DNA from: Yuukianura sp. NJ FZ-2021
Taxonomy: Eukaryota
Length of the DNA stretch: 64,000 bases
Reading direction: 5' to 3'
Assembly: GCA_046563655.1 (NCBI GenBank)
Contig: CM102290.1
Location: 9,548,001 to 9,612,000 of the forward strand
Numbering within the stretch: position 1 is the first letter of the stretch; every line of letters starts with the position of its first letter. The notes below the pieces were generated by a model. The model did not search any database. It saw only the letters and a list, made by a program, of their open reading frames with translations, and was not told the origin of the DNA. A program made the position numbers and the translations under genes. Positions 1 to 64,000 of the stretch are shown one piece after another.

Positions 1-2374
1 TCCTTTCCCATAATTTCTTCCAATTTTACTTTTTTTCCTAAGAGAAAGTCGTCTCCACGAAATGTTTGTTTAAGACTTTCCAAAAACGGAAATGAAAGTT
101 TGAATGCTTTGTTTGTTTTTGTCGGGAATTGAAAAAACGGAAGACAAAAAATTCATGTTGCAGATTTTTATGACTTAATTTTACGTCACCTCATCAAAAC
201 TTAATTCTCGTTTCTAGATTTTTCCGAGTTTCAAAAAAAGTATCCCTTTGAAAAGAAATTGAGCTTTTGCTGGCAAATTACTTTTCGGTTCCATTGTGCG
301 TCGTCTTGCGATATAATTTTTTTTGCAGATCCGGGAGTTTCTTGGAAAATGAAGCAGAATTTGAATAAGTTTGAAAATTTGTCTCATGTCTCAAGTCCTC
401 TATTACTTGAACTTGACCTTCCTACAACCTCCTTTTTTCAAAGACGACATTAAAAGTTAAACGCGGGAGGTTGAAATGACAAGTTTGAAATCTATTTTCC
501 ATTACCCTCCAACCAGAGCCATTGAACACTTCCCAAAAGTTTTGTCGAATTTGCGCAAACTTTCTTACTTGTCTCGTTGTCATATTTGACTAGAAAAGGT
601 TGGAAAGTTTTCAACTTAATTGAGTTTCTTGTGCCTTCTATTGTGTTTAATTATCAATCAGTGTTCTGCTTAGCCCGCTCTTAGGCGGATTTTTTCAAAA
701 TCATTTCGGAACCTGTTTAAAAAAAATTCTGCAAGTGAGGAATGGGTTTGCGTAGACTTTGTCCAACTTTAGTTTGATTTCTGTAAGTTAGGGTGATGCA
801 TTGAATTGGGTCAGAGATCATCATCATGGATTGCGTGTCAGTGGCATGGTGGAGATTCGGTTGCATGTTGCTATTCCATTTCCACATCAAAGGGGCGTTT
901 CGACATGGACGAGGGTATAGGGGCGGAAAACCTTCAAAATTTTGAACTTTGTGGGTATATTGCTTAGAGTGCTGATGGATTGGACCTGATCGCTCAACCT
1001 TTATCCACAGCCTCTGTCAACAACGCAGCGATAGTTTGTAAAATCGTGGGTAGTAAAAATTGCAAGCGTAGGCTGAAAATAAGGTTGAAGCTGTACGACA
1101 CTTCCTTAATACTGACTACACATATGCTTTGCCGTGATTCTGAAAAAAGTGATTGTAGAAATACTACTTCGTATTGCGCCGCCGTAAGAAATCGGGGTTT
1201 AGGAGGTGATGCAAAAATACTAACGCAAAAACGTGGGTAAAAACATCCTAAAAACTAACAGGTTCGGCAAAGCGTTTAATAAAAATTAGGCCAACGCTTG
1301 TCCAGACTTTTAAGCGTTGTAAAAATATTAATTTTTAAAATGCTTTTTAAATGAATCCCAACACTTTGCACAAATCGAGCAATTAAGTGAGAACTAGAAA
1401 AAACGGGTCTAAAAATCTAATTTTGGTGCATTATAGTCTTGTGTTTTTTAATTTTTTTTTTCACAAATTTCTGGATGTAAGTTGAATCTGTTCATGAACA
1501 AACAATCACATCCTACGCGACAGTTAACAATACTAGTACCTCTGAAACTTCTCGTAATTCAAAGAAATTTGTGAAAACGTGATGGAGACAATGACAGCTC
1601 GGTGACATGACAACATCTACACAATAGTGTCGCCCCGAGCAACTTGGTTTCCTTTCTACAACTTCATACAAAGCGTAGCAAACGATGAATCAAAGTCGTG
1701 AGAGCCAAATATTGATTTGAGTCACGCATTTCTAAACGTGGGACGTGTTGACCTCACGCAAGAAAAAAGAAGAACGTAAGATTCAGATCAACCTGCGGTC
1801 ACACGCATTTCATTTCCTTCCTTTTCATGCAACAGAGCATGAATCATCCATAATTCTTGGATTTATCCAAAGAAAAGTGTCACTCAAACAGAAAAACTTT
1901 TTTACATTTGAAGAAAAAGTCAATCATCTCCGATAATCAATCATTTTCCGGAGACATTCAATTAATTTTCAAGCATAATTTTTTTCTTACTTCTGAGGAA
2001 CATTGCATTGCTAAATTTTTGGAAAACTCTGAAGGATTTTTTTTTTGCATTTTCCGTAATATGACATTTTGAAGCGTCATACAAACTGAAAAATTTCTTC
2101 AACTGGAGATATTGTAGTTCAGTAAAATTTGGAACACAAAATGTATGACTAGAAACTTTCACCAAAAACGACACATATGCGTCGTTGTGAAACTTTTTTA
2201 AACGTGTATAGACAAAGTCTGAACTTCCAAATCACTGTGTCTACGGTACTGGGACACGTCATATTGGGTTAACTCTCCTCACCTTTTACCACCAAAACAA
2301 GAAGAACTGCTGAAACTGTGTTCAAAGCCACATATAAAAGTACCTCCAGAAGAAAACAAGCTTCATGTAACTAT

Positions 2375-2463
2375 TGACGTCATTTCCAGCAATCCAGTTC
2401 CAGTTCCAGCGACCTCAGCAGCTGGAATGGGTGGAGCTGAAGGGGTTTGACGTCATGACGTCA
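2375..2463. promoter_or_regulatory. Cluster of three perfect CRE palindromes (TGACGTCA) about 3.8 kb upstream of the GluCl start codon
   Basis: TGACGTCA at 2375-2382, 2448-2455 and 2456-2463. The motifs are seen directly; function is inferred. Confidence 0.4.
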
Positions 2464-5400
2464 CGACTTTTTCCGTTGTGGTCGCATTCAACTTGCTCAG
2501 AATCGCATTTATCAAAATCAGAAACCTCCAGCACAAGCCTCTTCAACTTTCACTATCTCCACACTCAAGTACAAGTTTTGTCCCAAAATTATTTTTAATG
2601 AGAACTTTCCCCGCCCTTAAGAGGACGACAGATTTGAAAAAGAAGATGAAGAGAAAGGGCAAAGTGTATAACGGAATGAGATTCCCTGTCAAACACTGTC
2701 ACTGTCAGGCTCAAAATATCCCAGCGGCAAAGAGTACGGAAAGAGCCAATTTAAAATTTGGAATAAACCTTCATTAGTGTCACATCAAGTATCTCCAAAA
2801 CAAAATTAAAATGTTCCAGGGACGCTCAAAATTTTGTATAACAAACTTTAACCTGAATGGAGTCCAGAATAGATTTTGAGTTCGTTAGTTTGGAAGTTTT
2901 CCCCAAAAAGCATTCCTTATTTTCAAATTTAAGTTACAGAATTCGGAGCATAAAAATTATCTTAAAAGAGAAACTGGACTTGTAGAAAAAAGGCGCCTGC
3001 GCAGAGTAAGCGTTTTCCTGTAAAAGGATTTATGAATTTTATTACCCTGTTCCCGGAAGTGAAAGCAGAGGACTTTGAGTTGTCATCTCATTTTCCGCGC
3101 ATTACATAGAAAGTCTTTATTAGCCAAGTTTAAAAACGCTTTCATTTCATTTATGCTGAACGTTTCCTGTATGCACAGCTTATTACACTTCAGTACACTA
3201 GTACTACTTATTGTAACACTTAAGGTAGGTAAATTGTAAATTAGGTTGTAAAATTGGAAGTTATATTAAAATTGAGAGTGAGCTAGGCACAAGTGTTAAG
3301 TTTTTAGTAATTTATCAATTAAGTAGTTAAGTTGTTTCAGTTAACAGGCAATAATAAGTAAGGGTAGGGACTATTGACATTATGGGTATTTGATAATTCG
3401 GTATGTTTCTTTAGAAAGAAGTTTGGTTGGATCCTTCTTCATTTGGATTTTAATAAACTAACTGACTCAAAGCTCGCTTATTTTCTGATTTCAAAATACG
3501 GGCTGCTTTCACTACCTTTCTGTGGAAGTGTCATAACAGCGTTTATATAATTAAAATGCTTTGAAAATGGGACACGCTCAATCAAGTTCTGGATGATGGC
3601 GCTGGTAGTATGTGGGGGCGTTCGTAATTGAAAGTTGTTTTAATGGGAATCAAAAAAAGGCTGAAGCGTTTCTGTTTGAAGTGTTGGCGCGTGCGGTGGC
3701 ACACTAAATAATAAGTTTTCCCAAGGTTGTAAACGGCTATTTGTACAAATGCCGTTACGAAAAAAAAACAAACAAATTGGGATTTAAATAACCTTCATGT
3801 TTTCCAGTACAAGTAATCCAATAGACTCGTCGTTCTTTAATTGTTTTGAAGCGTTGGGTAATTGGTCTTTTTCAAAACTTTCTAAACTTAACTAACTCAT
3901 GGGAGAGCAGAAAATTAGTAGAAAGTATTAAATTTTGTTAGTTCATACCTAAACTGATAACCTGATCTGGTGCGTTGAATTAGTCTTTAATTAACGTTTA
4001 GTTTAGGTTTGGCCAACATAATTTCAGTGCTGAAGTCTGTTTAGATTTTTGAATGCATATATTATTTGTTGCTTAGATTATGGCATGTACTCACGGGCTT
4101 ATAGTGACTTTCTCCAAATTTTTAAAGTAATTTTTTCTTGAGAAACTTAATTCTGTTTTTAACTGAACTACATTATAACGGTCAACTTCAAAATTCAATT
4201 TGTTGGCGATTTTTGTTTTCAAATTTAAAATTCCAGTTTTGTTATGAACTTGAGAAGGAGGTGTAAAAATGTGAGTCTTGACGAAGAAAAATCCAGCAGC
4301 TAAAAACCAAAGTGAAAAGAAAACCCATTAAATTTTAACAAAAGAACAAGCAACAATACAACAATGTAGTTAGATGGGAAGCCTTTTAGTAGTAAGAATA
4401 GTCAAATTTGGTTGTTCAAAGTTCCTAGTCTTATTCTAGATGTAGGATATTTTTTTTATACAATGCAACTTTGAACAAAAGTTGTGGAAGCATACATATG
4501 CGGCAGAGTCAAATTAGTTCCTGGAAGTTTGTTGCCAACCGAAATGGTTTTTGTCTCCTTGAAATTGTAACTTTGCACTACTTCTCAAATGTCACCACGT
4601 TTCTTTCTCCTTGCATTACGTTAGTGCCTGTGAGAGATAGGTTCAGAACCTTGAAGTTAAGGATCACCGCACCACCACCACGAACCAACGCTAGTGCGTG
4701 GAGACAATCACAGCAGAACCCCATTTACTAACTTCCAGTTTTTGTACAGGGAAAGTAGCGAGACTGGTTCCGGCCCAGTCGACAAGGGAAATTTGGAAGG
4801 AAGAGAAAAAAATTTATCCAGCGCTTTCACCATTTCTAAACTTGCTCAGCATTTTCACCATTTCGTGCTTTCTCCAGCAACATTTGAAAACAGAGACGAC
4901 CATACCTGAATCCTAATGCACTCCGTTCTCCCTCCAGCGCAATTCAATTTTCCTGGGTTCTCCTGTATCCCACATTTAATTTACCAACAAACCACATCAC
5001 GACTTGTAATTAAACTTTAAGCAAACTTTTAGACCTCCAAATTAATCAAGAAATTAAAGCCAAAATAAAATTAAAATTTACGAAGCTCAGCAAAAGATTT
5101 AGGTCTAACTAAAGCATCATGAGCATCACACAAGTCTTCGTAGTTTTGTAAAGTATATTACAGAGTAGGCGTTTATTTAGGCTTTCATGGACTGCAGAGC
5201 GTAAGAATAAACCGCCGTTTTAGCCTATTAATTACGACTAATTACCCATAGCATATCCTTTACTCTGACACTTTTCTCAAGAAAAGTTAAAAAAAAAAAT
5301 AAGTAAAAAAATTAAACGAAAAGGCACTCATGATCTTGCAAACCCAACCTTCTGCAACATTAATTTTACTAAAAATTCTACAACGCGCATTCCAAAAACT

Positions 5401-6230
5401 AAAATTTTGCAAATATGGAACGCTTTTGATGTCACGGAAGTGCTCGTATGCTGTGCGGTGGTTGTTGACCTCAAAAGCAGGTCACAAAACCAACAACGTT
5501 GGACTGATTATGTCATTTTCAGTACTTCCTTGATTTTGTTATACAGAGAGTCGTTGGAGAAATGCGTTGATGAGACCAATTAGGACGAATATAACAGCGT
5601 GAGTGGCTTGGTGTCACTTCGGATGGACAAGCTTGGAAATTAATTAAAGTTTAACAAACAGTTCTGTCAGCTTGACTGACTGTAAGAACGTTCCTGGTGT
5701 TGGTGACCGCAGTTTAATTTATAATTTTCCAGCGTTCTGGTCTCTTATATCGTTCGGGTAGCCATACCTACATTGTTCACTTTGAAATTTTAACCTTTTG
5801 CAAACGCTATATGTGTTGAGAAACACTGTATATCTACCATTTTCTTCAAACTTAAACCTAAACTAAATCTGTAAAGTCGTACAATCCATTTTAAAACTAC
5901 TGAAAAAATGTCGGGTTAACAAACTTTCAATGAAATTTAACGTTTTCAACTGAATATTTTAAAAATTCACCAAAATTTAAACGACACTACCGTGCGTGTA
6001 ATGTTAGACTTTCACTTCAGAAGTGAAATAAGTGTGAAGTGGAACCGTTAAGCCTGACGGGCACTACTAGACTAGGAAAAACAATTAATTTCTGAAAAAG
6101 AACCCAATTTCCCAGTGCCTCTCTGCTACTCAATAATGCATCACTTTTGGGCATGTCGCAGTCCTTAAAGTCCTTGTCTCACTTTGTTCACAGGGTGTGA
6201 GGGAGCCTTTAGAAGAAACACGAAGATCAG

Positions 6231-9200
6231 ATGGCAGAGAAGATGGAAGTGACGAGCAGAGGCGAAAGAGCCCTTGGACGTGGCAGAAAGCACATTTGCT
6301 GGATTTTTATTAGCATCATTTTCATAGTCTTCTCGTCCTCAGCATCGGCATAGTAAGATCATCTTCAGACTTTAGGAAAGAGAGAGATGAGGTCTTTCGA
6401 TCTAGATTGTTAGTAATGTGCTTGTAACAATAAACACTTTTGGGTGGATCTCTTGACTTTTTCTTTGCAGTGAAAAGAATACACGGGAAATTGAGAAGGG
6501 CATTCTGGACACAATCCTTGGTTCTGGAACAAGATCTGCATATGATAACAAGATTCGTCCTTCCGGAGCTAATGGAAGCGGTGAGTAATATACTTGCTTT
6601 TTCTTCACTTACATTTTTTTTTGTAAAAAAAAATGTCGATGTGGTTGGATTTAGAAAACTACATCAATTGGCAGATTAAAGCACGACGACTTAAAAAAGC
6701 GTGCGTAGTAGCGTCTTCCGAAATCAAAAAATTACAAGAAAAAGTAATTTCGTGTTCTAAAACGGATAGAAATCAGAGTAAATGGATTCGCCAAATGGCA
6801 CTTATTTCAAAAGCGGAGAAAACGCGCACGGAAAGGAGATGTTTTGTATTTCAAAATTGAGAATTATTAGAAAACTGAGAATCAAAAGTAGGCTGATTTC
6901 TGTGATACTTAAATGACAATAACAATGCCAATTTTTTGAAGAGTTCAGACTTTCCCATTTGCAGATGTGATGTGATTTTCCCATTTGATTTTGATGTGAA
7001 ATTGAAATTTTGAAAAAAAAATTGAGATTGGTACTCTGACCTTTGAAGTTGTAATCTCTGCTGTATTCCGCACACCCATGTTCAGTTTATGCCCAATGTA
7101 CAAAAGTTAGGTTTCTGGCGTTATTCCATGTAATAATTCCGCTAGGAGGAAAGATGCATTTATTCCTTATGTTCACCGTAGTGGGGATCCTGTTGTTCAA
7201 AATTGTTCAAAGGAAGGCCAGGAAATTGCTTTCATTTTCCATCCTCAAAGAAGAACATTGAAACTGGCATTTCTCATTTTGGATTTTCAAAGAGCTTCTC
7301 TTCTTCTGCCACTTCCAAATTAACTCAATTCTTGAGATAAATGGACCAACCGAATTTTCCAAAGAATTTTCATGGCATGACTTTCAAGAAGAATCCAAAT
7401 TCGAACAAAGTTTTTAGCCCACTTACAGGATATCTCCAGCAGCTCCACGAATAATGCGATGTTAAGCAACCAACAACAACGTTGCTAGGCTCCTCATCCC
7501 AAAGCTCAAATGAACAAAGCGTTTTGAAGACTTATTCAACAAAAATTTCACTCTTGTGCATCAAAATATATGTATATATGTATATCAAGCCTGCCTGAGC
7601 GCCATCATGGTGGCTTAATTTATCCTAGCATTTTTATTTCAACGAAAGTTGTGACAGGCTCTGTGCATAACTAGGACTACCGAAGTACTATTCAAGTTGG
7701 GTTTCGTTTGTAAAAATTGAGGGAAGTTGGTCCAATCACTTTGAGAAGAAATATAGTCGTAGTAGATGGAATGAGATGGATACGGATTATAGGTTCTGGA
7801 ATTAATTGAAATCTGGGCCTTCCAACATCGTTTTACTTTCTCCAATGGATAAGAAGCGTTGCGGTTTAGCAAGAAATTAAAGCACTACATTTAGGAGAAA
7901 AGCAGGTTCTACTATTATCTATGCCGTTCTACGTTACGTTCTAATTCTAAGACTTTAGAATCTGGAATATCGTAGGATTGGGTAATAGCAGGCAGGAAAC
8001 TTTCAAATCCTTCAACTCCATTTCCAGCATTAAAATGGACTGTACAACTCGAAGCCAAATTATGTTTTACAAAATCCAATTGTTCAGTTCACAACTGTAG
8101 CCGTTTCCTTTCTGGCAAACTTCGTTGATTCAAAAAATTCGTCAGTTTTTTTTTAGTTTTGAGCATGGATATTATCAGAATTTTGAACTAAATCTTTTCA
8201 ACAAATTCAGTAACTCGATGAAGTGAAAATGCTAGGCTTTTTGGACAGCTAGGAATTGATGGTAAAAATTATTGACAACGAAAGTGCGGTCAAATCAGTT
8301 TGTAGGTCAGGCGGACACAAAAAGTGCGTCAGGATACGATCAATCACGAACAAATCCAACTTGATTTAAGATCTTTCTTTGTTAACGTCATTTGAGTCGG
8401 AGTGGGACAGATTTCTAGAGTATGAGAATGGGTAGGTAAAACTTGTTTCAAATCTTGAAGAATATCTATAAAATGAATTAAAAAGTCAGCCTCAGAGACG
8501 ACGACAATATGTTTATTTTCATTTTTAGTTTTCTTAAGAAAGCAAATTACCTTTTGTCAATTGGAATTACAATGTGCTAAACTTTTTCTGTTTTCATACG
8601 TGTTGACCTTAGCTATAAATGTCCAACATCAAAAAATAACTTCTTAACTGCACTTTTGCACAAATCAGTGTCAGCGCCTTGGCTTCTTATATTTTGTTTA
8701 ACTCAATCGTTTTGAATTGTTTTTGAAACATGAAGCTAAGAATTCAACAGCTAACCAGTGTTTGGCCCTTACAAAATTTGGGTCTTACAAAATAATGCAT
8801 TGGACAATATTTGTATATGTGTGCACAGATGCAACAACCGTTAGTGTCAACTTGTATGTGAGGAGCATAGCAACGATTGATGACGTGAAAATGGTAAGTG
8901 GGTTCCCAGTAAAACGGCACGCAACATCTAATTTCTAAACTAACTAAATACCAATAACATGACTTTTGTTCGTAGTCCACCATTATTTTTAAACGTAGTC
9001 AGTCAACCATTGTTTTTAAATGTAGTCATCCCATGACCTAATGACCTTCCGGAGAAACAAAAACGGAGTTTTTATCTGTCGAAAAACCGAAATTTTGAAT
9101 TAAAATACACTGGGTTCTACACAAAATTTGAAAACGCTGCTGTAGGAACCAAAACCTAGAAAAACAGTCGATAAGACAAAAATTCGTGCCATTTTTAAGC

Positions 9201-12200
9201 TTTTATGTTTTAACAGTACTGTTCTTTTGTTCTAAAATATGAATAGCTCGGGGTGAAACGCGTGTCTTGATCAAAACGAGAAGAATAATAGATGAAAGTG
9301 TTTCAAAGTTTTTTAGAAAATGCTCGAGGGATTATGATGAAAAAAGACTTTTTTGAAACATGGAGGAAATGGTAAAATATTTTCTTGTGAAAAAAGTCTT
9401 GTGATTCACTTCCAATTTTTTGTGAAACACATAATATGTATGCAACTCATAATACATTTTGTATTTCTTTGATTTGATTGAAATTTGTGAGGCAGCACTC
9501 AACCCATTGCTTTCAATTTCAATTTTTTGGATTCAAATCAGAGAAAATTGAATTTCTATAAGCTAAAAAGTGGTTCGCAAGTATCCGTGGGGATTCAGAG
9601 TCATCTTCGAAATCTCTGGCATCATTTATCATGTTTTATTTTAAATAATTTCTGAATATATCAATGTCTTGCTCAAATAAATCAGTTTAAAACATTATAA
9701 TCCGAAACAATTGAGATTTCAATTTTCTTATTCGGATTACGTCTGGTATTGTTGTGTTAGTTTACTAAAGGAACTGCAAAAGTACAACAACGTTTTTTTG
9801 TGCCGTACGTTTTAGTGGTAGCTTACAGTTACATTAATATGCAACGGAAAGACTACACGAGTTCTCACAATACCCGGGTAAACGAGACTTACTTAAAACC
9901 CGTGTTTTCACTTAATTTAATCTTCATGTTGACCAAAATTTTGTTTGGGTGAAGGGAGTTATACTATGTGTTAAATGACACAATGAAACGGGTACACGGG
10001 AATCTAGTTACCAAAGACTTCTTTCATCGCCTACTCAACCAGACGTCTGTCTACAGTATTTATAGCCCTTTATTTAGACCGCTTCTGTTTTTAGTAACTC
10101 AACGAGATAAAAGTGGTCTTACTTATGTTATACTTCCCAGGATTAGCTCCTTATTCTGAAATTATTTTTACCAATTAATAAAATTTCAGAAAGGTTCCAA
10201 AAAATTAACACAACTTTTTGATCAATTTTTTGCCTCCTAGGCTAAACTGCTTGACCTGCTGCTGCTGCTTCTGTTTCTTTCCCTAAAAATCAAATTTCAG
10301 CGTTACTTTGTGGCGTATGAATTGTGCAACTGTTTTTGCCATAATTTTTGCTATTTTTATGCCGGGTAAGCAAACTGCAATACTACCTATGCAATTCACA
10401 AGTTATTGACTTTAACTTTATTGTGAACCTGGCTTTGATTTTTTTTTTAAATTTTGCTTACGAATTGACACCAATTTTTTGGAATTAGTACCAATTGGTA
10501 CTAATTTGTTGTTTTTTTTTAACAAGTGGGGTAGTACATGTATTTAACGTGTTAAAAAAGACTAACTTTTCTTGATAGTGAGCAGAGTCATAAATTACGT
10601 ATCAAAGGTCGATGCGCTTCTGCTTACCCGGCGTTCTCATAACTTCGACTTTTACTTAAACTTTCTGGTAGAAAAATTGATTTATATTTAATTTAACAAT
10701 GAAATAAAGTAAATGTTTCCTTTTCCATTTTCATTTTTCAAAATTAAGCCGCCAACTTGTCTTGTGTTTTACGCCGAACGAGGTGCACTTTGATTAAAAA
10801 ATTTTTTTTCTTTCCATATTTAAAAAGTTCTACTGAATGGATTTGAACTGTTTACATGTGGATGGATGTTGTGTCAGAGCCGGTAGTCATGGACGAAGGA
10901 AACTGACTCACAAAACGTTGGTTAAAACCGTTGATGATTCTCTCTCAATTTCGTTCTTACTCTTTCGTAGTCGTGAATGTTAGAATTTTTGTAGACATTT
11001 TAGATATGGCTGCCCTTGGTAGTTGCTGCTGTCAGCCTCCGTGTCCTCTTGAGCGGACTCGGGTTTCTACTTAAGTAAAAAGAAAGCAAAAAAAGCTACA
11101 TTAAAAAGCGCTTTGTAAACATTATGGAGTTGAGCGAAATTTGATAGTAAAAGCAGCTAGAGCTAAACAAATTTAGGCTTATAACTACATTATTTTTTTT
11201 TAACGAAAAAACGCAAAACCCGTAAGGAAAAAAATTGACAATTATGACTAATTTTTGGACACAGAAGCGACAGAGGTTCATGTCAATTTGTACTTGCGGT
11301 CCATCAGCAAGATTGATGATTATGAAATGGTAAGTGCAAGCTCATACATATTGTTATATAGGCAATGTTACAAATCACTAAACTAAACGCTTTGTCCACT
11401 TAACTCTAATGTCCTAAAACGTCACAAATTATACAGCAAAAAGGAGAAAGAAGTCGAAGCTGAAATGCACTTCAGAAACTGGCAATTTCAGAAAAGTTAG
11501 ATTTCACGCTCAATGCCATTCACATTTTCACATTAACTAAAGTTACAATATTCAACGTTTCGAGCTTTTACATGTTTCTAAATTTTCTAAAAAAAAAACT
11601 TGACTTTTGAAAGTTTACAACTTTTATAAGGTACTTTGTTTAGATAGAATTTTGCATCAAAAGAAAAACAGTGGTTTAATATTGTCGCCTCTTTCTTGTA
11701 TTTCCTCTTGCGTAATATAAAAATTGCTCTTGCATTTTGCTAAAAATTTAAATTGAAGTTGTCAAACTTATCTACACCAATTTTTTTTAAAGTGACACCC
11801 TGTCGTTAAAGCCTTGGGTAGACGGAGGTTGGTGACAAAAATCCCGTTCCAGTTATCACTTGGCTTTCTAGCTTTCTTAGATTTTTTTTAGAAATTGCTT
11901 TTGAGTCGAGTAGTAAGTATGGCTTAAGTGAAAGCATCTTGGGATGTTGACGCCTCTCTCGTCCTTTGACACAACGAGAGCTCGCCATTGGTTCAAATAA
12001 ATTGGTTCAAATATAATTAGTTCAAAACCAATTGGTTCAAGAGACCAGTTGATTCAAGAGGCAAATTGTTTCAAAAGACAATTGGTCTAATTGTTTTTGG
12101 TTTTGAACCTTTTCATTTGAACCAATTCATTTGAACCAATGGCATGAAACAGACACAACCATTGGAAAATCCAGTGGTACAATAATCCTAAATATCCTTT

Positions 12201-15200
12201 GCCCTTGACAAAATTTCACTCAAAATCACATATCAGCGATCAGGGAAAGTCAGCCAGTCACACTTACATCCGCCACTACCAAAACGATCTCTGACAACAC
12301 TCCACTGGGAGACGCAATCGAACTAGGCACATTTTCCGCCACAATGTTAACTGTCATGTACCGAGTGGTCCACAAGTTCGGCTAAAAAAACCAAAAATCA
12401 AAACAAAAATTTTTTCATATAAGTAATAATATTCTTTTATCACTATCTGTTCCTTGAGACTGAATTTTGCACGCCATACTGAATATTCAAAAACACCAAT
12501 CACCTTCAGTTAGATTTTAGAAATATTTAGTAAGAATTAGTTAAAGTTGTTTTGCTGTTGAGGCGTAGGTTAGGTGGGTGAAGAAATTTCATATTTTTAG
12601 TTTTCTGTGTACAACATGCTGAAGAAAACTATTTTAAATTACACGATGCGGATGCTTGTGTGCTGCTCGGGGCTTTTATAGAGCAACTACCTACGCCATT
12701 AGAAAAGTGTGCGATGAAAATCACGTTCTGTTTCGTATCCAGAAAAGTTGCAGTTAGGTTCCTGGTAATAAAATCCTGTGCGGTCGTCCCTGTAAACCTA
12801 CTCCCTACTCTGCCTCCATTGATGCAAAAACCTATTTTGAGTGGTTATTGATTTGCTGCTGGTAGTTCCTTTTGGATGAGGACGTGTAACATAGAACTAC
12901 TCCTCGTTTATTATTAGGTTCTCTCGAATATCGGGTTACGGTTTTGTAAAAAAAAAATTTCAAAAAAAGTATCCCCAAGCCGCTTACTCCATCCGAATTT
13001 GACGAGTTCCATTTTCTAATAACGCCGCGCGATCATCACTTACTTCCTTCAAGCTCTGCGTAAGGTGGATTTGGAGTGAACTGACGTCAAATTTGAAATG
13101 GGCCTACAGGCACGTAGTAGGAGAAAGTCAAGGCTGAATTCCTCCAAGTGTGGATCCCAATCCGCCACTTCAGCGTTGACTTTTTGGAAGCCTTGACTTT
13201 CTCCCATCGGGAACGGCTTCAGAAACGGGAACGAAGAGACCTCCACACCAAAGAGAGGCTCTGCTCTTCCCAAATCCCTAAATCAAATAAGACCAATACG
13301 AGCCATCTAAACCGTCAGCGAATGACGTAGTATATCTTCTCTCAGACAAAATGTACAAAGCGTTTTCAAAACCACTCTAGACCAGAAAATTGGAAATGAC
13401 ATAGCAATTCACTGTCGTATCTAACGAAGCTATTCGGGTTGGCGCAAATTTTCTTCAATTTAGACCGCTTTTACTTTACTGTGCAACTTTAGTGTTATGG
13501 GAAAGTGAGGGAAACGCTCTATATTTGTTAAAAATAATTTCAAAATCGTTAAATTAAAATATGGCAGAGTTCACTACACAAATATCTATTTATTTAGTGG
13601 TCAGCTGTTGCCCTTATTCTTTCTTCCTGCATGCACCTAGAATTTTTTTTTCAGTATTAGTAGGTGTAAGTGTTACTTTATTTCTGTATTTGTCGAAAAA
13701 AAAGTCACCTTGTAGATTGTAATTTAGAAAATTCGAGTAAAGATAAGTTAGTTGTTTATATTAATTGAACAAATTAAGGATAATTCTGTTTTGTCATCTT
13801 AACTTTGACGTACAGGAGTACAGCGTCCAACTCACTTTCCGGGAGCAGTGGCTAGATGAAAGACTCAAATTCGATCATTTCACGCCAAAACGTAAGTTAA
13901 AGCAAATAAAAATTTTAAAAGACGTTTAATTTTTGAAGCGGTTTGATAGAAAGTTTAACTTTGTCTTGGAAAAAACTAAACCCAACTCAATCATTTTAAA
14001 AATTTGAAACAAATTGCATTGAGAATTCAACCAGCGCAAAACTTAATCTTTGGAAAACTAATTTTGTTAAAAAAAGAACTGATCGATTTCTGCAATATTG
14101 AAACTAAAGGCAAAAAGTAAAACCAAAAGGTTGATTATTCCTTAAAGGTCAAATCACATTTTTTCCACAGTTCAATGCTTTCACCAAAAACTTTCTTCTC
14201 TTGTAACCCCCAGCGTTGGATCCTAATTACTTTTTTTTTTTAGATTTTCTATTCTCAACTTCAGCAGTTCCTTTGTTTTCAAACTTTTTTCGTTCCAAAT
14301 TTTCCTCATCACCAGAAATTTTGCAAAAACCATTTCCGTTTCCCGCCGTGACCTAAATTATTCAAAAGTCAAAGGTCATTTCCTCTAAGCTGGATCATAA
14401 AAGTAGCAACATTTTTAACTTTTCATCTTTTTCCTACAAACTTTCTCCTTTCAAACTTTTACATTTATCAAGACGTCAGTTCCAAAAAGACATTGAGAAA
14501 AAAACGTTGCGTAATTTATACTTAGAGAGTGTCTTAGAGAGTTCTGAATGTTTCTGAAGACATTCGACAAGAGGAGAAAAGATTTATGAAAATAAACAAT
14601 GCACAGATAGGAATCTCTGAGATGAAGGCGGGTAGAAACTGTGGTCGCCTTAAAAGTTAAAGTGACTCATAAAGTTGAATTCTACTCTTCAGCTACTTAC
14701 GGCTCCGACTTGTTCATTCGGAATTGGCGGGAGTGCTGAAGGCGGTGACGCTAAGCGTACCGAAGTTGAGCCATTTTGCATGATGAATAATGGAGCAGTT
14801 CTAGGTTATTCCTCCGGAATTCAGTCGTACCCTTGACAGTTTTCTCTTCAACATTTTGTGAATCGTGCGAAGGAATACGAGTCACTGTGGACTTAAAAAT
14901 CATTTTCTTGGAAATAATTTTGAGATCCAAAGGCGGCAGCGTCCTTGGTTGAAGAATATTTTCAAATATTCCCGCTTTCACTCTCGCTTTCTCTCCACAA
15001 GGACTTAGTATGACTCGACTGAAGCACAAGAAAATGAAATATGAATTTAATTTTATTAATTTATGATAACTGTGGTATAATTTTCCTCTTCTTCTTTCAT
15101 TTTCCTTTTAGCAAACATTCAGTACTTGACTCTAACTGACCCTAAGAGGGTGTGGATGCCAGATTTATTCTTTTCTAATGAAAAACACGGTCACTTACAT

Positions 15201-18081
15201 GATATCATAATGCCAAATGTCTACATTCGAATTCATCCAGATGGACAAGTTCTGTACAGTATTCGGTAAGAGGTTTCTATATTAATTAGTTAATGTTATT
15301 TAAAGAAATATTATTTTTGCTAAAAGGAATGACTCTGATGAACTCGATTTTTCACTCCAGAAACTATTTTTATATTGTTTTGGCCACTTCCTCTGATTCA
15401 TTTTGTAAATCAACAAGGAACAAAGTGTCCGCTTGGATGAAATCTGAAAGGAATCTGATGTCTTCATTTCGACATCTTCATATCCTCTTCAATTTCAGCC
15501 TTCAACCTCAGGGAAAACAACAATAGGGATAAAGAACCTGTTTATGTCAATACGTTATAAGAGTAGTACGTCGTAAGTGGTGTAAACAGCTTTCATGTAC
15601 AGCCTTCTCATCAACTTCCAACAGTTCATAATGTTTTTCCAATAGAGAAAGCACGTATAGAAAGAACCTTAACTCTAAACTTTTGGAACACCCTGTACAT
15701 TGTTTTCCTTTCATAGTTAGTGCACCAAAGACAACTTTTAATGATAGATCAAAAAAGAAACTCCCATTTCCTTCAAAACTTTCATTTCAAGACGTAATGA
15801 AAAAGAAAATATACTGGGGCGGTTTCTCACCGATTTTTTTCTCCGTGTTTTTGTATTTCCAAGTTTCTAAGAAAGTTAAGAAAAAGTTGTAACCTTTTGG
15901 CATCTAATTTGCGATGCAAACTAGAAAAAAGTTTTACAAAATTGAATCCTGTTTTGACATTAGACACCTACTGAGCTATTTTTTAAGTGAGAGAGAAGCA
16001 AAAAAGCTTATATTTTTCTTTGTTCCAGGATTTCCTTGACATTGTCATGTCCGATGGTCCTGAAACTGTATCCATTGGACAAGCAAACATGCTCTCTTCG
16101 AATGGCTAGTTGTAAGTACAGTAATTCTATAGCTTCTTCCTTTTACAAAAAAAAATCCAAGTAAACGGTTAAAAGCTTTTGAACTACTCTGTACTTTCTT
16201 GCCAAAGCGGAAACTTTTGGTTAAACGATGTCGATATATCTTGGAAGCAAAAAAAGGAAAACCTAAACGATCGTCTAAAAATTTCCAATAGAGACGCCGG
16301 CAATGCCTTCTTTTTCTAGAATTTCCGAAAAGCAACTTCTGTATTGGAAGAAACATTTCGAAAAAAAAACTGTGTCTATTTTCTAGGAAAAAGTGACTCA
16401 CTACATTTTTAGGAAGCAAAAACGTATTTCTGACAATTTACAGAGAAAAAACTTTTTTTAATGGTAATTTTTCAGATGGTTGGACAACAGCGGATTTAAT
16501 TTTTAAGTGGAAGAAGGACGATCCTGTACAAGTTACTCCAGATTTACACTTGCCTAGATTTGCTCTCGAACAATTTACGACTGACTACTGTGACAGCCAC
16601 ACAAATACAGGTAAAGTCATATTGTAAATTCATTCAACTTTTTTGAATGTGAATTTAAAAAAAAAACTTTGGAAGAAGTTTGGGAACATTGAAAATTGAG
16701 CACTTTCAAAAGTGAAAATACTTTTTGCAAAAGTGAAAGTAGCCATTTCGCCTGAGTTTAGTTCTTCTGGGGAGAATAAACATTTTTCGTACTTTTTTTT
16801 ACAAGAAAATTGTTTTACAACTGTAAGTTGATGTAATGGGTGGGTGACATAAGGGAATGGTCGCCATTTTCTTGTCTTTTTCCTATTTGTGACAAATGCC
16901 TAACTCTCATCTCTTGGCCCGTTTGTAACCACGAACCACAGAGACTCTTAAATTTATGTGGCTCTTTTAGAATTTTAGATGCGCGGAGAGAGCAAAAAGT
17001 TTTGAAGAAAGTCGTTCAACGGAAATGAATTTTCAAAGTACCCCGAGTCTTGACCACTTAATAACTCAATGAATTTTTTTCATTTTTGGAACTCATTTTG
17101 TTAAACGAGTTTCATAGAAGTTGGAATTCTCATAATCGATGATCAACTTGATTAGATTTGTAGAATTTCAAAAATTTTTAAATTGAAATTGAATTTTGCT
17201 GGCTCCGACAGGTGTCTACAGCTGTCTGCGTGTGGACCTTCTTTTCAAGCGCGAATTTTCATACTATTTGATTCAAATCTACATTCCATGCTGTATGCTC
17301 GTCATTGTCTCCTGGGTGTCGTTCTGGCTTGACCAGAGTGCTGTTCCTGCCCGTGTTTCCCTAGGAGTGACGACACTCCTCACCATGGCAACCCAAACGT
17401 CAGGTATCAATCAAACTCTGCCGCCAGTGTCCTACACAAAGGCTCTGGACGTCTGGACTGGAGTCTGTCTCACCTTTGTATTTGGAGCCCTTTTGGAATT
17501 TGCTCTTGTCAACTACGCCTCACGTTCAGATCAACACCGTGAAGCAGTCAAGAAACAACGGCGGCAGTGGGAGCTGGAACAGGCAGCGGCGCTTGAGGCC
17601 GCGGCACAAGTTGCTGCTGCAGATCACATGGAAGATGGGACGGCAGTTTTTGGCATGGTAAGTTTTGAACTTTGCATGGGTTCAGGGCTCCCATGCAGAA
17701 GATGCTATGTTCCTCTTTTCAAAATTTTGAAAACATTGTTAGAAAAATAATGTAAACGTTTCAGAAATCGTTGGTGCGCCATCCGCGTGAAGCGCTAGCA
17801 CTAGACAAAGCTCGTCAATGTGAAATTCATATGGCGATGGCGCCAAAAAGAGAAGGCTGTGCCAGAACTTGGCTTTCCAAATTTCCCTCTAGATCCAAAC
17901 GGATTGACGTCGTGTCCCGAATCACATTTCCGCTCATTTTTGCGTAATTCTTCAACTCATTATACTTTCAAACCACGAAATCTTGAAAAATTTTTTTTAT
18001 ACAATTGTTTACCATAGATTGTTCAACCTCGCTTACTGGTGCGCCTACTTACTCAAAAAAGATGACGTTGACAAAAGTTAG
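6231..18081 (+). CDS. GluCl: Glutamate-gated chloride channel alpha subunit (Cys-loop receptor), 477 aa. Coding exons 6231-6352, 6471-6580, [8829-8893 or 11265-11329], 13816-13891, 15112-15265, 16029-16111, 16476-16610, 17212-17657, 17765-17943, 18018-18081
   Basis: All junctions are GT-AG and phase-consistent; total 1434 nt. Translation gives an N-terminal hydrophobic stretch, [15 protein letters not shown] (loop D Arg), [11 protein letters not shown], the Cys-loop [15 protein letters not shown], loop [13 protein letters not shown], the anion filter PAR before M2 ([11 protein letters not shown]), M3 [12 protein letters not shown] and M4 [22 protein letters not shown]. Confidence 0.97.
8829..8893 (+). 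CDS. GluCl: GluCl alternative exon 3a, (D)[21 protein letters not shown]
   Basis: Flanked by cacag and gtaagt; 65 bp; phase 1 in, phase 0 out, matching exons 2 and 4. Confidence 0.93.
10361..10632. repeat. Symmetric element: 12-bp terminal inverted repeat plus a central 24-bp perfect palindrome, between GluCl exons 3a and 3b
   Basis: GCCGGGTAAGCA (10361-10372) is the reverse complement of TGCTTACCCGGC (10621-10632). AATTAGTACCAATTGGTACTAATT (10483-10506) lies at the midpoint. Confidence 0.7.
11265..11329 (+). CDS. GluCl: GluCl alternative exon 3b, (E)[21 protein letters not shown]
   Basis: Flanked by cacag and gtaagt; same length and phases as exon 3a and a homologous peptide. Confidence 0.93.
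11984..12143. mobile_element. Small MITE-like element with subterminal ATTGGTTCAA repeats (GluCl intron)
   Basis: 29-bp terminal inverted repeat GCCATTGGTTCAAAT(A/G)AATTGGTTCAAAT with 1 mismatch; several degenerate ATTGGTTCAA units on the left, inverted units on the right. No TSD identified. Confidence 0.7.
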
Positions 18082-21000
18082 GTGAGCCTTAGACTCCGCC
18101 TCTTTTTCTAACCAGATCTCCAGAAAAACCAAAAAAAAAAACATCGTGTGGCCATGAATCAATTTGGAACTACGGATGACACACTTTCTACATAACAAAC
18201 AAGTCACAAATCCCAATTTTCTCTGATCAGAGACTTCGTCGTTCCAAAAATCGATCAAAAAATTCGAATCCTGAACAACACACAAATCATCGTCCCTAAT
18301 TCAAATTTACTGCGGATGTCGACTGGCAGCCAGTTAAACTGACTAGGTCCTTTCTTTTATCAAACATCTTTCAAAGGAACGTTCCCCAGAAGGAAAAAAC
18401 GCGCGAAACTCGGATCTGGGAACGTCTTATTTTAAATACAAAAAAATGGAAATTATTGTAATATGGCTCTAAAACACTCATTACTAATTACTCCAAGGTT
18501 ACCTTTGTAACTTTTTCGTTTTTACACGTGTGTTGAGCTAAACTTTAACTTAGAAAGACAAACGCGTCTGATTACAACTAATTGAATTTAGTTTCGTTTT
18601 GGAGCTAAATTTCAAAATTTTTTGAAACGGTTTTTGTTTTGGTTTGGGAATGGGAATGGATGGAGCTGGAGAGCGTGATGCCTTTCAAATTGAAAGTTAT
18701 GTTCAAGCTTAATGTAAACAAGGTACAGTGTATTTGGACAGATGAGGATGATACTTGATTACACAAAGAGAAGAGGTTCCAGATAATGAGTGACTGGAGT
18801 GTGGAAGCTTTAATTTTATAATTAAATTTTGGAGTGTAACTTAAAATCTGTTTGTGGCATGTGGATGCTACACTTGCAATTGAGTGGATTCTGTAACTTC
18901 ATTAAATAGAACAAAAGACGTAGAATCATTGTGGTAAAAGTAAATAGACTTCTAGATGTTCCTCATCACATATAAGAACCCTCAAAGTAACAAAAAATAC
19001 TCAATACAACCCTACTTTAATTTCCCTTTTTAAGTGTTCTTTCTAAAATAGTTCTAAATTTGTTTCCAACAAACCTAACAAAAAGACAAATTATTTCTTC
19101 TTTTGTCGTTTCAAAAGCCAAAAGATGTCGAAGTTTTCCATTTGTTTTCTGAGTTTTGCTATTGTTTAGATTTTATGGTTTTCCAGACCTTTCCCATTCC
19201 TAGGTTGATTTAAAATTTCGAAGCAGGAAAGGCCGGAAGTCAACTTTAAATATTCCGTATAGAAGTGGGTGGCAGACTAAATTGACATTAAAATGGAAAA
19301 CAAAAGATTTCCATACAGAACTGGTTTTCCTATTTTTCTGTTTCAGTGGCGAACTTTGGAACTTTCTCTACTTTCTTCCTGATTTGGTTTGCGCAAGAAG
19401 CCGTTATTGAAATTCAAAATGATCTTTGACCTTTCTTGCAAAATCTCAACATCTATTATTACGTAAAGAATCTTGCCGTCGTAGAAGTTCAGCTCTTTAT
19501 TTTAAATAGAAAACGAAGTTTTTGTTGAAAAACAGGAAAGAAACCAGTTTTTTTGTTACACAGTTTCTTCCGATTTCATGACAAATTTTCCGCCGTCGAA
19601 AATTTCAGTTTCCCGTAACCGCCTCCACACTTTTATATTGTAGAATTCAATTTGAGTTGAGAAATTTTTTTCTCTCTTGAGTTTCAAGTCAGTCAAACCT
19701 TTCGTTTTGTTTGAAATAAAAAACGTCAAAATATGTGAGTCAATAAATGGCAACGACAAGTCAATTGAATTCTTTATACAATTCCCAGCCTAAAATTGTC
19801 ATTTTATACAGAAAAGAGACAAATTTTTGTAGGATTTTCCCCAGTTTTTTTTTTATTCTTCTATCCGCTTTTACTGTCACGACCGAAGAAAGCATCTTCC
19901 TCCTCGTTTACTTTCACTCTTGTCAGTCACCGAAATCAATCGATATCTTTCCTCTGTAAGCTTTAGACGACGAGTGACCCTTCAGATTTTGTGTGTACTT
20001 TAAGGTTCCGTTTCTTTGAAGGAGCTTTGAATGAACCATACCATATGGCATCAAATACGTAAACCAAATCTAAAGGAGAAAGTAGTAACCGTATATCCCA
20101 GCCTTCCATCTGATTTCCAATTTCCAGTTCTCACCTCACCAGTCCTCTCACTTAAATTTGTGACATAAAGGAACTCTGTTATTTCCTTCTTGGACAATGG
20201 TCCTCGATGCCACCTTTCTACCGTGACATTTCTGATAGAGTTGCAACCGAAAACTAAATTTATTTATTTCCTCAACGTATAACTGAAGCTACACTAAATC
20301 GCACTGTACTATGACGCCAGAATCAAATTTTGAAATCGAGCAATTCTTTTTCATATTTTTTTAAGGCTGTCACTGTAAATGAAAACTAAGGTGAAAGGCG
20401 CTACTAGTTTTTTCATTATTATGTACCAAACGCCGGTTGCTTTTTCCGTTATAGCCTTACATAAATAAACAGCATTCGACTTCCCGCTTCAAATATTTGT
20501 AAAGAATTCAATGTATTTTTCCTATATAAAGCTTCCAGTTTCTGATATTTTTCGTTCAGATTAATTTGAATAATTTCTTGCTTTACAGAAACCAATTATT
20601 GGTGGTGTAAACTAAAATTAAATATGTAGGAACTAAAAAGTTAGTTAACTATCGCAACTAGATTTAGTAAAACACGCGGCCAAGAGCATTTGGGATTAGC
20701 CTGCAAATAATACTCAACTCCAATGTCGCGTCTTTATTGCATTTGCTCTAGTAGTGTCAGTTCTCTGGGGTCATAAATAATGTATTGACAAAAAAAAGTA
20801 TGGAAAATTAAAATTCTTTGTTCTTAATTTTTCTAATGAAGTTTCTTTTTCAGTTTTCCAAATATTGTTTTCTGTTTTGTTCTTTTTTGCCAGAACGTTT
20901 TGTGTTAAAGTGAAACTGCCAGCACTCATTGCAATGCAACTAAAGGCAACTTGTAGATAAATTACTTTGTAAAATAATAATGCTTAAGCTAACTTTAACT

Positions 21001-24000
21001 AATTATTCTACTCAAAAGCGTGACACAACCTAACCTAACAACGCAATCCTCCTCAAACTTTAACCTGTAGAGAACATTACTCTTTCAATGGTGCTTATAA
21101 TTTTTCCTGTGAGATTTGTTTTGGTTTTGGGTTCCTAAACCAACTTTTAAAATCTACTTTTCCTAAATTACTAACTAAAAAAGTAGAACTGTCGTAATCT
21201 TAGTGCTAGTTGATAATCAAACCGATTTTGATATTATGTGATACACACATTAGTTCTAGAGGAACAAGGACTTAAATACTCTACCTAAGTTAATTTACAA
21301 TTAATTTTAATTAATTAATACTCAAACTGACTTAATTGTAATTAAAGAATAGGTATAGCTTTTGGTACGTTTCAGGAACAACAGGGCAGTATGGAGGCAA
21401 GTGAAACCAAAAAATTAATTGTCTTTGTAATAAGCAATGATTGTAAAAAGAATTAAGAAAAGTTCTTCAAAAGTAAAAGCCTGTGTTAATTATAATAACA
21501 ATTATGGTAACTGTATTTAAACTTTACATTTAGTTAAAAAACTGCTTTTTTGTAGACTTTTTGTTAAGAATCAAAACTTGACAAATGTTTTTGGCATATC
21601 TTTCTAGTCTAAAAAATTCTTTTGTAGAGAAAGTCTAAAAGTCTGTGCCATATTCAACAACGTCTGTAAGCGTAGGCGTAAGATAACCTTGTATGATTTA
21701 TGAAGACACAAAAGGCTAAGTGTAGCACTCCCTTTTTGTTTTTGTGTTAAACAAGTTCCAACAGAAAAAAAAACTGACTCTTTTTTATTATACGATTTAT
21801 GTTATAATTTTACCTTTTAAAAGAACATAATAAATTGTCGTTGGTCAAAACTTTTAAAAACATGTGAAACTTGGTTTTCATTTTTCAAAATATCAAAACA
21901 ACCAAGTTGTTAATTTGCTCTTTAAAAAAATGCTTTCTTTTGTCAACAAGGAAATCCATAAGGATTTCGTTTCTTCAATTAAGCTAGAAGCCTTTCTTCT
22001 CTTCTCTTATGAATGGCTAAGGTTTAGAAGGGGAATGTGGTGAAAGTGCTTTCTCCTGATTTATACGTCGGAGAGATAAACCCATTTCCCAATTTACACT
22101 GAAAAAAAGAGAATCTAACCTAACATAAAACGCATAGCTGGAGACGGCTTCCACAATTCCAGAATTCCCTGCTCAGCGTGTTCGTTTCTAGAACAATTTT
22201 TTTTTGAAAATAAGTGGCACATATTCCAAGCCCAGTTCACAATTTCTCCGACGAGGCACAATGAATAAGGCGTTATTTCTATTGAAAAGGACTTGGAGAA
22301 AGCAAATAATCCTCATATCGCTCCCTACACTCTGCTTCGTTTCAAAACACAAAACCTCGTTCTTCGGTAACTTTTTTTTTCATTCAAAGTGAAAAGCTAT
22401 ACGTTGGAAATGGAAAATACGATTCGATTGGATCCAAGTAAAAAGTTTAGTGAAAAATATATTCTTTTTATAGAATTGGAGAGATAATCTACAAAATTTT
22501 GCAAGATTCTAGTTGGTTGGAAAAAGATAATCTAACTAATGAAATTGGACAACAATTTTTTCCAGCCTTGTGTTTTGTGTACTCCTGATATTTTTTGTTG
22601 TAGTACTTTGTTGTCTTCATCTTTCTGTTTTTGACATACTAGCACTTTGCGCCATTGGATCCCTAGGGGTAATACATCGCACTCCGTATGATAAGTACCA
22701 AAAGTTTACTTTCGTGACGACCAGATGAAGGTTCAACAAAAGTCTCTAACAAAGAGTTTGGCAATTGTCTTTTAGCCTTAAGATGTTTAGGACAAATTCG
22801 CTTCTTGTGACGCACTCGCACGCAGTGAGTCGGCGACATATAAACAACCATTTGTTCTTAGTAGAAACTCCCTCAACTCCAAAGAACTTGACAGTGGAAA
22901 ACATCAATCGTCAAATGGGCGTCGCCTGGAGACTAAGATCTAACATCGACAAGGACTTAATTTCTGGGTTTCCTGGAACTCGACATTGTCCACTGTGGGA
23001 CAAATCCATACATTTCATTGCACGCGAAGTAAATGGGATACTTTCTCCCCAATTAGGTCATGTTCTCCCAAATCCATTGACAAAGACAGGTCATTTTTAA
23101 AATTTGAACGAAAAGTTACGCGTTGCACCAACATTTTTAAGTCTTGTTTTCAACAAACCGAGATTACAAAAGTGTAACCCGGTTAGACTCAAATTGAACG
23201 GCTAATACAACATTAGGCTTATGCTAAAGTCTAAGTCGCAAGGTTGCGTCCTTTGATGTGCCAAGGAGAAAAGAAGGTTTTATGCTTAGATTTGGTTAGT
23301 GTCTAGCAAATCGGATTAGTCTGTCCAGAACCAAAAGCTTCCACGACTTTGTATACATCCACCAGGGAAAAGTTGCATTTTGGCACGTGGAAAGCGGTGA
23401 AAGGTTGGTTGGGCTTCACCTTGCTCAGCATCAAACTAACCTAACTCAAAGGCTACTTTCAGAAAAGTGCCACACTTGGAAAGAACAACATTTGAAAAAT
23501 GGATGCTCAAGTGGATCCAGGAATTGAAACCAAGTGGTGCTTACTATTCGACCAACGTCCACAGAAACCATCAATGGCTAATGCTCCTTTCTGTACTTAA
23601 CAAATGAAAACCTATTTCCATTTTCAATTGTACTTCCAACACTTCAAATTAATTTAATTTTGTTACTTTCGGAACTGCAAAGTAACATTATTAGCAACGT
23701 AAAGCTTTTAAGGTCCGAAAATAGTTAAGAGCCTCTACGGAATTAGTTGTGTAAAGTACATTAAAGTAGGTTAATTAAAAAAACACAATTTAGAGTGTGT
23801 TTTTTTCGAAAGTAATCTTACGCTTACCTTTCCTCGGAGGTTCTGACGGTGGTACAGAAAATCTGCCTTTTGATTTGAGTAGAAGATGAATTGGAAGAGC
23901 AACGGAAACAAGGAAAGCATGATTAGTTAGTAGATTTTCTACTATTGTCTCTAAACAAACTTCATTACCTTTTATCGTGATTTTTGAATGTTTCAAATTG

Positions 24001-25720
24001 CAAACAAATTTCGATTGTTGCTCTGATTTTCTGGAAATGGTTCAATTTTACTATAATCAAAATAATACCGGTAGTATTTACATTATAATTTGGCAAATTT
24101 TAGCAATTTTCATTAATGTGAGCTCGTATTCGTTGATGCGCCTTCCAATAGCGCAATGAGATGTCCTGAGTCAAACGCTTTTATTTGATTAAGTAGAAAT
24201 AGTAGTAGGGTAAGGGAAAGTTTGGAAGTCGAGTCAAGGATTTCCCCAATTAGATCAAATAAGAGAAAGCATCAGTACTAAATTAAACCAAATGAAGCAC
24301 TGTTAGCCCAAACCAACCAAGTTTGTTCTTTGGCACACTTGGACGCAACGAAGCAACAAAGAATTTCACCATGAAGGAATTGGAGAGTAAGACAAGAAAG
24401 AAAGTCCGGAAGGGAATTAAAAATAGTTTAATAACATCAAAACTAAAAAAGAAATTTCGTTCTTGAAAATTCTCATCCAAGGAACAATGAATCTTTCGGT
24501 GTCAAATCTTTTTTGGTCTTTTATAGTTTGATTTTTTTTATTTCTGACCCTTTGTTTATTTAATTCTCTAAATGCTAAAATCAGTTGCACGTCAAAATGG
24601 TCGGAAATTTCGTAGCCTAAAATTATTCTTAATATTGGGTACCTGTAAATAATTTAATAACTAAAAATCTAGTTTACACTAGTGACAAGTAAGACGTAAT
24701 TCCGAAACTGTGACGGTGCGTAGGAATTCCGGCAAGCTCTACAGTAAAGCGTAACTTCCTGATTTAACAGAAGTTATTTGAGAAAATATTGTTTTCCTTA
24801 AAAAATCATCTCACCTTCTAATTTTCTAGCGTATTACTTTTGGAAAAAAGTGTTGAGTAGACTAACAATAAGAAAATCTCTAAACGGAACTTTCTCGGTC
24901 ATGAGAAATTGAAATTTTCCAAAATATTGTTTTCTTTTTTTAAAAAAAAACTAACACAACAAATTCAATTCAGACACTGAGATGCGGAATAGAAAAAAAT
25001 TCTGACTCCTTTTTTACAAAAGAAAATCGCACTATTGTTAACTTAGAAAATAGTTCGATTAGTTCCGAACATTCGTGTTCAGTCATCAAAATTGCTAATA
25101 GCAAGCAACGAAGTTATTTAAGGGTAAAAATAAAATTATAATGACAAGGTTCCTTGATAAACATCTAGTTTTCCTTACCTTACAACTTAAAGAAAATTAA
25201 ATCAACAAACCTTGCTACAATGGTACTCGACAAACAGATTTTTCTTTACAAGATTTTTTTTTTCGAAACGCCTTTAAAGAATTATTGAATTTTTGTAGTT
25301 TGATGGGGTTTTAGTTTCTCTAAAAATTCTCTTTTGAGTTTTTACCAAAATTTTTGGCAACTTTACGGTTGAACTCATTTATAAAAAAGGAAGGTTTATT
25401 CAGTGAAAGAGTAAACGATTGAACCGGAACTAAAAAAAACCGACGAGAGCTTGGATTTTTGAAATCGTAGATCTACTGAAGACAACACTGCGCTACTTTC
25501 AAAGTCTTTCATTTTCGAGAGGCTACTGTGGCTCATGGCACTCTCAAAGTACGTCTCACTTTCTTCGACCTTCATGTCACTTGGATCTAAAAATGGCAAC
25601 CAACGATGCGTTAAAGACAAGAAGCGAAGGGTTTTCTTCCATGAGAAAAAACTTTCCAGTCTGTCGCTTATTGAAGGCACAGGGGACCAGCTGGAGTGGT
25701 CGGTAGCACGCGTTTTCACC

Positions 25721-26446
25721 GAATGAATTGCTCCGAAACGCATTGTTTCGAATGAATTGCCACGAAACCAATTGCTCCGAAAGGTAATGTTTTAGATCGC
25801 AGCCATATGATGTGTAGAATTCAAGTGAGAGTATTTGAAATCATGCGAACGATGATTAGACCAATCCAGTAATGTCATAACCAATTACTTTAATTAAATA
25901 CTTAAATGAAAAGAAAAACAATTAATTGAAAGTTATACTTGTAAGATTGAAATTGAATATTGAGAGAAGATTCTAGTACTGATGTCTAAAACTTATGTAT
26001 TGTATTGTTAATGCTATATACTGTGATTGACGTGGAAGAAAAGGCGGAGCAATGTAATGCGCAAGTACTGAGCGCTGCTTTTCCCACTTCTTATACAAAT
26101 ATTACTTTTATAATTGAGATTAATTAATTGTAATTTTAATTCTACTGTTTTAAATGTTTTAAAATGAAATTGTATTTTTACTAACGCTAACGCCAGAACA
26201 GGTAAATTGCTCTGAAGGGCACGTTGCCTCGAAATTAAATAACCTCACATGAATGTGCTTAGCGTTAAGTAGGTTACGTTATAAATCGTAAGGTTAAGTT
26301 TGGCTGGCTAACAATAATGAGGTCAATTGATTCTTTGCTCACAAGGTTATACTAATTAAGAACAAGACTAGTTTCGGAGCAATTTGACTTTCGGAGTAAT
26401 TTACCCTTCGCAGGAATGGTTGGTTTCGGAGTTATTGCATAGAATC
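25721..26446. mobile_element. Degenerate MITE-like element with inverted subterminal AATTGCTCCGAAA repeats
   Basis: AATTGCTCCGAAA-type units at ~25726-25782 and inverted TTTCGGAGCAATT-type units at ~26372-26436 enclose an AT-rich interior. Ends are approximate. Confidence 0.55.
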
Positions 26447-29057
26447 AGAGTGGTCGAGGTTAGAAAATTTTATTTGGATCCAATTGACCTCTAGAAGAAC
26501 AAAACAAGAAAAGGAAAAAATTTTTTTTTCAATTATATTTTCTAGCACGAGCACCTTCCACAAATGAATCGAGGATAGAATTTTGCGAAATCCCACAACC
26601 CACTGCGAGAGAGATTAAAATTCTCTATGTATTGTGCTTCTCCTTGGTATTTTTCAATCAACTACAAAAGAGTTTAGGATAATTAATTTAGTGGTGAAAA
26701 GTACAATAAAAGCTTTCATCCAAAATCAGGTCGTCGAGTCATTAGAAAATAAATTGAAATACCATGAAATTCCATGAATTGCATGTGGCTAGGACTTTGC
26801 GAGAATTTCGAGCTTTCCTTTTCCGCAGACACTGCGCAAAGCCACTGCCAAAAAAGGCAGCATCATTTTTGAATTAGTGACCTCAGCCGCACTCTTGACC
26901 TTTGCCCCATAGACCAAAAGTGACATCTCATTCAACTTCCAGAATCGACTTCATCAATTTTCAAAAAAAAAACGAAGAAAAAAACAACTCACGAGGCTTG
27001 GACGCAACGCAAGAAACTATAATTTGAACCATTTTTCTTCGACGACTTGGTTTGTGTTATGACACGAAGAAAACAAAAGAAAATTGGGTTTTTGATCTAA
27101 TGACCTCCGAAGAAAAAGTTCCAAGTCAACGATGATTGGTCACCAACTCAAGCTACAACAGCCTCCCTGGATACATAAGCAGAATTGCCATTTTAGTTCT
27201 TGCAGGTAGATCTAACCACAACCTTAGTAACGGTCTAACCTAACTTTCTGCTTCAACTGACTTACTAATAAGAAAAGTTAGGTAAGCTAGGCTGCACTTT
27301 ACGACTAAAGTTAAGTTTGATAAATGGATTTCCAAAGTTAGGTTGTGTGACTTTTCAGTTCAAATTCATTCACAAATGAAAAGTACAGGTCACGTCGAAA
27401 AGCAAACTAATAAATTGGATTTGTGATTTTGCAAAACAGCGTTGTTATAAACAGGAACCACACGTTCCGCACGACCTCCTTTCTCTTAATTTTCCGTCTA
27501 AAGATCTTTTGTCTCCAGAAAGAACTCAATTTCCAACAAAACCATTTATATCTCAATTCCAGCAAAAAAGTTTTGAGGTTACTTTTTACTTTTATTCCTC
27601 CAATGCAAGTCGAATATGAAACCCAATAGGAGGAAAAGTGAGAGCATGGTAGTAGTAGAGGTAATATCGTAAATTACAAAGGAAAGTTTATACTCCAATA
27701 CCAGATTCAGTTACCTTGTTACTCTAGTTTTTAAAAAGTCCTGGAAGCCATTGCTTCATTTCTTCGAGTCCTTAGCACTTGCGCGGTTTTATTTTCAAAT
27801 TGAACAACAATCGACGTCTACAAAATCAAAATGCCTCCCACTCATTTACGAATTTCATTTATTCTAATATCTTCAAATGTCTTTTGCATTTTAATTAGTC
27901 TATTATTAGTTTCTTTTAAATGTCTTACTTTATTAGTTTTCACGAACGTAACGTTTTAGCCTTCTAGGATCATCTTAGTTTTAAAAAAAAATGAATTTTC
28001 CGAAAATGTTAAATTCAAAATCAGCGTATGAAACTATTGTTTGACGACAACAGCGTTAAGACGTCAGTAATTTATCAGAAGCCATGAAATCTTGTATAAA
28101 TCGTCTTGGATAAATTTTTCATTACCTTAACGTTACGCTACGTATGTATTGATTTCTAGTTGCATATATAAAGGCAAGGTTTGGGCGTCTTAACTTAGCT
28201 AGTTATTTCCAAAATTCGATTTTTCAAGAGAAGCCGTAGTTTAAAAAAGACAAAGGGATTGAGCCGTTGTCTAGAAAGATGAATTTTCCTTTTGTGTCTT
28301 GATGAGGCTCGCTTCTTCCCGTTAGTTCTTTTATAAATCTGTCAGAAGCAGAAGAGGATGCGGCTAAAAAAGAAAAAGTGAAAGCAGAGAAAGTCCCGGG
28401 AGAAATGAAGGAGCTGACGAGACTTTCATTTTCATTTGGACTCACTACTACCGTCTACCCACTTCACTTCAGCACATCTACAGTACTATGTCAACAGAAT
28501 ACAGGAAAAACAATCCAGTAATTGATTTTCATCTGCTTAATACAGTAAATTATTTAGGAATTTAAGCTTCATTTTGATTTTACATGTATTGGATTTTTAA
28601 AAAAATAAGCATGAAACCTATGACTGTGTTCAGAAAATCACGCATGAGAAAGAGAAAAGTGCAGTTTTTCGTTCATAAATTTTTTGGATCAATTTTTTCA
28701 AAGACTTGAGTTCCCTTGACAATGATTTTGTTACACTGTTTAAAGCTAACGTTGAGCAAACACAAAGAGTAACCTTACGCATTGAACGTGAGACTTGATA
28801 CACTTTTAGTATTCATAGTATGTTTTTATGTTTTTTAAAATAGGACAATGGCTCGTGCTTTTGGAGCTTCTGGACTCCTGGATATTCGATCTGTTTCGAT
28901 TCTTTTTGACGTTGCCTACTCTCATCTGGAATGGGTACTTACAAGTTACTAGAAACGAAATAGGACACGTACTTGTTTTGAACGAGATCAGTGGAACTTG
29001 GACACGAAATTGGGAATTATGACTGTTCTAAAAATTTCTCCTTGAATTTTTGAAAAG

Positions 29058-31857
29058 ACACGGAAAAAACCCGAGTTCCGGAGAGAGCGAGATGACCTAC
29101 CACTTCGAAGTGAGGATGATTTCGATTCCAGTGAAAGTTGGCTTCTGCTCATGTGCAGTATGCTAGTTACTGCCTTGGCTCTTGGTGTCCTCCACTCATG
29201 CGCATTTCTAGGGGACTTTGGAGCAAAGGACCTCGACTTGACCATAGGTCAAATGGCTCTCATGTCAACGGTCATGTACGCCATGTTCTGCTTCGTAAGT
29301 TCACAATACCCATCATTATTTTTGGAATGCGTTTTTCCTAATTTGGAATACTGAGTGATTAGAGTGAAGGAATTGAAGTCGTAGGTTTGTAAAATAAAAC
29401 AAATGACTTTTTTGTTTTTGAAATATTAGACATCTCCATTGTGTTCTGTTTTGACAAAATCTTGGACTCCTCGTCTAACTATAACTACTGGATTTTTAAT
29501 GGGATTTTTTGGCCTCGTGCTCATGTCATTCCAAGGACACAAATTTCTGCACCTCATTGGATGTTTGTTTCTTGGACCTGGATGTGCCTTGGTACAAACA
29601 GCAGCAGGTTGTTGCATTGTGTGAGTTTTTCCAAAAACTGGTAAAATGGAAACAGAATTTGACAAATTTTAGTTTTAATTTTTCAGGGACATGTTCAAAG
29701 CCAAAATTTCAATAGCCTTGTTTTTCCTGTCTCTAAGTTCGCCAATTGGAACTTTGCTTTTCGTGCCTTTCTCGTACTACATTGGAATCAACGTAAGCAT
29801 TTTTTTGACCGTCCCGATCTAAAATTCCTTACAGTCATATATAAGTTGAGAAATTTTTTTGTTAGACTTTGTTTAAATACAAGTGGATGATGCTGACCTA
29901 CGCCATGTTCTTCCTAACTGCAATTTCAATGTCCAAGAAATTCCCTCGAACAATACATATTGAGGGACATCAAGATTCAATCAGGGCAGTTGAAGTAGCC
30001 TATCACATCAAACGATGTCTCAGAGCAGCCAGGGCAAGCAAAACAAAAGGCTTTTCTCCACCAACGCCACCTTTGGACGAAGACGATGTCGACGCCGAAG
30101 TCGCCCGTGCCAAGAAAAAAAAAGTTATGCGAGAGCTTACATGTAAGATCAGGAAACGGTAATGGCCAAACCCCTTAAGAAAGTATAGCGATTCGGCTGA
30201 AACTTTTACCACTTATTAGGGGTGGTATGAAGGCCGTTTGACCAAATTTTCAGCCTTTTACGACCTGTAGGCGATGTCACGATGAATTTGAGGTCAAAGG
30301 TCACCACTGCCAAAGGTCCTTAATGGCAGCACAATATACATTTTCTGAATCCGGGAATCAAGGGCTTTCCAACGCTGTATCACTTGCATGGGACCATCAT
30401 AAGGTCAACGTGGTGAACTTTGACCTAAAATTTCTCGTGACCTGAGTATGAAGCTGAAAATTTGGTCAACTGACCTTCATATCACCCCTAATAAGTGGTA
30501 AAAATTTCAGCCGGATCGCTCCGAATATACTTTGTTACAGGGTTTGACCCATACTATTTTCAGAATTACTAACTTTTTGATGGAGTTTGCAAAGGCAAAG
30601 GTCAAGGGCTCTCTTTTTTTTCCAAAGGCACTTGTGCTTGCTTCGTGGATGTTGGAGTTTTGAAGGATGCAAGGTTTTGTCTGTGGATGGTCGTGGCCTT
30701 CAGCGCAATGCTCACCTTCTACGTTCCGCATGTCTGTTTTGTGACGTTGGTTCGATTTGAACTTGGATACGGTTACCGCCAAGCCCTAGTTTACGTCTGT
30801 GCTTTTTCTCTGGGATGTGTTCTTGGCAGAACCATAGCTTTCTTTGGTGATGACTTTAGCTTCATGTCTTGCAGAACAATGTTTCAGGCCGGACTTTTAG
30901 GTAAAACGTTAAAAAACTTAAAAAAACAACTAAATTATAAACAACTAAAAATGTGACTTCCAGGGACTGCAATTATATACTTTACGATACATAAGGCGGA
31001 AACTTGGGGCTGGATGCTGGCAGTTCACGTAGGACTTGGAATTTCTGAAGGCTTTCTGGTGATTCTGATTCCACGCTTGACCTTACACATTTTCCCACGA
31101 AAGTACTTGGCCAGCGTCTGGCGCATACTGTTACCGACGCATGGAGTCGCAGTACTCATCGGGCCATTTCTCATGGTTATGGCGAGGTTAGCCTGTTGAA
31201 TTTTTGCCGTCTAAAAATATATTGTTTGCTGGATTTACATTTGGTTCCAATTTCAGGAACGCCAATGAAGGTGAAATTTTTCTGGCTTGCGTTTTGGTAG
31301 GAGTGGTTCAAATTGTTGCGGTGTTGCTTTCCATGATACTGTCAGAACATCGTCCTAAACCTAAAACCAAAACATCTAACGGAGCTAAATTCAATCTGGA
31401 ACGTCGTTCACCTTCACCAAGTGCAACTACAATCGAAGTTCAGCCTGCTCCTAGCGGCAGTTCTCCACCAAATCCTGCCTATCCCGCGTCCGAAGTTGCG
31501 GAGAAACATGATGAACGTCAGACTCCGAGCGATGGACGAAACACACAAAGGCCCAACATGCCTACCATGGCAGTGACCTCTAAAGCACCAGCCACACCAA
31601 AACCTTTGGCTCCAGGCAATTCCGCTAGGCCAAAAGCACCGAAACCAAACTCTGCAGTAACCTTAGCCAAAGATACGCCAAGTCGAAATCCCTACGCCAG
31701 ACGGGACACGCCGCGACCTGTGTTCGACGCCAGCGATGGTCCAACGGCTCCAGTCATTGTTCCAGTACTAGTACATAGCGTTATTAGAGAACCACGGAAT
31801 AACCCAGGCGAATTTCAAAGTCCAGAACCATACAGTGCGGGATCGAAGAATCCATGA
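29058..31857 (+). CDS. Divergent major facilitator transporter, monocarboxylate transporter (SLC16)-like, with a Pro/Ser-rich C-terminal tail; 5' end unresolved
   Basis: Multiple hydrophobic exons. DSSESWLLLMCS resembles the MCT TM1 entry motif and GVLKDARFCLW...FYVPH resembles MCT TM7. A charged central loop lies between them. Intron 30143-30627 is phase-consistent. Confidence 0.65.
30159..30554. mobile_element. MITE/foldback element in an intron of the transporter gene
   Basis: Long imperfect TIR: left CGATTCGGCTGAAACTTTTACCACTTATTAGGGGTGGTATGAAGG versus right CCTTCATATCACCCCTAATAAGTGGTAAAAATTTCAGCCGGATCG. Similarity extends outward to ~30159 and ~30554 and inward to the GGTCAAAG motifs. 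Confidence 0.85.
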
Positions 31858-32796
31858 TACTGTGCCACACATTACCATCAATAAGGGTTTCAAAATTTGT
31901 CTAAATACAAATATTTTACGTTATGAATCAAAGTAAACTTTAAATGAGAGTCATAAAGTTAAGAATTCTTAACACAATAAAACGTCGTGCGAATTTTTTT
32001 TAGTAAACACAGAGCATTAGTAAGAATGGTTGACTTTATAGCAATATCGATTGAATTATTGGATTCAAGTGAATATTAATATTTGATTGATAATTATGAA
32101 GGACTAGATCACTCGTATAAAAGACTTAGATTTTCCTTTCATTGCCTATTAATTACAATTTTTTTATTGCATTTGTATACGTATAAACTGATTGTAATTA
32201 AAAATCAGTCTAGGGAATGCTATTTTTCAGACGCTTCTTATTGTTCCGGTTCGTTGGCGCGATGGCGCGAATACAAAGCTTATGAAATTCAAGTTTAAAT
32301 TGAGCGTGTATTTCGGGCGCGCGCTTGTTTATCACAAAGTGTTTGAATTAAAACGTAATTCAAACGGCTAATATTTTTTCCATCCAGGACAAAGGAACAC
32401 GACTCGTATTACACGAAGGACAAGGGACAACGTGCTAGGGAATACACCTTCTATTTGGATTAGTTTAATTAAAATTGTCGGGAATCATTCGTCGTTCTTG
32501 TTTACGAGTCGCAACTTGCGACTAGTTATTAGACTAGTTTCTTACTAATTTACAGTGTCTACGGGTTGGCAGAACAAGACAAATCGAATTAACTACGGTG
32601 AGTGTACGTGTACTAACTAATGTTGATTTAATTGACGTCGTATCTGGTATGTAATTAACTAGCTGCAGCACCTCGTACCTGTGTGTGTGGTAGCGGTTAT
32701 AATAGTAAAGATATGTAGAGAGGTAATGAACTTTATTTTTATGATTAATTTCTGTGCCTTTCTCAGAAATTCGGGAACCAAGAAGATTTTTTCGCA

Positions 32797-33663
32797 ATGA
32801 GTTCATCTAGCCGAGGATACGGGGACCATATCGGGTACCTTCCCGGCATCAACGATGTCATTATCTGTCCTTATAACACGTCTCACGTTGTTGGAACGTC
32901 GAGGATGCAACGTCATCTGATCAGCTGTCGTCAGGTAAAGGCTTAATTAGTGTTTTCAATTCAATTTAAATAGCTCGCATGTCTTAGCTATGAAGGAGTA
33001 GAGTTAAAATTGACGACCTTCTAATGATTTTTATATAGAAAAATCCAGAGAAGGCTGCTTCGATCACAATTTGTTCGTATAATCAATCTCATCATGTTCC
33101 TGCTGACGACATGACTGCTCATCTTTCCATTTGTCGGGATTTTTTGGCTCACAAGTTTCAAAACTTGATTCGAAGTAAGGGCACTCTAGTTCGATTCAAC
33201 TTTAATTAACTTAGTGGACTGGAATGAAAGGAAGAATGACTGGTATTTAATTTAGCCTGAACTTTATCCTCACCCAATAGCTACCCCGCGACCTAAGGTG
33301 GAGGAACCTGAAGAGCTAAAGGAGAAGCACCGAAGTGATCACGAAGAAATTCGTCACCAAATGCGCAAAATGGAACACCAGGCAGCATACTTTGAAGACG
33401 CTGACGACGGGTTGGATGACGTTTCTCTCAGTGGATTTTCCATCAGTGACAGCGTTTTCGAGGAACCCCAGGCTCCTCCAATCCCGGAAAGTGTGGCGAT
33501 CCAAAGGAGTGTCGACGGAGAAATTTGGATTGAGCACATGGGAGAAGGTTACCAAGGACCAGGTCAAAGCAATAAGGCGACGGAAATTCACGTCCCTGCT
33601 CCTCACATTAAACTCCCTGAATGTGACCAGGAAGAAATTGACAGTAAGTTCGATTGTGCCTGA
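32797..33663 (+). CDS. GTSF1/Asterix-like protein: two CHHC (U11-48K-type) zinc fingers plus an acidic tail, 218 aa. Exons 32797-32934, 33039-33174, 33281-33663
   Basis: CPYNTSHVVGTSRMQRHLISC and CSYNQSHHVPADDMTAHLSIC, each C-x5-H-x9-H-x3-C; junctions are phase-consistent. Confidence 0.85.
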
Positions 33664-34058
33664 AAAAATATCGTTTCTATTTTCCGTAGCTTTTAATTCT
33701 CAAAAAACGTTCTCATTTTTAGACTGGACCTAAACGTTTTCCATCCATCTGATTATACCTATGTATGTAATACACTACAGCCTACAGCAGACGCTAATAA
33801 GTACTTCACAGTTAAGACTGAAAAGAAAATGGACTTCCAGCTACTATTCTTAAATAGTAACACTATTAAATACTACTGACATAAATCTTTTTTAAATAAA
33901 CTACGTCGTCTGTCTGTCTGAACTAAAGAGACACTTCAATCGTGAATCATTTAAAAAATAAGTTAGCGGGGGTTTCTAACTAATAAGTCAAGCATGAAAA
34001 TACTTCTCCCATTCCTTCAAAGTTAAGTTCACTTTGGAACGTTTAAAAACGAAACTTT

Positions 34059-34852
34059 CTAAAGATCGATTAACGCATTTTCCTTAGCCACAGAGAGTTG
34101 AACTTGTGCTGATTTTCCAGGTAGCTGATTGTCACGAGATTTTGACCACCTTGCTTCTTGATCGCGAAGGATTTTAGCACCGAATTCCTTGTGAAGATGT
34201 TCAAAGGTCTTCCGTCCATTACTCCGAACGTTTTTAACACTTCTGCTTCTTGGTGGTGGTGTCGGTATATGGTGATGACTGGAACTGGAGGATGTATTCG
34301 GTCGAGACAAATCTTGGCCCCTGTAGCTATGAACGGATGGTAAACCCAGACTCGTACCGTCAACTGTGTCCAGGATAATACATTGTTAGTTTTGAGTTGA
34401 AGGAAGGTTAACACTAAATTAATTTTACGTTGAGTCTTACAAGTATGAACTGAAGACGATGAATTGAGCTCATCAAGCTGTCTTTGAAGTTCTGCTGCCA
34501 TAAACTTAATGTAGTCGTAGTTAGCACATGCCAATGCTTTCATCCACTGTTCCATTGATTCGTGTGATTCTGCGCTAAGAAAATATGATCGAGCTGGGAA
34601 TAGAATTTTGAAGCAAAAATGTTCATCCATTTCACTTTCTGCAAGTTCAATAGTACTTCCTTCAAGAATTATAACGCCGGCAGGTTCTCGATCTGATTTT
34701 TTCTCAAAGTAAAAGAGGAGATTTCCCTTCAAGACGAACCATCGTTTTGAGTAAACTTTCTGCCCGTCGCCTTTTTTCATCAGATATCCTTCACGATCAA
34801 CTTGACTCCCTGATGTGGCGAAGGCTGCCAAATTTTTCTCGTTGATTTTCAT
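34059..34852 (-). CDS. PHETA1: Sesquipedalian / PHETA (IPIP27, FAM109) PH-domain endocytic adaptor, 238 aa. Exons 34852-34441, 34363-34059
   Basis: MKINEKNL start; PH domain REGYLMKKG...KRWFVLKGNLLFYF...WMKAL; coiled coil; C-terminal F&H motif FEHLHKEFG (OCRL-binding motif of this family). Confidence 0.9.
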
Positions 34853-35661
34853 GTCGAATTGCCTGATCCGTTGGGCTTTAAGAACTCCTGAATTACCAGA
34901 ATCGTTTAGTAAAGTTAATACACATATTTAGTAGTAGATATCGTGTGGTCATTAACGACTAATGCAGACCTTGGGAACTTAATTTTCTTAGGAGAGTTTT
35001 GACGAAGCAGAAAAGCACACATTCATCCACGGATGTCGCCCAATCCACGCTTGATTGTCATCACCTCTGGTCTACAATGCAAACTATGACATCCTCGGGT
35101 AACTGTTTATAATCAAACAAAACAAGAGGTAAACAGTAAATTAATACGAGCATGCTTAAGCGTTGCGAATAAACTCACTACAAGGTGCCGTCCTGTTCGT
35201 TTGTCGTCGCCGAATACCTAGGGGGCTGAATTAGTTATTGTTTTGAACCTCCTAGTTAAATTAAATCGTTGTAAACAGTGGAGTAATACCCGTCATTCGT
35301 AACTCCACTCGAACACGTAAATCCAATTCCTTTAAAATTAAAACAAAAACAAGCCACAAAATTTACCTCTGCTGAGAATTACACTGCACTGGCTGGGCGG
35401 GCACTAATGGTCACCTGTTCCTGTTATAAATGTCATTTTACAAAAATTGAATTTGCCGCTCATATCAAGGTGAACTCAAAACAAACTGGGAGTGGGGGAC
35501 GGGAGAGTTATGTTGGAGCTTACGTTGTTCCAAAAAATCTCTTCTCTATGTACATGTCTTACAAAATTAATAACACTTGTTTTATTTGATACAATTTATT
35601 GTAATTGTCTCAAAATTGAATAATTAGTTATTTTGATTAATTTAGTTTGCAGGCAATCCAT

Positions 35662-35702
35662 CCGGAAGTGAGACTGTCGTCAAGTGCCGCGCGTTGCGCA
35701 TG
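35662..35702. promoter_or_regulatory. Candidate bidirectional promoter core between Sesquipedalian and PBDC1 (ETS-type CCGGAAGTG and NRF1-like TGCGCATG)
   Basis: Motifs at 35662-35670 and 35695-35702 in a local GC-rich patch between two divergent genes. Confidence 0.3.
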
Positions 35703-35914
35703 GGTGTCCATTTGGAGATAACTGTGGTTTTCTCCCATAGTTAACTTATGGGACTTTCACCATATTTTATCTGTTTAGTGTTTTAGTTGAATGTGAATTT
35801 TACTTTATTCATTTTCGTTGAGTTTGATATTAATTGCGTAATCGTTTTTGGCATATTAATTAAAGCGGTAATAAGTTAGTGTCATTAGTTCCAGAAGTAA
35901 TCGACGTGTACAAC

Positions 35915-36787
35915 ATGTCAGTGTCCGGGGGACCTCAAATGGTAAAATAGTATTTACCTAGTAGCAAAGTCCCTCATTTAATTTCAAATTCCATTTTATG
36001 CTACTTACCTCAGGGTAATCGATTTTGGTGCGTTTTAGGATGTTGGAGGAATGTACCATGGAGCCCATTTACTTACACGCCCAGCAGATGAGTATGAAAA
36101 TGACGTAAGAAATTAACGAAGTTTATAATCCTGTCTTAATTCGATTGTTGACCAATTGCATTGTAACTGTTGTTCGTTGTCCATTTTCAGGGAACAGTGG
36201 AGGCTCTTTGGGTTCGTCAAGCGTGTCAACATGCCGATGTGTACTATAACGTAAGACAAGATGCGCCACTCAATTGATAATTGAATTATAAAATTTATTG
36301 GGAAATGAAAGCTAAATTGACTCCTCGGTTTTGTTTTGCCAGCTTATTACCACTGTGAATCCGAATTACCTTAGACTTACACCAGACGACGACAGGATAT
36401 TCAATGCTTTCATGAAATGCTTCCCAAAGCAAAATCTGTTTGTTATAACTGAGGAGGATTTGAAGTCTGACAGTAACAAAGTTGTACGTTTAGAATTTTT
36501 ATGTAAACATAAAAAATCCAAATCTTTTTCTAAATTATGTTTTCTCATATCACTTTGTGGACTATTAGAAATGGAGAGCCTTCTGCGAAGACTTCAAGGA
36601 CATAGAAGACTACAGTTTCGGCACTTTGCTTCGCCTAAATGTGACTGGAGATTTTTCGGAAGACAATACTATCCTTGTCACTCGAATCCAATTTCTGGCC
36701 ATAGAGATTGCTCGTAATCGTTCCGGATGTAACAACATCGTTTGGGCTCGACACGCTAGAAAGAATCCAGACATAGCCGATTCATGA
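35915..36787 (+). CDS. PBDC1: Polysaccharide biosynthesis domain-containing protein 1, 5 coding exons
   Basis: Spliced peptide includes ADEYEND, HADVYYNLI, LRLTPDDDRI, KWRAFCEDF, DYSFGTLLR and RIQFLAIEIARNR. Confidence 0.92.
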
Positions 36788-37170
36788 CATAAGGAGGGAC
36801 GTATTACTACTAAGAAGAATACTAATTTCCAGAAACGGCTCAAGAATGGATTCGATGACGACTTCCAGTTTTTGCATATGGTGGAACAAGTTTTGAAGGG
36901 CATGAAAAGTTACATGGAACGAAAGGGAACTAACCTAACCTAAGAATTAACAGCCATTTACACTAATCATTTCTCATCAGCATCCATTTATTGCTCTATA
37001 AAGGTACAAATATTAAACAAGAAATTAAATACTTTGCTCTAATATATTGTACGCACCAGTATCATGTAAATCTTAACATTGCACTGAATTCAGTATCTGT
37101 TCTGGAAGTTATTGAGGTTGTTTGTTGAGCATTCTTCTAAAGCAGCTTTTCAATTGATGCTTGGTTTGGC

Positions 37171-39825
37171 TTAGACAATCGTGGGTTTGACTGGACCCCA
37201 GGCTCCGTCAACTGCATCCATCCCAAGATCATCATTGGTTTCATTCAACGGCGGCGGAGCTGCGGCCTGCCTATTCAAACAAAAAACCATTTTGGAAAAG
37301 TCATCGTTTTAGAAAGTTTGTAGAAACAATGTTTGAGTTTTCGAATTCTGTCTAAAAACTTACGACGAAGACGCGACACACTTTGGTGGCAGTTGCGGTG
37401 GTTGCACCTTAGTGCCCTTCCGTGCATCGTTTTCGTCCAGTAAGTAGTCAGTCTCTTCCGGTGTCAAGAGCCACGGTTCACGCGAGACCACTTCAAGCAA
37501 CATGCGCAGTTCGATATCTTGGAGCTTCTTGATAGCCACGGACGGATGGATTTCCATTCCACTTTTGGTAAATCGAAAAGTGTTGACTCTACGATGCAAT
37601 TCTCGACTGTCTGGCAAAAAGTCCCATTGGTATTCGTTTTCTTCGGTCGCATTCTTGGGGGGTTCCAAAACTAAGTTCCAGTCTCGCTCTTCAAACAATT
37701 TGGCCGCTGCTCCAGGTCCTTTCTTTGGAGCTGGACCAGGAGTTGCATCAAAATCGAAAAAGTCCATGTTTCGCTGCAGTTCACGTAGAGGGCGAGGAGG
37801 TGGTGGTCCACCATGACATTGGCCAGGACCTTCATCGTCACGACTACCAGAACTCAGATTGTCAGATTGGGCAGAACTCAGAGCAGGAGAGACTTGAGAT
37901 GAGCTTGTTGCAGTGCCTGTTTCAACGTATAATACAAAATTATACACTCAAGTTGGAAAATTCAGAACGGCTAAATTTTTAGTAAAGGAGAAACTTAGAA
38001 GATCTAAAAGTTGCGAAGAAAGTTCTGAAAAGTTATCGACAAATCGTTAGGTTACTTTGTGCTCGTGAGCTTCGCTTAGTGCTGTACTTCTCGACATCTT
38101 CAGTCTCAAATGGCTTGATGACCTCATTCTGGACAGGACCAGCCAGAGAGCGTAAAGAGGCCGAACTTGCTAGGAACGGAAAATAAGTATTTGAAGACAA
38201 GGTTGGAACTGGAGGCGGGAAGTGAGGAACGTAGTTTCTGCCACTACTTTTGTTCTCTAAAAATAAAGCAACAGAAGCGAAAACTTAAACACAACTTCGG
38301 TTTGGAATTTAAGCTAAACACTTATTTAGAGTGATACCTAATCGAACATATGTTGCGATAACTTACCCATTGCATTAATATCCAACTCACGTGAGCTAGA
38401 CATTCTAGGTCGGAGCATAATATCACAATAGTTAGACTCATGCGTACTGCGCGGAAAACTTTTACGTGGATTGGCATCGTCTTGTACTTGAAGAGTAATT
38501 TCACTGCTGTAAGAGTGCTTTGGAGGAAGCGGAAGAGCAATTTTAGACGACGTAAAGCGTGGTTCTGGAATGCGTGAGAGGGTGAAGTCCATTAGATCTC
38601 GATCTCCTCGGGTACTATTGGCATGTTGCGGGGAATCTTCGACGCGCCATCGTATTTCAGGAGGCTGGTATGAGCTGTTGCTGAACCATGGGAGTGAGTC
38701 TTCAATTGCAGGATCTTCAAAGATCCGACGAGATGGAACACGAACTCCACCCGGAAGGACGGTCGACGTATGATCGTGAAATGATTTCGTTCTCTCCAAA
38801 CTGCCCGATCGCCTGGATAACACCAAACAAAGTTTATGTCAATCAAGCTGTTTTATGTTATTTTCGACTGTCACTGTGAAGTGAGGTTAAGTAGCAACTT
38901 TATCTCACCTCTTAGGAGATGGCACAGTCCAGATGGGTACTGGATCAACCTTGGCCAGTTTCTTCAAATCTGAAAACAGAAGGTAAGGGTTAAACTATTG
39001 ATATTTAGTTTTAATTGATTATGCCATAAATTCACCTTGGCTTGATGATGAACTTGACGGGCCAGCAGATACAACTGCAGTAGCACTACTTTTCGCTGCC
39101 GCTCCTTCCAACAATGAATTGGCAGCTGCTGCTTCTGCTTGCCGCCGAAGTTCGGAATCCCTGACAGTAACAGTAAGCGATCTCCCACGGACTGAAGTGG
39201 TGGACCCACTTGACGAAAACGAATTATCGATGGTTGACAAGCACTTAGCCACATTTTGCTTTATTTGCTCCTGTTTCTCGAGTACAGGCGCAATCGTGCT
39301 AGCGGTAGAGTGTCCTACCAACTCTGATTCCTAGAAACAAACCAAGGGTTTAAAGATATAACTCATGTAGCAACCAATTAATCCAAATTCAACGCGACAT
39401 AAATTATAATTATAAGTTAAGGTTTTACCTTCTGTACAATTTCTTTGAGTTCATTAATCTTGATAGTACTCTGCCGCAGTAGATGCAACAGTTTCGTCCC
39501 CATAATGTCAACTTTGGCTGGAGACGACGAAGAAGAGGAAGTCTTTTGGTCCATGACTAAAACAAGTTACGATAAATCGGAATTCGGATTGCGAAAAATG
39601 AAAAAGGAACCGCTGATTAGAAGTTAATCAGCAATGATTGTCTCAAAAACAGTTAAAAGGATAGGATAGGAAAGGTTCTACACTAGGTAAGCTAATCGTT
39701 GAACTAATTAACTCGTGATTAACTAGCTCTAAAGTTAATCTAAAAACCCGCTGCCATGGCCTTCTGGCCTCCTTCGAGACAACCAATTTCGTGACGAGCG
39801 AGTCGACGATGAGAAGAAGACTGAT
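37171..39825 (-). CDS. Unidentified multi-exon, largely low-complexity (Ser/Pro-rich) protein; may extend 5' to ~40220
   Basis: Several same-strand ORFs are bounded by GT/AG sites (~39554-39429, 39019-39321, 38338-38826, 37360-37947, last exon ending TAA at 37171). I recognise no domain. Confidence 0.6.
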
Positions 39826-41221
39826 CTAAAAAAAAAGGAGGAAGGAAAAAGAGGAAAAACGGAAAGATTAAAAAAAAGATGAAAAAACAGGAAACACAGT
39901 TTCGGCCCACCACACCGATTTTAGTATGCTCTGTATTGTATCTATCTAGGAAAAAATACCCGAGAAAAACACAAGTGTGGTATCATGATACACGTTAATT
40001 GACCGAGATACTCAGACACCGAATGCCTAGTTTAGTAACCATTTTTACTATTAAAAATTATGTTAAAGGAAACAGCAATGATTACTTTTGATACTATTCA
40101 TGTCCATAAGTTTCAACGCGTGTAATTCTGCTCTTCCACTCATCTTAGACAATTCACACACTGTAACGTCATCGTACTTAGCGTAGATTCCATTAACATT
40201 AATCGGAACCTTTCTAGACAAACGTTATGGCTTGGTATAAGCACTTCAACAATTACGGTATCGTCTGCGCTAAGTTAGGTATCCTCGATTCGATGCTAAA
40301 CTGTGTAACCTTATCCGGCGCGGAGTTTAGCATTCAGGGTAGTAAACTCCGTGAGGTGGGCAGAAACTGAAAAATGGCTATGATATCTTGAGTTTTGCAT
40401 TTAATTTCCAAAAATCAGTTGACTTACAGCTCAATTGCTATTGCATAATGCATATTCAAACGAGAAAGAAAATAGTAGGTATAAGAAATAACTGTCGTCA
40501 TTGTAGCCTGCATACGTTGCCACTAAACATAATTCTTTAGCCGTTTTGTGGCTGCATTGGATGGCTACTCTTTGGTGGTAACGCGTGCTGCCATCGTCTA
40601 GGTCATAGTAGCATAATGAACGTTAGGGCAAAGGGGTGACATAATTGACGCAAAGTTTATGCAACTATTTAGGCCGCGAAGGCAATTATGTCCGGTGGTT
40701 GTTATAGTTACCTTTCGTCCTTACGTCAACCAGACAAATCAATTGCAATCACATTTGGCGATTGGCAAATGACAATATGGCATAAACAGCGTATGTCGTG
40801 TGTCGTGAAATTAAATGTATTGTTTATTAGATTAATTTATATATTTCTATTTAGAATTCATAGTTTATACTTTCTGAATAAATTTAATGAATGACTTGAA
40901 CGTAATTTAGATTATATTCAATTAGTCTTAGAATGCCCATATAATAAAGTTAAGGGTGCCATATTGAGGATGTTCAATGGGTAGCTGCTTGCGCAACTCG
41001 ATCTCGTGCTTGCGAAGACTCCAAAATCGGCAAACTTCTTTTCTATTCTTTTCCGTTCTTTGATGATTCAGTAAACGTCCACTTTTATCCTAATAAGGTG
41101 TGTACGTTTTTGATTCAATTACTAATTGACTAATTCGAGCACTTAGAGCAAGATACTACTGTTCAGCATCAGTATCCTATCGCAGTCAAACCAGTCGAGT
41201 ATATAAAACCAAGTATTCAAA

Positions 41222-43521
41222 ATGGTAAGTGTTTTAAGTGTTTAACAAATGTTATAAGATGCATGCATTTGTATTCCTTTTGCGACTTCTTCACCGATTC
41301 ATAGCCTCAACTTGAGGCCCTCAAGACAATCCGTAGTAAGTAATATGCGGTGTTTCTGGGTTTTAGGCGTCACTCAACCCTGTTCGAATCATGAAGCATG
41401 AAGCGGATTTGGAGAAGGCTGAAACGGCTCGAATGAGCAGTTTTGTGGGAGCCATTGCCGTTGGTGACCTCGTCAAATCTACACTAGGACCAAAGGGAAT
41501 GGACAAGATTCTGGTTGGCAGAGGCAGAAATGATGGAAAGGTAAGTTGGTCATGTACAAATTAACTCCGACTTTGTTACTGACCCGGTATTCGCTAATGA
41601 ATAGTGTTTTGTTTGAATAGATTGAAGTTACCAATGATGGTGCCACCATTTTGAGAAGTATTGGTGTTGATAACCCGGCAGCGAAGATTCTTGTTGACAT
41701 TTCTAAGACACAGGATTCCGAAGTTGGAGATGGGACGACCTCAGTCACCGTCTTAGCTTCGGAGCTTCTGCGAGAGGGTGAAAAATTAATTGAGAAGAAG
41801 ATTCATCCGCAGACAATTGTTGCTGGATGGAGGAAAGCTGCAACGGCTGCTCTCGAGTGTCTCGAAAGTGCTGCCAACGATAACAGGTACACGATAAACT
41901 AATTTCTTTTGCTACAGGCGTGAATGATTTTATAACACTTTTTGTGGCAATTTTCAGTGCTAACGAAGATTTGTTTCGTGAGGATTTACTCAACATTGCT
42001 CGTACGACATTGAGCTCCAAAATCCTGAATCAGCACAAGGAGCATTTCTCCAAACTGGCCGTAGATGCTGTGATGAGACTCAAAGGTTCAGGAAACTTGG
42101 CCGCCATTCAAATCATCAAGAAACAAGGTGGAACTCTGTTGGACTCTTTTCTGGACGAAGGATTTCTTCTGGACAAGAAAGTGGGAGTGAACCAACCGAA
42201 GAGGATCGAGAAGGCTAGGATCTTGGTGGCTAACACTCCAATGGACACTGACAAAATCAAAGTATTTGGTTCTCGTGTCAATGTCGATTCAACGGACAAA
42301 ATTGCCGAAATTGAAATGGCAGAGAAAGAGAAAATGAAGGAGAAAGTTGCTAAAATCGTTAAGCACAACATTAACGTTTTCATCAATCGGTGAGTTGTAC
42401 ATCAAAGTACAGATTTCGATTATCTTCTTATTTAAAGTAGTTGACCAAACACTAATTACTTTCAGACAATTGATCTACAACTACCCTGAACAACTGTTCG
42501 CTGATGCTGGAATCATGGCAATTGAACATGCCGATTTTGATGGAATTGAGCGTCTGGCACTTGTTACAGGTGGAGAAATTGTGTCCACTTTTGATACTCC
42601 CGGTAAAGTGAAGATCGGTACTTGCGATCTCATCGAAGAGGTAATCATTTCACTACTATTCACTAATTGCTAAAGTAACTAATTAATTACTAGGCTATGT
42701 TAGTGTACTTAACATTGTAATTAATCTTGTTTCTTGCAGGTAATGATTGGAGAAGAGAAGGTGTTGAAGTTTAGTGGAGTTGCTGTTGGCGAAGCTTGTA
42801 CGATTATCATTCGTGGAGCAACCGCCCAAATCATTGACGAAGCAGAACGATCCCTCCATGACGCACTTTGTGTCCTCAATGCAACAGTCAAAGAAACCAG
42901 AACTGTCTATGGAGGAGGTAACTTAATTAGTTTTAACTATGAAGATTGACTTAACGTAGTTAGTTATAATATTTAAATTCAATATTATCTTAGGCTGTAG
43001 TGAGACACTCATGGCCCTTCGAGTATCGGAGTTGGCTCTGGAGACTCCTGGAAAGGAAGCAGTGGCTATGGAGTCATTTGCAAAGGCTCTTCTCGTAAGT
43101 TTTGTTATTATCTTGTACTATATTGCTAAGCTATGTTTTATTTGGCTTTACTTATTTGTTGCGTCTGCTCTTTCAGATGTTGCCGACGATTATCGCTGAT
43201 AATGCTGGTTATGACTCGGCAGAACTCGTGAGCCAGCTGAGAGCTAAGCATGCGAAATCAGAACGCACCTTTGGATTGAGTAAGTAAAACTTTTACATTG
43301 ATGACATTTGGATGGGTGTTAATTGTGTTATGTAATTGTTTTTTTTAGATATGGACCTAGGCAAGGTGGCTTGCATGAGGGAACTTGGGATCACCGAGTC
43401 GTTTGCTGTGAAGCGACGAGTTGTTTTTGCTGCCGCTGAAGCAGCCGAAATGATCATGCGAGTTGACAACATCATCCGAGCAGCTCCGCGTCAACGAAAT
43501 CCAGACAGAAGTCGCTGCTGA
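41222..43521 (+). CDS. CCT2: T-complex protein 1 subunit beta (chaperonin CCT2)
   Basis: ATG alone in the first coding exon, then [10 protein letters not shown]...[42 protein letters not shown], and C-terminal [12 protein letters not shown]. Confidence 0.98.
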
Positions 43522-44709
43522 TTTTGTTGTTGCTTTTCTGAAATCAATCTTCCGCTCCACTAATAAGTTTCTAAAATATTTCAAACTGAATTCAGAAGTT
43601 CTCACTTTCTACAACATCAATTGCTTAAGCTTACGAGTTACTAAGAATTAAAATAACTAATTCATTCCTTCAGACACAAAGTGACGTATTCACTTAGATA
43701 TGTCACTGGGAGGTGAAATTCAAGTTATTTCTTCAGCTTAATGCTGCGAAGAACTAAAGATTGGCACAGTATTTGAGTTGGCATTATATCCACATCAATC
43801 GTGTCGAGTTTCGAGAACCTTACATTTCTCGCACATCGCCGTGGTTCAGACGTTACTAGTCAACTTTCTATCTTATCGTTGATTGACTACAAGTTGAAGT
43901 AATTGGTTAGCTTAACATAACGTAGCATAACCTAATTAAGTTATTGCATAGACTAATATCTGACGCATCATTTTCGTGTCTGGGAAGGAGTGGCTTAGGT
44001 TCGTAAGCTCCGCCTGGCTGAAATAGAGTTCATGGGAAAAATGTTAAATTTTCACGTTTTGTTGTATGCGGTGACAAATTCTTGATTGAAAGGCAACAGT
44101 TTCATGTAAAAGTTAAAACTGAAAAATAATCTTACTAAAAAATGCGGAATTAGTTTGCAAAAGTTGGGAAATATTTTGGATACTAAATTCACCATGTGGG
44201 CCTTTCCCTATGATGAGAAAGAGAATGATGAGTTGTTCATTTCACTTTCACTTGTCACAGTTTGTTTCAAAAACATCTCCGGGTTTTCTTCCGTCGTTTC
44301 TTCATCAATTAAATTGATCGAGAGGTAATTCGTACTCAATTAATCGTTGTACAAATAAACCTACGTGTGACTCTAATAGTCGGTTTTTTAGGCTGCTGCA
44401 GGATTGTTTGGATTTGGAACTCAGTCAACCATACGTTTTCGTACAACGGGAAGGTCAAAGGTCAAATTCATAATTTAGCAGGTACTGTCTATCTTCTTGT
44501 CCGTTTCTCTACTTGGTATATAAACTTGTGCAGTATAGTCGTAGTCGTGTTTAGGTTTTTCCCGCAAATCGAACTCATCTTTCGTTTTTCCAGTTTCGAA
44601 CTTGTTTGTAAGTTTTGAATTAATCGTTTCATTTTTTTAGACTGTGAAGCAGCAATCTTGTGCTGATATTTGTTTAGAAGCTTTCTGAGTTATTAGTGGG
44701 GCCAAGAAG

Positions 44710-47190
<2,481 letters not shown>

Positions 47191-47652
47191 TTTCTACGTT
47201 CAGTTAAGCTATCAATTGAGCTAATTAATTAATTCAGGAAGCTCATCAATATGTTAATCTTATTCAACCAATCATCAACAACTTCGATTACTTCTCTTAC
47301 GGAATCCACTTCATTCGATGTTTTAAATTGCGGTTTCTAACTGCGCAACGTGGAACTAATCAGGAACTTTCCAGTTTGTAAGTTTACAGTTAATTATAAA
47401 AATTTAATTAAAGAATATAAAATTTTGTCGAAAACAAAAGAAATCCTTCCTTTTTTTTTTGTAAAAGTCAAAATCATATTTAGTTGAAGAATTAGTATAA
47501 TTTAACTTTAAAATAAAAATCAATGCGTATTTTTTTGATGCTTCAATGGAACCTGGAAGCTTTAATTTTTTTTATTTCATGCGCAAGTTCATTTTTTTTT
47601 TTTTTTGAAAAATTTGGACAGTTTAACATTTTCTTAACATAAGTAATCCACC

Positions 47653-50600
47653 TTACATCCGATGGTAACTGCCATCGTTTTGTTGTTTCTCCATTGATGA
47701 TCCAGAAGCGTCAATTCCAAAAGCAAGTGCGGAGTCAGACGTCAAGGGGTCAGGGGCCCTTGGACCCTCTGGGGTCACTCCTCCTGCCAACTTGTTGATC
47801 AAGACTTTTTGGTTTTTCATTCGAATGACAAGGAACACGACTCCACCGAGAGCAACGACCACAGCGATGAGACAAATCATGATGGTTGCTATCAAACCGA
47901 CTGAAGTGTGCTCTGGAAAAGGTCACAAAAAGGTCAAGGTAAAGCTATGGTCAGGGATCAACGTTCTTTGACTTTGATTTCACAGGTTGAGTAATACCTC
48001 ATGTTTTTTCGACTTTGCAAAAAATAGTGTCTTTCAAAGGCTATCGTAGTCATAACAGCACAGCCGAAATATTTAAATTTTAAGTATGAATTGGTACCAA
48101 TTTTTTGTTTTTTACTTTTTTCTTCTCCTTTTTTTTTGTCAGCGAGGTAGTAGTCAACCTGTCAAAGAAAATTCATTTTTTGTTGTCAATGAACCTTGGT
48201 CGGGAATGGTCAAGGTCAGAAAAGTTAAGTGAAGTGAAAAGACGACGGCGGATCACTTTTTCTGAAAATGACGTTGATGTTCAGGGTGTGAACGTGAGGA
48301 ATAAGAAATGCTAAGGAAAATGGTACAGGTCAAGAAAATTTGAGGAGGTCCAGGTCACTCACCACGAATGACGACCTTGAACGTTCTGGAGGTTGTTCCA
48401 GCCAAATTCTTAGCAATGCAAGTGTATTCTCCTTGCGTCTCGTACGAAACTCGAGTAATGTTGATTCTACTTATTGTTTTAACCGAAGTAGCATTCATCC
48501 ATGGGGTTGTGTAACGGTAAAACCTCTGTAATGGCAGAAATTTTCGAAGTAAATATCAAAAGAATCTCGTAATTCCTTGACCTTGACACTACCTTGTCAT
48601 TTTTTCTCCAGGAAATGACAGGGGCGGGGTCACCGGTGGCTTCACAGTCAAAAAATTTGTTTGTTTCGTTCACGTACCACTCCACCACAGTGGGGCTTGA
48701 TACCTCTGTACCAACAATAGCCGGTTTGGTTGGCACTGTAAACAAATTTTACAAATGTTAAGAAAATTCAAAACGTCTAAAAATTTGTGTTGAAATTTCA
48801 TGTTTTGAGAAGCGAACCTTGAACTTTGACCTCAATGGTTCGATGTTTCCACTCTGATGTGTTCCAAACAGGAGCGTAGCACCCAACTGTAGCCAAATTC
48901 ACATCGGCAGTCAGCAGGAGAGTAATGATGTTCCGTCGAAAACGTTGCGAAAACCTTCTGCCAGTTGTATTTCGCAAGGCCTCTGTCAAGGTCAAGCTTC
49001 AAACATCAAAATTCTGGAAAAATTTTAATGTTCCCAATTTTGGTGCCTGCCTGTACCTTTGACAGTAACTTTTGTGCCGTTAGCAAAGCCTACAACCCAT
49101 CGTGTCCCTTTGGAGAAGTAGTAGTCAGAAACTTGACACCCAAAGGTCACGTTTTGACCTTCGTAGATTTTGTCAGCGAATGTTCGTATAGCTATCATCT
49201 TGTCGGGATCTGCTTGTTTCCAACTGAAATCTAAAATAGAGGTGAAAACTTTTAGCTCAACGGTACAATTTTTTGAGCATTAAGACAGACTTTCAAAACA
49301 AAAGTCGTAAACTAAAATTTTTGCTAAACAAAGCTTTTAGGTCAAACTCCTCACAAGGGTCACTGAAGGACCGATTTCGGTTAAAGGCTCCGCCAAATTC
49401 GAACTGTGTTCCCATTGGGAAAAAATATTCCCGCACAATGTCAATTCCATCTCCGACGCATCTGAAAATGCCCGCAATTTGATTGCGTGACACCCTGATG
49501 TATGAGCATGTTCCGTTTCGTGTTGCAGTGTTTTCCAACTTTTTACAAAACACTTTTTAAAAATTTTATATGTAAAAATTAAAGTTATGTTGATTATGCT
49601 CTGTTTACTGACGTAGAGCAGTGCGTCTTTCCTATTTTTGCAGGACGTTGGATGGTCGCAGTTGAAATGCATCATCGTTGGCGCAATTGTGTCAGGTCGA
49701 CTGCAACAAAACAAGCGACCAGTAGATTTGTCAAAGCCAAATCGTGCAGGTCGCTTCACGACGTCACCAAATTCCATTGGGTTTGCTTCTGTAGTATAAA
49801 TTTGAAAAAAGTTATAAAGTTTTTTCGCAAAATTTTTTAATACAGTGTTTATGAAAACTGGTTTTTACCTGGACTTGTACTTGGAATGACGTAGACAGTA
49901 GCAGTGTCCTTCGAATCGGAATTTGCAACGCACCGATACGGTCCGAACGGATCTGGAAGGTTCGTCAAAGTAAAACCGCGTTTCGGATCATACGATATGG
50001 ACGCATTCGGTTTCATCTCGGTCCAAATCTCTCCGCCAAAATGAAAAAAGATAACCTAAATCTTAAGTTTTTTTTTTGAATTTTTTTTATAAAATTTCAA
50101 AATTTAAGTTTTACAAACAAAATACTGACTGTGGTGACGTTGACATATCCTTTGTAAAGCTTCACTTGAATGTCCGGTCTCGCCACGGTACAAACGACTA
50201 GCGATGTACTGTCCCTCACAAGCTATAAACGACCCTCTGGAAATGAGGAATTATGGCGGCGTGCCAAAAAAAGAGGTACACAAAAATGAAATTCGCCGTT
50301 TTTCAATAAAGTGGATTTCCCGCCACAAATTGTTCAAATTTTTTTTCTTTCAAAATATTGAACTGTATTTTCAAAATTTTGAACTTTTTTCAAAATTTTG
50401 AACTTTTTTCAAAATTTTGAACTTTTTTCAAAATTTTGAACTTTTTTCAAAATTTTGAACTTTTTTCAAAATTTTGAACTTTTTTCAAAATTTTGAACTT
50501 TTTTCAAAATTTTGAACTTTTTTCAAAATTTTTGAACTTTTTTCAAAATTCTCAACTTTTTTCAAAATTCTCAACTTTTTTCAAAATTCTCACCTTTTTT

Positions 50601-52676
50601 CAAAATTCTCAACTTTTTTCAAAATTCTCAACTTTTTTCAAAATTCTTAACTTTTTTCAAAATTCTCAACTTTTTTTCAAAATTTTCAACATTTTCCAAA
50701 ATTTCGAACTTTTTACAAATTTTTGACCATTTTCTCAAAATTTTGAACTTTTTCAAAATTTCGAACAGTTTCCAAAAGTTTTGAAAAAAGTTCAAAATTT
50801 TGAAGTTCGCAAGTTTAGAGAAATGTTCAAAATCTTGAAAAAAGTTCAAAATTTTGAAAAAAGTTCAAAATTTTGAAAAAAGTTCAAAATTTTGAAAAAA
50901 GTTCAAAATTTTGAAAATACAGTTCAATATTTTGAAAGAAAAAAAATTTGAACAATTTGTGGCGGGAAATCCACTTTAATGAAAAACGGCGAATTTCATT
51001 TTTGTGTACCTCTTTTTTTGGCAAGCCGCCATAATTCCTCATTTCCAGAGGGTCGTTTATAGCTTGTGAGGGACAGTATTGGTAGCCGGATCCAGAATGG
51101 CTTTAAATTCGTTTAAATTACAACTATATTTAAGCATAGCCTGAAATATTAGTTATAAATTCTCTTAATTGTTTTTATTTCAGACCTTACCAGTTGAGTT
51201 TAAGCCTTGCTGAACCAAGAATGGCGGAGACGTGGCTTCCCAGTACACGTACATACTGCGTTGGACAGACTTCGCCCCCACTTTTTGGCATGTGTAGTTC
51301 CCAGTGATTCCGTTGCTTGACCCCATTAAACGCAAGTCAGCAACGTACTCAAACGACGACGGGTCACTCAGGTCAACGGACTTGCGCGTTGTCGTGACGG
51401 TCACGTACCAGCGACCCCGTGACGATCGCTGAACAGCGTGCGACGGAAGCTACGCGGAACAAAACGTTGCAAAATTAAAAACTATAGTTCTTTTTTCTAT
51501 GTGCAGTTGCTGATTTGATTTTGAACGCCTGAATCCTAGAAAAATCTCAGCTTGAAATGAATCGGTTGCGAATCGCACCCGGAAATCAAAACGTTCTTCG
51601 CTCTTAATTTACATATTTTTTAACTTCTTCGAAATTTAATAACAATAGAATTTAATTTACGCATTTTTTAATCTCGCGAACGGAAAACGATAGACACCTA
51701 TTCTTTTCACGAGAAACTTTCAAAAAACATGACAAATTTTAACAAATATTGGAAATTCCAAAATCGAACATCAAGTTTTTCGTGAAATTTTGAAAAAAAA
51801 CCATGGATTTTTTCGAAATTTCGTCAAAATCTGAGGGTACCTTTTTATATTTTCTAAAAATACTCCTTATTTGTGTGAATTCAGGGGCGAAGAGTTTACC
51901 TTTCTATCGCTTTCCGTTCCCGAGTTATGAATTTTGAAAGTTTTTGAAAATTTAACCAAAATTTTGAAAAGTAGTAATGAAGTAATTTAAATTTCAAGAC
52001 CCTTAGAGATTTAAAGTTGGAAGATATAAATATAATAGAAGCAAAATTCCCTAATTTTGACTGTGTCTGGTTCATTTCAACCTAAGACGTTTTCATTGGT
52101 GACGCGTCAAAAATCAATTCAACAACACTGCACACTGAAAGAAATGAACCATAAAACTAAATTAAACGTTTCTTAAACATTTTGAATAGAGGTTAAACTT
52201 TAAACGTTTAAATTAAGGACCTTGAGAGGCCAATTGGCGCGACTTTCTTTCATAACTTGTAACGACTTGATTTTTTTTTAAGGTGAAAGGTCACGAGTCA
52301 GTTTGGTACCTGTGAGTGGTGAAACGCCCATTCAATGGGGTAGGAAGCATTACATGACAGAATTACTCCTGGAAATTAAGAAAAAATTAGGCTAAAGTTA
52401 AAATGAGCTTAAAATATTGAGTCAGGTTAAACCTTGGTTAAGATTTAAAAGTTAAGTTAAAACTAGGTTGCAATTTAAAATTGAGGTTAGTTTGGTTAGG
52501 TTAACCTTACCGTCGACAGTGCCTGGAATGACCAGCGTGTTTTCGTTAGTTCCAGGCCCCTTCGGTACTTCGACGCTCGAATCCCAGTTGAAGTCGCCAC
52601 TGGCTGTCCAGCTCGTAGGTCGAATCAGCGGCGGAGTCACGGCAGCAGAGGTCAACAGAAAAAGTAAAGTGGCCAT
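47653..52676 (-). CDS. PVR/VEGFR-ectodomain-like Ig-domain type I membrane protein without kinase domain (paralog A); exon 4 is interrupted by a transposon
   Basis: Signal peptide MATLLFLLTSAA; Ig domains (GNYTC, VCTVARPDIQVKL...YDPKRGF, CEATGDPAPVISWRK...GEYTCIAKN); TM LIATIMICLIAVVVALGGVVFLVI; ~57-aa tail then stop. All exons are phase-consistent once 50209-51078 is removed. Confidence 0.8.
50209..51076. mobile_element. 868-bp non-autonomous foldback/MITE with TA target-site duplication
   Basis: Arms CTGTCCCTCACAAGCTATAAACGACCCTCTGG... are reverse complements with 2 mismatches seen in the first ~165 bp; TA at 50207-50208 and 51077-51078. Confidence 0.95.
50372..50916. repeat. 19-bp tandem array (CAAAATTTTGAACTTTTTT)n inside the foldback; forward copies on the left, inverted copies on the right
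   Basis: Directly visible. Perfect copies lie near the arms; variants (CAAAATTCTCAACTTTTTT) and degenerate copies lie toward the centre (~50770). Confidence 0.95.
51673..51924. mobile_element. Inverted-repeat remnant (probable old MITE) in intron 2 of paralog A
   Basis: CTCGCGAACGGAAAACGATAGA (51673-51694) versus the reverse complement of 51903-51924: 20/22 identity. Confidence 0.5.
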
Positions 52677-53030
52677 TGCAGTTCCACCACTAAATTTGAA
52701 ATTCCGTCCAAAAGATTTCAAATTTTGGAACTGAAATTCTCAACTATTCGGGAACTAATTGACGGCACTTCTGGAGAACTCATCAAAAAATAGGAGAAAA
52801 TGACACAAGAGAATCTGAGGTTGGAATTCTTTTTGTGTGTAAAAAGAAAAACTAATTGCTTCCGCTTGCCGTTTTTATATGAAATTGAACAACTGAAATT
52901 TTGAACAATTGAAAATTTTATAACAATTGGAAATTGGAGACTTATTTTTAGAAAATGAACAAAATAAAACCGACATGCCACTGATCCGGAATCCATTTTT
53001 CTATATTTTGAATTTCGTGCATTTTTTGAA

Positions 53031-56000
53031 TCAAATGAGGTTGGCACTCAATTTGCTTGGATCCAAGGTAGAGTTGGTGTAGTCAGGCGATTCGTTTTCG
53101 GTATCGTGAAACGGTACCGGAACGGTATCTGGCAGTGGCTCGATTGGCGGTTCTGGTCGAATACTTCCGTCTTTGAAAGTTACCGCTGACGAAAGTTGGT
53201 TGATCACACGCTTCTCACTGCGGAGCTTCAAGGCCATGAAAACCACGCCCACCGCAAGTAGAAGTGACAAAGATACGCCTACCATTATAGCCACCGTTTG
53301 TTTCCAGGACGCGGGCTCTAAATTTGGAATTTTTTGGAAAATAAATAGATCAACATTCAATTTGAAAATGCATTCTGTGAATCTTTAGGAAAATGGGAAA
53401 CACTGACTGACCTACTACGTAAACGTGAATTTTTCGCGTGACGGAGCCGCCAACGTTTGACGCAGTGCAAATGTACGTTCCATTTGTTGCGTAACTCACG
53501 ATGTCAAAGCGAATGTTTTCCCGCGTGAAATTTCCCGTGGCATTCACTTCCTGTGTGTGGTTGACGTTCATATGGGTAGTATGCCACTAACAAAAATATA
53601 ACATAAAACGAATTTAATTTTATACATTAATATATTATAATGTGTTATTTATTTTTTATATTAATTTTACCCAGTCGTCAATTTTTGTCCAGCTGAACGT
53701 TGGAACTGGGACGCCGAAGGCAGAACAGCTAATTTCCTTACGTGTATCGTTCATCGTCCAAGTATAAGATTCCTCAAAAGTATCATTCAGTACTGGCCTG
53801 CTCGAAGCTGAAAACGACAAATTGAAAATTTTGAAAAAAAAAACTTTTGAAAATTTCGTCCGCCGAAGTTTCTTACCGTTGATGTAAAGTGGATACGGCT
53901 TATGAATATATTCCGTAGAATTCCAAACCTTATACACAGAAAAAGAATAGTTTGACCTTTGACCTTGACCAAACTGTTGCAGTTTATTTTAAATATTCTT
54001 ACAGGAGCAATACACATGACAGAGTCCAAGTCAACATGGGCAACAATTTTGAGGTAAGCGTTTGAATAATCATACTGATACTTTGGTGTTGGAGACACTT
54101 CAGAATCTATACAAAAAAATCCACCAGCTCAATGACCCTGACCCCGTGATGCTTTTAAAAAAGAAAAAGATGGAACTGACCTTTGACCTTGATCGTACCG
54201 TTCTTCCACTTGATGGCCCATCGTATTCCATTTGAAAAGTAGTACTCCGATACGTAGCAGTAAAAGTTCAGAGATTGACCATGGTACAGCGTAAGACTTG
54301 CTGGGTCCACTGATGTTGACCTCCGGTACCAGTAGTAGTCGCTCAGCCGTATCAACATCATTTCATGCGGGTCGATCTCAGACCAATCAAAATCTAGATA
54401 ACAACCCAACAACCAATCAAAATCTGTCACCATCAATAATTCACCGTTTGATCTCATGGCGTTACTTAAAAGGTCAAAGGTCACGCGTAACTACTTACAA
54501 GCATTAATCTTCTGTTGTTTCCGCGGTATCGACCAATCACGTAGTCCGAACACATATTGCCGGAAACTGTCGATTCCGTCGCCAACACAGTGTACGAGTC
54601 CTGCCGAGTGGACGTACAACCTCACTGTCGTACATCCCCTCCGTGACTTCTTCCTTAGAAAAGTGTTGTAGAGGTCCTGCGTAGAAAGTTATATAAAACT
54701 TGGTCATTTTTATGAAAGTTGTCAGTAGAAAAGAATTTTACATGCACAGGCTCACCGGAGCGACAAATTTCTTTCTGAATTCACACATGGCAGGATGGTT
54801 ACAGTAGTAATGCATCATTACTGGAGAACGACGCGAACTTGAGCAGCATTTGACCTTGGAAGTGGCCGGGTCAAAGGTTATGGTGGCATTCGACTTCTGC
54901 GGACGTAACCAACCACTGGATGGATCAGACTCTAAAACCAAAATTCAAATTTTCAAAAAAAAAAAAAAACATTACTTTTTAAGAGTTTCAAAAATACCAT
55001 TTTGAAGTTTGACCTCAACGTTGATAAATTCTTGAGCAGGGTTGGGTCCACTGGGACGACAAGTGTAGTTGCCTTTCAGAAATGGAACTTTGTCTAAAAT
55101 TATTCCGCGACTACGCTGAAATCTCACTGAACTGTTGTACGCAACGAATTCCGATGTCTAGAAATTTCGAAATTTTGCATATTTTTGTCAGTTTCAAAAA
55201 CTTTTTTAAGTTCCCCTTACATTTGCAGCACCACTTTTGCTTAGGACAGGATTTTTGAAATCGGGATCAGAACTGACGCAAGGAAGAACAGCGATATTGT
55301 CCTCCGCATAGACCGTGAGTGACTCATTAGTTTGGATGAATTTTTGATGAGAATCGTCTAAAATAAAATTTTGAAAAATTTTAATTTCTCGGGGTTTTTG
55401 TCAAAAGAGGTCGAACATCACACCTTGCCAAAAAATGTAAACACTTGATTGGAGGCTAGTCCTGGCAGCGTGTGCGCAAGTGTAGTTGCCTGTCAAGCGG
55501 TTGTAGTTCCCGTAAATGTTGATTGTCGCCATGTACTCGTAGGTTCGGAGGTCATAAATATTTTTTGCCGTTCTGCGTGTGCGTAGTGACAACATCCAGG
55601 AGGCGTGCCCTATAAACTGAAATTACAACGGAAAAGTTAATCTGGGTACACACTGAATTTGAAACATTGTTTCTAAATTTCAAAATTCGAAATTCCAAGA
55701 TATGAAAAAAGCCAGGTTATTTTTGTTATAAATATTTTTTTGGTGTCCAAACTCGTGAAAAATTTCGCATTTTCCCATAAACGTTCAAAAATATTGCTCA
55801 AACTTTCGGTAGTAAGTCGGTGTAATTTTGCCCGAATTCCTGGAAATGTCCAAGGTTTGCGGTGCCTTACACTGTCCGAATTTTTTGGATTTGTCAAATT
55901 TTTGAAAACGTACACTTTTTTGCTGAAATTTTGACTTACATGGGCGTTATGGAATACCCACGTAATTGGGTACGGCGCAGTACACACGAGGACACAGCTA

Positions 56001-56173
56001 CTCATTCCCTTTGGAACAGCGTAACTCCTCTCACCGATTTTCGTAACGTTTTGACTATTTGAGCTGTAACCGTACTGAAATTCATTTGAACTCATAAATT
56101 GAATTATTGGCGGAGACTGGAGTTCAGCAGCAGTCAACCCTACCACCAGCAAAACCAACCACACCGCCCCCAT
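53031..56173 (-). CDS. PVR/VEGFR-ectodomain-like Ig-domain type I membrane protein without kinase domain (paralog B), apparently intact
   Basis: Signal peptide MGAVWLVLLVVGLTAA; Ig domains collinear with paralog A (CTAPYPITW, TGNYTC, CCS...CNHPAMC, CVGDGID, YYFSNGIRW, CSAFGVPVPTFSWTK, NGTYICTASN); TM VAIMVGVSLSLLLAVGVVFMAL; ~65-aa tail then stop. Confidence 0.82.
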
Positions 56174-57149
56174 TTCCAAAAATTCACAAACGGTCTAAAT
56201 TCTGGTTCTTCAAGATTATAAATTTCAAAACGCCTCTCTAAATTCCTAACCGAAAACTGTTCCATGAGATGCTGACTTACTTACCAGCAAAAGGAAGTGA
56301 AAACAAAAGATCCAAAGCTTTCAAAAATTTGGTTTTTGCAATCGCATGTCAGTCAATTGTTCCGCTTTCAATTGATCCATGGTCACTTTGGCACGAATAG
56401 TTAAGTTGATGTCCTGAATTTGTTACCCAAAACAAATTGTAAAGTTGACCGCTAAAGTTAACTAGGTATAAGCTTAACCTAATTAACCTAGTTGACGTCG
56501 TTTTTAACGCATTCTATAGTAGAATGTTCTACTGTTTGCAGTTTCTGTATAAACTTACCTTTTAATATTAGTAGTTTTACAAGCATGCTGCGCATGCTCG
56601 ATGGCGTCGCTGGCGCTCAGTAAATCAGTAAATATGCGGTCTTGGAATTTTTCTAAACAAACCAATTGGTTGCTAAGCATTTGAGAAATCACCATTGCTC
56701 GTTAGTATTATAATAGATATTTCACGGTAAGCAGAAGTTGTTATTCGGAACCTTACGATATCTTCTTTAAAGGTAATGATTGTTGGTGTTGAACGACTTC
56801 CTCAACAAATTAAGTAAAACATAAATTAGTAATTTCCAATAAAATTTATTTATATATCAAATATGTTTATAGAATATGTAATTGTATTTGATTGTAACGT
56901 TTTTGTCCATGCGTGTTTTTGCCCATGTTCGTAACGGAAAACCCTCCTCATCCGCCCCCTCTATTTTTTGGACAGAAAAAAAACCTTCGCTCATCCAGTT
57001 GTTGACTCTTGAAGTTGAAGACAGTTGAATTTTTATAATTTATTTAAATAACGTCTCTTTTTAATTACAATTAATTATTGATTACTTTGATAAGTGACCT
57101 CCGACTCCTGAATGACTTGTCAGTGTATCAAGTAAACTGAGACATAAAC

Positions 57150-58355
57150 ATGAATGTTAACGTCGCAACTACTGCGCCTTTCCTTCTACTTGTCTTCTTC
57201 ACATTCTTCCAATATTCTTCAGTGTCAGCTGAGGTAATTGAGTAATTGTTAATTAGTATTTGACTTAACTAATTATATAACATAAATATACATTATCAAA
57301 TATGTATTATCACTATCAGGTCTTGAAGTCTTTTATAATTGTTGCAGGGTACGGCTGGTCTCTACGCTGACACACGCTGTATTTGCCAATGTCCCGAACC
57401 TTCACTTGTCATCACTACTGTGACCGTTACGACCAATCGAACTGCATACATTAGCAAGAAGGCGCCTAATCCTAGTGAATGGTAAACCAAAGTAGCTTAT
57501 ATGATCATTGATGTTAGTTTAACTATTTAAATTTTAAAATGAGGACTAATTGACATGATTTGGGTTTAGTAATTGCGAGGAAGTGGTTGTTCCTTTGCTA
57601 TACAACTTGAGTGGATTCGCTGGGAAGGAAGGAGAATTCTGTCCACGATGTACTTGCAAATACAGTAGAAGGAATACTACCATAATCCAAGTAAAGTTTC
57701 AAACTTGGACATGCTCATTACAAGCGACATTCAAATGTCGTGGTTCAAATGGATTTTCATTTTGGATCTACCATTTTCCGGTTGAAGGACTGAACATGTT
57801 GATTAACGAAACTTTATCTTTTTTTCCTAGGTGATTGTAATAATTGTCATTTGGATCGTGTCTCTGCTGATGATCTACATGCTGTTCCTGATGTGTCTGG
57901 AACCACTACTCAATAAGCGGATTAAGAGCACACCCTACACGGAACATACAAATGAAGATGTAAGAAACACATAATCTGGTCCTTGTGACGTTAAGTTTCA
58001 GAACATGGCAGACCCTGTGAGGATAATATGAGATCTGAAAGTAGATTATGTTTGGTGATGGGTCTTCCTACAGGATGAGGCAATTGGAGAAGAGAGTGAG
58101 GGTGGCGGCGGTTCGTCGTCAGGGATCGGAGGAGGAAGCCGAACCGCTCATGCTCTCCGCATGACACCTACTACAAGTAAAATTAATTAACTTAAGTAAT
58201 TATCAAAATTTCAAACTGTATGTGAAACTCCACTCCTTATAGGTGAAGCCGGCCCCAGCGTCCTTAACCGCGTGGGGCATCAGCAATCGAAATGGAAAAT
58301 TCAAGTTCAAGAGCAGCGAAAGAATATTTATGATCGTCATACAATGCTAAACTGA
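57150..58355 (+). CDS. TMEM9: TMEM9 family transmembrane protein
   Basis: Signal peptide; DTRCICQCP; FCPRCTCKYSRRNTTII; TM VIVIIVIWIVSLLMIYMLFLMCL; C-terminal VLNRVGHQQSKWKIQVQEQRKNIYDRHTMLN. Confidence 0.93.
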
Positions 58356-58826
58356 AAGTTATCAAACTTCTTCCTCTTGTACCAATTTTTACAATATCTG
58401 ATTTATAATTCCAATTGAAGAATTGACGTTGATGATCCCAACTAGTCAAAGAGAGCGAACGCGAAAACTGACGATCTGCACATGTTTTACTCTGCTCCTA
58501 GAAAACGTCTATAAAAAGGCCAACTGTAACGAAATAGTCCTGTTAAGTACATTCCGCAATTAACAAACGTTTATGTGCAGTTTATTAAACTTATTCAGAA
58601 AAATCTATCTAAAGTTTTCGTTTTCTAACCAAAATTTTTTTGAAGAGGCGAGAATTTTTACTTTCAGGCTCCCTACTTTTGTCTTTTTCGTATTGCTAGT
58701 TAATCTCACTGGAATCGATAGGCGGAGACACACCTAACCTGAAACGTTAAACGTAACTTTAACCCTATTCCTAACCTAATCTTACGATTAGTTAGGGCTA
58801 ACCTAATTTGATGTGCGTTAGAATTT

Positions 58827-60242
58827 TTAGACGTAGGTGGCCACGTAGAAGTGACCGAAGAGAAGCACAAACGTGAGCATGTACAGAATGAGAGAGATGG
58901 CTACCCAAGAGGGGTAGCCACAAGGCCACTCCAAGGTCATCACGCAAATCCAAATTGTGGTGACAAACTGGAGCTTGAAGTCAAAATTCAAAAAAAAATT
59001 TAAAAACGAAAAACATTGAATTACCATTTTGAACAGGTTTGACAAAAGTGCTTACTATTTGAACAATCGTGAGTAGTTTTTTGAAGATGATGTTTTGGTG
59101 GTGGTGACTGGCAGTGGACGAAGCTTTGACCTTGTAGTACGAGTACATGATGACATGGATCCAGCAGTTGATCATGGCAATAATGACAGCTACAAATTAA
59201 GTTACGAGTTATAAGGTCAGAGGTCAAACAAATCATTAGGAAGAGGTCAAAGGTCAACTCACTAGTTCCTCCGGGGACGATCCTTGCTCCAAGCCACGTT
59301 GCGCAGAGGATGGTCGTGTGATGGTAGACATGGAGGAAGGTCAACTGTCGCTTCTTGCCCCGGGCGATGATGAAGGCCGTGTCACCCAACTCTACAATCT
59401 TCGAGATGTGGAAGAGGTAGACCAGGAATGGAGCCTGTCAAGGTATCAAATGTGATATTATAATGTAATTAGTTATTATTTAATTTAATTTAATTATTAT
59501 TAATCTTGTTACCAGCAATAGTTCTTCTTCTCTCACTGGTTCACATGTCACTGAATACTGTCCGCGGACGATGACCCAAGCTAACTGAAAAACAGACAAG
59601 GTCAACTGCTGGTCACTTCCAAGTAAAAACAGTGGTGGTCTTACTCCAGAAGCTACGCAGAAGTTGATGAGTACATTGAAGACGTTGTAGTACTGAAGAC
59701 ACACTGTAGTCCGACAGTTGTGGATACCTTTGACCTTGGTTTCTGGAAGACAGACGGAGTCCTTCACACTGGCATCCAGAAGGTCACTGGAGGAAGACAG
59801 ACAGCCACTGCTGCTAGGCTTCCAGTAGTGAAAGTGAAAGATGAAACCTAAGTACACCCCGCAAATTCCGAGCGGAATGAACGGACTCCCCATTAAAAAC
59901 CATCCCTCTGTTTGGGTTTGGGGACCTAAAGTAATTAATTGTAATAGCGTTAATTACTTTAAATATGCGATTCTAATTAAGTTACAATATCAATAGTTGC
60001 AGGTTAGAGCTGTGGTGAAAGTCAGGGAGAGAAAGCTGTGCCACTGTTTGTGGCAAGACTTCACTTGGTTTATGATTGAAATAGGAACGAAAACCATGCT
60101 TGAGCCCAAGTAAAGTTTATTTATTGTTTTAGCTTGGTTAAAAAAATAAAGTTAGTGTGTAAAACTTACTGATTAGTTGCATTGATCTGTTCCATTCTTC
60201 AAAAATGTATTGCACAGTCAAACCAAAGTAGTCAGCCATCAT
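58827..60242 (-). CDS. Fatty acid elongase (ELOVL/GNS1-SUR4 family)
   Basis: GWFLMGSP; KIVELGDTAFII; catalytic histidine box FLHVYHH; NCWIHVIMYSYY; TIVQI; LFGHFY. The C-terminus could extend via a weak splice donor. Confidence 0.92.
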
Positions 60243-61211
60243 AATGCTACTTGCTAACAACCCTGTTGAATATTTTCTACAACTGACACTTTATAAGGCA
60301 AGTCAATTAAAATAACATATTTATGTTAATCTCAATCAATTTTTAATACAAACTACAAAACTTTCATATTTAGGTCGAAAGTAAATAAAAATGGAAAGAA
60401 AAGTGAAATATTTCCCCTCCCTTTCTCTCTTTTCTCCCAGCTTTCTCTGGCACATGCTCCCTTCGGTTTGATAAATACCGCTGACCCCGTTGTTAAAAAC
60501 AACATCTTCAGTTAACGTTTAATTCTAATTAGTTAACTACTTGATGCATTACTAATTGTACTATAGTTAGCTAGCTGAGTTCTACTTAAGTTTTTAATTC
60601 CGCTTTGGCATTCAGTGTTGCAATTTTGAAACGTTTTTATTGATTTGCTGGGAATTTTGTACATATTGAAAAACCGAAAAAGTTTTTAAAGAGGCCGACT
60701 TTTTTTCTTTGTTGTGGTTTGGCCAATCGCATTCAAGCAACTAAGACAATTTGGAGTACCGTAAAACCTCCATGCTAGTACTTCGGCGTTGGTTTGTACT
60801 GGGACTAAAATATTGTCAACGTGCAAAATAGTACAAATAGTAAATAGTAATGGTATAATATTGTTATATTTTTAGTTGTTATTATATTAATATATAACTT
60901 AATTCAGTTTACTTAATGCAAGATGACAAAAAAGGAATCTCGGGCCGATATCTCAATCTATAGCGATGGACGATTATCAGAGACCTTACGGTACTTAATA
61001 TTTTCAACCTCTTTTATGAATTGACAAATGTGGAACAAAAGTTGGAAAAGTTGAAAATTTCTTTATTTTTTGGAAGTGGTTCACTGACCATAGTCTAAAT
61101 TTAGTTCTCAACTTTGGAAGACAACAAGGGACGAAGACGCACCGGTGAGCTGATTGGCCGCTTCTTACTTAATTAATAATCGAACCCGATATACTTACAA
61201 GAAATCAGATC

Positions 61212-62026
61212 ATGACGATTCATTGGAAGCAAAGTACATGGATTATTTCAGCCCTGTTGTACCTTCCAACACTCACCTTCGTATGGGCAACATGAATCAA
61301 TTACTAATCTAATTCCATTGTAAAAAATCCGTAAGTTAATTGGTAATTGGATATTTCAGATCTCTGCTGGAGATGAGGTGATGTTCGATAGTCTACTGGG
61401 GGCTGGAGATGATTGTAGTTTGATTGGATACAACAAAGACACTTTGCCCTGTTCCCACTGTGATGTACTGCCTAGATATGACCTCTCCGACCTACAGTAA
61501 GTTCAAGAAGGGGACTCGTTTCATGTCTAACTACTTTTAGTCTCATTCCATCATCCGCCATGGCAATGAAGCCATGATTATCGTTTTACTAATGAAATCG
61601 TTTCTCAACAGGCCGGGCTGTAAGCAGTGTTGTAACCCAGCTCTAGTCGATAAGTCAGATGACCTTGACATACCGTCAACAAAGTTCCATAAAGCTCGTC
61701 TCGAAGTGTGTTGGTAAGTTGCTGATGGTTGCCGGTTGGTATCAGAATTTTAGAGTTCAATGAAACAATGTCAGTTATGATGTTCGTTAATCCCTAGGTG
61801 TAAGTTCCCATCGATGCCACAAATTGAAGCCTTCGTGAAAACGGAAGAGAGGGAACGTCGATTCAAAAATCTAGAATTGAAGCACATCCAATATCAGAAT
61901 CCGATCATCAAATTATTCAATTCTGACGGAGATGTAGTGGAGACACTGGCTATCAACAAGTGGACTACGGACACAATCGTAGAATTTCTAGCATCACACC
62001 TCGAACAACCAAATAACGAACTCTAA
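61212..62026 (+). CDS. SELENOF: Selenoprotein F (Sep15)-like ER thioredoxin-fold protein, Cys-containing homolog, 4 coding exons
   Basis: Signal peptide; Cys-rich domain (C..GY...LPCSHC...CKQCC); ARLEVCWCKFPSMPQIEAFV; PIIKLF; KWTTDTIVEFL; C-terminus NNEL. Confidence 0.88.
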
Positions 62027-62477
62027 ATTATAACGTTAGCTCTTCTACTACGTAACAACTTCCTGTATCCCTGTGGAACACTGACACGACAGAATAAACT
62101 TCCTTTATCCAACACCCACTTAGCGGTCAGAGGTTATATTTTCTTAACAGTTTTATTAGTGTTGTAAACATATAATAAGAATATCTAAATATCTAACCAT
62201 ACTAATTTGTACATCATTCAACTTGTTTCAATGAACAGTTACACAAAGCCACTCACACATAAAACTACTTACAACGGAAAACATTATTAGAATTTGATTC
62301 GTTTTAACTAAGAATTTTTTTTTACACTTGCTAGAAGTATTTTTAAATCCTTCAGATAACTAGTAGTAGTGAGACTACTAGTTTTACAAGGATTTCCGAG
62401 TTACAGTTACGTAATGGTAATTAAAATTTATACTAATGCTGAGACATAAACTTTACGAACAGTTAGATTGGAATTAC

Positions 62478-63928
62478 TCACTTCCAAGTACTTCTGGGAG
62501 CTAATCCAGCAGCAGACCCAAATCCAAGTCCAACTCCCCTTTGGGTGTGAGTAATCGTTCTGGCGACTTCGTACTCTTTTTCCAATTTGTTGAAGTACTC
62601 TTTCGACTGCGTCGCTGGAACTGGCACATCCTTCTTGTCAGAAGTACTTGTGCTGCTACTGTCTGCTACGAAGAGAAAGGGAAAAAAGTTTAGCAAAAGT
62701 ATTTGCTCAGAATGTTCGTTGTTCATATTCGGAGTTTTTTTTTCTATACGTACCACCATCTTTCATTCCCATGAGACGCTTGAACTTGGCAGAAACTTTT
62801 CCGTCTGAATCATCAGAAAATGTTGTCTTCTGCCAAACCGAGGAACTTGATGATGCTGTGCTAACAGGAGTTTCCTGCAAAAATGTTGCTTTTAGTCATA
62901 TCCTTATTGATACAACGCTCATTCGAACAGTGGAGCTTGGATGGTCCACGAAAACCAACGTGCATACCTTTTTGCTAAAGAGGAGCTTCCTCTTTTCAAT
63001 TTGCTGGACGAGGTTCGTAGCTGCTGGGCAACTGATATTCAGTGAAATTGGGCGCAGGTCATCGTCATCAATATCGTCAGTAGTATCGGGCTCGGTCTCC
63101 TTTCCTGAAAAGGTTAAAAATAGCATTACCATTAGCACAACGCAACTCCACTTCAATTAGTAATTGAGTGAGAGAATCGTAATGACAATTAGCAAAACCT
63201 TGCGGCGGAAGTTCGTTGGATGCCTTCGTATCACATCTGTTGAACGGTTTTCTAGAATCGTATTGCGAACCTTGTCGGAAATTCTGTCTATTATCTCCTC
63301 GTGGATTGGAATAATTGTACCCGTAGTTAGAACCTCTCTTCCTCTCTGGACTGTGATGATCTCCGTGGTTTGACCTGAAGGTGAATCGCAATTGCTTATG
63401 ATAAGACAATTAAATTGTTAATCAATCAACCTCAATAAACAACGAATTCGTAGAAACGTTTCTCATGATTAGTTTTGCGTAGGTTTTAGCTTACCCGCCA
63501 CCACCACCGTCCCTTCCAGTATGAGCATTTCGGTCTCGATCGGGGCTACGACTACGTTTTCTGTCGTAATTCCTTCGTTCATTTCTCCCATTGCCACCAC
63601 CGCGATTTGTGTAGTTTCGGGGAAAGAATTTTCCATCGGACGATCCACTGTGACCTTCATCACGGTAATGTCTCGCAACCTACACAAGTATGGAAAACTA
63701 CTCTAAAATGTTAATCATTTGCTCTTTAGTTCAATGTAGCAGGATGTGCTTCAATTTTAAAAATTATCCAATCCTACATTTCATTTAACTAGTGAAGTAA
63801 CTAGAATTCAATTAAGAACTCACCTGTCCATCTCCATAGTCTCTGTTATTCCGATATCCTCTTCCGCCATACCCTGGGCGACGATATTCCTGATGTTCCT
63901 TCTTGTCCCAGTCTTCTCTCCGATCCAT
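62478..63928 (-). CDS. RSRC2: Arginine/serine-rich coiled-coil protein 2-like (SMAP domain)
   Basis: Arg/Asp-rich N-terminal exons, then QQIEKRKLLFSKK, WQKTTFSDDSDGKVSAKFKRLMGMK and LEKEYEVARTITHTQRGVGLGFG. Confidence 0.85.
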
Positions 63929-64000
63929 TTCCAGTTAAGTATAAATTAAGGATCAGGCAATCATAAATACAACCAACAGAATTCAATTAACTTTAAAGTT

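Follow-up and report, generated by a model that had tools for sequence, protein, structure and literature searches.

Two neighboring genes on the minus strand of the window (the whole 64,000-nucleotide stretch analyzed) encode what looks like the outer part of a growth factor receptor and then stop. They raise the question of whether a receptor of the VEGFR/PDGFR type is here encoded without its kinase and, if so, what such proteins may do. We refer to the genes as B (56173-53031) and A (52676-47653), in their order of transcription.

Two tandem genes, complete without a kinase

Both gene models were assembled from coordinates with GT-AG introns. Gene B has 12 coding exons (56173-55940, 55616-55424, 55357-55221, 55157-54998, 54931-54756, 54676-54499, 54393-54181, 54106-54003, 53928-53877, 53807-53671, 53586-53412 and 53317-53031) and encodes 681 residues; its introns of 63-323 nt are all GT-AG, and the frame stays open along the whole model without an internal stop. 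Gene A also has 12 coding exons (52676-52511, 52368-52310, 51449-51191, 51100-51077 plus 50206-50130 as an interrupted exon 4, 50028-49869, 49788-49613, 49538-49355, 49230-49057, 48982-48818, 48735-48593, 48525-48363 and 47912-47653), giving about 669 residues once an inserted element is set aside. Three splice sites (acceptors 50028 and 49538, donor 49613) were picked by length agreement with relatives. An alternative model of gene A (A_v1), which joined the donor at 51191 to an acceptor before 50197 and carried a long exon 5 and another exon 6/7 junction, was dropped after comparison with the sequences P0001, P0002 and P0004.

The two proteins are collinear paralogues with 29% identity over their full length (E 5e-88, blastp), in agreement with an earlier, sequence-only reading that had described a strongly diverged tandem pair. 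That reading had also placed the end of B about 350 bp ahead of A and the 3' end of A near a convergent ArfGAP gene; the spacer from the stop of B to the ATG of A measures 354 bp (52677-53030), and an ArfGap exon lies on the plus strand at 44893-45111. Past gene A come this convergent gene, a CCT chaperonin and PBDC1. In each protein a signal peptide leads into five Ig-like domains, and a single membrane helix separates these from a short tail. The N-terminus is hydrophobic in both, and the sole strong hydrophobic segment near the C-terminus spans residues 584-617 in A and 593-619 in B. The previously proposed signal peptide, roughly five Ig domains and single helix thus stand, while the tails, put at 57-65 residues before, are 52 or 62 residues long by the boundaries set in this analysis.

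A and B are complete without a kinase, as had been claimed for them. It is extremely improbable that they are instead regular receptor kinases of the PVR type, with overlooked kinase exons at a distance or on another contig. Both frames stop 52-62 residues beyond the membrane helix; B is followed directly by the spacer and then by gene A, with its own start codon and signal peptide, and A by the genes named above. Of 110 minus-strand ORFs of at least 40 aa between 28000 and 47660, none matched a kinase, and neither did any of 124 further ORFs on the plus strand at 36000-47700 and on both strands at 56200-64000 (0 of 234 in total). Scans of 13 relatives, P0099 included, detected no kinase domain either (E 0.001-0.01), and annotated relatives from four species likewise end without one, among them a RefSeq model of 680 aa. 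The split tyrosine kinase that characterizes class III/V receptors is present in neither A nor B.

A foldback element in exon 4 of gene A

In gene A, the opening strands of domain 2 are encoded by coding exon 4, which is interrupted by an 868-bp foldback (MITE-like) element at 50209-51076. A duplicated TA flanks the element at 50207-50208 and 51077-51078. Each of its inverted arms (50207-50474 and 50811-51078) measures 268 nt; the arms are 97% complementary, identical over their first 39 nt, and enclose a core made of a 19-bp tandem repeat. The codons on either side of the insertion align without a gap to P0001, a fragment closer to A than P0004 is. The sequence-only reading had not mentioned the element.

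Gene A may possibly be a fresh pseudogene, or a null allele of the sequenced haplotype, with gene B alone functional here. Translation reading through from exon 4 into the element meets a stop after 6 codons, and the insertion is young because the arms are 97% alike, which would account for all other exons still being open. Against this, two in-frame bypasses exist: a GT at 51074 and an AG at 50223 within the arms would add 6 residues, and splicing from the donor at 51191 to an acceptor before 50197 would skip the 24-nt exon piece. Furthermore, gene A carries no second defect across its 12 exons. Gene A in this assembly would thus be either newly inactivated or reliant on splicing out the element, beside an intact gene B. 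With its in-frame splice options, the exon-splitting element gives a modest natural example of mobile DNA that is perhaps becoming an intron.

Domain kinship and the springtail family

Exons 1-4 of gene B (54998-56173, minus strand) and exons 1-5 of gene A (49869-52676, minus strand) encode the signal peptide and domains 1 and 2, a VEGFR-type pair. We examined this pair with profile A2, a D1-D2 family profile built from other species with the window genes left out, which scores 110.3 bits over residues 38-222 of B and 204.7 bits over residues 11-243 of A. Searched against 177,635 PDB sequences, its best 14 matches were all VEGFR-1/2/3 or PDGFR-alpha/beta. VEGFR-1 (5T89) was matched at E 8.4e-18, with profile positions 60-222 on chain residues 21-183 in a collinear D1-D2 alignment that takes in the WDSRKGF / YDPKxGF motif; VEGFR-2 (7e-14), PDGFR-beta (3e-9), PDGFR-alpha (2e-8) and VEGFR-3 (5e-7) were also matched. 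CSF1R and KIT gave E values of about 0.02-0.05, and obscurin, the first unrelated protein, 0.02. As a control, only 1 of 75 giant multi-Ig proteins was matched at all by profile A2, and its best single domain reached 7.3 bits.

Other comparisons address the same domains. Of the 21 family relatives scanned (the cockroach protein P0018, discussed below, being excluded), 13 show a match to PF21339 (VEGFR-1-like Ig) on domain 2; PF21339 is the top Pfam match for domain 2 in most relatives and exceeds the curated cut-off in two, P0006 (44.4 bits) and P0013 (30.2 bits). In per-exon Pfam scans, no Ig domain except the last one was recognized. The domain-2 motif reads ISYDPKRGFTL in gene A and a degenerate VRFQRSRGIIL in gene B. 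Foldseek with the model of P0004 ranked VEGFR-1 D1-6 first (E 9.6e-19), with titin, MDGA1 and neurofascin nearly equal to it in score, and the nearest ESM Atlas clusters, which serve as leads only, were the vertebrate 'PDGF receptor-like protein', FLT3, PDGFR-alpha and KIT. AlphaFold2 modeling of D1-D2 alone (P0003 with alignment A2) reached a mean pLDDT of 48.8, and this model was set aside. When the D1-D2 fragment P0001 served as a single-sequence HMMER query against 1.84 billion proteins, no receptor kinase came up at E <=0.001, so the family did not arise by recent truncation of a PVR gene. Because profile A2 favors VEGFR and PDGFR, with the first unrelated Ig protein at E 0.02, a VEGFR/PVR-like nature of D1-D2 is supported. 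The earlier assignment of the YDPxxGF motif in domain 2 to the VEGFR/PDGFR type holds up, and no unrelated IgSF adhesion family emerged as the best match of D1-D2. With class III/V receptors, A and B share these N-terminal Ig domains, including domain 2, and the single membrane helix.

The remaining ectodomain is less readily placed. Domains 3 and 4 (gene A exons 6-9, 48818-49788; gene B exons 5-9, 53877-54931; both minus strand) are family-specific and Ig-like, with motifs conserved family-wide and the same in both genes: CCS...CxHPxxC...CxGxGID in domain 3 and YFxW...YYFxxGxxW...CxAPVWN in domain 4. Both are beta-rich in the AlphaFold2 model of P0004, the orthologue of gene A. A D3-D4 profile found no significant match in the PDB (best E 0.048, Fc-epsilon receptor); the domain order D1-D2-D5-D6-D7 with loss of D3-D4, as suggested before, is therefore unproven. 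The membrane-proximal domain (gene A exons 10-11, 48363-48735; gene B exons 10-11, 53412-53807; both minus strand) is recognized by Pfam I-set and Ig_3 on the half-domain exons of A (E 2.5e-5 and 1.7e-5) and on the exon halves of B. With the whole-family profile it aligns with VEGFR-2 D7 (chain 658-755), yet equally with many I-set proteins, and titin, obscurin, DSCAM and others match it at least as well as this receptor class does. Judged by these alignments, the last domain belongs to the generic I-set type, and its CxAxGxPxPxxxW motif, previously read as a mark of PDGF/VEGF receptors, turns out to be a general I-set feature.

Three comparisons were set aside on account of this domain. The whole-family profile was abandoned as a kinship test against the PDB, where the I-set domain dominates the matches; its protein search returned 75 giant multi-Ig proteins via the generic last domain and was uninformative; and in a VIA comparison of a 746-aa model the last domain filled the list, titin and obscurin-like 1 reaching Z of about 14.

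By full-length collinear similarity and shared motifs, A and B belong to an unnamed family whose members were found here in springtails only: Orchesella dallaii (CAL8084665, CAL8084668 and CAL8143227, a fused double copy), O. cincta (ODN03968, labeled 'otk-like', and ODM98512), Folsomia candida (XP_021960720.2) and Allacma fusca (CAG7726368). All of these named relatives are automatic annotations. TTTCAG acceptors and a GC content of 36% had at first suggested a nematode, a reading dropped once all named relatives turned out to come from springtails. Full-length relatives of identical layout are P0004 and P0008 from O. dallaii, P0009 from A. fusca, P0007 from O. cincta and P0099 from F. candida, and blastp against P0004, P0007, P0008 and P0009 gave E 1e-50 to 1e-106. 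The best-scoring relative of A is P0004 (32% identity, E 9e-106); those of B are P0008 (30% identity, E 8e-96) and P0009 (E 6e-82). The family shares with A and B the length class, five domains, motifs and lack of a kinase, but identity is just about 27-32%. The common motifs are CNASYPxxW, TGNYxC, LPCxVSxPD, YDPKxGF, CCS, CxHPxxC, CxGxGID, YFxWxExxP, YYFxxGxxW, CxAPVWNS and the juxtamembrane K-x-QK-x-VI-x-x-L. A word-index search with one exon returned the fragment P0001 alone, and one with residues 60-600 of P0006 returned only P0006 itself.

Phylogenetic analysis separates an A-type clade (97/94) from a B-type clade (90/92) within a multigenic family of at least four clades. Gene A has its orthologues in the CAL8084665 clade, gene B in the CAL8084668 / CAG7726368 clade. 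The duplication is old, because the two clades are separate, with Allacma falling within the B-type, and because the A-type and B-type genes of O. dallaii share a contig, their accessions differing by 3. The last exon encodes the membrane helix, a juxtamembrane motif and the tail in both genes: in A (47653-47912, minus strand) the motif is RMKNQKVLINKL and the tail ends in SYHRM before the stop, and in B (53031-53317, minus strand) the motif is KLRSEKRVINQLSSAVTFKD and the C-terminus DPSKLSANLI. The juxtamembrane motif is common to A, B, P0004, P0007, P0008 and P0099, and the C-terminal motif of B to the B-type relatives P0009 (DPSTLNADLLD) and P0008. The tail tyrosine of A stands in a Y-x-x-hydrophobic context, also in the O. 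dallaii orthologue, which we take to resemble a sorting signal more than a phosphorylation site. The literature searched on springtails, PVR, PDGFRL and receptor kinases yielded no description of such a family, and the portion of PMC11024359 consulted makes no mention of kinase-less PVR genes.

Proposed function and known systems

We favor the reading that A and B are old springtail duplicates encoding single-pass, kinase-less membrane glycoproteins that would bind a PVF-type growth factor as trap, presenter or blocker, and give it a probability of about 45%. A decoy or co-receptor role for PVF-type ligands may reasonably be inferred; the PVF trapping or dominant-negative action put forward in the sequence-only reading is likewise a conjecture. 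The ectodomain would bind a secreted PVF-type (PDGF/VEGF-like) factor via domains 1-3; lacking a catalytic part, the protein would then remove the ligand from circulation, or present it to a kinase-bearing receptor, or block that receptor. The Y-x-x-hydrophobic end of the A-type tail would suit endocytosis, fitting ligand removal.

Several observations run against a growth factor role. The middle domains have no detectable kinship to receptor D3-D7, gene A lacks an uninterrupted reading frame in the present assembly, and the domain-2 motif of B is the most degenerate in the family. PF21339-type domains also occur in the kinase-less cockroach protein P0018, and such a domain alone is no proof of PVF binding. 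At about 30% identity between genera, the fast change of the family would equally suit an immune or recognition role.

These points lead to the chief alternative, somewhat unlikely in our view, that A and B are IgSF adhesion or recognition receptors that merely share an ancient VEGFR-type Ig pair and that would bind one another or different ligands, on cell surfaces or of microbial origin, and recruit adaptors through the juxtamembrane motif, with no part for PVF. A generic I-set last domain nearest to titin, obscurin and DSCAM, family-specific middle domains, a multigenic and fast-changing family, and five PF21339-type domains in the 'hemicentin-like' setting of the cockroach protein all agree with it, as do the conserved cytoplasmic motifs, which are more than a pure ligand sink would strictly require. 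What weighs against adhesion is the N-terminal pair, which is collinear with the ligand-binding end of VEGFR/PDGFR at E 8e-18, versus 0.02 or higher for adhesion molecules, and whose profile touches just one of the 75 giant Ig proteins. By analogy with GFR-alpha for RET, the family could also be the ligand-binding half, now separate, of a bipartite receptor, passing ligand to separately encoded kinase subunits, which we regard as quite improbable. The ancestral PVF-binding D1-D2 would then be kept, the conserved membrane-proximal and juxtamembrane parts would serve to pass the ligand on, and A-type and B-type proteins would be separate ligand-specific subunits.

Set beside known systems, A and B resemble VEGFR and PDGFR at the N-terminal end. 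The Ig pair of the family is collinear with their D1-D2 and includes the motifs LPCxVxxP and [YW]D[PS]xxGF of the ligand-binding domain 2; in both cases, moreover, a type I protein crosses the membrane once and has an I-set domain next to it. Unlike them, A and B have no kinase, a tail of 52-62 aa, extra cysteines (CCS, CxHPxxC) in domains 3-4, and five Ig-like domains versus seven in VEGFR. PVR, their invertebrate counterpart, likewise has seven.

Vertebrate PDGFRL is a kinase-less, ectodomain-only relative of the same receptor class with PDGFR-type Ig domains. It is the nearest ESM Atlas cluster (features 0.92, TM 0.39-0.41 over residues 22-348, leads only), and 'PDGF receptor-like protein' is the UniRef label of P0006 from O. 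dallaii. PDGFRL is secreted, has no membrane helix and is about 375 aa long, features that A and B do not share: the PDGFRL clusters in the Atlas are chordate proteins of 374-503 aa, whereas A and B have about 670-681 aa, a membrane anchor, five domains and conserved tail motifs. The cockroach protein P0018 (Periplaneta americana XP_069689011, 'hemicentin-1-like') is, like the A/B family, a kinase-less membrane protein with PF21339 (84.8 bits). Unlike the family, it has five tandem domain-2-like repeats and five I-set domains, with no D1, D3 or D4, and it was a weak match (E 3.8e-4) in the single-sequence search with P0001.

The idea of a kinase-less ectodomain as ligand sink or modulator, predicted here for A and B, is familiar from soluble VEGFR-1 (sFlt-1) and from decoy insulin receptors of insects. 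The former arises by alternative splicing of a kinase gene, and the latter descend from another class of receptor; dedicated ligand-binding-only receptor genes recur as signaling tuners, with sFlt-1, PDGFRL and the insulin decoys as examples. Smykal and colleagues reportedly described a decoy insulin receptor in 2020. In the literature searched, no such gene was found described for the invertebrate PDGF/VEGF pathway. The A/B family consists of ectodomain-only relatives of receptor kinases, an already known kind, and A and B are dedicated genes, unlike the sFlt-1 splice form. What sets them apart is a whole family, in tandem across distant springtails, that combines a VEGFR-type binding end with two new domains, whose folds have no solved relative, and a conserved tail, and that provides a testable entry to the buffering of PVF signaling in a basal hexapod.

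The gene pair and its neighbourhood

The window is AT-rich (GC about 36-40%), with short GT-AG introns; its minus strand carries, from 56173 down to 47653, the two genes modelled here from coordinates. Gene B (56173-53031, minus strand) comprises 12 exons, with introns of 63-323 nt, and encodes 681 residues with no internal stop. Gene A (52676-47653, minus strand) also comprises 12 exons, for about 669 residues; its acceptors 50028 and 49538 and its donor 49613 are predicted, having been picked for spacing equal to that in the relatives P0002 and P0004. The proteins are 29% identical over their full length (E 5e-88), and each has a hydrophobic leader, 15 cysteines, 15-19 N-glycosylation sequons and a single strong hydrophobic helix close to the C-terminus; the tail beyond it counts 52 residues in A and 62 in B. 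Given the full-length alignment, the leader, helix and tails, and the 354 bp between the gene B stop and the gene A ATG, the sequence-only reading was correct in describing tandem, collinear paralogues with a leader, one helix and a short tail.

We also agree with its claim that the locus leaves no room for kinase exons. A Pfam scan of 110 minus-strand ORFs of at least 40 aa lying 3' of A (28000-47660) revealed no kinase exon, its sole match being a PH-domain protein (34073-34927, minus strand). No kinase was found in 124 more ORFs (plus strand 36000-47700; both strands 56200-64000), which held housekeeping-type genes only: PBDC1 (36316-36784, plus), a CCT/TCP-1 chaperonin subunit (41367-43518, plus), an ArfGap exon convergent with gene A (44893-45111, plus), TMEM9 (57559-58352, plus), an ELO fatty-acid elongase (58830-59437, minus), Sep15/SelM (61781-62023, plus) and SMAP (62481-62895, minus). 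The genes around the pair are of ordinary types.

The direct-repeat motif AGGTCAAAGGTCA, which has the form of the classical DR1 nuclear-receptor site, is present 19 times in the window when up to 2 mismatches are allowed; chance would give 1.88, and none of 100 shuffles yielded as many as 19. It is exact at six sites, three of them within gene B, and the A/B locus accounts for seven of the 19. Examples lie in gene B (53953-53965, 54177-54189, 54471-54483) and elsewhere (30291-30303, 44452-44464, 59244-59256); either hormone-response elements or a short dispersed repeat could account for them. In gene B, 41 nt at the exon 7/intron 7 border recur in intron 8 (53938-53978, 54162-54202; 76% identical), with the DR1-like motif present in both copies. 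DR1-like motifs at 30291 and 30414 also lie between the arms of an inverted repeat (30187-30261 and 30446-30520; 75-nt arms, 88% complementary, 184 nt apart).

Springtail relatives and the insertion in gene A

A one-exon word-index search returned a sole match, P0001, a 228-aa fragment from a close relative that is 84% identical over half of the query exon. Searching 1.84 billion representatives with P0001 by HMMER brought in another 19 proteins at E ≤0.001, of which the named ones were all from springtails bar one weak cockroach match. Because this single-sequence search returned no kinase-bearing protein at that threshold, it rules out an origin of the family by recent truncation of PVR, the invertebrate counterpart of VEGFR/PDGFR; a kinase domain was likewise found in none of 13 relatives scanned (E 0.001-0.01). 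Orchesella dallaii has CAL8084665 (P0004, 746 aa) and CAL8084668 (P0008, 796 aa), on the same contig with accessions three apart, and CAL8143227 (P0006, 1304 aa), two family copies joined head to tail, probably by the annotator, the first with its own membrane helix, followed by a second D1-D4. Other relatives are O. cincta ODN03968 (P0007) and ODM98512 (P0016), Allacma fusca CAG7726368 (P0009, 673 aa) and Folsomia candida XP_021960720.2 (P0099, 680 aa), labelled 'uncharacterized'.

The closest relative of A is P0004 (E 9e-106), and those of B are P0008 (8e-96) and P0009 (6e-82). A maximum-likelihood tree of 14 rows, five of them N-terminal fragments filling <40% of columns, resolved four groups plus the long-branched O. 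cincta P0016: an A-type clade (A, P0004, P0003, P0011; support 97/94), a B-type clade (B, P0008, P0009; 90/92), a third clade (P0007, P0012, P0013, P0014; 82/91) and the P0006 pair. Judged from these clades, the A/B duplication took place before these springtails diverged, and O. dallaii retains its A-type and B-type genes in tandem. P0006 is probably a gene-prediction merger of a further tandem pair, suggesting that the family has undergone such duplication repeatedly.

The apparent third intron of gene A contains an 868-bp foldback element (50207-51078 including flanks), with arms of 268 nt each (50207-50474 and 50811-51078) that are 97% complementary and share an identical initial 39 nt, a core formed by a 19-bp tandem repeat, and TA on either flank. 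Comparison with P0001 identifies the codons before the element, AILDPATN (51100-51077), and those after it, TSLVVCTVARPD (from 50206), as one ancestral coding exon, exon 4 of the gene, with an ordinary 90-nt intron (51190-51101) in front of it; minus the element, gene A aligns with P0001 over the insertion site free of gaps. Read through the DNA, the frame meets a stop 6 codons into the element. Two in-frame escapes are available: GT 51074 with AG 50223, inside the arms, would remove the element and add six residues, and donor 51191 to the acceptor before 50197 would skip the 24-nt piece. All remaining exons are undamaged, in keeping with a young insertion. Gene A may have turned into a pseudogene recently, may represent a null allele or may be rescued, and the element, of which the 64-kb window holds no further copy, looks like a transposon on its way to becoming an intron.

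Kinship of the Ig domains

With single exons, only general Ig models in Pfam match, in the last domain alone. When whole relatives are scanned, domain 2 matches PF21339 ('VEGFR-1-like Ig-like domain') best, with its cut-off of 27 bits exceeded by P0006 (44.4 bits) and P0013 (30.2 bits) and eleven other relatives below it (13.8-24.2 bits). Searched alone, P0001 reached only two PDB sequences within E 10, and each was VEGFR-1. We then compared a D1-D2 profile (A2), made from nine fragments of other species with the window sequence excluded, with 177,635 distinct PDB sequences, and the best 14 matches were all class III/V receptor kinases. VEGFR-1 led at E 8.4e-18 (a single stretch, worth 54.3 bits, pairs profile positions 60-222 with chain residues 21-183), with VEGFR-2 (7e-14 and 3e-13), PDGFR-beta (3e-9), PDGFR-alpha (2.3e-8), VEGFR-3 (5e-7) and isolated VEGFR-1 domain 2 (about 1e-6) following; CSF1R and KIT scored 0.017-0.046, and the first unrelated protein, obscurin, 0.02. 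The alignment places family LPCrVsrPD / yDpkkGFtl opposite VEGFR-1 IPCRVTSPN / WDSRKGFII, which is the YDPxxGF likeness previously noticed by eye in domain 2. A2 gave 204.7 bits for A over residues 11-243 and 110.3 bits for B over residues 38-222; as a control, 1 of 75 giant multi-Ig proteins matched, with a best single domain of 7.3 bits. The ranking, scores and control together indicate that the N-terminal pair is specifically of the VEGFR/PDGFR kind, beyond mere 'Ig'.

The nearest ESM Atlas clusters, leads only, were vertebrate 'PDGF receptor-like protein', FLT3, PDGFR-alpha and KIT. Foldseek with an AF2 model of P0004 (mean pLDDT 67, domains mostly 70-90) ranked VEGFR-1 D1-6 top (9.6e-19), with titin, MDGA1 and neurofascin so close behind that this ranking by itself decides nothing. 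Domains 3 (CCS, CxHPxxC, CxGxGID) and 4 (YFxW, YYFxxGxxW, CxAPVWNS) carry family-specific motifs; their profile, built from parts of five relatives and the window's own A/B exons and run against the PDB, reached a best E of 0.048, to an Fc receptor, leaving their proposed identity with D5 and D6 of a seven-domain receptor a conjecture. In the last domain, a textbook case of the I-set, alignment to VEGFR-2 D7 is possible, and it is at least as good to titin, DSCAM, obscurin-like 1 and further proteins; CxAxGxPxPxxxW, earlier taken as typical of PDGF/VEGF receptors, is therefore not diagnostic.

Possible functions and known systems

Established for the A/B family are VEGFR/PDGFR-type D1-D2, membrane anchorage, conserved tail motifs, an absent kinase and an old, conserved tandem duplication. 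In VEGFR-1/2 and PDGFR, a dimeric cystine-knot ligand is held by domain 2 with domain 3. By analogy, the A/B-type ectodomain would bind a PVF-type (PDGF/VEGF-like) factor and, lacking catalysis, would sequester or internalise it, or alternatively would present it to a kinase receptor or vie with that receptor for it, a reading to which we assign a probability of roughly 0.45. A juxtamembrane motif is common to every full-length member (RMKNQKVLINKL in A, KLRSEKRVINQLSSAVTFKD in B, RMKSQKNVISHLANLAFKD in P0004 and KMQLQKKVIDHLAGIVFRD in P0099). B-type proteins end in D-x-x-x-[LM]-x-x-x-L-[IL] (B DPSKLSANLI, P0009 DPSTLNADLLD) and A-type proteins in S-Y-x-x-hydrophobic (A SYHRM, P0004 TYQKF). 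Endocytic sorting signals can take the form Y-x-x-hydrophobic, and such an A-type tail would suit a ligand-clearing receptor. The main rival, an adhesion or recognition receptor merely sharing the ancient Ig pair, seems to us less likely, and draws on the family's fast divergence and multigene nature and on P0018, a Periplaneta americana protein in which this domain type stands in a 'hemicentin-like' context.

Our literature search found no description of such a kinase-less springtail family, whose database members bear automatic names throughout; PMC11024359 deals, in part at least, with kinase-bearing crustacean PVRs. Ectodomain-only relatives of receptor kinases are already known; what is new is the membrane-anchored, five-domain form with two unmatched domains, so far restricted to springtails.

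Follow-up and report, generated by a model that had tools for sequence, protein, structure and literature searches.

Tc1 duplicates a TA dinucleotide on insertion, and many Tc1-like elements have the terminus CAGT; the target duplications of the Drosophila elements FB and Galileo measure 9 and 7 bp, respectively. According to a report on SOS splicing (Zhao et al. 2025, PMC12779559), 90-100% of the host mRNAs in C. elegans lose an exonic Tc1, Tc3, or Tc4 by excision. In the same report, base-pairing of the inverted repeats is described as necessary and sufficient for this process, whatever their sequence; non-autonomous elements are substrates too, the system functions in human cells as well, and excision depends on AKAP17A/CAAP1/RTCB.

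We analyzed a window of 64,000 nt from the springtail Yuukianura sp. NJ FZ-2021 (contig CM102290.1, positions 9,548,001 to 9,612,000), in which gene A, one member of a tandem pair of springtail Ig-like membrane-protein genes (the other being paralogue B), carries an 868-bp element within its third exon (Table 1). The reading that we favor, with a probability of about 75%, is that of a young, unfixed foldback DNA transposon at a TA in exon 3, in other words an ordinary gene-breaking insertion. By this reading, a non-autonomous DNA transposon of the cut-and-paste kind, with the long hairpin arms of a foldback element and most likely from the TA-duplicating Tc1/mariner-like group, landed at a TA in the exon of the Ig-like gene. 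The assembled haplotype is occupied, the exact unoccupied site is also present in DNA of the same sample, and at the DNA level the reading frame is broken by a stop six codons into the element. A frameshift in exon 2 is probably already present on both haplotypes, and the insertion may therefore be the second hit to a tandem paralogue that was disabled recently.

Table 1. Position of the features of gene A and of the inserted element in the window.
Feature	Position	Strand	Remarks
Ig-like membrane-protein gene A	47653..52676	-	11 exons; springtail homologues
Gene A, exons 1-4	52676-52511, 51449-51191, 51100-50130, 50028-49869	-	
Gene A, exons 5-8	49788-49613, 49538-49355, 49230-49057, 48982-48818	-	
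Gene A, exons 9-11	48735-48593, 48525-48363, 47912-47653	-	
Exon 3 of gene A, host of the element	50130..51100	-	101 nt without the element
Transposon	50209..51076	.	868-bp non-autonomous foldback-type element; ORFs are low-complexity repeat frames only
Left TA of target-site duplication	50207..50208	.	From sequence and empty-site joint
Right TA of target-site duplication	51077..51078	.	From sequence and empty-site joint
Left unique terminal domain of arm	50209..50347	+	About 139 nt
Right unique terminal domain of arm	50938..51076	-	Matches left end
19-bp tandem array	50348..50804	+	23.8 units
Shorter, oppositely oriented array of the same 19-bp unit	50773..50937	-	5 exact v1 units
Candidate donor GT	51073..51074	-	ACT/GTCCCT; 0.7 bits; 32nd of 43 GTs
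Candidate acceptor AG	50223..50224	-	GTTTATAG/C; 8.2 bits; 3rd of 44 AGs
Competing stronger acceptor	50237..50238	-	CATTTCCAG/A; 10.0 bits
TAA stop	51057..51059	-	6 codons into the element, ..ATNTVPHKL*
G-run in exon 2 (GGGG on minus strand)	51415..51418	-	Family-conserved reading switches frame; probable +1 frameshift
TGA, earliest stop when read as is from the ATG	51373..51375	-	Codon 81

The structure of the element was as the initial annotation had described it, with a TA at either side and nearly identical arms. The inverted arms (50207-50474 and 50811-51078; 268 nt each) were 97% complementary, with two mismatches across the first 242 nt, and the terminal 144 nt including the TA displayed 98.6% identity between the two ends. 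Inward of the unique terminal domains, the 19-bp array at 50348-50804 was built of a unit v1, TTCAAAATTTTGAACTTTT (eight exact copies), and a unit v2, TTCAAAATTCTCAACTTTT (five exact copies), and the core of the unit, TTCAAAATTTTGAA, formed a perfect 14-nt palindrome. The predicted RNA fold of the element was a hairpin of -504.5 kcal/mol (z = -50). The termini (CTGTCCCTCACAAGC...) were present in the window at the two ends of the element only, and the same was true for the 26-nt terminus, for which no match was expected by chance; the window held no further copy of the arm besides the element's own two. Exact-match scans of metagenome contigs with the 26-nt and 20-nt terminus patterns returned 0 loci each, and Rfam, searched with the window at gathering thresholds, yielded 0 matches. 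We dropped a 3-bp GTA duplication as an alternative to TA, as the inverted termini would then fall one base out of register.

The TA duplication and the terminal inverted repeats point to Tc1/mariner-like membership as most likely; against it, the element's terminus is CTGT and not the CAGT of many Tc1-like elements. The arms are long, consist largely of short tandem repeats, and are predicted to fold into a hairpin, as in foldback elements. Beyond the low-complexity repeat ORFs the coding capacity is nil and the element occurs in multiple copies, as is the case for MITEs and other non-autonomous elements. No transposase-bearing partner with the same termini was present in the window, nor among metagenome contigs by the exact-match scans.

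The first two bases of exon 3 complete a codon that starts in exon 2, whereas the last base of exon 3 lies at a codon boundary. Removal of the element plus one TA gave the minus-strand sequence ..KAILDPATNTSLVVCTVARPDIQVKLYKGYVNVTT and restored the frame as ..AILDPATN/TSLVVC.., in agreement with the initial annotation. A related protein (P0001, 84-86% identical) reads NATAVLNPSTNVAVIPCTVARPD across the insertion site, uninterrupted and at equal length. When the element is read through unspliced, the stop previously located at 51059-51057 was found in that place, whereas the length proposed for the truncated product (~175 aa) had to be corrected to ~155 aa by the exon model.

Contigs without the element were obtained from DNA of runs X1 and X3, which come from one sample, possibly the source of the window's own assembly. 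In both runs, the sequence passed from 50205 directly to 51076, skipping 870 nt, with three ambiguous letters (GTA) at the joint; the unoccupied site was a clean single TA with no footprint. Depth at the joint was 118 in X1, vs. ~174 in the flanks. The X3 contig (record 19; 239 nt, 50081-50205 followed by 51076-51189) presented a depth of 90.5, vs. 103-224 in the flanks, and contained intron sequence on both sides of the exon, thus corresponding to DNA and not to spliced RNA. Five of its 239 letters differed from the window, as would be expected of another haplotype; these differences in the flanks indicated that two haplotypes exist. Since the exact empty site occurs in DNA of the same sample, the insertion segregates or is heterozygous, and this, together with the uninterrupted P0001, supports the recent insertion allele proposed previously. 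From its sequence the empty-site contig would be an allele, and it could instead be a very recent duplicate locus. In run X4 (organism B, low depth), no record at the insertion site was found among those listed. Some parts had no read cover in certain runs, e.g., 49836-50007 in all four.

The arm sequences were multi-copy in the reads. Depth over the bin 50180-50351 reached 1527.6 vs. ~174 in X1 and 31.6 vs. ~3.3 in X4, which places the arms at ~9x single-copy in both runs, as a rough copy number. Up to eight variant contigs covered one arm position, and several covered the left terminal domain.

The initial annotation reported no other lesion in the gene, and this probably does not hold. In the 11-exon model, on which the frameshift reading hinges, subtracting 870 from the summed exon lengths gives 1951 nt, or 1 mod 3, leaving one surplus base. 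A C-x7-W motif was conserved in all seven homologues covering the region, and gene A could be made to agree with it only by a change of frame at 51415-51418. This G-run was spanned with 0 gaps by contigs from both X1 and X3, and the +1 frameshift is probably carried by both haplotypes. The case is based on the springtail homologues and not on the alignment of gene A with paralogue B, whose score alone was 47 vs. a shuffle maximum of 45. By this comparison of sequences the exon 2 conflict is likely a true +1 frameshift. A word-index protein search with exon 2 at 'near' lengths found nothing. Two mini-introns were considered as a way to mend the exon and rejected: one of 28 nt is far shorter than the introns of gene A (67-1061 nt in the exon model) and one of 61 nt would remove the W-bearing strand. 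A weak exon 1 donor at a codon boundary (GAA/GTACCG) would, as an alternative, keep the frame open and lose the B-strand cysteine of the first Ig domain. The 570 codons after the break are free of stops, which indicated that gene A is not an old pseudogene. The switch to a secreted form suggested previously was abandoned, as the as-is reading ends at codon 81 already; with a stop so far upstream of the exon junctions that follow, the transcript would be liable to nonsense-mediated decay.

Removal of the element at the RNA level could in principle follow two routes. Intron gain under way, in which the spliceosome would use the GT at 51074 and the TTTATAG at 50223 and leave TLVRDS in frame, was one of the possibilities raised by the initial annotation, and transposons that supply splice sites in this manner are known as Introners (PMC9860276). 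Its arithmetic proved correct: the segment from GT (51074/51073) to AG (50224/50223) measures 852 nt, its excision stays in frame and adds those six residues, and it is the sole frame-keeping pair that retains the remainder of exon 3. Only two stop-free frame-keeping GT..AG pairs exist, both with the same 0.7-bit donor. Sites were scored with a matrix built from the 10 introns of gene A only; among the gene's own donors, poor ones such as GTTCGC are in use. On this scale the acceptor is good, whereas the donor, already judged weak in the initial annotation, falls well below the 10 real donors (5.1-10.7 bits; 0.8-9.2 in leave-one-out). Moreover, the stronger acceptor lies 14 nt upstream of the candidate AG and with the same donor leaves 32 extra nt, giving an out-of-frame product; both candidate sites are base-paired within the predicted -504 kcal/mol stem, and the insertion is unfixed. 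We consider intron gain very improbable; as judged from these scores and the predicted fold, the spliceosome would not remove the element, and nothing indicates that the element is becoming an intron. SOS splicing, in which the paired arms would trigger excision near their ends followed by RTCB-type ligation, independently of the spliceosome, is a more plausible way to remove the element at the RNA level than the GT/AG pair. The element is exonic and its 268-nt arms, starting at TA, are predicted to form a near-perfect hairpin, so that by position and modeled fold it resembles an SOS substrate with pairing inverted repeats in an mRNA exon. The element would then be excised from part of the transcripts, in some cases in frame, resulting in a leaky allele, and this can coexist with the favored DNA-level explanation. 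Demonstrations of the process are, however, limited to one nematode and human cells, and PMC12779559 does not mention Drosophila or insects; it describes excision as imprecise and mostly out of frame. With the probable frameshift upstream, moreover, any rescue would be of no consequence. SOS splicing at this locus is thus unlikely, and still less likely is the stronger proposal that in this arthropod the insertion is tolerated owing to the hairpin rather than the GT/AG pair, through SOS-type excision.

An assembly artefact, with a repeat misplaced into exon 3, was also weighed. Long reads lacking the element had been named as a sign of it, and contigs of the same sample without the element do exist; among the records listed, no contig bridged the filled junctions, so that the occupied allele is represented by the assembly window only. 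Against this, a misjoin would not give a complete element with both termini and a perfect duplication of a single TA, which argues for polymorphism over misassembly, and the empty haplotype differs in its flanking letters. An artefact is hence extremely improbable, and the segregating foldback insertion continues to be the preferred explanation.

The new findings concern the empty site, the multi-copy state of the arms, the identity of the host gene and its tandem arrangement, and the exon 2 frame conflict. Segregation of a hairpin transposon insertion in an exon is a routine sign of recent transposon activity, and the probable upstream frameshift reduces the functional stakes for gene A. The occupied and empty natural alleles are of modest value as a pair for testing the RNA-level removal of inverted-repeat transposons in arthropods; if the SOS-type reading were true, they would offer a naturally segregating allele with which to test such a system beyond nematodes and human cells.

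Among known systems, the exonic Tc1/Tc3/Tc4 alleles of C. elegans (e.g., Tc1::rsd-3; PMC12779559) are likewise cut-and-paste elements with pairing inverted ends that lie in a coding exon and introduce premature stops. Their removal from mRNA occurs by SOS splicing, which for the springtail element is only conceivable, and the 54-nt ITRs of Tc1 contrast with the 268-nt arms, internal tandem repeats, and lack of a transposase gene found here. Introners (PMC9860276, PMC12130899) are also non-autonomous TIR elements in coding sequence with GT and AG near their ends; they form families with many copies as spliced introns, whereas in the springtail the one copy examined is unfixed and has a weak donor, its splice sites being candidates only. 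The closest likeness in architecture is with Drosophila FB, Galileo of the P superfamily (PMC3573991, PMC3688188), and Tm1, a Mutator/Foldback element of root-knot nematodes (PMC3169594), which share long arms made of a unique terminal domain plus short tandem repeats, unequal repeat numbers between arms, and little or no coding capacity. This comparison is one of structure, and the 2-bp TA target duplication of the springtail element sets it apart from FB and Galileo. Hairpin or long-TIR Tc1/mariner derivatives and MITEs share with it the TA duplication, the absence of an ORF, the multi-copy state, and a strong hairpin; typical MITEs are smaller than 868 bp, and the arms of the springtail element hold a 19-bp array that resembles a satellite and has a 14-nt palindrome as its core.

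Exon 3 of gene A, an Ig-like membrane-protein gene, is interrupted by a non-autonomous foldback transposon flanked by a TA duplication; the insertion is real, young and segregating, and this springtail host gene probably carries a frameshift further upstream as well. The element of 868 bp with its TA copies (50207-51078) was borne out by the sequence as the initial annotation had described it, and so was the near identity of its arms, with 2 differing positions over the first 242 nt in an ungapped comparison. Both termini read CTGTCCCTCACAAGCTATAAACGACC... inward on either strand; the 26-nt terminus matched the two element ends only in the 64-kb window (chance expectation 0), and a sensitive blastn search of the same window gave no further copies of the arms. 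The 14-nt core TTCAAAATTTTGAA of the internal 19-bp unit is a perfect palindrome, and the element held no open reading frames beyond low-complexity repeat frames.

Positions of the element, its host gene and other features
Feature	Position (nt)	Strand	Description
Gene A	52676 to 47653	minus	11-exon model
Gene B, diverged paralogue	~53030-56173	minus	directly upstream of gene A
TA target-site copies	50207-50208 and 51077-51078		flank the 868-bp element (sequence)
Inverted arms	50207-50474 and 50811-51078		268 nt, 97% complementary (repeat search)
19-bp tandem array	50348-50804		23.8 units (repeat search)
Shorter 19-bp array	50773-50937		opposite orientation (repeat search)
G-run, frameshift candidate	51415-51418	minus	exon 2 (homologue alignment)
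Very high-copy short element	51673-51953		intron 1 of gene A; imperfect inverted ends 51673-51708 / 51889-51924, 78% complementary
Repeat with inverted ends	47944-48287		intron 10 of gene A; ends 47969-48000 / 48144-48175, 81% complementary
Long exon	41884-42393	plus	CCT/TCP-1 chaperonin subunit-like by eye
Long exon	17193-17750	plus	ligand-gated chloride channel-like by eye

The locus was found in five sequencing runs, all of DNA, four of which were examined. The recent insertion that had been proposed was supported by an unoccupied site, present in one contig each of runs X1 and X3, where a joint 50205->51076 skips 870 nt (3 ambiguous letters); depths were 118 in X1 and 90.5 in X3, with single-copy flanks at ~174 and 103-224, respectively. 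Both runs derive from one sample, possibly the source of the assembly, and thus count as a single line of evidence. Record 19 of X3 (239 nt) covers 50081-50205 and then directly 51076-51189; because intron sequence lies on either side of exon 3 in it, it derives from genomic DNA rather than from spliced RNA. Since 5 of its 239 letters do not match the window, it represents another haplotype rather than the assembled one after somatic excision; a very recent duplicate locus is less likely. The empty site is a clean single TA with no footprint, which fits a never-occupied site. None of the records listed for the four DNA runs bridged the occupied junctions, so the occupied allele rests on the window itself. 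Misassembly was considered and rejected: a misjoin does not yield an entire element lying between two copies of the TA that the empty site has once.

The element belongs to a multi-copy family. With bin depths taken as contig means, which makes copy numbers rough, the unique arm-domain bin 50180-50351 reached 1527.6 in X1 (~174 in single-copy bins) and 31.6 in X4, a low-depth run of organism B (~3.3); in X1, up to 8 different contigs lay over one arm position, with letters unlike the window. Depths of 30,000-46,000 in the 19-bp array bins of X1 indicated that this unit is abundant and satellite-like. In the reads the unit (50348-50937) was far commoner than the unique arms, and in organism B it abutted unrelated sequence (loose ends at 50746-50826), a pattern suggestive of a satellite-like repeat that either is shared with the transposon or arose from it. 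Other repeats occur in gene A: bin 51728-51899 of the intron 1 element had a depth of ~368,000 in X1 (single-copy ~174) and was also high in organism B, and the intron 10 repeat reached ~20,000 vs. ~174 in X1.

At the insertion site itself, all sequence-level claims of the initial annotation were correct. Deletion of the element plus one TA restored the minus-strand reading ..KAILDPATNTSLVVCTVARPDIQVKLYKGYVNVTT, whereas the unspliced frame runs ..ATNTVPHKL into a TAA at 51059-51057. P0001, an unnamed related ENA protein (84-86% identical), reads ..QGQNATAVLNPSTNVAVIPCTVARPDILVALFK.. across the site and matches the empty-site reading of gene A in length; the comparison marks the site as conserved coding sequence. 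The segment from GT (51074) to AG (50223) measures 852 nt, and its excision would keep the frame and add TLVRDS, so that intron gain through the spliceosome is arithmetically possible. It is nevertheless poorly supported by the splice-site and folding models. With a matrix trained on the small set of gene A's own 10 introns, the donor ACT/GTCCCT, already suspected to be weak, scored 0.7 bits, below all real donors scored directly (5.1-10.7 bits; 0.8-9.2 leave-one-out), and ranked 32nd of the 43 GTs in exon 3 and the element. The acceptor at 50223 was good (8.2 bits), but a competing one 14 nt upstream, CATTTCCAG/A, scored 10.0 bits and is out of frame with the same donor. Only two GT..AG pairs with a spacing of 40 nt or more kept the frame and avoided stops, and both need this donor because a stop falls 6 codons into the element. 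The RNA was predicted to fold into a single long hairpin (-504.5 kcal/mol vs. -185 +/- 6 in shuffles; z = -50), with the GT and the AG both paired within its stem.

The earlier statement that the gene has no other lesion probably does not hold. Gene A exons sum to 2821 nt, which minus 870 leaves 1951 nt, or 1 mod 3. Homology to the springtail proteins runs through to the end of exon 1 in the alignment (..LVIPGTVD vs. ..IVVPSSVRG), where a strong donor, GACG/GTAAGG, splits a codon after its first base. In that frame exon 2 starts ASVARCSAIVTG and meets a TGA at codon 81 (51375-51373), and its remainder (RWYVTVTTTRK...GNYTCQK...) is open in the next frame only. A C-x7-W motif (CNASYPxxW) occurs in all seven homologues covering the exon 2 region, and gene A matches it only with a frame change at the G-run, giving C-SAIVT-X-R-W. 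From this alignment, a +1 frameshift at the G-run is the probable explanation. Use of a weak codon-boundary donor, GAA/GTACCG, would instead maintain an open frame, but at the cost of the B-strand cysteine. If the frameshift is accepted, the predicted fragment of signal peptide plus first Ig domain becomes unlikely. The extra base is also in the majority, empty-site haplotype, as contigs of X1 (51160-51579) and X3 (51160-51428) cross the run with no gaps relative to the window; any inactivation is recent, because 570 codons past the break contain no stop.

A HMMER search with exon 2 retrieved 21 proteins at E <= 0.001, and those with names were springtail proteins: 'Ig-like domain-containing protein' from Allacma fusca and from two neighbours on one Orchesella dallaii contig (P0003 and P0021), and 'Tyrosine-protein kinase-like otk' from Orchesella cincta. 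These homologues identify the source animal as a springtail. Pfam I-set/Ig matches fell in exons 9 and 10, and the last exon has a hydrophobic stretch resembling a membrane span. Gene B is highly diverged from gene A, and their tandem arrangement resembles the Orchesella dallaii pair. P0001 runs exon 2 straight into exon 3 (..NATAVLNPS..), passing over intron 2 (51101-51190), yet its reading continues across introns 3 and 4. It comes either from a relative without intron 2 or from a contig made up in part of spliced RNA, and a presence/absence difference between close relatives is possible.

It has long been known that DNA transposons lying in exons can leave the function of a gene partly intact. 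In structure the element is of the foldback type; it differs from FB and Galileo proper, whose target duplications are of other sizes, in its 2-bp TA duplication, a feature which points to membership of the Tc1/mariner-like group. Introners are families with many spliced copies (PMC9860276), and not one of the features that define them could be established for the element. Caenorhabditis elegans and human cells have been shown to excise inverted-repeat transposons from mRNAs without GU-AG sites, with base-pairing of the repeats as the sole trigger (Zhao et al., 2025; PMC12779559); that article mentions neither Drosophila nor insects. Such excision, unproven in arthropods, would by analogy suit the element better than its weak GT, and the main use of the locus is as a natural occupied/empty pair in which RNA-level removal of hairpin transposons can be tested in an arthropod.
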